Virus record (IMG/VR): IMGVR_UViG_3300029927_000113
Strand: one strand, 5' to 3'
Source of the DNA: a virus
DNA: 42,173 bases
The notes under the pieces are model-generated. The model searched no databases. It was not told where the DNA came from and saw nothing but the letters and a program-made list of their open reading frames with translations. Position 1 is the stretch's first letter. Each line of letters opens with the position of its first letter. Below are positions 1-42,173 of the stretch, one piece after another. The position numbers were made by a program, and so were the translations under genes.

Positions 1-120
1 GAGGCTCAAGCCAAGATCGATGAGGAGGCTCAAGCCAAGATCGATGAGGAGGCTCAAGCCAAGATCGATGAGGAGGCTCAAGCCAAGATCGATGAGGAGG
101 CTCAAGCCACGGCCAAAGAC
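1..120 (+). repeat. Perfect 24-bp tandem repeat GAGGCTCAAGCCAAGATCGATGAG x4 plus a degenerate fifth unit (coding, EAQAKIDE)
   Basis: Units at 1-24, 25-48, 49-72 and 73-96 are identical. 97-120 is GAGGCTCAAGCCACGGCCAAAGAC. Confidence 0.95.
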
Positions 121-198
121 AGAACGGATAATCTTTTTGATGAAAAGAAAGAAAATGCTCCGGTAAAAACAAGCAAAAGTAAAACCAAGAAGTCTTAA
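1..198 (+). CDS. 3' part of the junction-spanning virion-module gene
   Basis: Frame 1 is open from base 1 to TAA at 196-198: (EAQAKIDE)n EAQATAKDRTDNLFDEKKENAPVKTSKSKTKKS. It is in phase with the ORF ending at 42173. Confidence 0.75.
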   Translation, partial: EAQAKIDEEAQAKIDEEAQAKIDEEAQAKIDEEAQATAKDRTDNLFDEKKENAPVKTSKSKTKKS

Positions 199-227
199 TA
201 TTATTTTATAAGACGCTCAACTCAACC

Positions 228-251
228 CAGCCGCCAAATGGTGGTTTTTTT
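228..251 (+). terminator. Weak hairpin + T7 tract (possible partial terminator/attenuator)
   Basis: CCGCC(231-235)-AAAT-GGTGG(240-244), including one G-U pair, followed by T7 at 245-251. The stem is only 5 bp. Confidence 0.3.
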
Positions 252-267
252 ATGAAAGGTATTACCA

Positions 268-414
268 ATGGCAAATAAGAAGATCATAGCCAAACGTGAT
301 TTTGAATTTGAATGTAATGAAGATCACGTGGTTATTGAAAAGGGAGACGACATCGTCGAGAAGGGTGTCCCTGAAAAATACTACCCTAACTTAAAAACTG
401 AACAGGTTATCTAA
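268..414 (+). CDS. Small hypothetical protein (48 aa) between connector genes and the major tail gene
   Basis: ATG at 268 lies 8 nt after AAAGG; TAA at 412-414. Translation: MANKKIIAKRDFEFECNEDHVVIEKGDDIVEKGVPEKYYPNLKTEQVI. Below the ORF-track size cut-off. Confidence 0.5.
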   Translation: MANKKIIAKRDFEFECNEDHVVIEKGDDIVEKGVPEKYYPNLKTEQVI

Positions 415-442
415 CCTTTTTAGAATATCAAACTTTCCAAAC

Positions 443-465
443 GCCACCATTTCGGTGGTTTTTTT
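443..465 (+). terminator. Short hairpin + T7 tract (possible partial terminator)
   Basis: CCACC(444-448)-ATTTC-GGTGG(454-458), then T7 at 459-465. Same design as the element at 228-251. Confidence 0.4.
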
Positions 466-512
466 ATGTCCATATTCCGTTATTGGCGGTTTTATTATGA
501 AAGGTTAATATT

Positions 513-1397
513 ATGGCACAAAGACAGCAACTATTCGGGATACACGAGGCTACAGCCTATGATCCTGCGACAAAATTACCATTGGGCAATGCTAAAATCT
601 TAGGGCAGGCCAATATGAATTTTTCAGGTGAAACCGTTCAAAACACTGGTGGTTCAAGCTCAACGCCATGGTCTGTTGAAGATGGACTGGTCAATACTGA
701 GGTCTCCATTACTTTTAAGGAGTACCCAAATTGGCTATGGGAAGCGCTGAATGGCGCAACACCAATTGAAAATGCGGCGGAAGTATTGGGGGCAATTTCT
801 TCTGCCTTACAAAATGTCAAAGGTACATCTGCACTTAATGCCGTTACGGGTATTGCATCTGTTGGTGTAAAGGTAGGGTCTGAAATTGATCTGAAAACAG
901 GAATTTACACGTTGGTTTTTGTAACTGCGACTACGGCGGATATATACTCCATGACTGACGTTGATTTTGGTCAAGGTACTAAAAAATCATATATCAATGA
1001 CAAGCTTAAGATTAACAATACACCCATTTTAATAACCTCGGGTGGTGCATCTGTAGTCCCTGACTTTGGAATAGAGTTAATTGGTGGCTCAGGTGTAATT
1101 GCAGCGAATGTTGGTGATACTGCTACATTTGAAGTACGTGCAATAAACACCGGATCAGATGAAGTTGTTGTTGGGTCATCTATCTCTAAATTCAAAGAAA
1201 TAGGCCTTGTCCTGACTGCGCAGCGGCGTTCTGATGGACAGGTGTTTATTATCGATGTTTTCAGAGCAAAAGGTAATACATTATCAGTCCCTATGACGGC
1301 AAAAGAATTTGCGGAAACAGAAACTCCGCTTGTTGCTTTCTATGATGAGGCACGTGACGGGATTTATAAAATGACACGTGTTAGGACTACAAACTAA
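513..1397 (+). CDS. Major tail (tube) protein
   Basis: 294-aa ORF with an AAAGG RBS, directly upstream of the chaperone pair and tape measure, which is the canonical siphovirus order. No sheath-sized gene is present. Confidence 0.7.
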   Translation: MAQRQQLFGIHEATAYDPATKLPLGNAKILGQANMNFSGETVQNTGGSSSTPWSVEDGLVNTEVSITFKEYPNWLWEALNGATPIENAAEVLGAISSALQNVKGTSALNAVTGIASVGVKVGSEIDLKTGIYTLVFVTATTADIYSMTDVDFGQGTKKSYINDKLKINNTPILITSGGASVVPDFGIELIGGSGVIAANVGDTATFEVRAINTGSDEVVVGSSISKFKEIGLVLTAQRRSDGQVFIIDVFRAKGNTLSVPMTAKEFAETETPLVAFYDEARDGIYKMTRVRTTN

Positions 1398-1888
1398 TGG
1401 GTCTATTATCATTAGAATCCAAGAGAACTTATTTCTCTATTAGAGTTAAAGGCCGCGAAAAGCGGCTTTTATTTCGCCCGTTCATTCTACGTGATGAAGC
1501 ATGGTTACAAAGGGTGTGGGATCTAGAAAACTTGTCAAAAAAAATATTAGATCGCGATGTCCACACAATTGCAAAAATTATTTGGCATCAACTTGAACCC
1601 AAAAGTAAACAGATGGTCATGAATATTAAGGCAACATATATTGATGTTGATCCACAAACTGGAAAAAAAATTAAAGTAAATCCGCAAGGGTATGCAAGGC
1701 TGATTGAATTTCTTGATACAGAGAGTTTTGACCAAGCGTTATCTGCATGGAACAAGGTTAGAAAAATAAATTCTGCATCCTTGAGTGCTAGTGATAATAA
1801 AAAAAAAATCAAGAAACCGACTGGGATGAAATCTTTGATCTTATATCTTCTGAATATGGCCATACCCACGAACAAATATTTGACATGA
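1397..1888 (+). CDS. Tail assembly chaperone (lambda G-like)
   Basis: 163 aa, between the major tail and tape measure genes. An A10 slippery run lies near its 3' end and the -1 frame is open into the next ORF. Confidence 0.75.
   Translation: MGLLSLESKRTYFSIRVKGREKRLLFRPFILRDEAWLQRVWDLENLSKKILDRDVHTIAKIIWHQLEPKSKQMVMNIKATYIDVDPQTGKKIKVNPQGYARLIEFLDTESFDQALSAWNKVRKINSASLSASDNKKKIKKPTGMKSLILYLLNMAIPTNKYLT
1799..1808 (+). other. Programmed -1 ribosomal frameshift site (A AAA AAA within an A10 run)
   Basis: The zero frame reads AAT AAA AAA AAA ATC. A shift to -1 gives AAT CAA GAA ACC GAC TGG..., which is open and in phase with ORF 1885..2100. Confidence 0.65.
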
Positions 1889-2100
1889 CCATTGGTCAAA
1901 TAAATTTATCCATAAAGAACATTAATATCAGAACTCATAATAAGCTCGCAATCAATGCAAATTTTCACGGTCATAAAATGAAATTACACGACCGTGAAGA
2001 AGAGCTTTTTATTAAGACTTCCCATGAATCCGAGGGAGTAAATGATCACAGTAGCCAATCTGCGCATGAAAATTATATGGCAGATTTAAGGGAACCATAA
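1807..2100 (+). CDS. T-like extension of the tail assembly chaperone (GT fusion via -1 frameshift)
   Basis: The -1 frame from 1807 reads NQETDWDEIFDLISSEYGHTHEQIFDMTIGQINLS... without a stop until 2100. The track ORF 1885..2100 has no RBS of its own. Confidence 0.65.
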   Translation, partial: NQETDWDEIFDLISSEYGHTHEQIFDMTIGQINLSIKNINIRTHNKLAINANFHGHKMKLHDREEELFIKTSHESEGVNDHSSQSAHENYMADLREP

Positions 2101-2103
2101 AAC

Positions 2104-4296
2104 ATGTCTAAGAAGGATCTTATTATAAAGATTGGGAGTAATGTTGATGGCCTAAAAAGAGGCATGTCTACTGCGCAAATAGCGATTACTGCGGTTTCTG
2201 CAGCAGTAGGTGCAACAGCTATCGCAGCTGCTGCGGCTGTTGAAGAATTCCGTAATTTTGAAGCAAAATTTTCAGACATTGTAACATTGCTTGATGATGC
2301 TTCTTTTACTACAAAGAATTTTAAACAAGGCGTTAATGATCTTCGTAAAGGCTTGCTAGATTTAAGGGCAACATCTGGGCAATCATTTGATAATTTGAGC
2401 AAAGGATTATTTGATCTAGTATCAGCTGGCGTAGAAGCAGAAAATTCTATTGATGTTTTGCGTATATCTACTGATCTAGCTCTTGCAGGTGCCACTGATG
2501 CAAGCGTTGCTGTTGATGGTTTAACCTCCTCTCTGAATGCATATGGATATGAGACCAGTGAAGCGCAGGCAATTGCAGAGAAGTTTTTCACAGCTCAAAA
2601 ATTTGGTAAAACTACGATAGAGGAGCTTTCAACTGACTTTGGTAAAGTTGCTGCGACTGCATCATCTATGGGTGTTTCTTTTGATGAGGTCTTAGCATCT
2701 GTCTCTGCAGCCACGTTAGCAGGTATAGAGACAAATGAAGCGTATACAGGCTTAAAAGCAGTCCTTTCAAATATTATTAAGCCTTCCAAGGATGCCGCGG
2801 ATGAGGCAAAAAGACTTGGTATCGAGTTTGATTCTAGCGCACTAAAAGCAAAAGGGTTCGAAGGCTTTTTGGACAGTATAACCTCTTCAGCAAAATTTAA
2901 TGGAGAGACATTAGAAAAATTATTCGGGTCAACTGAGGCCTTGAATATAGCTTTTGCCTTAACAGGAGGGCAGGCGGATGATTTTACAAATATCTTAAAA
3001 GAGTTATCTGATGAAACCAAGCGTGCAGAAACTTTTCAAAGTGCTCTTGCCGAAAAGGGAAATACCTTAGACCAGAAACTATTAAAACTTGATGGTTCTG
3101 CCTCTCGCCTCAAAGCAACACTAGGTGAAAAATTAGCACCGGCTTTCGGGGACTTGGCTGAAGGTGCTGCACAATCCTTAGATTATATGAGCGATCACGT
3201 TGATGATTTAGCTATGAGCGTAGATGGTCTTTTGGGAGCGCTGGTTGACGCATCTCTTGCTTTAACGGATTTGATATCAAGCTCTGCTGGTGTGCAATTA
3301 GGTGACCCGTTTACTGAGGTTGATCCCGGAAAAATTCTAGATGAAATGCGTGGGTTTCAGAATGTTGATGCCTTTGCGGCATTGATAGACTCTTCACAAG
3401 TAATGGCCTCCGGTGTTTTAGAAAACTTTGAGAAAATTAATGAAAAGGAAGATGAGCTTGAGAAAATAAGAAAAGCTAGGGAAGAGGTGAGACTTAGCCG
3501 TGAAAAAGAGATTATGGATAAAAAATCCGCACGCGAGGCCGAAGCATATGCAAAAAAATTAGAGCGTGAAGAAGAGCAAAGAGCTGCGCAATTAGAGCGC
3601 GACGATGAACAGTTTGAAGAAGACGTTGCACGTTTACTAGAAAAACTATCTGGAATTGACGAAGTTGAGGCACAGTTCTCTGGTTTAGCTGAGTTGCGTG
3701 AATTAAAAAAATTGAAACTTAAAGCGCGAAATGCAGAACAAATAAAGAAAATTGATAAAGCAACAGCAATAGCTTCAATGAAGGCTTCTGAACTATCAAC
3801 TCAAGCATCAATAAAAAAATTGCAAACAGTGCTTTCAGAGGAGACCGTAGTCGGCAAGGCAATATTTCTTATACGTAAGGCACAAGCTATAGCGAATACA
3901 ATATCTAGCACACAGCAAGCGATGGCTCTGGCTCGTGCAACAGTTCCACCTCCTGGTGGCGATGCTCTCGCGGCAAAATACGCGCTGCAAGGGGCTATAA
4001 ATGTGGGCGTTATTGCCGCTACTGCTATCGGTGCTGAAAAGGGTGGACAAGTTCAGGGCGTGGGTAGAGGGGATAAAGTACACTACATGCTAGAGCCAGA
4101 AGAAATAATAGTTCCCCAAAGCCATTCTAAGACTTTTTCTCAGTTGTTTGGAAATTTTCCAGATTTATCAGAGGCACCTTTGCCTGCTTCAGGCGGTGGT
4201 GGAGAGCTAAATATTACTATCGGTTTTACCGATGATGCAAGTCAGGTTTTAGCGATTGACCAGTTCGAAGATACGAGAATAGGGGTGTCACGATGA
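2104..4296 (+). CDS. Tape measure protein
   Basis: 730 aa, Ala/Gly-rich and helical, with a long E/K/R coiled-coil segment (REKEIMDKKSAREAEAYAKKLEREEEQRAAQLERDDEQ). Position after G/GT. Confidence 0.9.
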   Translation: MSKKDLIIKIGSNVDGLKRGMSTAQIAITAVSAAVGATAIAAAAAVEEFRNFEAKFSDIVTLLDDASFTTKNFKQGVNDLRKGLLDLRATSGQSFDNLSKGLFDLVSAGVEAENSIDVLRISTDLALAGATDASVAVDGLTSSLNAYGYETSEAQAIAEKFFTAQKFGKTTIEELSTDFGKVAATASSMGVSFDEVLASVSAATLAGIETNEAYTGLKAVLSNIIKPSKDAADEAKRLGIEFDSSALKAKGFEGFLDSITSSAKFNGETLEKLFGSTEALNIAFALTGGQADDFTNILKELSDETKRAETFQSALAEKGNTLDQKLLKLDGSASRLKATLGEKLAPAFGDLAEGAAQSLDYMSDHVDDLAMSVDGLLGALVDASLALTDLISSSAGVQLGDPFTEVDPGKILDEMRGFQNVDAFAALIDSSQVMASGVLENFEKINEKEDELEKIRKAREEVRLSREKEIMDKKSAREAEAYAKKLEREEEQRAAQLERDDEQFEEDVARLLEKLSGIDEVEAQFSGLAELRELKKLKLKARNAEQIKKIDKATAIASMKASELSTQASIKKLQTVLSEETVVGKAIFLIRKAQAIANTISSTQQAMALARATVPPPGGDALAAKYALQGAINVGVIAATAIGAEKGGQVQGVGRGDKVHYMLEPEEIIVPQSHSKTFSQLFGNFPDLSEAPLPASGGGGELNITIGFTDDASQVLAIDQFEDTRIGVSR

Positions 4297-5111
4297 GTAT
4301 GACAGGTGGGTTTTCATTCTTTGATGTTAATGCCGCAGCACTATTTGACGGCGCTACAATTGTCGCATCAACCAACCAAGATGATGCGAATTACATCCTA
4401 TCTGGTGAGAAGGCATATCGCTGGCAATCTGTCGGATCTGATGATGTAACACAAGAGGTGATGACCATTACTTTGCCTGTGCCGGTTAAGTTTGATCGTC
4501 TGTTTTTGGTGCAGCATAATTTTAAAGGTTTTACGATAAAATATGGCGCGTCACTCGATTTTACAAATGTAAGGGGTTTAAACGGAAACACTGCAAATAT
4601 TAGTGAAGCCGATTTTACTTACGATACTGCATATTATGAATTTGATGCCGTAACGACCGACACCATTATTATTACAATTGATACAACGCAAATTGCGAAC
4701 GTAGAAAAATATCTGATGTGGTTTATTGCCACGACAGAATTGGGTACTTTTATTGGTTACCCGCAAAATCCAAACTTAACACTTGATCGTAAAATAACGC
4801 GTCAGAAAAACGCCGCCAAAGGTCAGCGCATACTAAAACATAAAGAGCGCGCTAAACTCAATATTGATATGAAGCATTACCCAATACAGCAGGATATAGA
4901 CTTGTTGTCTGATTTGCAGGATCGTGATGATCCTTTTCTTGTGTGGCCTCATGGCGGTAAACCAGCGCAATTTCGTTTGAGAATACGCGGTTACCGTACA
5001 AGGGACATTTTTTTGATGCAGATATCATCGCCTATGGGTGTGGGCTTTTTTAAGAACACATATAGCTTAAGCGGTGAAACAAAAGTTAAAATGGAGGAGG
5101 TTGATCGATGA
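4293..5111 (+). CDS. Distal tail protein (Dit-position), N-terminal galactose-binding-like segment
   Basis: 272 aa, ATGA-type overlap with the tape measure gene. The assignment is positional. Confidence 0.5.
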   Translation: MSMTGGFSFFDVNAAALFDGATIVASTNQDDANYILSGEKAYRWQSVGSDDVTQEVMTITLPVPVKFDRLFLVQHNFKGFTIKYGASLDFTNVRGLNGNTANISEADFTYDTAYYEFDAVTTDTIIITIDTTQIANVEKYLMWFIATTELGTFIGYPQNPNLTLDRKITRQKNAAKGQRILKHKERAKLNIDMKHYPIQQDIDLLSDLQDRDDPFLVWPHGGKPAQFRLRIRGYRTRDIFLMQISSPMGVGFFKNTYSLSGETKVKMEEVDR

Positions 5112-6331
5112 ATAATATTCGCGTGTTAATTACACCTCTACATTATGATGGCATTTACGGTGATGAAGTTGATGTCACCAAGGATATCGACATAACCTCT
5201 CTGGTTAAGGACAACCTTGGCAAAATTAGCCGCGAGATTGATAACGGTGATTTTGATTTCGGCGTTTTCGTTTTCGGATCGATTACTCTTCGTTGTTATA
5301 ACGACGAAGGTTTTTTCAGTATGCCTGAAGATAGCCGAAGTATTTTCAAATATCGCCGTGATTTAGCACGGGTAAAAATAGTATATGTGTCCACTGTAGA
5401 ATCTGTTTTGTTTGAAGGCATCATAAATGAGGACACGTCCCGCGATGAAGATTTACCGGACGATGACATAAAAACAGGAACCATAAAATTCCGGGTGTTA
5501 TCACTGGATAGTATTCTGCGCCATACCAAGGTTGCTGGTGGTGCTATTGCAACGGGGGTTACAATCTCTACTGCGATTAAACAGATATTAAATACGACAT
5601 ATATTACCAATGTCCTGAATTTTGACCCTTCGAAAATAACAGTAGATACGGACGTTGTTATTGATGATGGTGATTATTTTACAGGTGCAAGTGTTAAGGA
5701 AGCACTCGACGAATTGCTCTTAGCCGCGAATTCTATACTTCTAATTGATGAAGCGCATAATATTATAGTTACGCCACGTGTCGAAAATTCAGCTTTACAT
5801 AAGCTATACGCCCCGCATGATCGACTTGGGCGCGGCAATATAATGCAAATCAAGAATTACAATAATGGCCTTCAGCGATGTTTCTCTGCCGTTAAAATCA
5901 ATGAAACCGAAATAGTAAATCTTGCCGCTGTAGGGGATTATGGCCATAGGCAGAAATCTATTTCACTAGATTTTATAACATCGGTGGTGAGTGAAGAGAT
6001 TATAGCCGGAAATATATTGGCGGAGTTCGATACGCCTAGAAAAGAATGTGTTGTCAAAGTTCCCTTTGATGATATCGCAGGCGTAAAATTACTGGATCAA
6101 GTCGAAATTGATTATCCGCTGCAGGTTCTACCGCCAAAAGGCGAACAATTCATCACGACAGTTAATACGTTTGTTCTAGGGCAGAGCAAAGCCAACCGTG
6201 TCCGTGGATCAATAAGCATATTACCAAAATTAAGGTGGAAGATTATAGGCATATTTCACGGCCTAAAGTATTTCACTACGGAATTAAAAATACGCCATGT
6301 GGGCAAAGAATATGGGCAGGGAGTAATCTAA
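5108..6331 (+). CDS. Tail hub / Tal-position protein
   Basis: 407 aa, 4-nt overlap with the upstream gene. The assignment is positional. Confidence 0.5.
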   Translation: MNNIRVLITPLHYDGIYGDEVDVTKDIDITSLVKDNLGKISREIDNGDFDFGVFVFGSITLRCYNDEGFFSMPEDSRSIFKYRRDLARVKIVYVSTVESVLFEGIINEDTSRDEDLPDDDIKTGTIKFRVLSLDSILRHTKVAGGAIATGVTISTAIKQILNTTYITNVLNFDPSKITVDTDVVIDDGDYFTGASVKEALDELLLAANSILLIDEAHNIIVTPRVENSALHKLYAPHDRLGRGNIMQIKNYNNGLQRCFSAVKINETEIVNLAAVGDYGHRQKSISLDFITSVVSEEIIAGNILAEFDTPRKECVVKVPFDDIAGVKLLDQVEIDYPLQVLPPKGEQFITTVNTFVLGQSKANRVRGSISILPKLRWKIIGIFHGLKYFTTELKIRHVGKEYGQGVI

Positions 6332-6332
6332 C

Positions 6333-8132
6333 GTGACAGATAATACATTATCAAACGTAACCACTGATGTTGTTCCATCAAGCTGGAACCAATATTTTAC
6401 AGCACTTGTAAATGATTTTGTCGGTCGCAATGGGGCAGGCGAGCCAGAAAAAGGAAAAAAGAATGGCACCGCAACCATTCCATGGGGCGAAATACATGCA
6501 GATAAATTATTTCTTGGTGGTTCTTTATTAGACCCAGAAAACCTTGGTTCAAGTGGCGGCGGTAATGGTATCGTTTCAGGGGCAACACGATCCGGCTCAG
6601 AAATGCCGGATTTTTTACGTGCAAATGGTGCTGCAACTTCGTTCAATGTACTTGGCGCAACAACACCCCTTAACTTAAACATTAATTCTGTTGGCGTTAG
6701 TGTGCCGACTGATTTAACCCATGGCTCATTGAATACTGCACCCATAACCAATAATACTGCGCTTATCGATGATGGTGCAATATCTTCAGATAAATACGCC
6801 GGAGAGAACGGATCCACAATTGCCATTGATAACGCAGGGTCTGAGATAACAGATCGCGTTGGTGAGTATGTAGCCTTAAAGCATGGAGCAAGCGAAATTA
6901 TGTTTGCGCGTGTTGCGTCGGTTAGCGGCACCACTGCCATACTTGATAATGTTTTTCGTGGTTTCTTTTTTGATAGCTCCGGCGATCCAATTTTGCGCGA
7001 GGGTTTAAGCAATAATGACACTTTGACACTTTATAATTTGGCGTGGATTTTCTTGCAAAGCGATGGAACGACTTTGGATGTATCCTATACTACTCCAATC
7101 TGGAGTTACAATGAGCCGAGCGCCCCTGTTATTGATGACTATTGGTATGACACCAGCAATCAAAAATGGATGCGTTACGATGGCTCCATATTTGAAGAAA
7201 TTAATCGCACGCATATTGGCTGGGTGGTTATGGATGATACAAATTGTATTGCCTCTCGCTGTCTTGATTTTACAAAGAATTTTAATGAACATATATCAAT
7301 TGAGACACGAGATGTTACCGATACAACAGTACGTTCTAAAGGTCACAACGATAGCGTAAGTGTTTATGGATCATTGATCTCTTTTGGAAATTCTCCTGCA
7401 TATTGGGATATTACGACTGACCTAGAGGTCGGATTGGTTGAAAGTGCAAGTCAGTTTCTTTATCTCTACATCACGCAAAATGGAGAGACTGTATTATCAG
7501 AAACACATCCATATAATCGCGTGGGCGATCTTAATGGCTGGTATCATCCATATCATACTTGGCGTTATGTCGGTGTTGCATATAATGATTCCGGCTCTAA
7601 TTTTTCAATTGCGAACTCTCATAACACAAATACCGTTCGAAGTGATTCCTTCCTATCATCTGCTGAATTTCTGGCAATTCCAAATAAATCTATAAAAGTA
7701 ATTGTTACTGCAGGCGGCGGTGGCGGTGCAAGTTCTGGTGGTCATGGTACAAGCGGATCTAGTTCTACATTTGCCTCTTTCTGCTCTTCGACGGGCGGCA
7801 CTCGTGGCCTAAATTCTGGAACGAACGGCGCTGGCGGCTCAGGCTCTGGCGGCGATATGAATATATCCGGTGGTGATGCAGCAGGCGATGGCAACGGCGG
7901 TGATTCTTATTATGGCGGTGTCTCAGACGCAGGTCAGCATGGAAAATATTATGGCGGTGGTGGCGGTGGGCAAACTACAGCACAGGGCGGTGGTGGTGGT
8001 GGCGGTACTGCAATTAAGAAACTTAATAATATTATAGGCCGTCATAGCATAACTGTTGGTGCGGGTGGCGCAGGTGGTACAGGTGGCGGTAAAGTCGGGC
8101 GCGCAGGCGTTATCGAAGTGGAGTATTTATAA
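6333..8132 (+). CDS. Tail fibre / receptor-binding protein with glycine-rich C-terminal domain
   Basis: 599 aa, GTG start. The C-terminal ~140 aa are dominated by G/S/A runs and end GRAGVIEVEYL. Position after the hub gene. Confidence 0.6.
   Translation: MTDNTLSNVTTDVVPSSWNQYFTALVNDFVGRNGAGEPEKGKKNGTATIPWGEIHADKLFLGGSLLDPENLGSSGGGNGIVSGATRSGSEMPDFLRANGAATSFNVLGATTPLNLNINSVGVSVPTDLTHGSLNTAPITNNTALIDDGAISSDKYAGENGSTIAIDNAGSEITDRVGEYVALKHGASEIMFARVASVSGTTAILDNVFRGFFFDSSGDPILREGLSNNDTLTLYNLAWIFLQSDGTTLDVSYTTPIWSYNEPSAPVIDDYWYDTSNQKWMRYDGSIFEEINRTHIGWVVMDDTNCIASRCLDFTKNFNEHISIETRDVTDTTVRSKGHNDSVSVYGSLISFGNSPAYWDITTDLEVGLVESASQFLYLYITQNGETVLSETHPYNRVGDLNGWYHPYHTWRYVGVAYNDSGSNFSIANSHNTNTVRSDSFLSSAEFLAIPNKSIKVIVTAGGGGGASSGGHGTSGSSSTFASFCSSTGGTRGLNSGTNGAGGSGSGGDMNISGGDAAGDGNGGDSYYGGVSDAGQHGKYYGGGGGGQTTAQGGGGGGGTAIKKLNNIIGRHSITVGAGGAGGTGGGKVGRAGVIEVEYL
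7710..8110 (+). repeat. Low-complexity GGY-rich DNA encoding the glycine-rich fibre tip
   Basis: Repeated ggcggtggtggc-type strings. The protein has no strict G-X-Y periodicity, so it is not collagen-like. Confidence 0.6.
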
Positions 8133-8650
8133 TGTTTGCACGATTAGAAAATAATATAGTCATGGAAGTTATGGATGTTGAAATGCTTCCTGAATTTCAT
8201 CCTGATTTGATTTGGGTAACATGTACAAGTGAAGTCGGCGAGGGGTTCATATATGATAATAGTATCTTCATTGATCCCGAATCCTTAATAACTGCAGAGG
8301 GCTTAATCCCCGCAAAACTACTGGAAATTTCAAGTCTGTATCATGAGAAGATCGGATCCGGCTTTTTATATGATGGAAATCTATATCACCTAGATGCCAC
8401 CGCGCGTTCCAATATGGGCATGATGAAATTAGAAATCGATGCAGGTGCGATTAGCCCACATGGCGGCGCTTGGATTGGATTGAACGGTGTTTACACATTA
8501 TCTGATGTGCAAGTCCTAGCATTAGCAGAGGCCGCACGGTTGGCTTATCGTGGATTACTTTTTGCAAAATCTACCCACGAGATAACAATAAAGGCTCTTA
8601 CTGAAAAAGGTGCTGTTCTATCCTACGATGTTGAAGCGGGGTGGCCATAA
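8132..8650 (+). CDS. Hypothetical tail-associated protein (possible fibre assembly / DUF4376-like)
   Basis: 172 aa, TAATG junction with the fibre gene. The N-terminus MFARLENNIVMEV...GFIYDNSIFIDPES is typical of small fibre-adjacent phage proteins. Tentative. Confidence 0.4.
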   Translation: MFARLENNIVMEVMDVEMLPEFHPDLIWVTCTSEVGEGFIYDNSIFIDPESLITAEGLIPAKLLEISSLYHEKIGSGFLYDGNLYHLDATARSNMGMMKLEIDAGAISPHGGAWIGLNGVYTLSDVQVLALAEAARLAYRGLLFAKSTHEITIKALTEKGAVLSYDVEAGWP

Positions 8651-9018
8651 TGTACGATCAGCCCGATATAAGACCACAGAGCGAAAGTGGTGATCTTTAC
8701 GTTCTTCAGGATGACTTCGTCTACACTGGCAATGGTGAGTTTATTACTGTGCCTGAAGGCTTTAAATATGATGGTGCCTCAACACCTAAATTCCTTTGGT
8801 GGGTGCTCCCTCGCGATGGCATTCATCGCGCCGCCGCATTGATCCATGATTTCATTTATGTCTTCGAAGGCAAGATGCCGGATGGTCAGATCTTCACGCG
8901 AAAGGCTGCAGATAAATTATTCTATAATATCATGGTGGATTACGGTGTTGCTTCATGGCGTGCCAAAATTGCGCATCGTGCTGTTCGTATTGTCGGTTAC
9001 TTTTATTGGAGAGAATAA
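8650..9018 (+). CDS. DUF1353-like protein
   Basis: YDGASTPKFLWW...AALIHDFIY motif. ATG at 8650 overlaps the upstream TAA (TAATG). The track start at 8641 is a GTG alternative. Confidence 0.5.
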   Translation: MYDQPDIRPQSESGDLYVLQDDFVYTGNGEFITVPEGFKYDGASTPKFLWWVLPRDGIHRAAALIHDFIYVFEGKMPDGQIFTRKAADKLFYNIMVDYGVASWRAKIAHRAVRIVGYFYWRE

Positions 9019-9020
9019 GC

Positions 9021-9176
9021 ATGAAATCACATGAAGCGATCAAGATATTACCATCATATCTTGGAACAATTTGGGCCTCTATTACCCTCGATCAAATCGC
9101 CGCCGCGATGACGGCCATATACACTGCCTTACTGATTGGCGGCTGGGTCTATGATAGATTTATAAAGAAGCAATAA
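9021..9176 (+). CDS. Small membrane protein (holin/antiholin candidate)
   Basis: ATG at 9021 after GGAGAG. 51 aa, MKSHEAIKILPSYLGTIWASITLDQIAAAMTAIYTALLIGGWVYDRFIKKQ, with a hydrophobic core. Directly upstream of the endolysin. Confidence 0.45.
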   Translation: MKSHEAIKILPSYLGTIWASITLDQIAAAMTAIYTALLIGGWVYDRFIKKQ

Positions 9177-9177
9177 T

Positions 9178-9672
9178 ATGACAGTAAATCTTAGCCAAAT
9201 CCGTCGATACATAGTTATTCCGACGCTACATAAACTCGGCCTTTATTCTGATGCTGCCGAACGCCTGGTCATGGCAACTGGAATGGCAGAGAGTAATTTT
9301 TCATATATAGATCAAGTCGAACGTGGTGGAGACAAGCATGCTGGTACGGCATTCGGGTTCTTCCAAATGGAAGGTGCAACCCACAATGATTTACATAGAA
9401 ATTTTCTGAAATTTAAACCGGAGTTATTACAAAAACTCTCTATTTTAAGATCACCATATCCAGATGGCGCAATCCAGATGCAAGGCAATATGAATTATGC
9501 CGCGGCAATGTGCCGTATCCATTATCGCAGGATTAAAGCACCGTTACCAAAAGCAAATGATATCGAGGGTTTGGCGCATTATTGGAAAAAATATTACAAC
9601 ACGCATTTAGGCGCAGGAACTATTGACGGGTTTATTCAAAAATCCATGCCTGTTTGGGATTTATATAAGTGA
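9178..9672 (+). CDS. Endolysin, SLT-type lytic transglycosylase-like
   Basis: GMAESNFSY...GTAFGFFQMEGATH resembles the SLT catalytic E-S / GLMQ motifs. Flanked by small membrane proteins and spanins. Confidence 0.6.
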   Translation: MTVNLSQIRRYIVIPTLHKLGLYSDAAERLVMATGMAESNFSYIDQVERGGDKHAGTAFGFFQMEGATHNDLHRNFLKFKPELLQKLSILRSPYPDGAIQMQGNMNYAAAMCRIHYRRIKAPLPKANDIEGLAHYWKKYYNTHLGAGTIDGFIQKSMPVWDLYK

Positions 9673-9678
9673 GGAAAT

Positions 9679-9897
9679 ATGCTTGGGAAAGATCCAGATG
9701 ATAATCTTAAGAACCGCCGCGCGATTGCATTTATCGCGTTTTTTTATGTTCTTATTTGGCCATTCATAATACTTGCCGCACACATGTTTTTTGACCTCGA
9801 CATTGATGCAGCCACTTTGTTTTTGAGCTATGGGGGTGTCTTTGGTGGCTCTCCCATAGTTGCCTATTTTATCGCCGCACAAAAGGATAGCAAATGA
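9679..9897 (+). CDS. Two-TM small membrane protein (holin candidate)
   Basis: 72 aa with two hydrophobic helices (AIAFIAFFYVLIWPFIILAAHMFF and VFGGSPIVAYFIAA) and a charged C-terminus. Confidence 0.5.
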   Translation: MLGKDPDDNLKNRRAIAFIAFFYVLIWPFIILAAHMFFDLDIDAATLFLSYGGVFGGSPIVAYFIAAQKDSK

Positions 9898-10175
9898 TAT
9901 TTTTATTCAAATATAGAAGAGTCCTGATTGGTGCGGCACTTGTAACTATCGTCATTGGCACTGGATTTATATTACGTCACAAAAGCTATAACGCAGGTTA
10001 TAGCAAGCGTGTAGCCGAAGAGGGCGCAGCCATAGTTCGTGCCAGTAATTTAGCACGTGCGCGGATTGTTGAAACGGAAAGAAAATACGATGAAATTATC
10101 AAAGAAATCCAAAACACCGAAAGTACAAATAATTGTGTTGGTGATCATGTGCGCCATGTTCTTGACCGCCTGTAA
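9894..10175 (+). CDS. i-spanin (Rz-like)
   Basis: 93 aa with an N-terminal TM (VLIGAALVTIVIGTGFIL) and a charged helical periplasmic part. ATGA overlap with the upstream gene. A lipoprotein ORF starts within it in another frame. Confidence 0.6.
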   Translation: MIFLFKYRRVLIGAALVTIVIGTGFILRHKSYNAGYSKRVAEEGAAIVRASNLARARIVETERKYDEIIKEIQNTESTNNCVGDHVRHVLDRL

Positions 10176-10323
10176 CGGTAACGTAATCATTGCAAATGAC
10201 CCCCATGATGAATGTGCCCATCCACAAAAACCACCCAAACCCTATGCCGATAAAGCCACCGCGATCTTTGTGGCAGAACAAAGCAAAGCCATAAATAAAT
10301 GCCGCGCATTACTTGGTAAATAA
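10090..10323 (+). CDS. o-spanin (Rz1-like lipoprotein), overlapping architecture
   Basis: MKLSKKSKTPKVQIIVLVIMCAMFLTAC has a signal sequence and lipobox (FLTAC). The mature part is ~50 aa and Pro-rich (HPQKPPKPY). It starts inside the i-spanin gene in a different frame and extends beyond it. Confidence 0.7.
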   Translation: MKLSKKSKTPKVQIIVLVIMCAMFLTACNGNVIIANDPHDECAHPQKPPKPYADKATAIFVAEQSKAINKCRALLGK

Positions 10324-10351
10324 AAACATTAATAAATTAAGGAATTAAAAT

Positions 10352-12586
10352 ATGTTGATGAAAATTGGTGGAATTGGATTAGGCGGTAGGGTGATTGGCT
10401 CATCCGAACCAGCGGGGCAAACCGCGCATATATTTTTAACAATCGGGAACTCCCACAATATTGGTAGACCAACGGCTTCGGGTGATACGTTTGATGCGAA
10501 AGTGTGGGAATGGACGCAGGGTGACGCTTTGGCACAACCCGCCGCCGCGATGCTAGATCATCAAAACGACACGACAACCGATATCAGTCCAGACCTATCT
10601 TTTTCAGCGGATTACATTGCCGCGAACCCCACAATTGACCGCCTTGTATTCGTACCACATGCGCGTGGTAGTACCGGATTTTCGGACAATGCATGGTCTG
10701 CCGATACAGTGCCGAACGATTTGAGTTCTGCCGTTACGCGGTTCAATGCCGCCTATGCACAACTTATCGCGGATGGTTATACGGTTACGGTGGGTGGCGC
10801 GTTCTGGCATGCAAATCGCCCTGATTTCGATAGTAACAGTCATGAACAATATCAAATTGATATTGATGCGATGGCTGCCTATCTCCGCGCAAACCTCACC
10901 GATGGTGCAAATATCAAATTCGCTATCGGCGCGGGAATGACGAAAGTGCAGCTCGATGGTCGCGGCTTATCCAAGGATTTAAACTTCCAAGCAATAGTAG
11001 ACGGTACGCAACATCGTGTGGCCTATACAGGGACGTATGATTGGATAAATTCACCTCGATACGGCAAGACTTACGCAGGTCTTCCAGTGCAAACAACGGA
11101 CGGCGTACACGCTGATCGTTTGGGTGTAATAGAGCAAGGGCATTTGCGTTATGACGCATTGCTACGCGCTCAAGCAAACACCAAACCGTCCGATCCATTC
11201 CAAAGCCTTGCAAGTTGGTCTGATTGGAAAGCGTTCCATGATTTTCGTACTGGAACAGGCTTGGATATGACAGGCAATGGCTTTCATGCAGCTCAAGCCG
11301 ATGCAGTAACAAACACCGCCAATATGAAATACGACACAGTGACAAGAAGCATGGTTTATGACCGTATCGCGGCAGATGTGGCTCGATATTTTCATGCTGG
11401 CGTACAGCTTGGGGCATCTTATACAAAGGCGTTGTTTTTGAGGTTTGATGATCTTAGTGCGACAATTGGTATCTTTCAAAACCACGATGAAGGCGTTCGT
11501 TTTTTCTACACTGTTGGTTCAAATGAAATTCGTGCGTATCACAGCTCAAGCAGTGCTCGTGTTGATATATCAGGCAATGATATAATCTTAGGGAAGTGGC
11601 ATAGCTTGGTGGTCACGTATGATGAACCAACCACCACTATGAAGATTTACCTTGATGGTGTCCTCAAAGGAACAAACGCCGCCGTGGCCGCTCATCCAGC
11701 CGTTGTGAATGAAGCGATCGGGGCGCAAAACTTGGTAGGGCTTCGTGGTTTTCGTGGGGCGATGATGTACGCCGCGCATTCCTATAGTGCAATGGATCAA
11801 ACAGCTATAACCGCACTCAACACCGTATCACAAAACCTTGTCACACCGTTTGTAGTACAGACACCCGATGAAATACCTGCTTTATTTTCGTGGAGAAACC
11901 CACGTATTGACATCTCTGTAACGCGCGATGGTGGAGAATTGGTATCTAATGAGCAAGACACGTTTGGGTCGTTGGATGCACTCCAATCGGACGAACCGCA
12001 TAAACCTTTATATGTTCCTGCGAGTAATTATGTTCAATATGGCGGTGGTGCAGGCAATCAAGAGTTCCTTGAAATGGGCGCGGTTGCTTTCGGTTCGGAT
12101 GATTTCTCAATCTCTATATGGGGTTACTCTGACGTACAAACTACATTTGTCCAAAAATGGATGAACCTTAGTGATGGCACAACTTCCTCTTTGGTGACTA
12201 TAGGCACGCATAACGCTACACCTTCTATCAGATGTTCTGTAAGGGATGCCTTAGGCAATGTTGTGACAACTTCGCTAAATACCCTTTTAACAGGGAAATG
12301 GTATCACGTGGTGATGAGTGTAGATCGTGCAAATAATCTCATTAAATATTACGTTGATGGTCTACTCAAAGTGACCGTAGATATTTCCGCATTAACCGAT
12401 GTCATAAACATGGATGGTGGCTCATTCGTTAACCTATTAGGTAAAGAGACCAAAGCCGATGGCACGTATTCCAGAGCATTCCAAGGAAGACTTGGGGATG
12501 ATCATATCTACAAAGGCCGCGCATTAACTGCGGATGATGTGACCAATATTTTCAATGATGGAACGGCGGATTATAGTAATCCTTAA
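10352..12586 (+). CDS. Large SGNH/SASA-type carbohydrate esterase-like protein with two LamG (concanavalin-like) domains
   Basis: AAGGA RBS. The N-terminus IFLTIGNSHNIG matches the GQSNM-type block I, and TTDGVHADRLG matches the DxxH block V. Two repeats of the LamG_3-like signature: GKWHSLVVTYDEPTTTMKIYLDGVL and GKWYHVVMSVDRANNLIKYYVDGLL. Confidence 0.6.
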   Translation: MLMKIGGIGLGGRVIGSSEPAGQTAHIFLTIGNSHNIGRPTASGDTFDAKVWEWTQGDALAQPAAAMLDHQNDTTTDISPDLSFSADYIAANPTIDRLVFVPHARGSTGFSDNAWSADTVPNDLSSAVTRFNAAYAQLIADGYTVTVGGAFWHANRPDFDSNSHEQYQIDIDAMAAYLRANLTDGANIKFAIGAGMTKVQLDGRGLSKDLNFQAIVDGTQHRVAYTGTYDWINSPRYGKTYAGLPVQTTDGVHADRLGVIEQGHLRYDALLRAQANTKPSDPFQSLASWSDWKAFHDFRTGTGLDMTGNGFHAAQADAVTNTANMKYDTVTRSMVYDRIAADVARYFHAGVQLGASYTKALFLRFDDLSATIGIFQNHDEGVRFFYTVGSNEIRAYHSSSSARVDISGNDIILGKWHSLVVTYDEPTTTMKIYLDGVLKGTNAAVAAHPAVVNEAIGAQNLVGLRGFRGAMMYAAHSYSAMDQTAITALNTVSQNLVTPFVVQTPDEIPALFSWRNPRIDISVTRDGGELVSNEQDTFGSLDALQSDEPHKPLYVPASNYVQYGGGAGNQEFLEMGAVAFGSDDFSISIWGYSDVQTTFVQKWMNLSDGTTSSLVTIGTHNATPSIRCSVRDALGNVVTTSLNTLLTGKWYHVVMSVDRANNLIKYYVDGLLKVTVDISALTDVINMDGGSFVNLLGKETKADGTYSRAFQGRLGDDHIYKGRALTADDVTNIFNDGTADYSNP

Positions 12587-12616
12587 GTGAGGGTTGCTAC
12601 GGCCATACGAAGACTT

Positions 12617-13360
12617 CTATTTCTTTACTGCTTTTTTTCGTTGCTGTCTTGGAGGTATTCTTTCTTTCAACGCTTCTGCCTTATCTGTAAGAATTAAATT
12701 CCTATAAATAAATTGTTCAACAATATTTATCATAGTATGAAGTTCTGGTTCTGTTGGACTCCAGCTGCGGTGGGCAGCCGCTCCACCTGCATCAGTAAGA
12801 ATATCTAAAACTCTCTTTTCATCTATTCCTATCTTCCCCTTCAAAAGTAAATCATCTAACTTTTTTTGAAAAGATTGTGCAGTATCAATTCCCAAAGCTT
12901 CTGTCGATGCGTCAAAGGCTGTTCTTATACCTGTTGCTGTTAGGATCTTAAGATCACTATTAAAGGCTACATATATTTCTTGAAGGATATTATACAGGGG
13001 TTCATTTGAAATTTTTATTTTGTGAATCCAAATCGGCTTTTTTCGCCGGATTGGAGATGGCCAATAAGATATATCTTCATAGTAATTCTCTTCAACCTCG
13101 CCAGTAATAGGGTGATAATATTTGTTAATATCTTCTGAAAACACACTTATAGTTTGATGATAGACTGTTTCACACCCACAGCACTTTAATATTCTATGTC
13201 TATAAAGCATCCAAACACAGTTATAGTCATCACCATCCTCATCTTTAAACTCATACTTGGCAACAATATCCGCATTAATTTGTCCACCACAATCTGGACA
13301 ATTTGCCTTTATTTTTTCTACTGTCATTTTTTGTCTGTCCATATAATGAAGATTTAACAC
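12617..13360 (-). CDS. Zn-ribbon + DUF4145-like domain protein (accessory; function unknown)
   Basis: N-terminal CPDCGG...CCGCETV cysteine pairs. The C-terminal part, LYNILQEIYVAFNSDLKILTATGIRTAFDASTEALG...LLLKGKIGIDEKRVLDILTDAGGAAAHRSW, follows the DUF4145 pattern. AT-rich, convergent with the late operon. The true start may be an internal Met (MDRQK or MTVEK). Confidence 0.55.
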   Translation of the reverse strand: MLNLHYMDRQKMTVEKIKANCPDCGGQINADIVAKYEFKDEDGDDYNCVWMLYRHRILKCCGCETVYHQTISVFSEDINKYYHPITGEVEENYYEDISYWPSPIRRKKPIWIHKIKISNEPLYNILQEIYVAFNSDLKILTATGIRTAFDASTEALGIDTAQSFQKKLDDLLLKGKIGIDEKRVLDILTDAGGAAAHRSWSPTEPELHTMINIVEQFIYRNLILTDKAEALKERIPPRQQRKKAVKK

Positions 13361-13561
13361 TTATTTTCTAATGTCCGCTTTGAGAACATATCAGAAATAT
13401 TATAAATCACCAGAATAAGAAATTCCTTCTAAACGAGGGAAGGGGTGCGTCAACACCCCTTTACCGCAAGCCTTAACTTGCATGACTACAACTGGCCTTG
13501 TCTTGGCCATCCCGCCTATCAGCCGATAGATGGGGAATTATGCATGTAAAAGGTTAAAAAA

Positions 13562-14392
13562 ATGGAATCCTTCTCACAAGTTCGCCCCCGCGAACCCGTT
13601 GCCCCGTATCAGGGTGGAAAATCCAAACTGGCAGATACGGTTATCTCATACATTAATCAGATACCCCATAACACCTATGCGGAGGTCTTTGTCGGTATGG
13701 GTGGGATATTCCTTCGCCGTGATTACAAGCCACCTGCAGAAGTCATCAACGATTACAGCCGTGATGTGTCCAACTTCTTTCGTGTCCTTCAAATACATTA
13801 TGTGGCGTTTCTGGATATGCTTAAATGGCAAATCACAACGCGTACAGAGTTTGAACGTTTAATCTCCATTGACCCGGACACATTAACCGATATGCAGCGC
13901 GCTGCACGCTTTCTGTATCTGCAGCGCACTAGCTTTGGCGGTAAAATTACAGGGCAAAATTTCGGCGTATCCAAGGATCGTCCAGCACGCTTTGATATAA
14001 CAAAGCTCTCAGCAACTTTAGAAGATGTCCATGAACGCCTGTCCAGCGTAACTATTGAGCGATTGGATTATAAAGACTTTATACGGCGTTACGATCAACC
14101 CGAATGTCTATTTTATTTGGACCCCCCATATTATGAGTGTGAATCCGATTACGGCAAAGAACTGTTTGATCGTGATGAGTTTCCAAAGATGGCAGATTTA
14201 CTGGCCGGAATAGAAGGGAAGTTCATCGTATCTTTAAATGACCACCCCGATGTCAGAGATATATTTAAAGCGTTCCATATTATAAGTGTAGAAACGACAT
14301 ATTCAATTTCCTCAAAAGAAAGCCAAAAAGTAGGGGAGGTCTTAATAACAAACGCTCAAGATCACTTCAGATCAGATGATCTGTTTGCTTAG
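13562..14392 (+). CDS. dam: DNA N6-adenine methyltransferase, Dam/D12 class
   Basis: PYQGGKSKLA, FVGMGGIF (motif I) and FYLDPPYY (motif IV, DPPY). Confidence 0.85.
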   Translation: MESFSQVRPREPVAPYQGGKSKLADTVISYINQIPHNTYAEVFVGMGGIFLRRDYKPPAEVINDYSRDVSNFFRVLQIHYVAFLDMLKWQITTRTEFERLISIDPDTLTDMQRAARFLYLQRTSFGGKITGQNFGVSKDRPARFDITKLSATLEDVHERLSSVTIERLDYKDFIRRYDQPECLFYLDPPYYECESDYGKELFDRDEFPKMADLLAGIEGKFIVSLNDHPDVRDIFKAFHIISVETTYSISSKESQKVGEVLITNAQDHFRSDDLFA

Positions 14393-15175
14393 TATTTTTC
14401 GTTCATAAGCCCCTTCAAAGTCAGTAGCTATGTAATCGAAGTCCAAATTTCCTAAAAGATCATACTTGTCTGTTATATAAAGCATCAAGTCTTTCCCATT
14501 GGGGGTCGCAAGCAAATAATAAATTGCCATTTGGTTTCCTGCGGTTATTTCAGTTTTAATTAAGGCGATATATAAACCTTTGTTCGTAATATCACTAAGA
14601 TTAACAAATGAAATTACATTATTAAGACGTTCTATATAAGGGTAATGATCCATTCTTAACCCATCGATTATATTATTTATAATCTTATTGGCATCTTCAG
14701 AATACTTTGACGTTCCTCCATCTGAACGATTTCTTGTTAGTTCTACGTTTATGTTATAAGCGGCATCTCGAAATTTTTTTGCATCGCTAGAAGAAAGTAA
14801 TCGTAATAATTCGAAAAATGTATTTTCAAATTGCTGTCTCCGCATTGTTTGGTTCTGTAATTCCATTTGCGCCCTTTGCTCTTCTAGCGCTTGTTTCTGG
14901 TCAACCATAACTTCACGAGTTTTTTCAAGGTCTAGTCTTTGAAGTTTCAATTCTTGGCTCTGAAGCACGATGGCAATAACGACCCCAATAAACGCAAAGC
15001 CTGAAAATAGAGCATTCACACCGCCAAACATGTCACCAAAAGTACCAGGCTGTATTGCTTCACCTTTATAGAGAATAGGAACCGCAACGAGATTAACAGT
15101 TAGTGCTACTACGACGAAAGCAGCAGCGCCGAGCGCGAATTTAATCCAAGTGTTTTTATCTTCTTTTTTTTCCAT
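14372..15175 (-). CDS. Membrane protein resembling putative abortive-infection protein AbiC family (putAbiC-like)
   Basis: Two N-terminal TM helices with FGDMFGGVNALFSGFAFIGVVIAIVLQSQELKLQ, then a Q/E-rich coiled coil, then QQFENTFFELLRLL. This order matches my recollection of the putAbiC family (Pfam number from memory, PF16872). The 3' end overlaps dam by 21 nt in convergent orientation. Confidence 0.55.
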   Translation of the reverse strand: MEKKEDKNTWIKFALGAAAFVVVALTVNLVAVPILYKGEAIQPGTFGDMFGGVNALFSGFAFIGVVIAIVLQSQELKLQRLDLEKTREVMVDQKQALEEQRAQMELQNQTMRRQQFENTFFELLRLLSSSDAKKFRDAAYNINVELTRNRSDGGTSKYSEDANKIINNIIDGLRMDHYPYIERLNNVISFVNLSDITNKGLYIALIKTEITAGNQMAIYYLLATPNGKDLMLYITDKYDLLGNLDFDYIATDFEGAYERKILSKQII

Positions 15176-15429
15176 AGCTGCTTATACCACAAGCGCGTTA
15201 ATGCTCAAACTCATCTAAACTTGGTAATGCTCGTTGATAGCGACGTGTATTTTAACACCTATATATATGTGTCTTTATGGCACGCTCTATTCACCAAAAG
15301 AGAATCAGAATCTAAGGTGACTTGAAAAAAATGTGTTAGATATGGTTCATATTGTCGAATTTGCTCTGCTGATCAACAACATTCCACTGTATTTCATAAA
15401 TAAAACGAATAAATATATGCTATATTTTT

Positions 15430-15690
15430 ACCTACAAAGGGTATTTATGGGATGTTCCAGCCTACATATAACCTACACTAAAAAATTATACGTTACAAAT
15501 CAATGCTTTAATTGTACAATCCGTCCAATCCATCATCGGGGCAACGGATATTGGTATAATCGCGGTTTTCTGCGGTAAGCCTACGGTTTCTGCGGTGTTC
15601 TTGGTGTTACTCATTGTTCTGTTCTAACTTATTTACATACATTTTAATACATTTTATTGACATTGAACCTACATATAGCCTACAAAAAAG
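15430..15690. repeat. Cluster of short direct repeats in the int-proximal non-coding region (attP arm-site candidates)
   Basis: CCTACA-type motifs near 15431, 15461, 15472, 15579, 15668 and 15679, including CCTACATATAACCTACA and CCTACATATAGCCTACA. GGTTTTCTGCGGT / GGTTTCTGCGGT lie around 15564-15596. TACATTTTA occurs twice around 15636-15655. Confidence 0.4.
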
Positions 15691-15720
15691 ATTGGACGAT
15701 CTAGTATTGGTGGCTTACTT

Positions 15721-16764
15721 ATGGCGAATTATAGCATAGCAAAACGCAGCGGCAAGTATTGTTGCCAATTACGCTGGATCCCTACAGGTACAAATAAACG
15801 TAAGTCTTGTAGCAGAACTTTCACCCGAAAAGCAACCGCCGAGGCATGGGGGAAGAAAAAACTTAACGATCTTGAGGCTGGTTTGTCTGCAGGAGAGGTT
15901 TTTGAATCTGTTTTATTGGGTGAGCTTCTTGATAAATACTTAGATGATAGGCATGTAAATATTGGCCGCTCAAAGCGTTATTCGTTAGCTATGATACGTG
16001 ACAGTGATATTGCCTCCATCGAGACGAAGAATTTGACCCCAAAACATATTGTTGATTATTGTAAGGATAGAAGTGACGCGGGAGCGAGTGCGGCCACAGT
16101 GTCGTGTGATGTAAGTAACCTACGTTCTGTTCTTAAGTGCGCCGAGGCTTTGTATGACATCCCTGTGACGGTGGAACCCATTGTTAAGGCCATGCCTACG
16201 CTTCATACATTAGGCCTGGTGGGTAAGGCAAAGATTAGAACGCGCAGGCCAACCAATGATGAAATTACGCGCTTACGCACAGGCCTGTTGGCTCGACAAA
16301 ATGGGCGAGGCGCGATCATTCCTTTTGTGGACCTATTAGATTTTTCCATACTAAGTTGCATGCGCATCAGTGAGGTGTGCAATTTAAAATGGGATGATTT
16401 GAATATTAATGAATCTTGGGTGTGGGTACGTGATCGTAAAGACCCGCGTAAAAAGGTTGGTAATCATATGAAGGTTCCACTGTTGGGTGGTTCTCTAGAT
16501 ATAGTGCTACGCCAGAAGAAAACTTATGATCCGCGTATATTCCCCTATAACAACACCTCTGTCAGTGCAGGGTTTCAACGTGTGCGTGATCAACTGGATA
16601 TTGAGGATTTACGTTATCATGATTTAAGAAGAGAGGGTGCAAGCCGTTTGTTCGAAGCAGGCTATAAGATTGATGAAGTTGCGCAAGTAACTGGGCACCG
16701 TGATTTAAATACATTATGGCGTATTTATACCGATTTGAACCCAACTAGAATTACCGACCGATAG
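15721..16764 (+). CDS. int: Tyrosine site-specific integrase
   Basis: 347 aa. The C-terminal catalytic region contains CMRISEV, HDLRREGASRLFEAGY and VTGHRDLNTLWRIYTD (R..HxxR..Y pattern). Confidence 0.9.
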   Translation: MANYSIAKRSGKYCCQLRWIPTGTNKRKSCSRTFTRKATAEAWGKKKLNDLEAGLSAGEVFESVLLGELLDKYLDDRHVNIGRSKRYSLAMIRDSDIASIETKNLTPKHIVDYCKDRSDAGASAATVSCDVSNLRSVLKCAEALYDIPVTVEPIVKAMPTLHTLGLVGKAKIRTRRPTNDEITRLRTGLLARQNGRGAIIPFVDLLDFSILSCMRISEVCNLKWDDLNINESWVWVRDRKDPRKKVGNHMKVPLLGGSLDIVLRQKKTYDPRIFPYNNTSVSAGFQRVRDQLDIEDLRYHDLRREGASRLFEAGYKIDEVAQVTGHRDLNTLWRIYTDLNPTRITDR

Positions 16765-17011
16765 TACCAACCCATTCTCTTTTCGCGTTCTCATAGCTTT
16801 TATCTATGTGTGCGGCCAAATCCTGAATTTTAACCATCCATGGTAATTTTTGCGACGCACCCAAACGAAAAGCCGGAACTGGCAATGTGCCTGATCTTGC
16901 GCGTTGTTTTGCGGTACCTTTGCTGCAGCCAAAATACTCATCGCATATCTTCTCCAAAGGAATAGCAGGCGTTTCAAACCGCATCAATAATATCATCTCT
17001 GTTTTGTTCAC
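16751..17011 (-). CDS. PrtN-family / excisionase-like DNA-binding protein
   Basis: ILLMRFETPAIPLEKICDEYFGCSKGTAKQRARSGTLPVPAFRLGASQKLPWMVKIQDLAAHID resembles PrtN/Xis-type proteins. The likely start is GTG at 17011, preceded by GGAG and overlapping the upstream stop (GTGA). The track ORF extends to 17050. The 3' end overlaps int by 14 nt in convergent orientation. Confidence 0.65.
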   Translation of the reverse strand: MNKTEMILLMRFETPAIPLEKICDEYFGCSKGTAKQRARSGTLPVPAFRLGASQKLPWMVKIQDLAAHIDKSYENAKREWVGTIGR

Positions 17012-17154
17012 GTGCTTTGCTCCTCTTTCCAACGCTGTATTGCTTTGCATTGTTTCTTTGATAAATAATGTGCGGCAAAATATGATTTCATATTTGCACC
17101 GCGTAGATACTTCATTCTCTTACTGGCTTTTTCACCTATTTTACGACCCATCAT
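17008..17154 (-). CDS. Small basic hypothetical protein (48 aa)
   Basis: MMGRKIGEKASKRMKYLRGANMKSYFAAHYLSKKQCKAIQRWKEEQST. The ATG overlaps the upstream TGA (ATGA). It ends with the same junction motif seen at two other gene boundaries. Below the track cut-off. Confidence 0.4.
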   Translation of the reverse strand: MMGRKIGEKASKRMKYLRGANMKSYFAAHYLSKKQCKAIQRWKEEQST

Positions 17155-17303
17155 TCTTCCCCTGTGCCGGCACATGAACTACAGGGCTCATTTTCGCATT
17201 CAGGGCATTCGTCGGAGGCATCATTAACCAATCCGCGCCCATCGCATGTATCACAGCATGGGTAAAATTTCCCTGTTCCATCACAATCTGTACATTCACT
17301 CAT
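17151..17303 (-). CDS. DnaJ-type zinc-finger mini-protein (50 aa)
   Basis: MSECTDCDGTGKFYPCCDTCDGRGLVNDASDECPECENEPCSSCAGTGEE carries CxxCxGxG repeats. Starts at an internal Met of the track ORF, ATGA-coupled to the upstream gene. Confidence 0.55.
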   Translation of the reverse strand: MSECTDCDGTGKFYPCCDTCDGRGLVNDASDECPECENEPCSSCAGTGEE

Positions 17304-17536
17304 GCGCTTTGCTCCTTTTTGATCCAGTTGTTGTGCAGTCCTTTGAACCACGCGTATGTATAGAAAAAGCATAGGGTGAATATTCCCCATTGCTCGGCGA
17401 TGTAGGAAGAATAGAACCAGAATGGTTGACCAATTAAACCAAAAATACACGCCCATTTTCTATAGCTATTTCGCTTGTCTTGGCTTAGCCAGATAGCGAT
17501 TACACCGAATATTGCGATACCAATTTGTTCCATCAC
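17300..17536 (-). CDS. Small 3-TM membrane protein
   Basis: 78 aa, hydrophobic and Trp-rich (IAIFGVIAIWLSQ, WACIFGLIGQPFWFY, GIFTLCFFYTYAWF). Translationally coupled on both sides. Confidence 0.6.
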   Translation of the reverse strand: MMEQIGIAIFGVIAIWLSQDKRNSYRKWACIFGLIGQPFWFYSSYIAEQWGIFTLCFFYTYAWFKGLHNNWIKKEQSA

Positions 17537-17814
17537 GCACCGCCTTTCAGGGCTTTATTCCAGTAATACATCACGCGCTTACCTTTTTTGGTCATTGATG
17601 GTGGCTTTCCTCTCGAACTTTTGCCTAGTAATTTAAGCTCTTGGCATATACATGTAGCCGTGTATCCAGTGGAAAAACCTCCCGCAATTTGTAAGAGTGC
17701 TTCAAGAATAACCAGCCTCTTGTCACATTTACCAAAATTAGCATTTCCCCATGCGGTATTTATTTCTTCATCTGATACTCGGTATTCTTCTGGAGTTTCA
17801 TCATTAGTCATCAC
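17533..17814 (-). CDS. Hypothetical early protein
   Basis: 93 aa, ATGA coupling at both ends. No recognisable motif. Confidence 0.6.
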   Translation of the reverse strand: MMTNDETPEEYRVSDEEINTAWGNANFGKCDKRLVILEALLQIAGGFSTGYTATCICQELKLLGKSSRGKPPSMTKKGKRVMYYWNKALKGGA

Positions 17815-18359
17815 GCACCGCCTTTCTGTATATGGGGAGATCCTTCACCACATGTTGGACAATTTCCAAGCCTTGGGTACGGGGCGGCACATGAGGAACA
17901 AAATCCACCTCCAGATTTAATGACAAAATTACGCAGCCGTTTAATTCCATCGCGTAGTTTATCGAAAGCCGGTTGATCTCTTTTTTCCCATTCGGCCTCG
18001 GCTTCATCGATAGACTTACCAGTTACTGCAAGAAAGCGAGTGAAATACCATTCAAAGTTATTTCGCATCAGATTTCTTTCTCTGCGCAATTCTTTTACTT
18101 TATCCTCAAGCGCGTCCTGAGAGGTGAGGGCGGTGCGGATTGTTCTAAATATTTCAGTATGCGGGTGTGCTAACACTTCACCATCTCGTGCTGTATATGC
18201 CATAGCATCTGACATTTTTGAATCTTCGCGTTCCAACCATTCTAAGGCTTGTCTTCGGAAGTTGTTTTGTATTTCCTCTATATCCGCAATGACTTCTTCA
18301 GGATCCAAGCCCTCCATTGTCCAGATGCTCTTGATTTGAGTTAGGTTTTCGTTAGTCAT
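17811..18359 (-). CDS. Hypothetical early protein with C-terminal Cys4 motif
   Basis: 182 aa. C-terminal CSSCAAPYPRLGNCPTCGE. Confidence 0.65.
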   Translation of the reverse strand: MTNENLTQIKSIWTMEGLDPEEVIADIEEIQNNFRRQALEWLEREDSKMSDAMAYTARDGEVLAHPHTEIFRTIRTALTSQDALEDKVKELRRERNLMRNNFEWYFTRFLAVTGKSIDEAEAEWEKRDQPAFDKLRDGIKRLRNFVIKSGGGFCSSCAAPYPRLGNCPTCGEGSPHIQKGGA

Positions 18360-18466
18360 AGTTCAATCCCTGCTTGTACTGCCTTATAGGCGAGGAACCC
18401 CACGATGGTTAATGTGATGACTAGGCAAAAGATTATGGCTGATAAAACGATGATCACTTCCCTCAT
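18356..18466 (-). CDS. 36-aa single-TM peptide
   Basis: MREVIIVLSAIIFCLVITLTIVGFLAYKAVQAGIEL. ATGA overlaps at both the start (18463-18466) and the stop (18356-18359). Below the track cut-off. Confidence 0.45.
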   Translation of the reverse strand: MREVIIVLSAIIFCLVITLTIVGFLAYKAVQAGIEL

Positions 18467-18681
18467 GCGCTTTGCTCCTCAATTGCATATACATGGGTGA
18501 GGGCGTAGCCCCCTGAAATACCATCTAACAACACGCTTGCGCCGCCACGTATGTTGTCCCATGCTTCGCTTTTTGTTTTAGTTACTGTGGCTTTTTGGGA
18601 ACCATCCAAGAGGACAATGACATCTGTGCCTATGGGAATGGCATCATTCCATTCGGTGGCTGTCTCGGCGTAGCATTTCAT
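18463..18681 (-). CDS. Hypothetical early protein
   Basis: 72 aa with a GAAAGGA-type RBS upstream. No motif recognised. Confidence 0.6.
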   Translation of the reverse strand: MKCYAETATEWNDAIPIGTDVIVLLDGSQKATVTKTKSEAWDNIRGGASVLLDGISGGYALTHVYAIEEQSA

Positions 18682-18719
18682 GTCATTGTCCTTTCACTTG
18701 GTTTAATAGGGCGGGGCTG

Positions 18720-18759
18720 ACCAACCACCGTGTGTTTCGGAAATGGTTGGTGGGTTTTT
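18720..18759 (+). terminator. Hairpin + T5 oriented on the + strand inside a minus-strand operon
   Basis: ACCAACCA(18720-18727)...TGGTTGGT(18744-18751) with an inner CCG/CGG pair, then GGGTTTTT. There is no T-run in the minus orientation. Confidence 0.3.
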
Positions 18760-18790
18760 ACTCCTGCACTTCCTATCGCAGCCCCATAAG

Positions 18791-19108
18791 TTAATTAATC
18801 GTGGCGGAGGTCGGGCTATCCTGTGTTTCTGTAACCATGACCTTTCCCAATTCTGTATATTCAAAACCACTTATGCTTTTCTCATAAACTTCTAAAAGCA
18901 AATCTTCCTCTTTGCGTTTTTCGGCATCCATTGCGCGTCGCTTAATAACCTTGTCTATAATTTTTGTATCGAAACCAACACCTTTGGCTTCCGCTCTTAC
19001 TTCCTTAATATCCTCTGTTGTTGCATCGCGCTCTTCGTGCAGCCTCTCTATGCGCTCTACGAAGGAGTGAAGTCTTTGAGCGGCGACCTTATCGGTTGAA
19101 TTATGCAT
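18791..19108 (-). CDS. gapR: GapR-like (DUF2312/UPF0335) DNA-binding protein
   Basis: AAQRLHSFVERIERLHEERDATTEDIKEVRAEAKGVGFDTKIIDKVIKRRAMDAEKRKEEDLLLEVYEKSI matches the DUF2312 consensus along its whole length. Confidence 0.8.
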   Translation of the reverse strand: MHNSTDKVAAQRLHSFVERIERLHEERDATTEDIKEVRAEAKGVGFDTKIIDKVIKRRAMDAEKRKEEDLLLEVYEKSISGFEYTELGKVMVTETQDSPTSATIN

Positions 19109-19442
19109 GCTGTGCCTTTCTAATGTTTTGCTGTAAAAGTGATTTTGGTTGATACGCCCACCGCGTTATGGGTGGCATAAATTGATTGCCTGTGGCGGCA
19201 CAACGCCAAGCGCCAAGTATTCCGAGTTTTAAAATATGATAGTTGCCGTCCAGACTTTGCGCGTATACGGCCTGTCCACGTGTTGGAAGATGGTCATTCG
19301 TGTATCTAAAATGTAAGAACTCAGTATCGATCATCCAGTTCATAATGTTCAGGATGTTTGCACGTAATTCCTTATCAAGAACCGCGCTAGCGCATAAGCG
19401 AGATAGGGTATCGATATGGTCACTTTTTACTGCGTCTGGCAT
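19101..19442 (-). CDS. Hypothetical early protein
   Basis: 113 aa. Overlaps its neighbours by 8 and 16 nt. Confidence 0.6.
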   Translation of the reverse strand: MPDAVKSDHIDTLSRLCASAVLDKELRANILNIMNWMIDTEFLHFRYTNDHLPTRGQAVYAQSLDGNYHILKLGILGAWRCAATGNQFMPPITRWAYQPKSLLQQNIRKAQHA

Positions 19443-19648
19443 GTCAGTACCTCCATCATTTCAATATTTGTTAATTTTTGCTGTTGCATACGCTCAATCT
19501 CTTCATCGCGAAGACGGATCATAAAATCCAAGTCTTTATTCGCATCTTGTAAGGTTAGGACGATTTGTTCGCGTGAGGATGTGTTAACAGTTGACGTAAC
19601 AATCAACTGGAAATCATTACCAATTGCGATGACGTTATTTTCCGACAT
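19427..19648 (-). CDS. Hypothetical early protein
   Basis: Likely starts at MSENNVIAIG (ATG at 19648), preceded by GAAGG and 2 nt after the upstream stop. The track ORF extends to 19690. Confidence 0.55.
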   Translation of the reverse strand: MSENNVIAIGNDFQLIVTSTVNTSSREQIVLTLQDANKDLDFMIRLRDEEIERMQQQKLTNIEMMEVLTCQTQ

Positions 19649-19650
19649 GG

Positions 19651-19914
19651 TCAAGCCTTCTTGAATTTTTGAAGGGACTTGAAACTGCAATATCTGCGTG
19701 TATCGATAAATTGCACCAAATACTGGTCTGGTTTTTCGACCATGCCGCGACGAATGATTTGACGGACAGTGCCGAAATAAATCTCACCGCTATCAGATGT
19801 GAACATCACATCATCACCTACATAAATTTCCTGCGCATTATCATTCGCAAATTCTTCACCCTGTGTATTTGGGGAAATGAATTGTTTTAAGTTTTGATAT
19901 GTATCTTGTTTCAT
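19651..19914 (-). CDS. First gene of the leftward early operon, hypothetical
   Basis: Likely starts at MKQDTYQNLKQ (ATG at 19914) after an AAGGA RBS. The track ORF extends to 19962. Confidence 0.6.
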   Translation of the reverse strand: MKQDTYQNLKQFISPNTQGEEFANDNAQEIYVGDDVMFTSDSGEIYFGTVRQIIRRGMVEKPDQYLVQFIDTRRYCSFKSLQKFKKA

Positions 19915-19950
19915 TTTATTCCTTCGCAGAATTATTCTGTTTATGAAGGG

Positions 19951-19979
19951 ATATTGTCCCAAAATGAGACATTAGTCAA
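19951..19979 (-). promoter_or_regulatory. Candidate leftward early promoter with overlapping operator (PL/OL-like)
   Basis: The minus strand reads TTGACT-AATGTCTCATTTTGGGA-CAATAT (17-nt spacer). 21 of 29 positions are shared with the element at 23439-23467. Confidence 0.45.
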
Positions 19980-20133
19980 TATAAAAAGTCGCATATACGG
20001 ACTCTACGGATTGAGATATTGAAAATATACCGATTACCTGCGGTGTTTAGGGTGTGGGTAGCTGTGCAATTTTATAAAGGGCAGGCGACTTTATGTTCAC
20101 AGACACTATAGAAACCTCTATGCGGTTAATAAA

Positions 20134-20316
20134 TCAATCTGGAAATAGAGAACGGATCAAGCGATAGGGTGATATTTTAATACATACCCGCCTAATATTT
20201 TTACATGCTGCTATAATTATATTACATAAAACAATGAGAAAGATTTTGTTAAATGCGTGCTTTGCAACATCATCAGTCACCGTGCACGTAATATTTTTAA
20301 ACTCAAATTTATTCAT
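20134..20316 (-). CDS. Small hydrophobic hypothetical protein (60 aa)
   Basis: Strong RBS AAAGGAG 5-6 nt upstream of the ATG. MNKFEFKNITCTVTDDVAKHAFNKIFLIVLCNIIIAACKNIRRVCIKISPYRLIRSLFPD. Very AT-rich and isolated in a ~650-bp gene-poor stretch. Confidence 0.35.
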   Translation of the reverse strand: MNKFEFKNITCTVTDDVAKHAFNKIFLIVLCNIIIAACKNIRRVCIKISPYRLIRSLFPD

Positions 20317-20578
20317 TAATACTCCTTTTTGGGCATAGTTTTCCTGTTTGCAAAAACCCCGTTGCTGAGGCTATTACATAGTTTTAATTTCCTATATCAA
20401 AATTCTGATATGGCTAGAATCTACATGATCGTACAAAATATGTCAAACAAGATCGTCGTGTAAACAATTGAAAATAAAGGATTTTTTTATAAACATTTAG
20501 TTTATACCCACACTGTAAGTTAGTGTAGGTGAGTGTTTGCCGAGGTGAAAATTTTACAAATTTACAAAATTATGGCAC

Positions 20579-20598
20579 AAAAAAAACACCCGAAGGTG
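20579..20598 (-). terminator. Short hairpin (CACC-UUCG-GGUG) + U8 after the GNAT gene
   Basis: The minus strand reads CCACCTTCGGGTGTTTTTTTT immediately downstream of the stop at 20621. The stem is only 4 bp. Confidence 0.35.
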
Positions 20599-20620
20599 GT
20601 TTGTGGAGAGTGGGAAGGGT

Positions 20621-21169
20621 TTATTCAGGGATGTAATCGTCTGATTTATCCTCTTCACCTATTACTTTCATGCCGAGTCGCTCATAGAAGGGGACGGAAT
20701 TTACTTTATTTGTATCGCGGGTGTTGAGGTAGACTATTTCATTCTCTTTGAACAGCTCGGCCAGAACAGAAGACACATAGAAGTTACCGAGGCCTTTACC
20801 GCAATGTTCAGGAAACAATCCGACTTTATAAATCTCTGCGGCCACCGCGCCTGATTTTGTATTAAAGTGTCCAGACATGCCCTCACTTTCCAATGCTTGA
20901 CAAAAACCAACAGTTTCATCGCCTTTTTTAAAAAGAAAGAGGCTTGATCTTGTTTTTTCAATCCGGTCTTTTAAATCATTGAGATAGTTAGGGTCATAAT
21001 AAACGGTTCTTTTATCCCACTTTGAATCTTCGCCTACTTTTAAAATGTAATCTAAAAGCATGTTGATATCGGGCTTTTCTCGCACAATACTGAGTTGGCC
21101 GCTTTCGTCCTCAGTTATTCCAGAGAAATCATCTTTAGTCGCGGATATATGTGTAAGCTTAAAGGTCAT
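20621..21169 (-). CDS. GNAT-family N-acetyltransferase
   Basis: VGFCQALE...AAEIYKVGLFPEHCGKGLGNFYVSSVLAELF contains the acetyl-CoA-binding Q/RxxGxG-type loop (HCGKGLG). Likely starts at MTFKLTH, whose ATG overlaps the upstream TGA (ATGA at 21166-21169). Confidence 0.75.
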   Translation of the reverse strand: MTFKLTHISATKDDFSGITEDESGQLSIVREKPDINMLLDYILKVGEDSKWDKRTVYYDPNYLNDLKDRIEKTRSSLFLFKKGDETVGFCQALESEGMSGHFNTKSGAVAAEIYKVGLFPEHCGKGLGNFYVSSVLAELFKENEIVYLNTRDTNKVNSVPFYERLGMKVIGEEDKSDDYIPE

Positions 21170-21801
21170 GCCAAGCTGTCCCAAACAATATTGAATATAA
21201 CAGTTTGTGCGGCAGCCATGCTCTCTCTTGAAATTATTTCAATTCTCAATTCATCACCAAATGTAATGAACGCGACATTCTCACCGAATATATATGTTGA
21301 TACGTTCTTAAAATCTCTGCGCGGCATCCATTTATACTGCGCAAAACTATCTGCTATAGGTTCACCGCCGCGTTCGGCAATAATTCTCATGTTTATATTA
21401 TCTTTAATGTCGCCCATACGTAGTGCGTGATGTTTATACCAATCTTCTCCAAGGTGTTCTATCCATAGAGCCGTCGAGCCGTTTAGGATAAATAAGTCTC
21501 CGCCTCTGCTGCTGGCCACTTCGTATACGCTATCCATCAACGCACGAAAACCATAACGACCATATAGCTTCGTTATTTCATCGCGTGGTTTAAACTCCAT
21601 ACCGCCATACTCTGTCTTGCGTATGCCTTTACTCTCAAAGAGTTTACTTATTTTATCCATAGACGCTTTAGCCAATGATGACTTTCCACTGTCATTATTA
21701 CTTAAATTTGATCGAGAAATCCCTGTTGCGTCTGAAAGGTCTGAAAAATTCATGCGAAGTAGGGCGATGCCCGCTGCAATTTGCTCTTTTGAGTAATCCA
21801 T
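21166..21801 (-). CDS. HTH (XRE-like) N-terminal domain protein with ~150-aa unknown C-terminal domain
   Basis: IAAGIALLRMNFSDLSDATGISRSNLSNNDSG is an HTH. The C-terminal domain is not recognised. Translationally coupled to the GNAT gene. Confidence 0.7.
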   Translation of the reverse strand: MDYSKEQIAAGIALLRMNFSDLSDATGISRSNLSNNDSGKSSLAKASMDKISKLFESKGIRKTEYGGMEFKPRDEITKLYGRYGFRALMDSVYEVASSRGGDLFILNGSTALWIEHLGEDWYKHHALRMGDIKDNINMRIIAERGGEPIADSFAQYKWMPRRDFKNVSTYIFGENVAFITFGDELRIEIISRESMAAAQTVIFNIVWDSLA

Positions 21802-21828
21802 TATTCTTCATCCATTATTTTCTGAGTT

Positions 21829-21857
21829 ATTTATACTCCAAAAGATAATTAAGTCAA
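21829..21857 (-). promoter_or_regulatory. Sigma70-like promoter for the HTH-GNAT operon
   Basis: The minus strand reads TTGACT (21857-21852), a 17-nt spacer, then TATAAA (21834-21829). Confidence 0.45.
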
Positions 21858-21939
21858 TGCATATTTTATCACATATAATACATTTATAATATACAATGGT
21901 ATATATTTTACTGATATTAATAAAATTTGCACTATTTCC

Positions 21940-21969
21940 TTGACATAATCCCGTCACATTCACTATACA
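21940..21969 (+). promoter_or_regulatory. Sigma70-like promoter for the small + strand ORF
   Basis: TTGACA (21940-21945), an 18-nt spacer, then TATACA (21964-21969). Confidence 0.35.
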
Positions 21970-22070
21970 TAGCTCATCGCATAACTGATTATGCAAAACA
22001 CTAGAAGACTTTAAGTGTGTTGGAGGAGGTCTGAAAATCTCCATAAAAACAATAAAAACAGGAGATTATT

Positions 22071-22244
22071 ATGAACCAGAATAAAAAGATAAATATTGAT
22101 AAGAGTGATTTGGATTTAGAGGCATTGCAGCGTGTATATGATTTTTTTCACAAAATGGCACTTTATCGCCGCGCTGCGAATGACTCTGAAATTGCAGCAA
22201 TAGAAAAATTAAAGGAAGAATACACGGATATCATAAGCGATTAA
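22071..22244 (+). CDS. Small hypothetical protein (57 aa), divergent from the HTH-GNAT operon
   Basis: AGGAG RBS at 22060-22064. MNQNKKINIDKSDLDLEALQRVYDFFHKMALYRRAANDSEIAAIEKLKEEYTDIISD. Followed by a strong terminator. Below the track cut-off. Confidence 0.5.
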   Translation: MNQNKKINIDKSDLDLEALQRVYDFFHKMALYRRAANDSEIAAIEKLKEEYTDIISD

Positions 22245-22291
22245 TAGACTTTTTAGAAGCAAAGTCCCACAGCGATGCTTTTAAACTACTG

Positions 22292-22340
22292 CCGTTCTGA
22301 TCGTCACCCCCACACACATTGGCGATCAGGGCGGTTTTTT
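22292..22340 (+). terminator. Rho-independent terminator
   Basis: 12-bp stem CCGTTCTGATCG / CGATCAGGGCGG (two G-U pairs), a 19-nt loop, then T6. Confidence 0.6.
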
Positions 22341-23004
22341 ATTTCCAATTACAGGTTTTTTTCAGTGGAATTAATGCTTCGCTTAAGCCTGTTGTATCAA
22401 AGATAGCAGTAATGGGTGACTCGGAATAAGGCGTAACTTGTGCCAATAATTTATTATATTTTTCCATTTGCTTAATGAACGCAATGGTTCCAGTTGGGTG
22501 AAATGTTGCTTTAGAATCCGTGGATACCGACCATCTTTTAGTACGTGCTTTCTCATTACCAATTCTAGTGAGCACATCAACATTACGCCCCAGAAAATCA
22601 TGCCATGTTAACATTAGTTCTGTCTTGTTACTCTTACAGCGGATTAGCATGGTTACAATGTCGTCACGTCTGGACTTACCACTATCAGCTTTTAAGTGAA
22701 GATAAACCGATTGTGAATCGTCAATTGGATTACTCTTTTCGTTAACGCTCCATTTGCTAGGCTTTGGTGGCTCCATTCCAACTAGAGCTTGCCAGTTATC
22801 ATCTTTTTGTATCGCGTTTACTGTGGTGTTAACTGTTTGGGGTTTATCTAGTTTATTATCCTCGGCAAGAGTATCGTAACATTCCAGTCTTTCTAGATCA
22901 CCTTCTAGGATTGCGCATGTGGCAACTGAATGTTTTAATTCTGCGGCATTTACGGGCAGGGAGGCCAACATTGCAATGAAAGTGATTGCATAATTTTTTT
23001 TCAT
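22339..23004 (-). CDS. Secreted/periplasmic protein with four conserved-looking Cys (moron downstream of the repressor gene)
   Basis: Signal peptide MKKNYAITFIAMLASLPVNA|AE. ATCAILEGDLERLECYD motif, and a C-terminal ...LIPLKKTCNWK. Lies 13 nt downstream of the cI-like gene on the same strand. Confidence 0.7.
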   Translation of the reverse strand: MKKNYAITFIAMLASLPVNAAELKHSVATCAILEGDLERLECYDTLAEDNKLDKPQTVNTTVNAIQKDDNWQALVGMEPPKPSKWSVNEKSNPIDDSQSVYLHLKADSGKSRRDDIVTMLIRCKSNKTELMLTWHDFLGRNVDVLTRIGNEKARTKRWSVSTDSKATFHPTGTIAFIKQMEKYNKLLAQVTPYSESPITAIFDTTGLSEALIPLKKTCNWK

Positions 23005-23017
23005 AAGACTTATAGCT

Positions 23018-23389
23018 CTATTTTGATTTCAGTTTATTCTTACGGCTCTGTATGTTTTTAAGATCTCGTGTGAAATTTGCGAGTTCTTCTTTGTAAACAT
23101 CATCAAAACCTTGCCACGCACTTTGAATTTGTTCAAACGCTTCATCGACTTCACTATTTTTTCTCATATTACCATTGCCTGAAATAAGCCATTTCTCTTC
23201 AACATCAATAAACTCACAGAATTTATTCTGATATTTCTGAGGCATTGGCCTATCTATTTCGTACGCTGTATAGGTATTTCTTGCGACGCCAATATAGTCA
23301 GCAACTTGCTTTTGATCAAAGCTAGTGCTGGCTCTGGCTTTCTTGGTACGAGCTATATATTCAATTTGGCGATCCGATAAACTATTCAT
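23018..23389 (-). CDS. CI-like repressor (HTH only, no S24 peptidase domain)
   Basis: FDQKQVADYIGVARNTYTAYEIDRPMP is an HTH, followed by EEKWLISGNG. 123 aa. Divergent from the Cro-like gene. Confidence 0.7.
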   Translation of the reverse strand: MNSLSDRQIEYIARTKKARASTSFDQKQVADYIGVARNTYTAYEIDRPMPQKYQNKFCEFIDVEEKWLISGNGNMRKNSEVDEAFEQIQSAWQGFDDVYKEELANFTRDLKNIQSRKNKLKSK

Positions 23390-23422
23390 AATTCTATAAT
23401 CTTATTTTCTGACACGATTGTC

Positions 23423-23749
23423 ATGTCGCATTTTGCGGTTGACTTATGTCTCGTAATGAGACATTTATTAAGAATGAAGAACATATGCCAATGGTCAAAA
23501 ATAAAGCAAATAGCAGTTTTAGCGAACATTCCTGAGTCGACATACCGTACATGGAAGAACAGAGGCAATATTCCACCTGTAAAGCGTGACCTGATCTTAT
23601 ACACCGCGAAAAAATACAACATTGATCTATCCGACGATAATGTGCGCAATCCAAATTCTCCAGATCATAATCCCATAGATACCGTATCCGGTCATCCAGA
23701 ACAATTCCAAAAACTTCTACACACTCAAACACAGGAGCAAACCTTATGA
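23423..23749 (+). CDS. Cro/CI-type HTH regulator
   Basis: IAVLANIPESTYRTWKNRGNIPPVKRDLILY resembles the phage CI-repressor HTH type. If the promoter call at 23439-23467 is right, the real start is the internal ATG at 23477 (MKNICQW), giving a near-leaderless mRNA. Confidence 0.6.
   Translation: MSHFAVDLCLVMRHLLRMKNICQWSKIKQIAVLANIPESTYRTWKNRGNIPPVKRDLILYTAKKYNIDLSDDNVRNPNSPDHNPIDTVSGHPEQFQKLLHTQTQEQTL
23439..23467 (+). promoter_or_regulatory. Candidate rightward early promoter with palindromic operator (PR/OR-like)
   Basis: TTGACT-TATGTCTCGTAATGAGA-CATTTA. The operator ATGTCTC-GTAAT-GAGACAT has a perfect 7-bp dyad. Confidence 0.45.
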
Positions 23750-24210
23750 CCGCCCGAATATTCACCGCGGAACAATACAACGCCTTAAAAATGGCCACAC
23801 GTAAACTGCACAAGAAGTCAGGTGGATTAGAGAGCGCCGCATCCTTAACCCGCGTACAGCATGCGCAGTTAGGTGTATATCAAAATGTAAACGTAACCGA
23901 TCAATTTGCACCAATAGATGTTATCGCGGATCTGGAACACGAAACAGGAACGCCATTTGTTACCGAAGCCTTATGCGCCATAAATAATGGCTATTACACA
24001 CCATTCACAAAATCAACAGCCGCCCCGATCTTCGCCGCTAACTTGGCAATATCGGGTAAAGAGTTTGCCGATGTTATGTCACGCGCGGCCATATCATTGG
24101 AAGATGGAATAATTACGAAGGGTGAAGCTGTAGCAATTATCAATGAAGTTAACGAGGCTATACAGGCTCTCGCCCAGCTTAAATCTGGCTTAGAGGGGCA
24201 ATTCGCTTAA
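23746..24210 (+). CDS. CII-like regulatory protein (tentative)
   Basis: 154 aa, ATGA-coupled to the Cro-like gene. Position and general similarity to CP76-type CII proteins. Weak. Confidence 0.45.
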   Translation: MTARIFTAEQYNALKMATRKLHKKSGGLESAASLTRVQHAQLGVYQNVNVTDQFAPIDVIADLEHETGTPFVTEALCAINNGYYTPFTKSTAAPIFAANLAISGKEFADVMSRAAISLEDGIITKGEAVAIINEVNEAIQALAQLKSGLEGQFA

Positions 24211-24653
24211 TGGATAAAATCCTTATTACATTTAAAACAATGAAAGTCCTGAAAGCTCTCATTGACCATAAAGAACAGGGCAATCACATAGTCCGTATTT
24301 ATGATCTTAGAAAAGAAATGGGAAGTAATATTCACGACGCAGTATATATCCTTCAATCTCATGGCTGTATTTGTATTACAAAGGATAAAGGATTTACTTT
24401 TGCCGAAGTTCTAATCGATAGAAATTGCATTGATCGCTTTATTGCAGGATACGATAAAAATTATAATTCGAGTAATCTATCTCCTAAAATGAAAAAATCA
24501 CCGCCTGTAAAAATATGCCCTTATCACGGGCGCAAATATGAAGATGTTCCCAAAGGCACATTCGATGCCGCCATTCACAACAATGTAACACCAAGCAAAC
24601 AATATCGCACATCCCACCATGGAAGTTCAGCGGGGATGATTAATGATGCTTGA
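24210..24653 (+). CDS. Hypothetical early protein (possible winged-helix N-terminus)
   Basis: 147 aa, TAATG junction with the upstream gene. Confidence 0.55.
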   Translation: MDKILITFKTMKVLKALIDHKEQGNHIVRIYDLRKEMGSNIHDAVYILQSHGCICITKDKGFTFAEVLIDRNCIDRFIAGYDKNYNSSNLSPKMKKSPPVKICPYHGRKYEDVPKGTFDAAIHNNVTPSKQYRTSHHGSSAGMINDA

Positions 24654-25284
24654 GTTTTGCGCACAACATAATGTTGATCCCGCTATTTTCTCCCAATTAT
24701 TTCTAAATAAAGCCACCAGCCTTGTTAATGAACTTGAGGCATTGGAAACACCAACATGGGCAGCGGACGCGGTACTGGAAGAAGAAATTTGCACCCGCCG
24801 TGTCATTGACCCGAATTGCGGCACAGGTGTATTGGCAGAGGCCGCACGTCGAAAAGGGTATGAGGTCTACGCCAATGACATATTCAATTGGGGGTATGAG
24901 CATCAATCATATACTTATGATTTTCTATCAGAGCAGGGCGCACATCATCTTGGCGGTCTTGTGAGTGGCAGTACAGTATTCTTAAACCCACCGTTCAAAT
25001 TGTCCTGCGAGTTTCTTTTACAATGCCGATTACTTGGCGCGCGTAAGGTTATCTTGTTTCAAAATATTACATGGATGACTTCAAAAACACGTCGTGAATT
25101 TTGGAAAAATAACCCACCAACAAGAACATATATTTTTGCAGAGCGTGCAACCACTTGGCGCTTTGATGTGCCGGAACATAAACGCATCGGCACAACTTCA
25201 AAGACCTTCGCATTCTTTGTATGGGATGGATGGGACAACCCCGCCGCCCCAACCAGCCACCTTTTGTACAAGGGAGGTGCGTGA
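24643..25284 (+). CDS. N6-adenine DNA methyltransferase-like (small, orphan)
   Basis: VIDPNCGTGVLAEAA is AdoMet motif I and VFLNPPFK is motif IV (NPPF). Confidence 0.65.
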   Translation: MMLEFCAQHNVDPAIFSQLFLNKATSLVNELEALETPTWAADAVLEEEICTRRVIDPNCGTGVLAEAARRKGYEVYANDIFNWGYEHQSYTYDFLSEQGAHHLGGLVSGSTVFLNPPFKLSCEFLLQCRLLGARKVILFQNITWMTSKTRREFWKNNPPTRTYIFAERATTWRFDVPEHKRIGTTSKTFAFFVWDGWDNPAAPTSHLLYKGGA

Positions 25285-26648
25285 TGTATCAAATGTGCCT
25301 TGATAATGAATTAGTAATTGATAATTTTGCAGGTGGCGGTGGCGCGTCTGCAGGGATTGAAGCAGCATTAAACCGTCCGGTTAATATTGCAATTAATCAT
25401 GACCCAGAGGCGGTGGCGCTTCACAAGATAAATCACCCGCACACGCACCATTATTGCGAAGATGTATTTAGTATAAATCAACGTGAACTTGTTAAGGGTC
25501 GCCCAGTTGGACTTGTTTGGTTGTCGCCTGATTGCACCCACCATTCAAGAGCAAAGGGCGGTAGGCCAGTTAAGAAGAATATACGTGGTTTGGCATGGGT
25601 AGCACTACGTTGGGCAACATTACCAGCACCATCAAAACCGCGTGTAATTATGCTTGAGAACGTAGAAGAGTTTAAGGGATGGGGGCCGCTAGTAAATGGA
25701 AGGCCTTGTAAAGAGCGCAAAGGAAAGACGTTTAATCAATTCTGCGATGCTTTACGCGCACAGGGTTATGTCGTTGAATATCGCTCTCTTACAGCCTCAG
25801 ATTATGGTGCACCCACAAGACGCACAAGATTATTCCTTATCGCACGTAGCGATGGTCAGCCAATTGTATGGCCTAACCCTACACATGGTAAAAAGGGTTC
25901 TGGATTATTACCGGAAAAAATAGCCGGTGACTGCATAGATTGGTCGGTGCCTGGTCAAAGCATCTTTGGGCGCAAGCGTCCACTTGTTGAAAAAACAATG
26001 ATCCGTATAGCGCGTGGTATGCAGAAGTTTATAATTGATGATGACAATCCGTATATTGTTCCGCACCAAGGACACCACACGGCATCATTCATCAATGAGC
26101 ACGCAAATTCATCTAGCCAGAGAATAATTGATATTCAAAAACCACTACCTACAATTTGTGCGCAGGTTAAGGGCGGTCACTTCTCTTTGGTGTCAGCATA
26201 TTTAATACGGTATTTTGGTAACGGTTTTGCAAACTCAATCAAGCAACCAATACCAACAATCATGGCTGGCGGTGGTGGTAAAAGTGCCTTAGTCACTGCA
26301 TTTTTGGTGAAATATTATGGGGCAGATAAACACGGTCAGGCTTTAAACGTTCCGCTGGATACCATCACCACAAATGATCGTTTCGGCTTAGTCACGGTCA
26401 AAGGTATTGATTACCAAATTGTAGATATAACTCTACGAATGCTTTTATCAAGAGAGCTATATACAGCTCAAGGATTCACTAAAGATTACAAGATTGATTT
26501 TGAATATAACGGGCGACCATTAAGCAAAACGTCGAAGGTGCGTATGTGTGGCAATTCAGTTAGCCCCTATATGTCATACGTCCTAACTGACGCTAACTTC
26601 ATGCAATCATCCTTATTTGTTGATCAAAGATTTAGGCGGGTGTCATGA
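25284..26648 (+). CDS. DNA C5-cytosine methyltransferase
   Basis: DNFAGGGGAS (motif I), LSPDCTHHS (PC motif), MLENVEEF (ENV), TRRTRLFLIA (motif VIII), MCGNSVSP (motif X). ATG at 25284 follows AGGGAGG and overlaps the upstream TGA. Confidence 0.9.
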   Translation: MYQMCLDNELVIDNFAGGGGASAGIEAALNRPVNIAINHDPEAVALHKINHPHTHHYCEDVFSINQRELVKGRPVGLVWLSPDCTHHSRAKGGRPVKKNIRGLAWVALRWATLPAPSKPRVIMLENVEEFKGWGPLVNGRPCKERKGKTFNQFCDALRAQGYVVEYRSLTASDYGAPTRRTRLFLIARSDGQPIVWPNPTHGKKGSGLLPEKIAGDCIDWSVPGQSIFGRKRPLVEKTMIRIARGMQKFIIDDDNPYIVPHQGHHTASFINEHANSSSQRIIDIQKPLPTICAQVKGGHFSLVSAYLIRYFGNGFANSIKQPIPTIMAGGGGKSALVTAFLVKYYGADKHGQALNVPLDTITTNDRFGLVTVKGIDYQIVDITLRMLLSRELYTAQGFTKDYKIDFEYNGRPLSKTSKVRMCGNSVSPYMSYVLTDANFMQSSLFVDQRFRRVS

Positions 26649-26818
26649 AATTAAACACCCTACGTTACGACCACATAAAACTAGCCGCGACCCATAGTGA
26701 ATTTATAAATGAGGTGATTAACCATGCGCATGATCGACGTGATCCAATATTAGAGGATTTGGCGCGTAGTTATCGCGATGCCATGCAAAAGGATATGGAG
26801 GGCAGGGAATGCGTTTAA
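26645..26818 (+). CDS. Small hypothetical protein (57 aa)
   Basis: ATGA overlap with the methyltransferase stop. MKLNTLRYDHIKLAATHSEFINEVINHAHDRRDPILEDLARSYRDAMQKDMEGRECV. Its stop overlaps the stop of the convergent antitoxin gene. Confidence 0.4.
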   Translation: MKLNTLRYDHIKLAATHSEFINEVINHAHDRRDPILEDLARSYRDAMQKDMEGRECV

Positions 26819-27342
26819 ATCAAATCTTCCATTGCAACACCCAGAGCCTCGGCCAGACTTTGAATACCCTCGACACTGCCCGTTTTCTTGCCTGTTTCGA
26901 TTTGTGCGATCATGGATCGACCAACTCCCGACATTTCGGACAACATCAATTGCGAGTATCCACGATAGTTGCGGAAAACCATAACAGGGCTGTCCCCGCT
27001 AATCATTGCCTCGACAACCTCGGAGGGAAAACTTTCCTCATCTCTGGTCTCAAGGAATGCAATACGGTCTTTAAGGTCTCTATTTTCTATCAACAGTTTA
27101 TTTTCAAGTATAGAGTTAGACGTGGAAACGGGTCTTTCGAAACATACATCTTCATAAGTGATAATTTTTTTAAGCTGAGCAAATTGTCTGATTTTATCCT
27201 GCACTTTACGCACAGCATCTTCAGTAATTGTAGCGGTAATATCTGCACTATCATGAGCAGACCTTCCTATGCGGTTTGTAACAAGGTGACCGCCATCAGC
27301 TTTACGATTTTTAACTTTATCATTTTGTCTCTTAATATTCAT
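26815..27342 (-). CDS. HigA/XRE-type antitoxin with long N-terminal extension
   Basis: C-terminal HTH: GYSQLMLSEMSGVGRSMIAQIETGKKTGSVEGIQSLAEALGV. 175 aa. ATGA-coupled downstream of the RelE-like gene. Confidence 0.75.
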   Translation of the reverse strand: MNIKRQNDKVKNRKADGGHLVTNRIGRSAHDSADITATITEDAVRKVQDKIRQFAQLKKIITYEDVCFERPVSTSNSILENKLLIENRDLKDRIAFLETRDEESFPSEVVEAMISGDSPVMVFRNYRGYSQLMLSEMSGVGRSMIAQIETGKKTGSVEGIQSLAEALGVAMEDLI

Positions 27343-27617
27343 TTTTTATACACATCCCCTCTGTTTCCAATTTTAAATATTTCTAATATCTTAATTTCTG
27401 TATCAACAGTGTATAGCACTCTGATATCTCCAAATCTTTTGCGGTATCCATTCTCTACATCCAATAATGGCTTTATATTTACATCTGGTTTAAATGGGTC
27501 TTTCGCAACCTCTTTCATTCCAGCCACAATGGTTTTGGCCTTTGCTTTTTGCATCTTCCGTAAAGTTCTCAATGTTTTCTTTTTGTATGTCGTTTCCATG
27601 TATTCATTGTTACCCAT
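27339..27617 (-). CDS. RelE/ParE-superfamily toxin (HigB-like gene order)
   Basis: C-terminus KRFGDIRVLYTVDTEIKILEIFKIGNRGDVYKK is the typical RelE/ParE signature. 92 aa. The toxin gene precedes the antitoxin. Confidence 0.8.
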   Translation of the reverse strand: MGNNEYMETTYKKKTLRTLRKMQKAKAKTIVAGMKEVAKDPFKPDVNIKPLLDVENGYRKRFGDIRVLYTVDTEIKILEIFKIGNRGDVYKK

Positions 27618-27658
27618 AGTAACAACAAAGTCAAGGGTTATTGTTACCTATAGTAACA
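27606..27658. promoter_or_regulatory. Two copies of a 19-bp palindromic operator upstream of or overlapping the relE-like start
   Basis: ATTGTTACCCATAGTAACA (27606-27624) and ATTGTTACCTATAGTAACA (27640-27658) are 18/19 identical. Each carries a TGTTAC/GTAACA dyad. Centres are 34 bp apart. Confidence 0.5.
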
Positions 27659-27673
27659 TATTTTTAGGGGGAA

Positions 27674-29128
27674 ATGCAAATGCATCATAATCAAGACTTT
27701 CCCAGTATAGATAATGTCCATAATTTGCCACCTATAGAGCCACACAGCGGCGAAGCGGAGCAGGGGTTACTTGGCGCGTTGTTGGTATTTAACAAAGCCT
27801 ATGACGATATATCATCAACCTTAAGGGCAGAACATTTCTACCTCCCCATTCATCAAGAGATATTCACCGCAATCTCCAAAGCAATAGGTGAGGGGAAAAC
27901 CGCATCACCAGTGTTTTTGAAAGCACAATTTGATAATGATAAATCATTAGAATACTTAGGCGGCGCACAATATTTAAACGACCTTGCCGCAGGCGTAATA
28001 AGTCAACTAAACGTCAAAGATTATGCCGCGACGATCAAGGAGCTATTTGATAGGCGTAATTTGATTACAGGCCTGCGTGAGGTATTGGACGCCGCATATA
28101 ATACCAGTATCCTTGACCGCGGAACTGTCTTGGAAATGGCAAATCAGGCCGTGAATACGTTGGTCGATGATATGCCATCACGACAATACACCGCCGCCTC
28201 TGCCATATCAGAGGCCTTGGCATTTACCCAAGGCATTAAAGACGGAACAATTTCACCCATCAAGACAGGGTTGAGGGAATTGGATGGCGCAATAAACGGC
28301 CTGTATTCATCGTGCCTTTATATTATTGCGGGTAGACCCGGCATGGGCAAAACCGCCCTTGCCATGAACATGGCGGAGAATATCGCAAACCCAGAGTTTG
28401 GTAGGCCTACACCGTCCGCATTCTTTACACTTGAAATGTCCGCACCTCAATTGGCGATGCGTATATTGGCACGCCACACAGGCATTCCAGTTGATAGGCA
28501 AATGAGTACGGATAAATTAAGCGATGATGAATGGAGGCGCTTAACCTCCGCACAGCAAAAACACGCAAAAACGCCGTTAATCATTGAGGATTGTGCGGGT
28601 GTAAATTTGGCCCAAATAATATCCAAGGCCAGAAAGATACGCCGTACGCATGGTAAGTTTGTGATGTTTATTGATTACCTTGGTTTGATTTCTTCAGAGC
28701 ACAACAACATACAAATGGTTCATCAAATTGCGGCCATAACCAAAGGACTAAAATCTCTGGCCAAGGAATTGGATATCCCTGTTGTATTACTGTCGCAGCT
28801 ATCCCGAAAGGTAGAAGAACGCGAGGATAAGCGCCCATTAAAATCCGACCTACGCGATAGTGGAGCGATTGAACAGGATGCAGATGTGATCATGTTCCCA
28901 TACCGCCATGAATATTACCTCGCCCGTCAGGAACCCATAAAAACCCAGAATACAGGCGGCGGCAAACATGAACAGAAGGTACGTGACTGGGAATTTGAAC
29001 TTGGTGAATCGCGCGGCAAAGCCGACATCATTATCGCCAAAAACAGATATGGCCGAGAGCCAACAATCAAACTTCGCTTTAACGGTAAAAGACAATTATT
29101 CCATGATATTTCAGAAAGGGTTCAATGA
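27674..29128 (+). CDS. dnaB: Replicative DNA helicase DnaB
   Basis: GEAEQGLLGALL N-terminal motif, Walker A GRPGMGKTALAMNMA, LSQLSR, IIAKNRYG. Confidence 0.9.
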   Translation: MQMHHNQDFPSIDNVHNLPPIEPHSGEAEQGLLGALLVFNKAYDDISSTLRAEHFYLPIHQEIFTAISKAIGEGKTASPVFLKAQFDNDKSLEYLGGAQYLNDLAAGVISQLNVKDYAATIKELFDRRNLITGLREVLDAAYNTSILDRGTVLEMANQAVNTLVDDMPSRQYTAASAISEALAFTQGIKDGTISPIKTGLRELDGAINGLYSSCLYIIAGRPGMGKTALAMNMAENIANPEFGRPTPSAFFTLEMSAPQLAMRILARHTGIPVDRQMSTDKLSDDEWRRLTSAQQKHAKTPLIIEDCAGVNLAQIISKARKIRRTHGKFVMFIDYLGLISSEHNNIQMVHQIAAITKGLKSLAKELDIPVVLLSQLSRKVEEREDKRPLKSDLRDSGAIEQDADVIMFPYRHEYYLARQEPIKTQNTGGGKHEQKVRDWEFELGESRGKADIIIAKNRYGREPTIKLRFNGKRQLFHDISERVQ

Positions 29129-29898
29129 TGAACAATGACGAGGATATAAACATCCTGTTCGTCGATTGGTGCGCCAGTGACGTTTTAAAAGAAACCCAGA
29201 TGCTAGAACCATACGAGGACTTAGCCTATCGCATCATCATGGATTTCATCTTATCAACCAACGATAATTTACCCGATGATGACAGGCGTTTGGCACGCTT
29301 GACCAAAACATTTCGTAAATGGAAGGGCATTAAACAGACCCTTATTGATTTCAATTTAATTGAGTTGGAAAACGGGTTTATACGACACAAAAAAGTGACT
29401 TCTAAACTGCAACATGCGCGCAAATTTTATGAACAGAAAAGGGGTGCGGGGATTGCGTCGGCGAAGAAACGTAAGGCATTGAAAAATAAAGAAACCAAAT
29501 CAACGGACGTTACAACGGACGTACCAACGCCCGAACAAGCGAACGTACAAACGACCGAGGCAACTAACTACTTAACTACTAAACTAAAGAAAAAAAGAAA
29601 GAAAAAAAGAAAATCAACGGATCAAAAAACATTACCCCCACCGGATGAAACAGAACCAATTCCTGAAAATCAAACAAGCCTCTGGTTTGATGGAGATATC
29701 ATCACCCTAGATAAAACCGATTACCACGGCTGGCTTGATATATTTCAGGGTAATGACGATCAGTTCATGGATTGGTTGAACGCCCGAGACACTTGGCTTT
29801 CAAATAAAACAAATGGCAAATCCAACTGGAAAAAATCCACCTTCGCCGCCCTTAACAAACTTTCAATTACCTCAAAAAATCAGGAGATATCCGCATGA
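29125..29898 (+). CDS. DUF1376-like replication-associated protein
   Basis: YEDLAYRIIMDFILSTNDNLPDDDRRLARLTK matches the DUF1376 N-terminal pattern. ATGA-coupled to dnaB. Contains a K-rich low-complexity linker. Confidence 0.55.
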   Translation: MMNNDEDINILFVDWCASDVLKETQMLEPYEDLAYRIIMDFILSTNDNLPDDDRRLARLTKTFRKWKGIKQTLIDFNLIELENGFIRHKKVTSKLQHARKFYEQKRGAGIASAKKRKALKNKETKSTDVTTDVPTPEQANVQTTEATNYLTTKLKKKRKKKRKSTDQKTLPPPDETEPIPENQTSLWFDGDIITLDKTDYHGWLDIFQGNDDQFMDWLNARDTWLSNKTNGKSNWKKSTFAALNKLSITSKNQEISA

Positions 29899-30380
29899 AC
29901 CACACAGGCTTCGTTGATGAAAAATATATAAAAGTTATCGTTGAAAGCGCAGGGCGTACCCTGACAATGCTACCCAACACAGGGGCTTGGCCTGCGGGGT
30001 ATCGATCTTGTTGGCCTGAATATATTCGGGAGTGGGGCGACCTGATCGAAGCACCGAAAGAATTTAACCCACAGCGCATTCGCCCAACCGTGGCGCAGAT
30101 GAATGAACTTGAAACGGTGGAGGATTGGATTGTTGGTTTGGCCAATCATTGCCGCCGACGTCACCGCACCGAGATATCACGTTGCGTTGCCGCGGCGATG
30201 TTACATCACCCATTCATCGAAGGACGCAGGATCTATTCATTCCGTAAGTTGGGCAATATGTTTGGTACGTCAAATCACACGGTAAAGAAGTGGTACATGG
30301 AAGGCCTACACATCATCGCCAATAACGTCAATTTGGAGCAAAGCGCCAATGACACAAAACCACATTTTTTAACTGCATAG
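29895..30380 (+). CDS. Putative late-gene regulator (C-terminal sigma region-4-like HTH)
   Basis: FRKLGNMFGTSNHTVKKWYMEGLHIIANNV. It is the last gene of the rightward early operon. Function inferred from position only. Confidence 0.4.
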   Translation: MNHTGFVDEKYIKVIVESAGRTLTMLPNTGAWPAGYRSCWPEYIREWGDLIEAPKEFNPQRIRPTVAQMNELETVEDWIVGLANHCRRRHRTEISRCVAAAMLHHPFIEGRRIYSFRKLGNMFGTSNHTVKKWYMEGLHIIANNVNLEQSANDTKPHFLTA

Positions 30381-30447
30381 ACATCTTAAGCTAATCAATT
30401 TATGGTAGTTTTCTTAATAGTATAAGTTGAGTGGAATAATAAATAAT

Positions 30448-31734
30448 ATGGTAAGTATTAATAAAAAAAGCAAAAAACCTACTATCTACAGGATTACATC
30501 CGTATGTGGCGAACATATACCGTTCCGAACTAAAAAAGATCTTATTAAATGGTGCGAGAAGGAGGCCTTATTGTGGTCTACGTTTTTTGGTGTTTTTTCG
30601 AAATATGTTAATTCAAATAATAAGATCATGGGAAATGAAGGAAGGAGAATTTATTCAGAACTCATGAAAGAAATTCCAAAATACCAAGTAGAACCATATG
30701 AAACCTTAATTGAGACTATACTACTCTCGAACAATAGTATTGAAGGTGTAGAACGTGCGGTTAGTAATTTTAATGCTTCACCGTCATATGTATCCACGTC
30801 TGAGAAGGGTAAGAAAATAATTGAATTAAGTCATGATAGGATTGGAGTGTCAGTTTTACTTTTTTCTATTTTGCATCCAAATATTTGTGTTGAGACTATG
30901 CATATTACTACTGGAAACTATGCCAATGCTGCTTCTACAAAAGCAGTAAGTGCTGATTTGAACTATGCTCGAATAGAAGCATATCTTATTGAAAGTCAAT
31001 TTTTCTCAGAAACGAAGACTAAGAATGACATCTTGGATAAAATAATTTTTGATTCTAGATCCAAGCGTCATATGGCAGAAGAACTTTACACCGATCAAGT
31101 GGATTTAACTAATAAGATAAAGGATAGTTTGAGCAAGCTGGCTGCAGAGAAAACTCAAGAAATTGCAGAGTTTACCGAAAATCAGAATAACCTGCTAAAA
31201 GAAGAAAAGTTGAAATATGAGAATACATTAAAATCTCTAACGGAAACATATAAAACTGAATATGGGGTAAGGGAGGCTATTGAATACTGGAAGACTGAAC
31301 AACAGCAGTTTACTATCAATGCTACTCTTTGGGCTGTAGCACTCCTCGCCCTAATGTTGGCTTCTGTTAATCATTTTTCACTACTATTTTCATTCGTTTT
31401 GGAGGTCTTAGATACCCTTCCAGACTACGCTAAGTCACACTACGTTGTAATGTTCACAGTTTCTTTTCCAGTCTTCTTAGTAGTCTGGGTATTAAGGATT
31501 TGTGCAAGAAACTTGAACTGTAATTTAAGATATATGAATGAGGCCAGACATAGATTGGTTTTGACTAAAACCTTTTTGGCATTAATGGCAGGGGGACAAG
31601 CGGAAGGACCAGATAGAATATTAATCCTAAATGCTCTGTATCAGCCCCTAGAAAAACATTCCGATGATGGTATGCCTCCAAATTGGTACACATTAATCAT
31701 GGAACGTATGTCCAAAGATGTTGGCAAAGTGTAA
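30448..31734 (+). CDS. Membrane protein: soluble N-domain + coiled coil + C-terminal 2TM module (unknown function)
   Basis: Likely starts at ATG 30448 (MVSINKK); the track uses TTG at 30427. TM helices ATLWAVALLALMLASVNHF and VVMFTVSFPVFLVVWVL, followed by RICARNLNCNLRYMNEARHRLVLTKTFLAL. Very AT-rich. Confidence 0.6.
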   Translation: MVSINKKSKKPTIYRITSVCGEHIPFRTKKDLIKWCEKEALLWSTFFGVFSKYVNSNNKIMGNEGRRIYSELMKEIPKYQVEPYETLIETILLSNNSIEGVERAVSNFNASPSYVSTSEKGKKIIELSHDRIGVSVLLFSILHPNICVETMHITTGNYANAASTKAVSADLNYARIEAYLIESQFFSETKTKNDILDKIIFDSRSKRHMAEELYTDQVDLTNKIKDSLSKLAAEKTQEIAEFTENQNNLLKEEKLKYENTLKSLTETYKTEYGVREAIEYWKTEQQQFTINATLWAVALLALMLASVNHFSLLFSFVLEVLDTLPDYAKSHYVVMFTVSFPVFLVVWVLRICARNLNCNLRYMNEARHRLVLTKTFLALMAGGQAEGPDRILILNALYQPLEKHSDDGMPPNWYTLIMERMSKDVGKV

Positions 31735-31827
31735 TTCGTCCTAGCATTAACTTGGTACTGAGTGATAAAGACAATAAATTTATTTTTGCAATTGATGACC
31801 CAAATCCGTTGAAAAAGAAGGATCTAA

Positions 31828-32886
31828 TCAACCTTCCTTCGCTGCCTTAATGATTGCAGTGATATCTTTAAGGCTTGCACCTTCAATTGTTTCGGTTCTG
31901 ATTTTATCCAGCTCAACCGTGCTTTCACCTTTTTTCAGTACAAAATTTCTCTCTGTATTGGATAGTTTCTCAATCAATTTATTGATAACGGCTTTATTTT
32001 CATGTCGTATAGCAACTGTAAGCGCAAGGAAGGTCATCTCTATATTGGTCATTTCATTCTGAATATATCTGATTTCTTCTAGTCCTGATCTGTAAACACG
32101 CAAGAAGAAATAGGCGAAGGTTTGTATCAGTATACTGACCGATAATTTCGGAAGGAATGCTGCTAAGAAGTTCTCATTATTTATAGGCGTTAGACCAAGG
32201 AAGTTAGGGAACGCCGCAAAACTCAATATAATAACCGCAACGACAGTGAATGAAATACTGGTAATCATGGTTCGCCTGGTTCTTACCTTTAGCAAGGCGA
32301 TATATTCTATTAGTCTGATCTTTGTTTCACTGTATTGGTTTTCCACGTGGGATAGGGTTTCATAATCTCCGATATTTTTTTTATATTTTCTTTCAATATC
32401 ATTAGATATTTTTTGTAGAGCATTTTTATTTATTGATGCTGTAGACACTTTAGCTTTATCGAAATGATTTTCGAAGTTGAAGTCATATGATTTGAACATA
32501 TTACTATTGAGATTTCTCATCCATATTTCGTAATCTGATGGGCTGAAACTGTGCTGCATTTCCCTTGCTACGGCATCGTACTCGCCAAGCCTCCAATGTT
32601 TTGAGAAAAGAGGAAGAAGATAAACTAATGCAGCACTAGCTGTTGCTATTGTCATTGCTTTGAAAGCATTGCTCTTTTCGCCCCCCCAAAACACCTCTGA
32701 AAATCTAGGGCCAAGCTCGTTGAATCCAAAAACATCTAGTATTGCTGTCAAGATTATTAGAGCAATTAAAGTTAACGCCGTAAATCTCCACAAATTCGCT
32801 TTTTTCTTTAATTTCATTTCATTGTCCAAATCTGCCGAACTAGCCGCATCACTTTTGGCAGTATCTTCATTATCCATATCTGACAT
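31828..32886 (-). CDS. Four-TM membrane protein (unknown function), convergent with the previous gene
   Basis: TM pairs at LWRFTALTLIALIILTAILDVF / AMTIATASAALVYLLPLF and MITSISFTVVAVIILSFAAF / LSVSILIQTFAYFFL, followed by RVYRSGLEEIRYIQNEMTNIEMTFLAL. AT-rich. Confidence 0.6.
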   Translation of the reverse strand: MSDMDNEDTAKSDAASSADLDNEMKLKKKANLWRFTALTLIALIILTAILDVFGFNELGPRFSEVFWGGEKSNAFKAMTIATASAALVYLLPLFSKHWRLGEYDAVAREMQHSFSPSDYEIWMRNLNSNMFKSYDFNFENHFDKAKVSTASINKNALQKISNDIERKYKKNIGDYETLSHVENQYSETKIRLIEYIALLKVRTRRTMITSISFTVVAVIILSFAAFPNFLGLTPINNENFLAAFLPKLSVSILIQTFAYFFLRVYRSGLEEIRYIQNEMTNIEMTFLALTVAIRHENKAVINKLIEKLSNTERNFVLKKGESTVELDKIRTETIEGASLKDITAIIKAAKEG

Positions 32887-33034
32887 CCCAAATCCTTTTC
32901 ATTTCAGCCATGCAAGTTATCACAATAAACAACCATAATGATATTGCTTTGTTTGATATTCGAGTAAAAACGCCAGACAATTAAATTTTGATCGAAATTA
33001 ATTTAACGCCTCATCTGTCTGATAAACTTACATT

Positions 33035-33219
33035 TTCAACCTGTTTTAAACAGGGGTTGAAAAAAACATTGTTTTGCACTTCCCACACTTCCCACTTTAG
33101 GCCTATATTTTATCTATGCTGTGGCGTTTTACGTTCGCGGCTTTTTTTATGCCCTGAATACCAACTCGTAAGCCACCCCTGTGGTCTTGCTTGAGTGCCC
33201 AGCCATTGTGTTCAGGGCA
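33035..33219 (+). promoter_or_regulatory. Structured non-coding leader upstream of the late operon
   Basis: Imperfect inverted repeat TTCAACCTGTTT/AAACAGGGGTTGAA at 33035-33061. Tandem CACTTCCCA x2 at 33077-33094. T7 tract at 33142-33148. Perfect 9-bp inverted repeat TGCCCTGAA / TTCAGGGCA at 33150-33158 and 33211-33219. Confidence 0.3.
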
Positions 33220-33246
33220 CCAGATACAAATTTAATAAAGGATTAT

Positions 33247-33576
33247 ATGATGAGCAAGAAAACGGCGAATATGCCGACGGATATACATGATAGGTCTATA
33301 CCTGCGCTATCCCTCACAAAGGCGCATGATATTATTATTCTTGCCGACGGTAAGTCTGCCGCAACTGAATTGAACAAAACATCGCCTGTGGTCAATATCG
33401 AGGTATCAGCAACCGTTCGTTTTGCCTTTGGCGCTGCAGATGTTGATGTGCTTGATACGGACTTCCAGTGGACGACTATGACCAGTCTTGGTGCTATTGC
33501 TGTGCCTACAGACGCAACACATATCCGCTTCCGTGGCGCGGAAAATGACACCATCCACATGATCGAGATGGGTTAA
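33247..33576 (+). CDS. Hypothetical protein, first gene of the late operon
   Basis: Starts at ATG 33247 after AAGGA (MMSKKTANMPTD...). 109 aa. Visibly more GC-rich than the flanks. Confidence 0.55.
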   Translation: MMSKKTANMPTDIHDRSIPALSLTKAHDIIILADGKSAATELNKTSPVVNIEVSATVRFAFGAADVDVLDTDFQWTTMTSLGAIAVPTDATHIRFRGAENDTIHMIEMG

Positions 33577-34257
33577 GTGCAGATTTCAATAAGCAGCAAC
33601 GCACCGCAGGTCGGGCGCTTCCTCGGTCGTGTTGCAACTAAACAATTACCGTTCGCGACCAGCAAGGCTATAAACCTCTCAGCCAGCGCAATTAAGAAGG
33701 CAGAGCAACGCGACATACATAAGCATTTCAACATCCGAACCAAGTGGCTAACCAAGTCCGGTGCCATGCCTTTGAAGGCATCTAGCAAGAGACAGTACCC
33801 CAACATATACGCAACACTGCGTGTAAAGGATGAGGTCGCGGCTCTGGCTGCTACTGGTGGCGATCATTCAGCACGCAATGGATTGATGGCTGTACCGTTC
33901 TCTGATGCAGGGGGGGGGCAATCAACGCGTGAGATATTAAACCCAACGCGGCGCACACTGCCACGCTCTAAATGGCCGAGTAAGATCATCGGTAAGGGCA
34001 ACGGCAAGCGCAGCAAGGGTAACAGGCGCAAGGTTCCCAAGCCCTTCATGTTGAAGAGCAAAGCAACCGGACATCATTACGTTGTGAAGCGTGCCAGTAA
34101 GACTGATAGTTCATTACGTTTCCTGTATGGATTTCGTAAGCGCACCAAGATTGAAAAGCAATGGCCACTGGTTGAAAACGCTAGAGCTAGACACGAACGC
34201 AACTTCCCCCGTCACTTTCGGGTTGAGTTCCGTAAGGCTATACGCTCCGCTAAATAG
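33577..34257 (+). CDS. Basic hypothetical protein (possible virion-morphogenesis type)
   Basis: 226 aa, GTG start abutting the upstream TAA. Very R/K-rich (GKGNGKRSKGNRRKVPKPF). The layout recalls gp10/morphogenesis-type proteins, but this is weak. Confidence 0.5.
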   Translation: MQISISSNAPQVGRFLGRVATKQLPFATSKAINLSASAIKKAEQRDIHKHFNIRTKWLTKSGAMPLKASSKRQYPNIYATLRVKDEVAALAATGGDHSARNGLMAVPFSDAGGGQSTREILNPTRRTLPRSKWPSKIIGKGNGKRSKGNRRKVPKPFMLKSKATGHHYVVKRASKTDSSLRFLYGFRKRTKIEKQWPLVENARARHERNFPRHFRVEFRKAIRSAK

Positions 34258-34313
34258 TGGGGTTGAAAACAAGTTGAATAATATATCTATATAAAACAAA
34301 CACTTAGGTTCTT

Positions 34314-34354
34314 TGGGGGGGCACCCCCTCGAGGGTGCCGCGCGAGGGCGGGTG
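34314..34354. other. GC-rich dyad-containing block: candidate cos (cosN) region
   Basis: GGGGGGGCACCCCCTCGAGGGTGCCGCGCGAGGGCGGGTG lies in an otherwise AT-rich intergenic region, ~215-250 bp upstream of the Nu1-like gene. GGCACCC / GGGTGCC form a 7-bp dyad. Confidence 0.35.
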
Positions 34355-34499
34355 TTGATTATAACCAGAAATTTTTAAGGGTTGAATTTTTTCGACCATC
34401 TACAGGGGAGCCTTTCAAACCGCGCGTTACAGCGCGATTATATGGCTTAGAATTTAGGAAGCGTGGCGCTTCATTTTATAAGAATAAACTTAGAGAGAA

Positions 34500-34528
34500 G
34501 GGGATGACGAAATATACACGTCATCCCC
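34500..34528. repeat. Perfect 10-bp inverted repeat GGGGATGACG-N9-CGTCATCCCC
   Basis: Read directly from the sequence. Lies 38 nt upstream of the terS GTG. Confidence 0.8.
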
Positions 34529-34565
34529 GCATTTATAAATTGACGTGCCGCTGTAAGGATTTAGC

Positions 34566-35102
34566 GTGCAGGGAGCATTGTTCAACAAGGATGATAGTCA
34601 AAGCTGGGTTTCTCAGTCGGCTTTTGCCAAAAATATTGGTGTATCTGCGCAGGCAGTACGCAAGGCAATTGATAGTAATAGGTTTGATCAAGACGCTTTA
34701 CGCTCTGAAAAAGCAAAGTCTGGAAAAACCAAATATAGAATAAATATAATTGAAGGTGCGAAGCAGTGGGAAGAAAACCGCGGTGGATCCGTTAGCACAC
34801 CCCTTGCTGACAAAACACACAATGATGCCAAAAAGCGAGAGCAGACAGCAAACGCAAATATTGCAGAGTTAAAATTTCAGGAGCTGGACGGACAGTTGAT
34901 CCGAGCGGCTGATGTTAAGGAACATTTTTCAAGAATAGCAGCAACAATACGTGATGCGTTTTTGAATGAACCAGTGAAGTTGGCTCCTGTAATTTCGAAT
35001 GTTGACGATGTAAATGAAATTGAACAAATACTAAAAGAAAAGTTCACTGAAATATTGAAGGAATTATCTGATGCCGGTCTTGGCGGAACGCTTTTTAGAT
35101 GA
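34566..35102 (+). CDS. terS: Terminase small subunit (Nu1-like, N-terminal HTH)
   Basis: GTG start 7 nt after TAAGGA. The HTH is SQSAFAKNIGVSAQAVRKAIDSNRF. Immediately upstream of and overlapping the GpA-type terminase gene. Confidence 0.7.
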   Translation: MQGALFNKDDSQSWVSQSAFAKNIGVSAQAVRKAIDSNRFDQDALRSEKAKSGKTKYRINIIEGAKQWEENRGGSVSTPLADKTHNDAKKREQTANANIAELKFQELDGQLIRAADVKEHFSRIAATIRDAFLNEPVKLAPVISNVDDVNEIEQILKEKFTEILKELSDAGLGGTLFR

Positions 35103-36966
35103 GTGTTTCTTTTCTGCATTAGAACCACCCAAACACGATTTAACAATAAATCAGTGGGCGGATGAAAATAGAATATTATCGAGTAAATCTTCTGCAGAGC
35201 CGGGTAAATTTAAAACCTCGCGCACTCCGTATGCAAAAGAGCCGATGGAGTTTTTATCGACAAGCTCCAGTGTAAGAAAAGTTGTTCTTATGTGGGGGTC
35301 GCAACTCGGTAAAACCGAGATTGGGAATAATTTTATTGGGTATGTGATTGATTATGCCCCTGCATCTATGTTGGTTGTTCAACCAAATGTAGGTCTAGCC
35401 AGACGGCAATCGAAGATGAGAATAGCGCCAATGATTGAGGCATGTCCTTCGTTATTGGAAAAAATTCCACCAGCGCGTAGACGTGATTCTGATAACACCG
35501 CCCTTGAAAAGGGGTTTCCGGGTGGGATATTACTTTTCGCTGGTGCGGAGGCTGCTTCTGGTTTGGCATCCATGCCGATTAAGAATCTGTTTTTAGATGA
35601 AATTGACAGGTTTCCGCATGACGTTGAAAAAGAAGGCGATCCTGTTGATTTGGCAGAAGCGCGAACAAAGACATATGGCCGTAACAAAAAGATATTAATA
35701 ACGTCAACGCCGACGCTTAAAGGTGAATCTCGTATTGAAAATGAATACGAATTATCTGATCAAAGATCGTTCGAGGTTCCATGTCCGCACTGTGATGGAT
35801 TTCAAGTATTGAAATTTGGACATGAGGGAGCAAAATTTGGATTAACGTGGGAGAACAATGATCCTAAAACTGCAACGTATATGTGCGAACACTGCGGTGT
35901 ATATATTAAAGAGGAATACAAAACACAGATGCTTGAAAATGGTGTTTGGGTACCAAAATATCCAGAACGTGAAGTTAAGGGGTATCATCTAAATTCTCTA
36001 TATTGTCCTGTTGGGTTTTATAGCTGGGCGGATATGGTTACAAAGTTTCTAAACTGCAAAGGAAAACCAGCAAAACTTAAAACTTTTGTAAATACTGATC
36101 TAGCGGAAACATGGGAAGAAAAGGGCGATAGCCCAGACCATGAAAAGATATATCGCCGCCGTGAGACATATAAAACTGGCGTGGTGCCAAAAGACGCATT
36201 TTTGTTAACTGCTGGTGTTGATATTCAAAAAGACCGCATCGAGATTATGGTGCAGGGGTGGGGGAAGAACCTTCATCGTTACGCTGTTGATTATATTGTT
36301 TTGCAGGGCGATACAACAGATCAAGATGTGTGGAACCAATTGGAACGCGCGTTGTATAAGGATTATGAACACGCCCTTGGCGGCACTATAAACATATCAA
36401 AAATGGCAGTGGATACAGGATATAACACGCAGATTTGTTATAACTGGGTACGACAACAAAATCTTAATCTGGTCATGGGTATTAAAGGTGGTCCAGACAG
36501 TATGCCTCAAATGCTTGGCAGACCAACTAAGGTTGATGTGACCATTGAAGGCGACACGGTATATTACGGCCTACAAATATGGGTGTGTGGAGTAGGTCAT
36601 GCAAAATTGGATTTGTTCGGATATTTGAATAAGGACGCACCTCTTGAGAAAGATGACCCTTTCCCATTCGGGTGGTGTCATTACCCAGAGTGGGATTTGA
36701 ATTTTTTCCAAGGGCTCTGCTCTGAAAAAAGAGTTTATTCAAATGGCAAATATAAATGGATCGTTACCTACGAGCGCAATGAGCCATTGGATACAAGCGT
36801 CTACGCGCGCTTAGCCTCCGCAGCAATAGGGATTGATAGCTGGGGGGATGCTGATTGGGACGTTTTAAGAGAACAAATTATTATGAATGCAAAAGATATC
36901 AAACCACGGCCTGCTGAAAATAGTCAGGCATCATGGATAAAAAGAGACAGGGACAGTTATATATGA
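35071..36966 (+). CDS. terL: Terminase large subunit, lambda GpA family
   Basis: 631 aa. WADENRILSSKSSAEPGKFKTSRTPYAKEPM at the N-terminus, the zinc motif CPHCDG...CEHCG, and Walker-type VLMWGSQLGKTE. Confidence 0.9.
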   Translation: MPVLAERFLDECFFSALEPPKHDLTINQWADENRILSSKSSAEPGKFKTSRTPYAKEPMEFLSTSSSVRKVVLMWGSQLGKTEIGNNFIGYVIDYAPASMLVVQPNVGLARRQSKMRIAPMIEACPSLLEKIPPARRRDSDNTALEKGFPGGILLFAGAEAASGLASMPIKNLFLDEIDRFPHDVEKEGDPVDLAEARTKTYGRNKKILITSTPTLKGESRIENEYELSDQRSFEVPCPHCDGFQVLKFGHEGAKFGLTWENNDPKTATYMCEHCGVYIKEEYKTQMLENGVWVPKYPEREVKGYHLNSLYCPVGFYSWADMVTKFLNCKGKPAKLKTFVNTDLAETWEEKGDSPDHEKIYRRRETYKTGVVPKDAFLLTAGVDIQKDRIEIMVQGWGKNLHRYAVDYIVLQGDTTDQDVWNQLERALYKDYEHALGGTINISKMAVDTGYNTQICYNWVRQQNLNLVMGIKGGPDSMPQMLGRPTKVDVTIEGDTVYYGLQIWVCGVGHAKLDLFGYLNKDAPLEKDDPFPFGWCHYPEWDLNFFQGLCSEKRVYSNGKYKWIVTYERNEPLDTSVYARLASAAIGIDSWGDADWDVLREQIIMNAKDIKPRPAENSQASWIKRDRDSYI

Positions 36967-37166
36967 GTAATTATACGGATGCAGACTTAGCGGCCATGGA
37001 TAAGGCCATAGGAAGTGGAGCGCTAGAAGTTGAACATGGCGGCTCACGCGTTAAATACCGCTCATTGATTGAAATGATGCAGGCACGTGATTTTATTGCA
37101 AAATCTATGCAAAGCACACCAAATACACCAAACCACACAGTTTATTCAGGTTCTAAAGGCTTATAA
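36963..37166 (+). CDS. Head-tail joining protein gpW-like
   Basis: MSNYTDADLAAMDKAIGSGALEVEHGGSRVKYRSLIEMMQARDFI matches the gpW pattern. Lies between the terminase and portal genes as in lambda. The ATG overlaps the terL stop. Confidence 0.7.
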   Translation: MSNYTDADLAAMDKAIGSGALEVEHGGSRVKYRSLIEMMQARDFIAKSMQSTPNTPNHTVYSGSKGL

Positions 37167-37168
37167 TT

Positions 37169-38662
37169 TTGTCAAACAATGCTGTAATACAATTAAACGC
37201 CATGGAGCGTGCGATTAAGTTCGTCAGTCCCTCATGGGCGTGCAAGCGCGAATCCGCGCGTGTTGGGTTTGAATCGTTGCGTCGTTTTGATGGGGCAAGT
37301 AAGTCAAAGAGGTTAGAGCCTTGGATGACGCCAGCGACAAGCCCCCAAGGTGTCACTCGGACATCCGGTAATATTTTACGCGCAAGAATGCGTGACCTTG
37401 AACGCAATAACTCATGGTATCGTCGCGCTGTTGATTTGTTGGTCAATAATGTAGTGGGCAGCGGTATTCGACCACAAATAACAACGACGGATAAAGACAA
37501 TACGCGTCGTGATGTCCTTCAAAAAGAATTTTTAAAATGGTTTGAATCACGCGATTGTGATTATGACGGATTAAGCAATGGCTTTGGTTTACAACGTTTA
37601 ACAAAACGTACGCGTGTGACATCCGGTGAAGTCCTTATACGAAAGAGATATTCAAAAGAATATGGACTTCAAATTCAAATTTTGGAGCCAGATTTTATTG
37701 ATGACACAAAGGACGGTATTGTGCTTGATGATGGTGGATATATTATCCAAGGCATAGAATACAATAATAAGGGAAAACGTATCGCTTATTGGCTTTACGA
37801 AAACCACCCGAGTGATTACATGCCCGGCAAAAAATACGCCAGCAACCGTGTCGATGCTAAACACGTAATACATTTTTTCCGTGCGGAACGTCCGGGTCAG
37901 GTGCGGGGAATTCCACAAGGTTCACAAGTTGTAGTTCGTTTGCATGATTTGGATGAATTCCAAGATGCGGAACTGATGAAGCAGAAAATTGCGTCTCTTC
38001 TTGTCGGCTTTAGACAAAAAGCTGCAACACAAACAAAACCGACCAATCAAGGCGCAAACGAAAATATCAATCTTTTCCCGGGAACAATAGAAGATTTAGG
38101 ACCAGGCGAAACAATGTCGTGGTCAACACCACCACAGCATCAGATGTATCCTGAATATGTCCGCAGCATACTTCTGGAAATAGCAGTGGTATTCGGATTA
38201 ACCTATGAAATGCTGTCTGGGGATTTGAAAAAAACAAGTTTTAGTTCCGGCAGGATGGGTTGGATAGAAAGTTCGCGATATTTCAAAAGCGACCAAGATG
38301 ATTTGAATAACGGGGTTTTAAACCCCGTTTTTTATTGGTGGTTAGAATTTCACGGTTTGCAGACACGGACTAAAACAGACGGAGTGTCCTGTAAATGGGT
38401 GCCACCACATAGGGAATTGATAGACCCAGCAAAAGAAATAAAGGCATGGGCTGAGGCCAAAAACGAAAACTTAATTCCTATTAAGCGCATCTGGACAATG
38501 ATGGGCTGGAATCCTGATGAAGTAATTGCCGATATAGCTGAAATGCAAGAAAAAATGGACGAGGCAGGCATTAGAACTGGCGATGAAAAAGAAAAATCCG
38601 AGGAAACTGAAAACGAGGAAGATGACGATGAGCAAGAAGACGAAGAAAAACCAAAAAAATAG
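37169..38662 (+). CDS. Portal protein, lambda (gpB) family
   Basis: 497 aa, TTG start. Position after gpW. Acidic C-terminus (ENEEDDDEQEDEE). Confidence 0.85.
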   Translation: MSNNAVIQLNAMERAIKFVSPSWACKRESARVGFESLRRFDGASKSKRLEPWMTPATSPQGVTRTSGNILRARMRDLERNNSWYRRAVDLLVNNVVGSGIRPQITTTDKDNTRRDVLQKEFLKWFESRDCDYDGLSNGFGLQRLTKRTRVTSGEVLIRKRYSKEYGLQIQILEPDFIDDTKDGIVLDDGGYIIQGIEYNNKGKRIAYWLYENHPSDYMPGKKYASNRVDAKHVIHFFRAERPGQVRGIPQGSQVVVRLHDLDEFQDAELMKQKIASLLVGFRQKAATQTKPTNQGANENINLFPGTIEDLGPGETMSWSTPPQHQMYPEYVRSILLEIAVVFGLTYEMLSGDLKKTSFSSGRMGWIESSRYFKSDQDDLNNGVLNPVFYWWLEFHGLQTRTKTDGVSCKWVPPHRELIDPAKEIKAWAEAKNENLIPIKRIWTMMGWNPDEVIADIAEMQEKMDEAGIRTGDEKEKSEETENEEDDDEQEDEEKPKK

Positions 38663-40673
38663 CAGTTCACCTACAAAAAACAATGAAACAACAAGGGATT
38701 TTGATCCCTTTTTTATTGAGTGCAGGACTCTTCCAGATACGTTTAACGAGGAAGACAGAACTGTTGAGGTTGAGTATGTCACCGAAAGCAAAGTCCTGAG
38801 ATATGATTACTATCTTGATTCAAATTATTGGGAAGTTTTGTCAACAGATGTTGGTGATGTACGCCTTGACCTTCTTAATGATAGTGGTCCCGTTATTGAT
38901 AGCCACAATCGCTATAGCGTAAACAATATTTTCGGCGTTGTTGTGTCTGCAAACGAAACAACCGCAACTATTCGTTTTGCAAAAGATGACATAAGCCAAG
39001 TTATTTTTGAAAAAATTAGAGATGGCATCATCACCAAGGTTTCCGTTGGCTACACAACATATGAATTAACGAAATCAGGCGAAGAAGATGGAATCCCGAT
39101 ATATCGCGCCACTGATTGGGAGCCATTCGAAATATCCTTAGTCGCCGTTCCTGCGGATCGTGATGCCAAGATCCGCAGTAGCGAACATGCGGGAAAAAGA
39201 ACCCAATGCAAAATCATTACCCCAGACACCGCAACCCGTGGTGAAATTTCAAACCAAGAGAGAGCTATTAACATGACTAAAGAAGAAAGACTTGCGGCTG
39301 AAAAAGCTGCAGCGGAACTAGCACGTACTAAAGGGGATATTGTCCCATCTGCACCACCTGCAGAAGTAATAGTTGCTGGTGTTTCTCCAGAAGAAGCGCA
39401 GCGCATGCAAGATGCTGCGGTGGCCTTGGAAACTGATCGTTGTCAGGAAATTCGTACCATTTCAGAAAAACACGGTCTTGGTCGTGAATTTCAAGACCTG
39501 ATGATTAATGAAAAAAGATCAATCAATGAAGTTAACGCCGCCGTTCTTGAAAAACTTGGCGAGGACATTGAATCAGTACAGACTCGCTCAGTAAATAGAG
39601 TTGGCGTAGACCATTCCCAAAATCATCGCTCAGAGGGAATAGCGAATGCAATTTTGTATCGTGCTGATCCAAATTCATTTGAATTATCAGAACATGGACG
39701 TGACTTTGCAGGCCTGAGCTTGATGGACATGGCCAGAGATTTCATTCCTGAACGTAGCATCCGCCGCCCGATGGAAATTGCAGAACGCGCAATGACAACA
39801 ACGGACATGCCACTTGTTTTGATGGACGCAATGAATAAAATGGTAACGGTTCAATTCGCAGAAGCCAAGGAACGCACTCATACGCAGTGGGCGCGCCGCC
39901 GTACAGCCAATGACTTCAAAGACCTGCATTCAATTCAAGTTGATGGTGATTTTAAACTTGAAAAAGTCGATGAAAATGGCGAATACAAATCAACATATTT
40001 GGTTGAGGGATCAAATAAATATCGCATTGGTAAATTTGGAAAGAAAATCCATTTCAGCATAGAAATGTTGATTAACGATGATATGTCTGTTTTCGAAGAT
40101 GTCTTACCGGGCTTTACAGCAGGCTCAATTGAAACGGAACTTGAGACTGTTTACGGTATATTGCAAAATAACCCGACATTATCCGATGGCGATGCTCTTT
40201 TTCACGCAAACCATAATAACTTGTTGACGGATGTCTATTCAATTGCAGGGATGGAAGCAATGTCGCTGAAAATGAAAAAGCAAAAATCACTTTCAGATAA
40301 AAAGCTATCTGTGCCGATGGATTTCATTATCTATGGTGATGAAATTGACCCTGTTGTTGATCGGATTTTGACATCTGACCATATCCCAACGACAATAAAT
40401 GATGTGAATCCTTATGGCCCGAAAGGTCGTAAGACAATCACAGCCATTTATGAGCCGTTGATTTCTGAAATTGATGAGACAACATGGTTCGCGGGTACAA
40501 ATGCCAATAAAGCCAAGCATGTTTCGTACGCACATCTAAATGGATATGAAACACCACTTATCACGCGCGTTCCGGGTCAAGACCCTGATGGTTTGACTGT
40601 TCTTGGACGTCACTTCTTCGGCGCAGGCGCAGAAGATTTCCGCGGCATTTATAAATCCACAGGCGCAGGCTGA
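38628..40673 (+). CDS. Prohead protease / scaffold-like linker / major capsid protein fusion
   Basis: N-terminal protease-like block (...PFEISLVAVPADRDAKIR), a coiled-coil linker (KEERLAAEKAAAELARTKG), and a C-terminal ~360-aa capsid-like domain (DFKDLHSIQVDGDFKLEKVDENGEYK...IHFSIEMLINDD). ATG at 38628 follows GAGGAA. The track start is 38583. Confidence 0.8.
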   Translation: MSKKTKKNQKNSSSPTKNNETTRDFDPFFIECRTLPDTFNEEDRTVEVEYVTESKVLRYDYYLDSNYWEVLSTDVGDVRLDLLNDSGPVIDSHNRYSVNNIFGVVVSANETTATIRFAKDDISQVIFEKIRDGIITKVSVGYTTYELTKSGEEDGIPIYRATDWEPFEISLVAVPADRDAKIRSSEHAGKRTQCKIITPDTATRGEISNQERAINMTKEERLAAEKAAAELARTKGDIVPSAPPAEVIVAGVSPEEAQRMQDAAVALETDRCQEIRTISEKHGLGREFQDLMINEKRSINEVNAAVLEKLGEDIESVQTRSVNRVGVDHSQNHRSEGIANAILYRADPNSFELSEHGRDFAGLSLMDMARDFIPERSIRRPMEIAERAMTTTDMPLVLMDAMNKMVTVQFAEAKERTHTQWARRRTANDFKDLHSIQVDGDFKLEKVDENGEYKSTYLVEGSNKYRIGKFGKKIHFSIEMLINDDMSVFEDVLPGFTAGSIETELETVYGILQNNPTLSDGDALFHANHNNLLTDVYSIAGMEAMSLKMKKQKSLSDKKLSVPMDFIIYGDEIDPVVDRILTSDHIPTTINDVNPYGPKGRKTITAIYEPLISEIDETTWFAGTNANKAKHVSYAHLNGYETPLITRVPGQDPDGLTVLGRHFFGAGAEDFRGIYKSTGAG

Positions 40674-40776
40674 TAACATTAATTTTCAGCACTAAATACA
40701 CGATTTAGAAGAGCCTTAAATTTAGGCTCTTTTCCTATTCATATATTTAAACACGTTGATTTCGAGGAGAAATGAA

Positions 40777-41100
40777 ATGAATAACGAAGTACAAGATGGA
40801 AATAATATAACTTTGAATGCACCCTATACCGTCAAAGGCGGGGATGGCGTTCAAGTCGGGTCTATATTCGGCGTAGCAAGTTCAGATGCCGCGATTACTG
40901 AGCCAGTTGTTTTGCAGGTCACAAAAGTATATGACCTTAAAAAGAAAGCAGGCGACACATTCACTGCTGGATTAGATATTTACTGGGATGATGCCGCTAA
41001 GGAAACCACAGTGACTCCGGCAGCCAATCTGAAAATTGGCCAAGCCATCCTTGACGCTGCAGGTGGCGATGCAACAGTCCGTGTTAGATTGAATTCATAA
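40777..41100 (+). CDS. DUF2190-family head decoration/cement protein
   Basis: GGDGVQVGSIFGVASSDAAITEPVVLQVTKVYDLKK...IYWDDAAKE...IGQAILDAAGGDATVRVRLN. ATG at 40777 follows GAGGAG. Confidence 0.7.
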   Translation: MNNEVQDGNNITLNAPYTVKGGDGVQVGSIFGVASSDAAITEPVVLQVTKVYDLKKKAGDTFTAGLDIYWDDAAKETTVTPAANLKIGQAILDAAGGDATVRVRLNS

Positions 41101-41412
41101 ATGGATTTTTCTAACTTAGCAGATTTAGCAATACAGCAGGTAACGACCACGCTTGGTATGCCTGCTGTATTTCAGTATCAAGGCGGCGATGAACATCAAT
41201 TACAGGTTTTTTACGAAAAAAGCCGTGACATATACGACACCGAAACAGGTGTAGTCATTGGGTATAGGGAGAGCGTAACCATACGCACCGCAGACATTCC
41301 AACATTGCCTAAACAAAAAGATTTAATCACCGTAAACGGCAAATTATATGAAATTATCGATGTCGATCCCGATGATATTGCAAAGTGTATATTAGATTTG
41401 AGGTTAAAGTAA
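41101..41412 (+). CDS. Head-tail joining / head closure protein
   Basis: 103 aa with a ...DLITVNGKLYEIIDVDPDD... C-terminal pattern typical of head-tail joining proteins. Assignment is partly positional. Confidence 0.55.
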   Translation: MDFSNLADLAIQQVTTTLGMPAVFQYQGGDEHQLQVFYEKSRDIYDTETGVVIGYRESVTIRTADIPTLPKQKDLITVNGKLYEIIDVDPDDIAKCILDLRLK

Positions 41413-41846
41413 TGTTGCAGCATTTGGATAAAATAGAAGCAGTATTTAAAGAATTACTAGTGGATAATACAGGTGCCGCAGGAAATGTTTTAATTAATGC
41501 TTTGGATGTTACCGATCCTACAGATGATGACACTAAATATATTTTTGTCTATTTTACAGATGATATTCCAGTAAATCATGATGAAGGCAGTACAGAATAT
41601 CACTTAAGTGCAAAATACGTTTTTGAATGTCTTGTTGCTGATAAAAACGCTGACACTATCTTGGACGAGGCCAGAATTTTAGGGCACCAAGTCCAACAGA
41701 TTTTATTGAATAACCCAGATGCCGGAAACAATTATTTTGATTTACGTTACACAGGATCAAATCTTGTGAAAGACGCTGGCCGTAGCATTCCCTTAGTAGG
41801 ATATAAATTAAACTTTGAACTAGATTATCTTTCAGGACTTTTATAA
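41412..41846 (+). CDS. Tail completion / connector protein (tentative)
   Basis: 144 aa starting at ATG 41412 (TAATG junction). The assignment is positional. Confidence 0.45.
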   Translation: MLQHLDKIEAVFKELLVDNTGAAGNVLINALDVTDPTDDDTKYIFVYFTDDIPVNHDEGSTEYHLSAKYVFECLVADKNADTILDEARILGHQVQQILLNNPDAGNNYFDLRYTGSNLVKDAGRSIPLVGYKLNFELDYLSGLL

Positions 41847-41858
41847 CAGGAGAATTTT

Positions 41859-42173
41859 ATGCCTAAAAATATCAAAAAACTAAATGAAATTGTAGTCGCG
41901 TCACCTCAGGGTGGCACAATATACAGGGAACCAGTATCAGGCGATACTGTACCGTATGAGGGTAAAATCGTACCAGACACACCATTCTGGAGATTAATTG
42001 TTTCTCAAAAATTGGTTCTTGAAGTTGATGCCGATATGTTTTTAAGACAAAAGGCAAAGACCAAAGCAGATCAAGAGGCTCAAGCCAAGATCGATGAGGA
42101 GGCTCAAGCCAAGATCGATGAGGAGGCTCAAGCCAAGATCGATGAGGAGGCTCAAGCCAAGATCGATGAGGAG
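41859..42173 (+). CDS. Virion-module protein, 5' part (DUF2635-like N-terminus followed by EAQAKIDE repeats); continues across the junction into 1..198
   Basis: ATG at 41859 follows AGGAG at 41848-41852. 105 codons are open to the last base. Translation: MPKNIKKLNEIVVASPQGGTIYREPVSGDTVPYEGKIVPDTPFWRLIVSQKLVLEVD... The VPDxxFW motif resembles small Mu-type gp38/DUF2635 proteins (tentative). Not in the ORF track because it has no stop in the window. Confidence 0.75.
   Translation, partial: MPKNIKKLNEIVVASPQGGTIYREPVSGDTVPYEGKIVPDTPFWRLIVSQKLVLEVDADMFLRQKAKTKADQEAQAKIDEEAQAKIDEEAQAKIDEEAQAKIDEE
42075..42173 (+). repeat. Same 24-bp tandem repeat x4 + GAG at the window end (identical to 1-99)
   Basis: Units at 42075-42098, 42099-42122, 42123-42146 and 42147-42170, then GAG. 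The string is identical to bases 1-99. Confidence 0.95.

Follow-up and report, generated by a model that had tools for sequence, protein, structure and literature searches.

[quoted passage not shown] Another E. coli protein with HEPN and zinc-finger domains, DS-38, has been validated in defence, and its zinc-finger domain is unlike that of RAZR (bioRxiv 10.1101/2025.01.08.631726). The lactococcal AbiC/AbiP group has been reviewed (PMC13064643); AbiP binds nucleic acid (RNA or ssDNA) and keeps phage early transcripts from being switched off. Orphan D12 methyltransferases are encoded by phages such as phiE125 (gp27) and POA1180 (gp30), and moron hot spots such as the lambda b region and the S/V slot of P2, the latter occupied by the non-essential Orf30, hold low-GC, often opposite-strand genes between conserved modules and vary among related phages.

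Three adjacent genes of an undescribed marine gammaproteobacterial phage were compared with these systems. They lie in a window of 42,173 nucleotides (the whole stretch of DNA that was analysed, IMG/VR record IMGVR_UViG_3300029927_000113), and their reading frames and strands, proposed in a first-pass annotation, were confirmed (Table 1). The region, which extends from the tail-fibre gene to attP/int, is likely to be where a novel temperate phage carries its morons, and to hold three independently acquired, independently acting genes; it presents no essential difference from the hot spots mentioned above. The best terminase matches were just ~45% identical (Wolbachia WO and Ralstonia prophages), and therefore the phage has no close described relative. 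No match to the region was obtained by megablast against phage and E. coli collections, and an integrase-based IMG/VR search for sister phages with other cargo in the slot returned nothing. Three public copies of the phage show 100% identity throughout the island, with no variant showing separate gene gain or loss, and so are uninformative on this point.

Table 1. Features of the cargo region and its borders (positions in the window).
Feature	Position	Strand	Details
Tail-fibre-like protein, 744 aa	10352..12586	+	Laminin_G_3 / concanavalin-like lectin domains; PF13385 E = 2.4e-27
ORF1, 236 aa	12617..13327	-	Open reading frame to 13360; likely start ATG at 13327
8-bp GC-rich stem-loop	13440..13461		MFE hairpin in the divergent spacer between ORF1 and methylase
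ORF2, D12-class methylase, 276 aa	13562..14392	+	Same strand as late operon
Methylase/ORF3 convergent 3'-end overlap	14372..14392		21 nt
ORF3, 267 aa	14372..15175	-	PF16872
Non-coding spacer upstream of int	15176..15720		AT-rich, 35% GC
Tyrosine integrase	15721..16764	+	PF00589 E = 8e-19; right edge of cargo region

The tail-fibre-like gene is the final gene of the late (virion) operon and marks the left edge of the cargo region, so that the earlier placement between the end of the late operon and attP/int was borne out. The spacer before int contains 22-nt direct repeats (15461-15482 and 15668-15689), which are candidate integrase arm sites of the attP region, and presumably also the ORF3 promoter. 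A sigma-70 scan revealed no promoter-like sites upstream of ORF1, ORF2 or ORF3, with a total count equal to the shuffle expectation, and for this reason the expression timing of the three genes is purely inferential. The stem-loop between ORF1 and the methylase, with z values against shuffled sequences of -2.45 (+ strand) and -1.38 (- strand), was not called in a consensus terminator scan and is possibly an insulator or a weak terminator. An Rfam scan of 12400-16000 gave zero matches.

The methylase, named Dam in the first-pass annotation, was found to be a D12-class N6-adenine methyltransferase, with PF02086 (the number given there) scoring 85.8 bits against a cutoff of 22 and with the FxGxG (FVGMGG) and DPPY motifs intact in the translation. 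The Dam/GATC part of the name did not hold, as the scores were below the NCBIfam Dam cutoffs (85.9 vs 114.85 for TIGR00571 and 27.9 vs 441 for PRK10904), and GATC specificity is thus not established; in the genome, GATC is neither depleted nor enriched (157 observed vs 150 expected). It was also matched by phrog_56 (E = 2.5e-83) and PADLOC MTase_II PDLC03253 (E = 1.2e-60), with a secondary PADLOC match to PD-Lambda-5_B (E = 1.5e-26), to which the generic MTase_II model is far superior. No cognate nuclease stands beside the gene, since the flanking ORF1 and ORF3 lack both PADLOC matches and Pfam nuclease domains, and by its sequence ORF2 belongs with the orphan D12 enzymes. It shares the FxGxG...DPPY order, the lack of an adjoining restriction enzyme and the position at the distal late-operon end near the integration module with phiE125 gp27 and POA1180 gp30 and, more distantly, with the Dam enzymes of P1 and T4, and differs from Dam in falling under the equivalog/subfamily cutoffs. 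Homologues with 52-60% identity occur in unrelated temperate phages, after tail or lysis genes in phiE125 and POA1180, with different neighbours each time; in Mae-JY29 a recombinase gene lies two genes away, and the neighbours differ again. ORF2 would methylate phage DNA before packaging, allowing the progeny to escape restriction in the next host.

Whether the three genes travel together was evaluated within +/-10 kb of ORF3-family loci (80 genomic and 69 viral) and around 29 viral loci of the ORF1 family. An ORF1 relative was found in 0 of 147 ORF3-family loci, and a related D12 methylase in two of them, both 4-5 kb off and non-adjacent; neither a methylase nor putAbiC was present near any of the 29 ORF1-family loci. 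For 79 putAbiC genes, the 148 genes lying directly beside them included no Pfam domain more than four times, with PF02086 and PF13643 at most once, and in a second immediate-neighbour survey the hypothesised partner genes were found in at most 1 of 89 cases. The putAbiC neighbours were instead mixed defence domains (AAA_15, TIR_2, AAA_21, Mrr_cat, Eco57I and SLFN), and the neighbourhood surveys gave no conserved neighbour for the ORF1 family and no conserved partner for the ORF3 family. The absence of co-occurrence, together with the recurrence of each family alone as an insertion in unrelated phages, makes the region an ordinary cluster of independent cargo genes, in support of the three independent morons that the first-pass annotation had offered as its alternative.

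These counts also bear on the other hypothesis of the same annotation, which had not chosen between the two: a cooperating defence or exclusion module with a methylase that marks self DNA. Spelled out, the DNA of phage and host would carry the self mark and unmarked invaders would be attacked by ORF1, ORF3 or both, as a compact RM+Abi arrangement like PD-Lambda-5. The genes are adjacent and lie beside int, the methylase has its secondary match to PD-Lambda-5_B, PD-Lambda-5 itself has been described as a prophage system that unites RM and Abi in compact form (PMC9519451), and fusions of DUF4145 with restriction enzymes occur in some cases (PMC3710099). Against this, the co-localisation on which the proposal had been made to depend was not found (ORF1 and ORF3 paired in 0 of 147 and 0 of 29 related loci), the three genes alternate in strand and are discordant in GC content, and the likeness to PD-Lambda-5 extends to the prophage location and the D12-like methyltransferase but not to PD-Lambda-5_A, of which the PADLOC search suggested at the time revealed no homologue in the region, nor any restriction enzyme. 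The methyl-mark reading is likewise unsupported because neither partner is a DNA nuclease able to recognise such a mark, ORF1 having a HEPN/RNase-type fold and ORF3 being a membrane protein of AbiC/AbiP type, and no DNA nuclease domain was found in either. An integrated module is therefore very improbable. As a three-gene system the region is unimportant, since the linkage is an accident of the cargo slot of one phage; as a set of separate genes it exemplifies the stacking, next to int, of an anti-restriction methylase and several candidates for single-gene abortive infection in temperate phages.

For ORF1, the start at the ATG listed in Table 1 agrees with the public annotation and with the N-termini of homologues, and the DUF4145 call and the number given with it were both correct, with PF13643 matching over profile positions 1-88 of 88 (E = 2.3e-12; 47.2 bits vs a cutoff of 23.1). 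The protein comprises an N-terminal Cys4 zinc-ribbon beta domain (residues 1-89), a conserved Pro/Trp-rich linker and a C-terminal helical DUF4145 domain of the HEPN superfamily. Cysteines C10, C13, C49 and C52 (CPxCG at residues 10-14 and CxGC at 49-52) are conserved at >=90%, and in 147 representatives of the family (50% clustering) R135, H186 and W189 are invariant, with R187 conserved at >=90%. The AF2 model (pLDDT 93; helices at 101-223) predicts an all-helical HEPN fold in the C-terminal half, for which the Foldseek matches were the HEPN proteins 2hsb (probability 1.00, TM 0.71 on target) and 7ae8, 7ae6 and 6m6u, with 2hsb and 7ae8 the best, the E-values being just 0.1-0.7. The catalytic Rx4-7H motif, which is retained in just ~80% of DUF4145 proteins (Anantharaman 2013), is not present in the ORF1 family; the nearest conserved arginines are R187 and the invariant R135, and the RNase activity of ORF1 is uncertain because the canonical Arg eight residues before the His is absent throughout the family, position 178 being T/A/I/V.

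RAZR and ORF1 are alike as single proteins of ~220-240 aa with an N-terminal Cys4 zinc ribbon that a conserved linker joins to a DUF4145/HEPN domain at the C-terminus, encoded by stand-alone genes without a conserved partner on mobile elements beside integrases, and in both the zinc-ribbon half is the more variable. The two differ in the zinc-ribbon domain, which in ORF1 has ~89 aa with five long strands as opposed to ~65 aa in RAZR, and in the catalytic pair, which in RAZR is R146/H154 (Rx7H), whereas the ORF1 family retains H186 with T/A/I/V at the Arg position, plus R135 and R187. Set against RAZR by model and by described architecture, ORF1 and its 146 relatives stand outside the PADLOC PD-T7-4 model: no PADLOC model, PD-T7-4 included, matched ORF1 at E <= 1, and PD-T7-4 matched none of the 147 family members at E <= 0.01. 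The ORF1-family profile (A3) found no RAZR or HEPN chain among PDB sequences at E <= 10, in a PDB copy that may lack 9Y9C and 9Y6U. The same two-domain logic is seen in DS-38, which was likened to ORF1 by description only, and ORF1 could belong to the DS-38 family or to a third ZnF-HEPN family.

The ORF1 family is sizeable, with 3258 clusters at 50% identity at E <= 1e-3 and 608 at E <= 1e-30, and points to one large candidate relative of the newly characterised RAZR class. Foldseek against BFVD retrieved two unnamed and uninformative viral proteins, and none of 50,697 phage records matched ORF1 in tblastn. In P2-like contigs, relatives of ORF1 occupy the cargo slot between gpR/gpS and gpV/gpW and are co-oriented with the late tail genes. 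The P2 protein Orf30 was considered as a further relative and rejected (hhalign probability 0.04; no Pfam domain). By analogy with RAZR, the variable zinc-ribbon domain of ORF1 would recognise some protein made by a superinfecting phage and then activate the HEPN domain, which would cut cellular and phage RNA and thereby abort the infection. It is tentatively suggested, with some doubt, that the family consists of phage-borne Zn-ribbon-HEPN immune sensors parallel to RAZR, with a larger sensor domain and a re-wired active site (His186, Arg187 and Arg135 replacing Rx7H), held across Proteobacteria in fixed cargo slots, P2 S/V and the lambdoid b region among them, detecting other phage assemblies and aborting infection via RNA cleavage. 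If active, the family would show the limits to which a zinc-ribbon sensor and a HEPN active site can diverge under the same sensor-effector logic.

ORF3 was correctly assigned earlier to putAbiC with the number PF16872, marginally so (22.8 bits vs a cutoff of 22), and it is also matched by phrog_8999. Nearly all of its 686 homologues carry PF16872, and the alignment (A1) shows invariant family motifs. The protein has two N-terminal TM helices, the second bearing the GxFGDMFG..NALFSG motif of the family, as well as a long coiled coil, a FENTFF motif and, at the C-terminus, a divergent helical putAbiC domain. Hydrophobic windows begin at residues 9-20 and 49-60 by hydropathy, and the AF2 model (pLDDT 87) has helices at 7-35 and 43-127, with residues 263-267 below pLDDT 50; Foldseek against the PDB gave generic helical bundles only. 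ORF3 itself did not match the PADLOC AbiC and AbiP models at E <= 0.1, and among its aligned relatives 24 of 28 matched AbiP (best E = 4.8e-19) and 18 of 28 AbiC. Relatives were found in the filamentous inovirus vB_VipaK (PF16872 E = 3.9e-22) and in a Mu-like Shewanella phage. From its sequence, ORF3 is a divergent two-TM protein of the AbiC/AbiP group, sharing with the lactococcal proteins the single-gene organisation, the two N-terminal TM helices (as in AbiC) and an all-helical extramembrane domain, and at the family level the defence-rich neighbourhoods and the presence in phages. It differs in its origin from a Gram-negative phage, the lack of a PADLOC match and the barely passed Pfam cutoff. 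ORF3 would be anchored in the inner membrane by the two TM helices, with a coiled coil and a helical domain that is probably cytoplasmic, and may abort or exclude incoming phages as do lactococcal AbiC and AbiP.

A role outside defence was also considered for these two genes, in which ORF1 would be a Zn-ribbon nucleic-acid-binding regulator with a catalytically dead HEPN scaffold and ORF3 a membrane protein serving some other purpose, such as lysis timing or lysogenic conversion. The match of ORF1 to phrog_1305 (E = 2.9e-27), labelled 'DNA binding protein', is in line with such a role, as are the missing canonical HEPN Arg, the co-orientation of the ORF1 relatives with late tail genes in P2-like phages, the lack of PADLOC matches for ORF1 and ORF3, and the location of the closest ORF3 relative (39% identity) among housekeeping genes. 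However, the invariance or near-invariance of R135, H186, W189 and R187 in the ORF1 family argues for a retained active site, defence genes typically show such constant low GC and patchy spread over cargo slots, the neighbours of the ORF3 family are enriched in defence domains, and most aligned ORF3 relatives match AbiP or AbiC; non-defensive functions are thus considered quite unlikely. By analogy with the characterised systems, ORF1 and ORF3 are probable single-gene, suicide-type anti-phage proteins. The first-pass annotation was right to see a link with defence in two of the genes, which recent experimental work on Zn-finger-DUF4145 proteins reinforces (PMC13017515).

The convergent overlap of dam and ORF3 was found exactly as first described, and so was the lack of a terminator between them, given that the 6-bp hairpin in the overlap folds like shuffled sequences (z = -0.01 and -0.63) and was rejected as a terminator. 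Three GATC sites in the overlap were rejected as a methylation switch, an equally dense cluster being obtained in 26% of random placements. The inverse transcriptional coupling of the two genes proposed earlier is a reasonable inference. The prophage probably expresses ORF1 and ORF3, which are on the minus strand and low in GC, and lytic growth is the probable time of methylase expression; with such timing and the overlap, methylase and minus-strand expression would be mutually exclusive in time. An overlap selected as a two-gene expression switch, keeping a late methylase and a prophage-expressed ORF3 apart, would be compatible with independent functions, and the 21-nt length without a significant hairpin agrees with it, as does the 18-nt convergent overlap of the ORF3 relative in the Mu-like Shewanella phage MuM16-1 with a virion morphogenesis (late) gene. 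Similarly, for 12 of 75 ORF3-family genes in genomic loci the next gene downstream is on the opposite strand and less than 50 nt away. Nevertheless, the partner gene is different each time, so that nothing is specific to dam, the sigma-70 scan identified no promoters, and such overlaps are common in compact phage genomes; a selected switch is accordingly unlikely. Because the MuM16-1 relative overlaps a different gene in the same way, the overlap looks like a general outcome of tail-to-tail insertion and not a dam-ORF3 device, and the mutual exclusion would be a by-product of that insertion, not a designed circuit.

The description of the region as an AT-rich three-gene island held for ORF1 (35.0% GC, 4th percentile of 750-nt windows) and ORF3 (36.4%, 10th percentile) but not for the methylase, which with 43.6% GC (73rd percentile) lies above the genome mean of 41.5%. 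Compared with their flanks, genes of the ORF1 family had lower GC in 26/26 viral loci, by a mean of 11 points; for the ORF3 family the same was true of 64/64 viral loci and of 97% of the genomic ones. The low GC belongs to the ORF1 and ORF3 families and not to an island, and GC below the surroundings in essentially every locus examined for both families provides a simple marker for finding such cargo. Other scattered low-GC cargo in the same genome comprises a ParE/HTH pair and an AbiZ-like protein.

The co-occurrence of the three families that lie side by side in this phage, ORF1 (zinc-ribbon/DUF4145), the ORF2 methylase and ORF3 (putAbiC-like), was surveyed in 80 genomic and 69 viral loci with ORF3 relatives and 29 viral loci with ORF1 relatives, all six-frame ORFs in flanks of up to 10 kb per locus being searched with family HMMs. 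None of the 147 loci with a confirmed ORF3 relative contained an ORF1-family match in these flanks, and a related D12 methylase was found in two of them, both times 4–5 kb distant. The 29 ORF1-family viral loci yielded neither an ORF3-family match within the same flanks nor a related D12 methylase. Likewise, the other two families were not found near the closest ORF3 relative (39% identity) or near an ORF1 relative in an Achromobacter chromosome. When the 148 immediate neighbours of ORF3-family genes were scanned with Pfam, no family occurred more than four times, with PF02086 and PF13643 at most once each; mixed defence domains were found (AAA_15, TIR_2, AAA_21, Mrr_cat, Eco57I, Schlafen and PIN), the pattern expected of a gene that forms a system by itself and resides in defence islands. 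The cooperating defence module proposed in the first-pass annotation, with the methylase marking self, is refuted by this lack of co-localisation, a refuting outcome named in that annotation; moreover, the mark would be without a reader, since neither ORF1 nor ORF3 contains anything able to recognise DNA methylation. The alternative offered there, three independent morons (independently acquired phage cargo genes), is supported, as each family recurs alone as phage cargo.

The ORF1 relatives in viral contigs belong mostly to P2-like phages, with baseplate genes V/W directly downstream in 12 of the 23 non-redundant scanned loci and tail-completion genes R/S directly upstream in 7–8. The equivalent slot of P2, bounded by the terminator of the O operon and the promoter of V, is a variable cargo position, being occupied there by the non-essential Orf30, which is unrelated to ORF1. 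The Achromobacter copy (locus L191, 314–1776) lies in a patch of hypothetical genes, so that the family is not confined to recognisable prophages; about 4 kb away are genes for proteins containing MC2 (PF20288) and CTD6 (PF20282), both of them domains of conflict systems. ORF3 relatives are carried by vB_VipaK, a filamentous phage of Vibrio (PF16872, E = 3.9e-22), and, within the head-morphogenesis operon, by the Mu-like Shewanella phage vB_SspS_MuM16-1 (locus L188, 2864–5690). In the latter, an annotated RNA-directed DNA polymerase (reverse transcriptase) lies about 1 kb from the ORF3 relative, with a transcriptional-regulator gene in between; the neighbourhood possibly represents a small cluster of defence cargo. 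There the ORF3 relative converges with a virion morphogenesis gene (18-nt overlap); this same geometry with a different partner suggests that the convergent overlap is a generic result of tail-to-tail insertion. Homologues of the methylase (52–60% identical) had different neighbours every time: in phiE125 and POA1180 they lie just after tail or lysis genes, in Mae-JY29 two genes away from one for a recombinase.

The "AT-rich island" of the first-pass annotation holds for ORF1 (35.0% GC) and ORF3 (36.4%) but not for the methylase (43.6% vs a genome mean of 41.5%). GC was below that of the flanks in 26/26 viral loci of the ORF1 family (mean −11 points) and in 64/64 viral and 97% of genomic loci of the ORF3 family (means −8 and −9 points), uniformly and regardless of host GC; low GC is a trait of these two families, not of the island. 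Apart from the naming of the methylase, the remaining observations were essentially right, including coordinates, strands, the 21-nt convergent overlap and the position between the end of the late operon and int. The Pfam numbers given there were all correct: PF13643 for ORF1 (47.2 bits), PF02086 for the methylase (85.8 bits) and PF16872 for ORF3 (22.8 bits, barely above the cutoff of 22).

The AlphaFold2 model of ORF1 (pLDDT 93) comprises a five-stranded beta domain (residues 1–89) bearing CPxCG...CxGC and, beyond a conserved Pro/Trp linker, a helical domain (101–223) that resembles the HEPN structure 2hsb (probability 1.0) and the HEPN toxin 7ae8, with weak E-values. DUF4145, a HEPN family, is known in fusion with zinc ribbons as well as with restriction modules (PMC3710099). 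ORF1 has exactly the zinc-finger plus DUF4145 architecture of RAZR (PD-T7-4), a single-gene abortive-infection RNase. RAZR is switched on by assembly of its zinc-finger domain on rings of phage portal or Gp77, and neither R146 nor H154 is dispensable (PMC13017515). The zinc-finger domain differs in DS-38, another validated ZnF-HEPN system (bioRxiv 10.1101/2025.01.08.631726). ORF1 is not PD-T7-4 by sequence, neither it nor 146 relatives matching the PADLOC model, and its family has T/A/I/V at the RAZR arginine position, with His186 invariant. R135 and W189 are also invariant, and R187 is present in at least 90% of representatives; the family comprises 3258 clusters (50% identity) at E ≤ 1e-3. 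With moderate confidence, ORF1 would work like RAZR without being filed as RAZR; the mechanism of that class was worked out in 2026, and ORF1 is a relative yet to be characterised. Of most interest here is the possibility that members of the family are working RAZR-like sensors whose active site has been re-wired.

The methylase is D12-class, with intact FxGxG and DPPY motifs, and of a common phage type. Its naming as Dam needs correction: it scored under the cutoffs of the NCBIfam Dam models, so that GATC specificity is not established. The genome shows neither avoidance nor enrichment of GATC (157 observed vs 150 expected). Neither ORF1 nor ORF3 has a nuclease domain in Pfam or a PADLOC restriction-enzyme or PD-Lambda-5_A match, leaving the methylase an orphan. 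ORF3 has two TM helices, the second containing an invariant GxFGDMFG..NALFSG motif; beyond them, a long coiled coil and then a FENTFF motif precede the divergent putAbiC domain. The PADLOC AbiP model was matched by 24 and AbiC by 18 of 28 aligned relatives, and neither by ORF3 itself. Lactococcal AbiC, with two TM helices, and AbiP, which has one and binds RNA/ssDNA, are now grouped as AbiC/P (PMC13064643). ORF3 is a divergent member of this known Abi family, and overall novelty is modest.

We propose that the three genes act independently. The minus-strand, low-GC ORF1 and ORF3 would be expressed from the prophage, each as a single-protein sensor-effector aborting superinfection, ORF1 by RNA cleavage and ORF3 from the membrane, perhaps via nucleic-acid binding like AbiP. 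The methylase, whose gene shares the orientation of the late operon here and in other phages, would modify progeny DNA against restriction, and the convergent overlap may render its expression and that of ORF3 mutually exclusive.

Features of the phage genome discussed in the text
Feature	Position	Strand	Details
Tail-fibre-like gene	end at 12586		lectin domain; left flank of three-gene region
ORF1	likely start ATG at 13327	-	236 aa; start agrees with public annotation and homologue N-termini
Stem-loop	13440-13461		GC-rich, 8 bp; z = -2.45 on the + strand; ORF1/methylase divergent spacer
Methylase (ORF2)	13562-14392	+	ORF call; converges on ORF3
ORF3	14372-15175	-	ORF call; 21-nt overlap with methylase gene
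Partial third repeat copy	15459-15470		of int-proximal 22-nt repeat
22-nt direct repeats	15461-15482, 15668-15689		CCTACATATARCCTACA...; 207 nt apart, just upstream of int
Tyrosine integrase (int)	15721-16764	+	right flank of three-gene region
VasI-family protein	22339-23004	-	221 aa; type VI secretion accessory; PF11319, E = 1.3e-14
HTH_19 repressor-like gene	23018-23389	-	immunity region
ParE-family toxin and HTH_3 protein	26815-27617	-	92 aa, PF05016; 175 aa, C-terminal HTH_3; 4-nt overlap
Conflicting ORF	26809-27690	+	293 aa
DUF6161 membrane protein	30427-31734	+	435 aa; weak PADLOC AbiZ match, E = 1.9e-5, over 165-372 of 398
Orphan protein	31828-32886	-	352 aa; no family match
24-nt tandem repeat	1-109, 42075-42173		GAGGCTCAAGCCAAGATCGATGAG, perfect; 4.5 and 4.1 copies

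The three-gene region corresponds to the lambda b-region position. ORF3 and int are separated by an AT-rich spacer containing the direct repeats, which are candidates for arm sites bound by the integrase and would mark attP. The absence of a terminator from the methylase/ORF3 overlap stands, the small hairpin there folding no better than shuffled sequence, and the stem-loop between ORF1 and the methylase has a T tract too weak for a classical terminator.

Other cargo was found elsewhere in the genome. The ParE-family toxin and HTH_3 genes form a putative HigBA/ParE-like toxin-antitoxin pair, opposite in strand to the early-right genes and in a 35% GC patch; either this pair or the 293-aa ORF is spurious, as the two readings conflict. 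The DUF6161 and orphan genes constitute a second low-GC cargo patch (34–37%), whose AbiZ-like protein suggests that abortive-infection-like cargo may occupy several separate sites in the phage. The VasI-like protein, encoded directly downstream of the repressor-like gene, is an unusual phage cargo.

The window is an essentially complete temperate-phage genome from a Gammaproteobacteria MAG (JAESRS010000022.1, 42.9 kb); the same sequence is contained in two JGI metagenomes, the three-gene region being 100% identical among the copies. Given the identical tandem repeat at both ends, the contig resembles the assembly of a circular or complete genome with its break inside the repeat. The repeat is probably part of a coding gene that spans the junction, in which case its product would be repeated in units of 8 aa.

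Follow-up and report, generated by a model that had tools for sequence, protein, structure and literature searches.

The sequence analysed here, referred to as the window, is a viral stretch of 42,173 nucleotides (IMG/VR record IMGVR_UViG_3300029927_000113). In and around positions 20,621 to 22,244 lie two overlapping genes, a small divergent open reading frame (ORF) and several control-like elements:

21801..21166, minus strand: gene for the partner protein (211 aa), an N-terminal XRE-type helix-turn-helix (HTH) followed by a C-terminal PLD-like-fold domain
21801..21628, minus strand: four-helix HTH domain, from residue 1 to about residue 58 (secondary structure of the model; profile match to 4yba)
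21579..21169, minus strand: C-terminal domain (residues 75-211) with a PLD-like alpha/beta fold (Foldseek), lacking the HKD motif
21169..20621, minus strand: GNAT N-acetyltransferase gene, 182 aa from its ATG (Pfam PF00583, canonical fold)
21166-21169, minus strand: ATGA stop/start overlap, translational coupling
21830..21857, minus strand: promoter-like site, TTGACT (21857-21852), 16 nt, TATAAA (21835-21830), read from the sequence and at consensus level only
21858..21931, unstranded: imperfect inverted repeat across the divergent promoter region, with 11 of 12 complementary bases between its arms at 21858-21869 and 21920-21931
20576..20605, minus strand: weak hairpin of terminator type with a run of U, after the end of the GNAT gene
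22071..22244, plus strand: divergent 57-aa ORF with AGGAG 7 nt ahead of its ATG

The two minus-strand genes overlap by four nucleotides exactly as the initial annotation had read them, and form a translationally coupled, self-contained, horizontally mobile two-gene module with a GC content of 0.37, as against 0.41-0.44 in the flanks. (The GNAT ORF would reach 187 aa if started at an upstream TTG.) A 4-nt overlap, ATGA or GTGA, recurs at 8 of the 13 readable partner/GNAT junctions, and a 1-nt overlap is found at one more. Failure of the two genes to remain neighbours elsewhere had been named in advance as grounds for abandoning the module; instead, the pair is kept at every homologous locus examined, and a partner homologue immediately precedes the GNAT in each of the 15 distinct pairs from other loci.

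An XRE-like HTH had been recognised at the N-terminus of the 211-aa protein, and this assignment holds at the level of the family. Taken singly, the window HTH falls under the Pfam cut-off (HTH_26, E 0.01, 16.6 bits vs 22); HTH_3 is matched by five of seven family members (best E 2.5e-7), and a profile of the family matches the controller protein C.Kpn2I (4yba) at E 1.5e-5, which places the partner in the XRE/Cro-C1 HTH family. The window copy deviates from near-invariant family residues (R9A, A11G, R12I, Q19F, E37D). An AF2 model of the whole protein (pLDDT 93.8) is compact and fully folded, with no disordered tail. No Pfam model matches the C-terminal domain, whose best Foldseek match is TrmBL2 (5bpi, E 6e-6). 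Further matches include NucT (6ehi, TM by target 0.58-0.61), Nuc (1byr), Zucchini, PLD3 and phosphatidylserine synthase, with the PLD-superfamily matches at TM by target 0.55-0.61 and E 1e-4 to 1e-3; poxvirus F13-like proteins from BFVD also match. By structure comparison of the predicted model, the domain belongs to the PLD alpha/beta fold.

These affinities could point to a restriction-modification-like arrangement in which the partner is a sequence-directed PLD-family nuclease and the downstream transferase a protective modifier. The HTH is closest to a restriction-modification controller protein, PLD nucleases (NucT, Nuc, Zucchini) resemble the C-terminal domain in fold, and methyltransferases occur behind some partners (see below). 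Such an arrangement is nevertheless very improbable. The catalytic HxK(x)4D motif is present in 0 of 60 aligned family members, on which ground an active PLD nuclease was rejected, and the conserved His and Arg of the domain sit in a predicted helix, off the catalytic strand. The methyltransferases are small-molecule/generic class-I or EgtD-like enzymes, outside the DNA methyltransferase families, and we know of no GNATs that modify DNA.

In TrmB and TrmBL2, too, a PLD-like-fold domain comes after a DNA-binding domain; it serves oligomerisation or effector binding. The resemblance is at the level of fold only, with no Pfam match in the partner at E <= 1 to the TrmB winged HTH (PF01978) or regulator domain (PF11495). 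Unlike the XRE-type partner, TrmB proteins have a winged HTH; they are archaeal sugar regulators or chromatin proteins and have no coupled transferase.

A homology search with the single 211-aa sequence gave zero matches, an artefact that arises because its 90% cluster is represented by a fragment of 74 aa. A profile built from partners recovered via their GNAT neighbours gave 221 matches. The C-terminal domain was found in 284 representatives (about 280 clusters at 50% identity), almost all of 205-235 aa, at about residues 75-210, and is essentially confined to the ~210-aa HTH architecture; a 1861-aa candidate carrier (P0229) was rejected as a repeat-protein artefact. It is a previously undescribed HTH-associated domain whose PLD-like fold is confidently modelled.

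The second gene encodes a member of the GNAT superfamily. Pfam Acetyltransf_1 (PF00583) is matched above its cut-off (E 1e-8), the AF2 model (pLDDT 87.6) follows the order beta1-alpha1-alpha2-beta2-4-alpha3-beta5-alpha4-beta6, and Foldseek returns 129 PDB matches at E <= 1e-3, those listed being GNAT-fold acyltransferases. The acetyl-CoA loop, reported as intact from the outset, is indeed so: its G-K-G-L-G is kept in most relatives, and E112, the GxG loop and a YLNTRDTNxVNSVPFY motif are conserved in the family. The ~90-aa N-terminal extension once proposed disappears in the model, where residues 1-75 form the normal beta1-alpha1-alpha2 plus one extra strand. With 13 homologues in 5.8e9 clusters, the GNAT represents a rare, distinct clade.

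Among the matches listed, the closest in sequence are aminoglycoside, polyamine, RimI and PaiA-type N-acetyltransferases. TacT, AtaT, KacT, ItaT and PacT are absent from the best 60 of 66 PDB matches of the GNAT profile at E <= 1, and TacT/AtaT/KacT-type toxins are absent from the top 50 Foldseek matches. The suggested likeness to the TacT/AtaT/KacT toxins therefore does not extend to a specific link among the matches listed, and a TacT-type assignment was rejected on these sequence and fold rankings. The enzyme is also acidic (pI 4.9), unlike tRNA-binding GNAT toxins.

What the pair does share with the GNAT-RHH type II toxin-antitoxin systems (TacAT, AtaRT, KacAT, ItaRT) is organisation: a DNA-binding protein encoded first and a GNAT second, often in overlapping genes, an order that is the same in all 15 pairs, together with an acetyl-CoA loop in the GNAT and carriage on mobile elements. 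The partner differs, as had been anticipated, in having an XRE HTH and a 135-aa PLD-fold domain rather than an RHH or DUF1778 domain, neither of which is matched at E <= 1 in the partner or six relatives. The acidic GNAT is not detectably closer to those toxins than to any other GNAT, as judged from the matches listed.

Another architectural counterpart is the GNAT-Xre class of two-gene modules, described by Makarova et al. 2009 as chromosome-enriched and probably resistance-type (PMC2701414). In PacTA of Pseudomonas aeruginosa, a GNAT-Xre module, the Xre-type HTH protein carries an extra domain: PacA has an arabinose-binding domain and then a C-terminal HTH (PMC9561280). The window pair belongs to this TADB class in that a GNAT adjoins an Xre-HTH protein with an additional domain; the name GNAT-Xre describes an architecture and does not denote a family of homologues, and the function of its chromosome-enriched members is debated between toxin and resistance. 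Unlike PacA, the window partner has its HTH at the N-terminus, followed by a PLD-fold domain with no Pfam model. PacT (1YRE) does not appear among the listed sequence and fold matches of the GNAT, which gives no sign of homology to PacT/PacA, and, unlike PacTA, the window family is found only in metagenome-derived sequences.

The pair occurs in two temperate phages that are unrelated to each other, in integrative mobile elements, and on chromosomes of both Bacteroidota and Alphaproteobacteria. In the window, whose sequence is that of a temperate phage, a repressor-like gene (23018-23389) stands on one side of the pair and the integrase gene (15721-16764) on the other, and the pair has an equivalent place in the second, unrelated temperate phage (L027), in keeping with its original placement among lysogeny genes. 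In integrative mobile elements the pair adjoins AbiEi or Fic genes and resolvase genes, one further pair adjoins transposases and an RHS gene, and locus L025 has three paralogues inside 9 kb. Copies in marine Alphaproteobacteria occupy conserved positions among housekeeping genes. Pattern scans found six loci in 185,579 species genomes, one in IMG/VR and three in JGI metagenomes; L026, L029 and L030, from these scans, are generic GNATs without a partner. No match was obtained by tblastn of both proteins or megablast of the locus against 50,697 GenBank phage records, or by tblastn of the partner against 72,556 plasmids. A known anti-phage defence system was rejected, as neither the partner and GNAT nor the 57-aa ORF product matched any PADLOC-DB 2.0 model at E <= 1.

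Partner and downstream enzyme, or cargo, have been shuffled with the precision of single genes. Between the window and a related phage (L001), the GNATs share 90% amino acid identity, and 86.7% nucleotide identity over exactly the ORF, whereas the partners share 39%; between L008 and L017 the partners are 79% identical and the GNATs 46%. Partner and GNAT identities show a Spearman correlation of only 0.35. Moreover, at syntenic chromosomal sites, unrelated cargo follows partners that share 53-57% identity. After Tad-pilus genes the cargo is GNAT-like (L017), a Methyltransf_25 protein (L032) or formyltransferase-like (L033); next to dnaA-rpsT-fpg it is GNAT-like (L018) or a class-I SAM methyltransferase (L031); and the L025 cargo includes an EgtD-like methyltransferase. 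In the nine partner-first neighbourhoods read, out of ~280 partner clusters, cargo is limited to acetyl-, methyl- and possibly formyl-transferases.

This exchange bears on whether partner and GNAT might work as one enzyme or regulatory complex. In one form of this idea the PLD-fold domain would bind nucleic acid or a ligand with a phosphate group and hand it to the transferase; in the other, DNA binding by the partner would be adjusted through its acetylation by the GNAT. Such a complex would fit the strict pairing and the translational coupling, conserved polar residues of the PLD-fold domain (D90, Y93, N107, H125, R128) could form a binding site, and TacT, which acetylates TacA, is a precedent for enzyme-on-partner control. 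However, enzymes of unrelated fold replace the GNAT behind orthologous partners and the partner and GNAT phylogenies are discordant, so that an obligatory co-evolved complex is hard to reconcile with the data; we consider it quite unlikely.

The reading that we tentatively prefer, at a probability of about 0.42, makes the partner a transcription factor with control over an interchangeable transferase, the pair being a moron in this phage. An acetylating moron regulated by its HTH neighbour had been offered before as an equal alternative, and cargo variety at syntenic sites and lineage shuffling now favour it. The pair would be a self-contained mobile two-gene operon in the lysogeny region of a temperate phage. 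Its first gene would encode a one-component-type factor, composed of an XRE HTH and a non-catalytic PLD-fold domain that, by analogy with the C-terminal domain of the TrmB family, may serve dimerisation and/or signal binding. This factor would bind inverted repeats at its own promoter to control the operon. Once the operon is on, the stop/start-coupled second gene would supply a GNAT, predicted to be catalytically intact and presumably non-toxic, to acetylate a target that carries an amine; aminoacyl-tRNA is a less likely target than a small molecule or a protein. The partner would thus act as a generic carrier/regulator ahead of interchangeable GNATs, SAM methyltransferases and a formyltransferase-like enzyme.

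Several lines of evidence favour a regulator with variable cargo: the 15/15 pairing, the combination of an HTH with a compact domain, the TrmBL2 match, the confinement of that domain to one architecture, the variable cargo and the partner/GNAT shuffling. The aminoglycoside, polyamine, RimI and PaiA-type affinities of the GNAT and its pI likewise favour it, as does the description of Xre-GNAT pairs as probably resistance-type (PMC2701414). Long perfect inverted repeats add to the case, as they lie upstream of partner genes at 5 of 19 other loci, compared with 1.0 +/- 1.0 in shuffles; L003 has a 28-bp palindrome.

In the window itself the control elements are less distinct. The inverted repeat at 21858..21931 is a weak operator candidate and does not occur beyond chance; nor does a palindrome at 20510-20526, which was discarded. 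Autoregulation is unproven here because the HTH has lost family-invariant residues (Q19F, R12I) and the upstream repeat does not exceed chance. The near-consensus promoter of the initial annotation stands as regards its TTGACT and TATAAA hexamers, but the spacer is 16 nt, not 17, the site is absent from the scanner's list, and promoter-like sites in this AT-rich stretch number 8 vs 7.4 in shuffles, so there is no enrichment. The terminator-like element proves weak: a hairpin with a 4-bp stem, a UUCG loop and eight U, at -7.7 kcal/mol, is no better than shuffles (z -0.4). An Rfam scan of 20000-22600 gave no match.

Some features sit uneasily with a regulator of harmless cargo. Phage immunity regions, elements with adjacent AbiEi or Fic genes and a transposase/RHS site are typical places for toxin-antitoxin or defence genes, and rapid cargo turnover at fixed sites and the L025 paralogues also resemble conflict systems. 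Transporter and pathway genes are absent beside the pair at every locus, and tight ATGA coupling suggests matched protein amounts, perhaps a physical complex.

A toxin-antitoxin or abortive-infection-type module is accordingly a possibility to be taken seriously, if a doubtful one. The GNAT would arrest growth and the HTH/PLD-fold protein would be the antitoxin, which would bind the enzyme directly and/or tightly repress transcription and might also sense phage infection; the prophage would keep the pair for superinfection exclusion or its own maintenance. A regulator-first bicistron with a 4-nt overlap, strictly paired, is like type II toxin-antitoxin operons. The pair is patchy across phyla and rare, of lower GC than its flanks, expanded as paralogues at L025, and housed both within the lysogeny region of each of the two unrelated phages and in the mobile elements described above; mix-and-match of partner and cargo is known from toxin-antitoxin evolution. 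PacTA supplies a precedent, a validated GNAT toxin whose HTH-type antitoxin has an extra domain (PMC9561280). Against these points stand the lack of specific likeness to TacT, AtaT, KacT, ItaT or PacT among the matches listed, the acidic GNAT, the fully structured partner and the absence of a PADLOC match. GNATs that are 90% identical can work beside partners that are only 39% identical, some copies hold conserved housekeeping positions in marine Alphaproteobacteria, and the partner family also precedes EgtD-like/class-I methyltransferases and a formyltransferase-like protein, none of a known toxin type. Given such different cargo folds, a single globular domain is unlikely to plug all of the active sites. 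Cargo variety and lineage shuffling thus weaken the toxin-antitoxin or defence reading.

Promiscuous upstream proteins do precede many unrelated effectors in the case of PanA/DUF4065 antitoxins and WYL-type BrxR/CapW regulators. The window family is like these in having one conserved upstream family, interchangeable downstream enzymes and carriage on mobile elements, and unlike them in that its partner has no homology to them and its cargo, as sampled, is restricted to transferases. An extended version would make the XRE/PLD-fold protein a promiscuous antitoxin or infection sensor that restrains a new superfamily of transferase toxins (acetyl-, methyl- and formyl-). All would act by blocking amino groups on the same essential target, for example aminoacyl-tRNA, and temperate phages and integrative elements would deploy the system for abortive infection or exclusion. 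This we regard as unlikely.

Xre-GNAT pairs have been in toxin-antitoxin catalogues as a general kind since 2009, and only one member, unrelated to the window pair, has been characterised; the window's family is uncharacterised. As defined here, it is rare and has a new HTH-associated domain that, as sampled, always stands ahead of an interchangeable group-transfer enzyme. Should the enzymes turn out to be toxic, the domain would be a new kind of antitoxin domain, coupled to methyl- and formyl-transferase toxins of types that have not, to our knowledge, been described. If they are protective, the family would represent a new class of one-component regulator, acting on enzymes that modify xenobiotics, and also a new kind of lysogenic-conversion cassette. 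In either case, gene-precise shuffling of partner and cargo makes it a clean system for studying modular exchange.

The divergent 57-aa ORF had been put forward as a possible third component, a role that is rejected for lack of homology to the divergent small ORFs at six other loci. With its good Shine-Dalgarno sequence it is probably a real small gene in its own right; shortly after its end come an inverted repeat, with arms at 22292-22306 and 22320-22334, and then a T-run.

The pair occupies the minus strand of the window, with the gene for the 211-aa HTH protein (the partner) ahead of that for the 182-aa acetyltransferase (the GNAT):

21801..21166, minus strand, partner, 211-aa open reading frame with an ATG start
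21169..20621, minus strand, GNAT, 182-aa open reading frame with an ATG start
21166-21169, minus strand, ATGA in the sequence, where the partner TGA stop overlaps the GNAT ATG start

The GNAT matches Pfam Acetyltransf_1 above the family cut-off (E 1e-8). The partner by itself yields only a sub-threshold match to HTH_26 (E 0.01), and its residues ~60-211 match nothing in Pfam, NCBIfam, PHROGs or PADLOC. GC content is ~0.37 in the pair and 0.41-0.44 in the flanks.

The pair is conserved, mobile and translationally coupled. The GNAT has just 13 homologues in 5.8 billion protein clusters, at identities from 90% down to 32%, and in all six contigs inspected a gene for a 212-222-aa protein lies immediately 5' of the GNAT homologue and aligns with the window partner from end to end (35-42% identity). 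Our own ORF calling and HMM searches across all fetched loci recovered 15 distinct pairs, each in the order partner then GNAT; the initial annotation had named a lack of conserved adjacency as a refutation of its proposed atypical toxin-antitoxin or defence module, and adjacency holds in all 15. Eight of the 13 readable junctions are 4-nt ATGA or GTGA overlaps, one is a 1-nt overlap and four are gaps of 0-5 nt, while a further pair (L025b) has a gap of 35 nt. Three loci, L026, L029 and L030, were rejected as members, being weak GNAT-only matches to generic GNATs without a partner. The first homology search with the window partner, a word-indexed one, returned zero matches despite more than 200 relatives, because the representative of its 90%-identity cluster is a 74-aa fragment, a database artefact. 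A profile built from seven partners retrieved 221 proteins, nearly all of 206-235 aa.

The surroundings of the pair vary. In L027, an IMG/VR contig from a second, unrelated temperate phage, it directly follows repressor-like genes and precedes the integrase. In Flavipsychrobacter integrative mobile elements it adjoins AbiEi or Fic, a resolvase, an excisionase-like HTH_17 gene and TraG/relaxase genes. Another locus has it beside transposases and an RHS gene. Ordinary chromosomal settings are a place between fabA-like and dus/suf genes (L003), a position after Tad-pilus genes (L008 and L017) and, in marine Alphaproteobacteria, a position next to dnaA-rpsT-fpg (L018-L020). The pair is rare: pattern scans found six loci in 185,579 species genomes (all MAGs), one in IMG/VR and three in JGI metagenomes. 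Searches by tblastn gave no match for partner or GNAT in 50,697 GenBank phage records, nor for the partner in 72,556 plasmids.

The AF2 model of the partner (pLDDT 93.8, without a disordered segment) consists of a four-helix XRE-type HTH, a short beta hairpin and an alpha/beta domain at residues ~75-211. By profile, the HTH is closest to the restriction-modification controller protein C.Kpn2I (4yba, E 1.5e-5). The window partner is an atypical member in which near-invariant HTH residues are changed (R9A, A11G, R12I, Q19F and E37D). Foldseek assigns the C-terminal domain to the PLD-like fold, with matches to TrmBL2 (E 6e-6), NucT (TM by target 0.58-0.61), Nuc, Zucchini, PLD3 and phosphatidylserine synthase and, in BFVD, to poxvirus F13-like proteins. 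TrmBL2, an archaeal DNA-binding protein, likewise joins an HTH to a PLD-like fold, a likeness at the level of fold. The HxK(x)4D motif is absent from all 60 partner-family members searched and the conserved H125 and R128 fall in a predicted helix, so the domain is regarded as non-catalytic. Searched alone with HMMER against 1.84 billion representatives, it retrieves 284 proteins (E <= 1e-3), nearly all of which are 205-235 aa long and carry it at residues ~75-210. Pfam has no model for this domain family, which is restricted to the one architecture.

The GNAT is intact but unremarkable, from a rare clade. Its AF2 model (pLDDT 87.6) shows a complete canonical fold in the order beta1 (2-11), extra strand (26-31), alpha1, alpha2, beta2-4, alpha3, beta5, alpha4 and beta6, and what had been taken for an N-terminal extension of ~90 aa is the poorly conserved N-terminal half of that normal fold. 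Conserved features of the family are E112 on beta4, a distinctive YLNTRDTNxVNSVPFY motif and the GxG loop, which is degenerate in long chromosomal versions such as that of L018. The closest solved structures by sequence are those of an aminoglycoside acetyltransferase (6bff, E 9e-6), RimI, PaiA, VipF, Naa50 and polyamine acetyltransferases; by fold, Foldseek places tandem-GNAT proteins closest (VipF, MshD and a glucosamine N-acetyltransferase). The analogy drawn at first with TacT-type toxins is not borne out by these comparisons, as TacT, AtaT, KacT, ItaT and PacT are absent from the best 60 of 66 PDB sequence matches and from the top 50 Foldseek matches. A GNAT that binds tRNA is expected to have a basic surface; the pI is 4.9 for the window GNAT and 4.7 to 9.3 across the family, so no basic surface of that kind is conserved.

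The most informative result of the analysis is the interchangeability of partner and enzyme. L001, a fragment from a related phage, matches window 10419-10697 at its positions 2908-3186 (92% nucleotide identity), and its GNAT gene (1897-2445) matches window 21169-20621 at 86.7% nucleotide identity over exactly the ORF and 90% in amino acids. The L001 partner is just 39% identical to that of the window and the flanks do not align, indicating that the partner was swapped by recombination and that the cassette lies elsewhere in that phage. The L001 pair adjoins a homologue of a 744-aa gene of the window (10352-12586), which points to gene-precise mosaicism, the cassette having been relocated. Conversely, the partners of L008 and L017 are 79% identical and their GNATs 46%, and over all pairs the two identities are weakly correlated (Spearman 0.35).

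The cargo, meaning the transferase gene directly after a partner gene, also changes in kind. When the downstream gene was identified for six partner genes, three proved to be GNAT-family (L015, L017 and L018, the last two recognised by hhalign with probabilities of 99.4 for L018 and 99.9 for L017). The other three are a class-I SAM methyltransferase (L031), a Methyltransf_25 protein (L032) and a 349-aa protein that weakly resembles formyltransferases (L033). An Alphaproteobacteria MAG has three partner paralogues in the space of 9 kb, with rho on one side and mnmE on the other (L025 3717-12430); GNATs follow two of them and an EgtD-like histidine N-alpha-methyltransferase homologue follows one. 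Cargo differs despite 53-57% identical partners at the syntenic site after Tad-pilus genes (L017, L032 and L033) and at that beside dnaA-rpsT-fpg (L018 and L031). Partner and cargo recombine freely, cargo of unrelated folds included. With L008 added to the first, these two alphaproteobacterial sites form a cargo-replacement hotspot in which orthologous partners are 53-79% identical.

The most economical reading, to which we assign a probability of about 0.4, is that the partner is a one-component-type transcription factor that would control whichever transferase follows it, and that the phage would carry the pair as a conversion or moron cassette. Two points count for such a regulator: a 90%-identical GNAT tolerates a 39%-identical partner, and active-site occlusion by a single globular domain is unlikely to work against GNAT, Rossmann-type and EgtD-type enzymes alike. 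A toxin-antitoxin or defence module is somewhat less probable. It has real support in the location of the pair, which lies in immunity regions of phages and in mobile elements adjoining Abi and Fic genes, in cargo turnover at fixed sites, in the expansion of partner paralogues and in the tight coupling of the two genes. Promiscuous antitoxin domains are known and offer a precedent for a module of this type. PacTA is a second precedent, in which the toxin is a validated GNAT and the HTH-type antitoxin has two domains (PMC9561280). The general kind is known, since in 2009 Makarova et al. included Xre-GNAT pairs among TA-like modules, judging them chromosome-enriched and probably resistance-related (PMC2701414); no description of this specific GNAT and partner family, or of the partner domain, was found in the literature. 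The cassette is best described as a variant, itself new, within the Xre-GNAT module class, which is loosely defined. As a real and conserved finding it is worth keeping, and its interest would rise considerably should toxic or defensive activity of the transferases be demonstrated.

The stretch as a whole is the genome of a temperate phage, or a prophage. Genes identified in it include:

15721-16764, integrase (PHROG 1, E 1.5e-52)
22339-23004, minus strand, VasI-like protein of 221 aa (Pfam PF11319 T6SS VasI, E 1.3e-14; PHROG 1848, E 6e-31)
23018-23389, minus strand, repressor-like HTH protein
23746-24210, CII-like activator
24643-26648, plus strand, two DNA methyltransferase genes of the rightward early operon, next to each other and overlapping (PHROG 799 and PHROG 116)
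35071-36966, plus strand, large terminase

The pair lies between the repressor and the leftward early genes in the same orientation as the repressor, and by position and composition it fits an acquired moron in the lysogeny region. The VasI-like gene is directly 3' of the repressor-like gene, the usual place of lysogeny-expressed morons; a type VI secretion accessory-like gene is unusual within a phage immunity region. Among GenBank phages, the large terminase has its best relatives in Wolbachia WO prophages (45-47% identity), and at the DNA level none of the GenBank phage records is close, leaving this phage without a close relative among those records.

Of the near-consensus promoter proposed for the pair, TTGACT (21857-21852, minus strand) and TATAAA (21835-21830) are present; the spacer is 16 nt, the site is absent from the consensus scanner's list, and promoter-like sites in this AT-rich stretch show no excess over shuffles (8 versus 7.4 +/- 2.2). 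The terminator-like element after the GNAT (4-bp stem, UUCG loop and eight-U run; -7.7 kcal/mol) is no better than shuffles (z -0.4), and an Rfam scan of 20000-22600 matched no family. As candidate operators, the regions upstream of partner genes have locus-specific repeats: a perfect palindrome with 12-nt arms (L003), a doubled GTCACGAnnTCGTGAC (L007), two GTTAAC-type sites (L008, L017, L032 and L033) and a repeated TTACTCA(G/A)T (L006, L015 and L028). Perfect inverted repeats with arms of at least 8 nt occur at 5 of 19 loci versus 1.0 +/- 1.0 in shuffles, none of 300 shuffles reaching five, though a terminator probably accounts for one of these five. The window has just a 6-nt perfect repeat and imperfect 11/12 arms (21858-21869 and 21920-21931); the imperfect pair, as a candidate operator, is not beyond chance.

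Beyond the pair, a perfect palindrome, ACACTGTAAGTTAGTGT (20510-20526), has downstream of it a 10/12 promoter-like site (TTGACA, 17 nt, TAGATT; 20446-20418, minus strand). The two make a candidate promoter and operator for early-left transcription of the phage, although palindromes are no more numerous here than chance would give.

The divergent 57-aa ORF is probably a gene, with a strong Shine-Dalgarno sequence and, just downstream, a T-run preceded by an inverted repeat (arms 22292-22306 and 22320-22334). It is not the suggested third component of the conserved module: the divergent small ORFs of six other loci have no homology to it and mostly none to each other. Upstream of the partner genes of L006, L007, L015, L027, L028 and L025, CCCCACACA(G)TT is conserved within a few bases of where the divergent upstream gene starts its coding sequence; this element is common to loci of different phyla whose divergent genes are not obviously homologous.

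Follow-up and report, generated by a model that had tools for sequence, protein, structure and literature searches.

Results

Genomic setting of the gene pair

The window analyzed here, a stretch of 42,173 nucleotides taken as a whole, is apparently the complete and circular genome of a temperate phage (~42 kb), and an integrase gene is present in it. Between the replication genes (DnaB, primosomal protein) on one side and the neck, terminase and portal genes on the other, open reading frame calls gave two convergent genes, which encode a 428-residue protein on the plus strand (gpA) and a 352-residue protein on the minus strand (gpB). This arrangement, including the 93-nt gap, agrees with a preliminary description of this DNA, and the features of the locus are summarized in Table 1. 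The same description had placed the pair between the late regulator and the late genes. The flanking replication and packaging genes are consistent with this placement, but a late regulator was not recovered: the 161-residue gene upstream of the pair gave only a sub-threshold match to DUF6362 and a match to phrog_6836, a family of no known function.

Table 1. Coordinates of the features at the gpA/gpB locus
Feature	Position	Strand	Basis
Promoter-like site TAGACA-17-TATGGT	30378..30406	+	Consensus scan, 9/12 matches, weak
gpA, 428-aa AbiZ/DUF6161-family inner-membrane protein, predicted (NCBI JKY93_01060)	30448..31734	+	ORF, Pfam, PADLOC, AF2
DUF6161 module of gpA, aa 211-399	31078..31644	+	Pfam match 211-399; AbiZ HMM match 183-398
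TM hairpin of gpA, aa ~292-314 and 333-355	31321..31512	+	Kyte-Doolittle scan; AF2
Convergent intergenic gap, 93 nt	31735..31827	.	Without intrinsic terminator
gpB, 352-aa four-TM protein, phrog_5157 family (NCBI JKY93_01065, annotated 349 aa)	31828..32886	-	ORF, phrog
Conserved C-terminal module of gpB, aa 167-347	31846..32388	-	phrog match; AF2
N-terminal TM pair of gpB, aa 37-55 and 77-95	32602..32778	-	Kyte-Doolittle scan

The two genes had been called markedly AT-rich on the basis of hand counts of G+C (12 of 60 at 30421-30480, 28 of 60 at 36301-36360), and these counts are exact. The GC content of the pair was 35.9% as compared with 41.8% for the rest of the window, and no other stretch of this length (2.4 kb) in the window is poorer in GC. 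Only 1% of the equal-length windows were as GC-poor, with 19821-22260 nearly as poor at 36.4%. Taken together, this minimum, the phage integrase and the location of relatives beside integrases (see below) bear out the view that both genes are non-core cargo.

When the 93-nt gap was scanned, no terminator-like site was found and its folding was no better than that of shuffles (z = +0.37), which fits the earlier remark that the genes are separated by no obvious terminator. The promoter-like site falls into the 67-nt gap upstream of gpA; such sites are no commoner than in shuffles and the promoter evidence is weak. An Rfam search of the region gave no match, and neither did megablast and tblastn searches of GenBank phages with the locus and both proteins. 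Backbone relatives were sought for the content of the same slot, and the only one retrieved was a distant, uninformative locus (L187).

gpA belongs to the AbiZ/DUF6161 family as judged from its sequence

The reading frame of gpA comprises 428 residues when started at the ATG and 435 residues if translation begins at TTG 30427. Kyte-Doolittle scans gave two hydrophobic segments for gpA and four for gpB (37-55, 77-95, 208-226, 240-258), as had been claimed. The AlphaFold2 (AF2) model of gpA (pLDDT 89.9) consists of a helical head and a very long helix (H188-323), followed by the helices H331-381 and H387-397, and the loop of the TM hairpin involves 7 residues (324-330). gpA would accordingly comprise a helical head in the cytoplasm (aa 1-182), from which a helix of ~130 residues extends into the membrane, followed by a TM hairpin and a conserved cytoplasmic tail of the pattern W-x-L-R-I...D-A-x-E-R...T-F-L-A-L...D-R-I-L-I-L. 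The DUF6161 module covers the stalk helix, the hairpin, a cytoplasmic juxtamembrane helix and the DRILILNAL helix.

In profile searches, gpA matched Pfam DUF6161 (PF19658) at residues 211-399 with 43.4 bits (E 3.6e-11), which is above the gathering score of 27. The PADLOC AbiZ model (PDLC02354) was matched at E 1.8e-5 by residues 183-398 (model positions 165-372 of 398). This direct AbiZ score is low (22 bits, C-terminal half only) and thus, membership rests partly on transitivity: 64 of 67 gpA relatives matched the AbiZ model, with a best E of 1.1e-24. The family comprises 3352 representative relatives, mostly of ~400 aa, and the closest of them carry the same precomputed DUF6161 domain; the names of the cluster members were uninformative. 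A tblastn search of the plasmid collection with gpA retrieved only a Rhizobium DUF6161 protein. gpA shares with AbiZ the size of ~400 aa (428) and two predicted TM helices (~292-314, 333-355), and AbiZ itself reportedly has two. These data place gpA in the AbiZ/DUF6161 abortive-infection family. The preliminary statement that neither protein could be assigned to a described family does not hold for gpA; for gpB it stands with respect to Pfam, although phrog_5157 was matched.

No conserved partner gene of the gpA family was found in the loci L001, L002, L170-L186 and L190, and it can be seen that these are single-gene arrangements. Integrases adjoin the genes in L002 and L190, and relatives occur beside integrases or after guaA. 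A locus search with a narrow gpA alignment yielded one viral and 16 metagenome loci, with a single gpA-like gene in IMG/VR.

gpB represents the phrog_5157 family

A Shine-Dalgarno sequence (AAGGA) is located 6 nt before the ATG of gpB at 32886. Residues 167-347 matched phrog_5157 with E 7.8e-27 (model positions 149-327 of 331), and searches of the Pfam, NCBIfam and PADLOC families did not yield a match. gpA was not matched in NCBIfam either. With Foldseek, the AF2 models of gpA and gpB were compared with the PDB, and that of gpB also with BFVD; this gave only coiled-coil noise and nothing at E<=1e-3. When PDB sequences were searched with the profiles of the two families, the result was again coiled-coil noise only.

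In the AF2 model of gpB, an extra TM pair precedes a soluble helical region, and pLDDT values of 85-92 were reached over residues 150-310. The N-terminal parts of the two proteins differ, as had been described: a head with a long helix in gpA, an extra TM pair with soluble helices in gpB. The C-terminal module of gpB is composed of a stalk helix, the TM3-TM4 hairpin, the FFLRLYK...QNExTN helix and the TERNFVLKKGEST motif. Invariant columns of the family are F261, L262, N277, E278, T280, E312, R313 and N314, and in gpB a few of the nearly invariant phrog_5157 positions deviate from the consensus (RRGNINL to RTRRTMI; a membrane-embedded E to Q). The N-terminal TM pair falls into a variable, poorly conserved region of the family alignment. 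A variable N-terminal part combined with a conserved C-terminal membrane module is seen within each of the two families.

The phrog_5157 family was found in at least 90 viral contigs of IMG/VR and, among bacteria, in at least 170 species of many phyla, and it is enriched in prophage-like contigs. The gene always stands alone, without a conserved partner, and the two largest clusters of neighbors are integrases; plasmid copies adjoin integrase, DUF3800 and toxin-antitoxin genes. Some neighbors are defense genes (CD-NTase, TIR, PDC-S35, methyltransferases), but these are anecdotal cases and many other neighbors are housekeeping genes. A search for an annotation, a Pfam entry or literature on phrog_5157 yielded nothing. 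The family is one of widespread, horizontally mobile and uncharacterized membrane proteins.

gpA and gpB do not share a detectably homologous module

According to the preliminary description, both proteins end in a common 'LR....RY..E......FLAL' module, so that paralogous or related membrane modules would be carried by different sensor heads. The AF2 models are compatible with such a relation. When compared without superposition, the order and lengths of the helices in the two modules were the same. In each protein, a long helix leads into the first TM helix of the hairpin; after a 7-aa loop, the second TM helix extends by 26-32 aa on the cytoplasmic side and is followed by a short helix, a loop of 10-15 aa and a terminal helix. 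Moreover, L-[RK] at the membrane exit is conserved in both families and is followed exactly 16 positions later by an acidic residue (D365, 95% in the gpA family; E278, 100% in the gpB family), and hhalign placed the hairpins in the same register as the proposed alignment.

However, the sequence comparisons do not support homology. BLASTP of gpA against gpB gave E-values of 0.99-17, and the proposed alignment itself corresponds to E=17; the letters of the motif are present, yet at chance level. Across different trims, hhalign probabilities were 1.9%, 14%, 5% and 0.2%, and a gpB profile built from 168 sequences scored 23.9, indistinguishable from the 23.2-24.5 of reversed-sequence decoys, an outcome that had been named beforehand as speaking against related modules. 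For a gpA-module HMM, the two TM hairpins of gpB-family proteins were equally good matches, a sign of generic similarity between TM segments. The motif is not shared at the family level either: in the gpA family 'RY' is not kept (H/Q/A/S at position 361, L in 66% at position 362), the gpB family does not retain 'FL' of FLAL, and 'RY' and 'F' are each conserved in one family only. None of 42 gpB-family members matched DUF6161 or AbiZ, and the hhalign probabilities for such a module (2-14%) equal those of decoys. A homologue search with the gpB profile for intermediates carrying DUF6161 gave only gpB-family members among the matches listed. Taken together, gpA and gpB are without detectable homology and parallel each other only in helix layout, and we regard a common origin of the modules as unlikely.

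At relaxed thresholds (HMM versus sequence), gpB-family ORFs surfaced with E-values of 0.3-2 through either TM hairpin; these matches were rejected as generic since either hairpin fits.

The two families do not co-occur in the other loci examined

Among 165 gpB-family loci, none had a gpA-like gene within 5-6 kb, and none of the ~16 gpA-family loci had a gpB-like gene nearby. The pair is therefore not conserved in other genomes, and the proposal of an effector with its antagonist finds no counterpart there.

Discussion

Our data argue, on balance, for a locus that consists of two independent single-gene cargo genes ('morons'), which were probably acquired independently and would protect the lysogen, with gpA acting in the manner of AbiZ. 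Among the roles suggested in the preliminary description, abortive infection or superinfection exclusion is the best reading for gpA, given its membership in the AbiZ/DUF6161 family. From these family relations we infer expression in the lysogen, defense activity and, for gpA, premature lysis. If gpA behaves as lactococcal AbiZ, it would be made in the lysogen and reside in the inner membrane, its N- and C-terminus both facing the cytoplasm. Upon infection by another phage, gpA might cooperate with the holin of this phage or otherwise lower the threshold for membrane permeabilization, and the cell would then lyse before the progeny is complete. This scheme follows what is stated for AbiZ, namely premature lysis in cooperation with the holin, in two articles (PMC13064643, PMC6356687, citing Durmaz & Klaenhammer 2007). 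A prophage protein that sensitizes holins would have to spare the lytic cycle of its own phage; a search for a self-immunity element for gpA did not yield a candidate.

gpB may be a separate membrane protein that is expressed in the lysogen and plays a role in superinfection exclusion or abortive infection. It is oriented antisense to the phage operons and has four TM helices, a stalk-hairpin-tail layout resembling that of gpA and invariant cytoplasmic motifs of its own. Going one step further, the gpB family might constitute a new family of anti-phage proteins that are encoded by single genes and act at the membrane. The phage would then have two different membrane abortive-infection devices next to each other as a small defense islet, but we consider this extension rather doubtful. 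The invariant motifs of this putative family read FFL[RK]LY...QNExTN...TERNFVLKKG, and its AbiZ-like architecture would either be convergent or reflect a homology so ancient that it escapes detection.

Alternatively, one or both genes may serve the lytic cycle of the phage itself as lysis-timing modulator, antiholin or lysis inhibitor, as had also been suggested. AbiZ acts via the holin and the lysis clock, gpA points in the same direction as the early operon, and in lambdoid phages the slot between early and packaging genes holds lysis genes. On the other hand, a separate candidate lysis cassette is located 20 kb away (9178-10323). Its genes encode a 164-aa member of phrog_3108, a family without known function, which is possibly the endolysin (comparison of 9178-9672 with the PDB gave no match), and a 72-aa holin-like protein with two TM helices (9679-9897); overlapping ORFs that resemble spanins and include a lipobox are also present. 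In addition, gpB runs antisense to the flanking operons, just one gpA-like gene was found in IMG/VR, and the relatives of gpA and gpB mostly reside on chromosomes or plasmids, beside integrases and outside phage late regions. Neither gpA (428 aa) nor gpB (352 aa) matched a holin family, and neither resembles a holin or antiholin in being a TM protein of ~70-150 aa beside an endolysin. A lysis-timing function therefore appears unlikely for this locus.

A role of gpB-family proteins as membrane effectors of CBASS/Pycsar-type signaling (SLATT-like), with an orphan copy in this phage, is still less probable. CD-NTase genes lie directly beside gpB homologues in two independent loci (L004/L005 of Maribacter and L069-L071), TIR proteins do so in L105 and L160, and Foldseek matched gpB with a 'SMODS and SLOG-associating 2TM effector' protein. 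However, this match was not significant (E 0.087), none of the gpB-family members tested matched Pfam SLATT, and the CBASS operon of L004 already has a TIR-STING effector. A cyclase is absent from more than 95% of the gpB-family loci: the homology search found two independent CD-NTase-linked loci among 165, and a PADLOC scan of the immediate neighbors added one further cyclase match. Finally, a functional two-gene system (effector with antagonist or immunity protein, or sensor with effector) is suggested by the adjacency, low GC content and membrane nature of both proteins and by the plausible need of a prophage-borne AbiZ-like protein for a self-immunity factor, but this reading is largely refuted by the lack of co-occurrence and is highly improbable, since the convergent orientation precludes a shared transcript and both families are found as lone genes next to integrases.

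Our analysis identifies the seemingly orphan gpA as an AbiZ-family gene and indicates that gpA and gpB are neither paralogues nor a system. It also shows that a temperate phage can carry the AbiZ/DUF6161 family. The phrog_5157 family is the only open lead of the locus; it is broadly distributed and integrase-associated, lacks annotation, has strikingly invariant motifs on the cytoplasmic side and merits consideration in defense screens.

Comparison with known systems

Lambda RexB, P22 SieA/SieB and T4 Imm/Sp are phage-encoded inner-membrane exclusion proteins of small to medium size. They are made in the lysogen or at an early stage of infection, and the membrane is the site at which they counteract superinfecting phages. 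The comparison of gpA and gpB with these proteins is an analogy, and no sequence or structural similarity was found. RexB requires RexA, whereas gpA and gpB belong to stand-alone families. The SLATT 2TM effectors resemble gpB in combining a TM hairpin with helical cytoplasmic parts, but the gpB family differs from them in having no Pfam SLATT match and, for most of its genes, no cyclase nearby.

[quoted passage not shown] In contrast to this description, it is matched here by the PADLOC AbiZ model, which ties a large proteobacterial family to a studied abortive-infection mechanism of Gram-positive bacteria. AbiZ of the Lactococcus lactis plasmid pTR2030 (PDLC02354) is a single-gene abortive-infection protein causing premature lysis. 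gpA differs from it in that its carrier is a phage from a gammaproteobacterial MAG rather than a Gram-positive plasmid and in having an N-terminal head (aa 1-182) outside the AbiZ HMM match, and the likeness was established via the profile, with a weak score for gpA itself (22 bits). For neither protein is a relative of solved structure known, in the case of AbiZ according to PMC13064643. gpA and AbiZ are alike in their size of ~400 aa, in the location of two TM helices close to the C-terminus, in their single-gene organization and in their residence on a mobile element.

Locus and surrounding phage genome

The two membrane protein genes, encoding gpA and gpB, converge across a gap of 93 nt (see table). 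When we scanned this gap, no terminator-like site was found, and its folding was not better than that of shuffled sequence (z = +0.37). The GC content of the pair is 35.9% vs. 41.8% in the remaining window, which makes it the lowest-GC stretch of that length there. A second low-GC stretch comes near; it carries a GNAT acetyltransferase gene together with unannotated minus-strand ORFs and may be another cargo region. The manual G+C counts of the preliminary description (12/60 and 28/60) were exact, and its descriptive part (convergent ORFs, gap, AT-richness, transmembrane segments) was correct.

Upstream of the pair, we found genes for a DnaB helicase, a primosomal protein and a 161-aa protein of unknown function. 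Downstream follow a 108-aa ORF and the genes for a neck or minor-tail protein, the small and large terminase subunits, the portal and a protease-capsid fusion. The 161-aa protein had been proposed as late regulator, but it yielded only phrog_6836 and a sub-threshold DUF6362 match, which does not confirm this assignment. The leader ahead of the first late-operon gene (33080-33249) displays three consecutive features and gave no Rfam match. It could represent a late-promoter/terminator/antitermination arrangement comparable to lambda PR'/tR' or HK022 put; alternatively, it could be cos-related.

The window ends (1-99 and 42075-42173) overlap exactly over 99 nt, built of a 24-nt tandem unit (GAGGCTCAAGCCAAGATCGATGAG), and an NCBI contig of the same phage (JAESRS010000022.1) has gpA at 19170 instead of 30448, which corresponds to a different rotation. 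Because of the terminal overlap and the rotated contig, these data suggest a complete circular temperate-phage genome of ~42 kb, the assembly having been broken inside a coding tandem repeat. The phage, which was binned into a Gammaproteobacteria MAG, carries an integrase and two DNA methyltransferase genes, and the latter may be anti-restriction cargo. A DUF4145 protein (phrog_1305, 'DNA binding protein') adjoins a methyltransferase. The DUF4145 domain is also present in the integrase-flanked element L002 (5961-6767), a few genes from P0003, the closest gpA homologue.

Features of the phage genome (window coordinates) and of other loci carrying gpB-family genes (L-numbers)
Feature	Position	Strand	Remarks
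gpA ORF	30448-31734	+	428 aa from ATG; 435 aa from upstream TTG
gpB ORF	31828-32886	-	352 aa; convergent to gpA
Candidate lysis cassette	9178-10323		~20 kb from gpA/gpB; after tail genes
Holin-like ORF	9679-9897		72 aa; two TM
ORF with N-terminal TM helix	9894-10175		93 aa; overlaps lipobox ORF
Lipobox (LTAC) ORF	10057-10323		88 aa
DUF4145 protein	12617-13360	-	phrog_1305
DNA methyltransferase genes (two)	13562-14392 and 25221-26648		one phrog_56 match, one C5-cytosine methylase
Integrase	15721-16764		phage gene
Second low-GC stretch	19821-22260		36.4% GC
GNAT acetyltransferase gene	20621-21184	-	
Promoter-like site	33080-33109	+	late-operon leader
Terminator-like hairpin, then U7	33118-33148		late-operon leader
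Very stable structure	33150-33219		-31.6 kcal/mol, z = -4.0, 0/200 shuffles equally stable
Co-oriented neighbours of gpB-family genes	L004 6001-9021; L069-L071 1-2668; L105 4512-6597; L160 2310-4356		CD-NTase or CAP12/Pycsar-type TIR

gpA and the AbiZ/DUF6161 family

The preliminary description could not match gpA to any described family. This does not hold, since the protein matches Pfam DUF6161 (43.4 bits, cut-off 27, residues 211-399) and the PADLOC model of the lactococcal abortive-infection protein AbiZ (E 1.8e-5, residues 183-398). An exhaustive profile search (E<=1e-3) retrieved 3352 cluster representatives, mostly of about 400 aa, and the AbiZ model was matched by 64 of the 67 sampled relatives (DUF6161 proteins, alignment A4; best E 1.1e-24). 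Judged from these profile matches, gpA is a member of the AbiZ/DUF6161 family. In L002, a relative is flanked by two integrases; in L190, on a Rhizobium plasmid, one comes immediately after an integrase, and in L001 one comes after guaA.

Hydropathy scanning indicated two transmembrane segments (about 292-314 and 333-355). The AlphaFold2 model is confident (pLDDT 89.9) and predicts a helical head (1-182), a helix of ~130 residues running into TM1, a 7-residue loop and a TM2 extended as 26-residue cytoplasmic helix; the chain then forms a short DRILILNAL helix and, after a loop, the terminal helix.

gpB and its relatives

gpB matches phrog_5157, a family of unknown function (E 7.8e-27, residues 167-347), and neither gpB nor 41 of its relatives gave Pfam, NCBIfam or PADLOC matches. 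Relatives were detected in at least 90 IMG/VR contigs, on plasmids and in at least 170 species (Pseudomonadota, Bacteroidota, Acidobacteriota, Planctomycetota, Verrucomicrobiota, Chloroflexota, others). This large, unannotated family constitutes the remaining novelty of the locus. Its N-terminal half is variable and its C-terminal half strongly conserved, with F260, F261, L262, Y265, N277, E278, T280, E312, R313 and N314 being invariant or near-invariant. Four transmembrane segments (37-55, 77-95, 208-226, 240-258) were located by hydropathy. In the AlphaFold2 model (pLDDT 73 overall, 85-92 in the conserved module), helix 148-229 leads into TM3; a 7-residue loop, TM4 extended as 32-residue cytoplasmic helix, a short helix, a TERNFVLKKGEST loop and a terminal helix follow. 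Structure searches against PDB and BFVD returned nothing significant.

No conserved neighbour emerged among 165 gpB-family loci. The two largest neighbour clusters were CP4-type and lambda-type integrases (11 and 10 loci), and the immediate neighbours in genomes were a mix of mobile-element genes, ordinary housekeeping genes and a number of defence genes (TIR effectors, a CD-NTase, PDC-S35, methyltransferases, PD-Lambda-5_B). Plasmid copies adjoin an integrase or DUF3800 and toxin-antitoxin genes. A gpB homologue lies beside a CD-NTase at two independent loci, with TIR-STING accompanying the CD-NTase in Maribacter cobaltidurans, and beside a TIR protein at two further ones. L004, L105 and L160 have gaps of 83-104 nt between the neighbouring genes; in L069-L071, about 560 nt separate the gpB homologue from a CD-NTase ORF truncated by the contig end. 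Such neighbours would fit an orphan CBASS-type effector, a reading of gpB that we consider less likely.

Relation between gpA and gpB

The helix layouts of the two C-terminal modules are strikingly parallel, and both families conserve L-[RK] where the chain leaves the membrane, with an acidic residue 16 positions further on. In the proposed common motif, the gpB family alone keeps 'RY' and the gpA family alone keeps 'F'. BLASTP on the suggested alignment gave E=17, and hhalign probabilities were 1.9% (shallow gpA profile), 14% (131-sequence profile), 5% (trimmed modules) and 0.2% (post-TM part). A gpB profile of 168 sequences scored 23.9 vs. 24.5, 24.4 and 23.2 for reversed-sequence decoys, and a gpA-module HMM hit gpB-family ORFs only at E 0.3-2, N-terminal and C-terminal hairpins alike. 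Paralogy is thus refuted at the sequence level, by the profile comparison which the preliminary description had itself named as a refuting test. Homology of the modules is backed by no statistical test on these sequences, and remote homology appears less likely.

Nor do the genes form a two-gene system: a gpA-family gene was found within 5-6 kb of a gpB-family gene at 0/165 loci, and at about 16 independent loci of the gpA family no gpB-family gene was seen; the two families occurred together on the source contig only. As a biological unit, the shared-module pair is not real, and an effector-antagonist pair is likewise less likely.

Possible functions and comparison with AbiZ

The phage has its own candidate lysis cassette. 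It includes a 164-aa phrog_3108 protein of unknown function, possibly the endolysin, for which no PDB relative was found, a holin-like ORF and two overlapping ORFs resembling an i-spanin/o-spanin pair. We regard a role of gpA and gpB in the phage's own lysis timing as less likely.

We rather infer that both are separately acquired cargo genes, expressed in the lysogen and benefiting it through defence. As its family suggests, gpA would sit in the inner membrane, both termini cytoplasmic, and would sensitise the membrane to the holin of a superinfecting phage; the infected cell would then lyse prematurely, ahead of complete assembly. More tentatively, gpB may act independently at the membrane in exclusion or abortive infection, because it is antisense, stands alone by integrases, occurs occasionally in defence islands and has AbiZ-like architecture. 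Of the initial interpretation, the abortive-infection reading remains the best one for gpA, and the shared-module pair is not supported.

According to two sources (PMC13064643, PMC6356687), lactococcal AbiZ is a single-gene abortive-infection protein that causes early lysis of infected cells and raises membrane permeability in cells expressing holin; neither a recognisable domain nor a solved-structure relative is reported for AbiZ. For gpA, Foldseek returned no significant PDB match, which agrees with the review on AbiZ. A 2025 preprint (bioRxiv 10.1101/2025.01.08.631966) describes DUF6161 as lacking detectable homology to any known defence protein. The PADLOC matches qualify this statement: either the preprint overlooked the link to AbiZ or the PADLOC model has drifted from the lactococcal protein.
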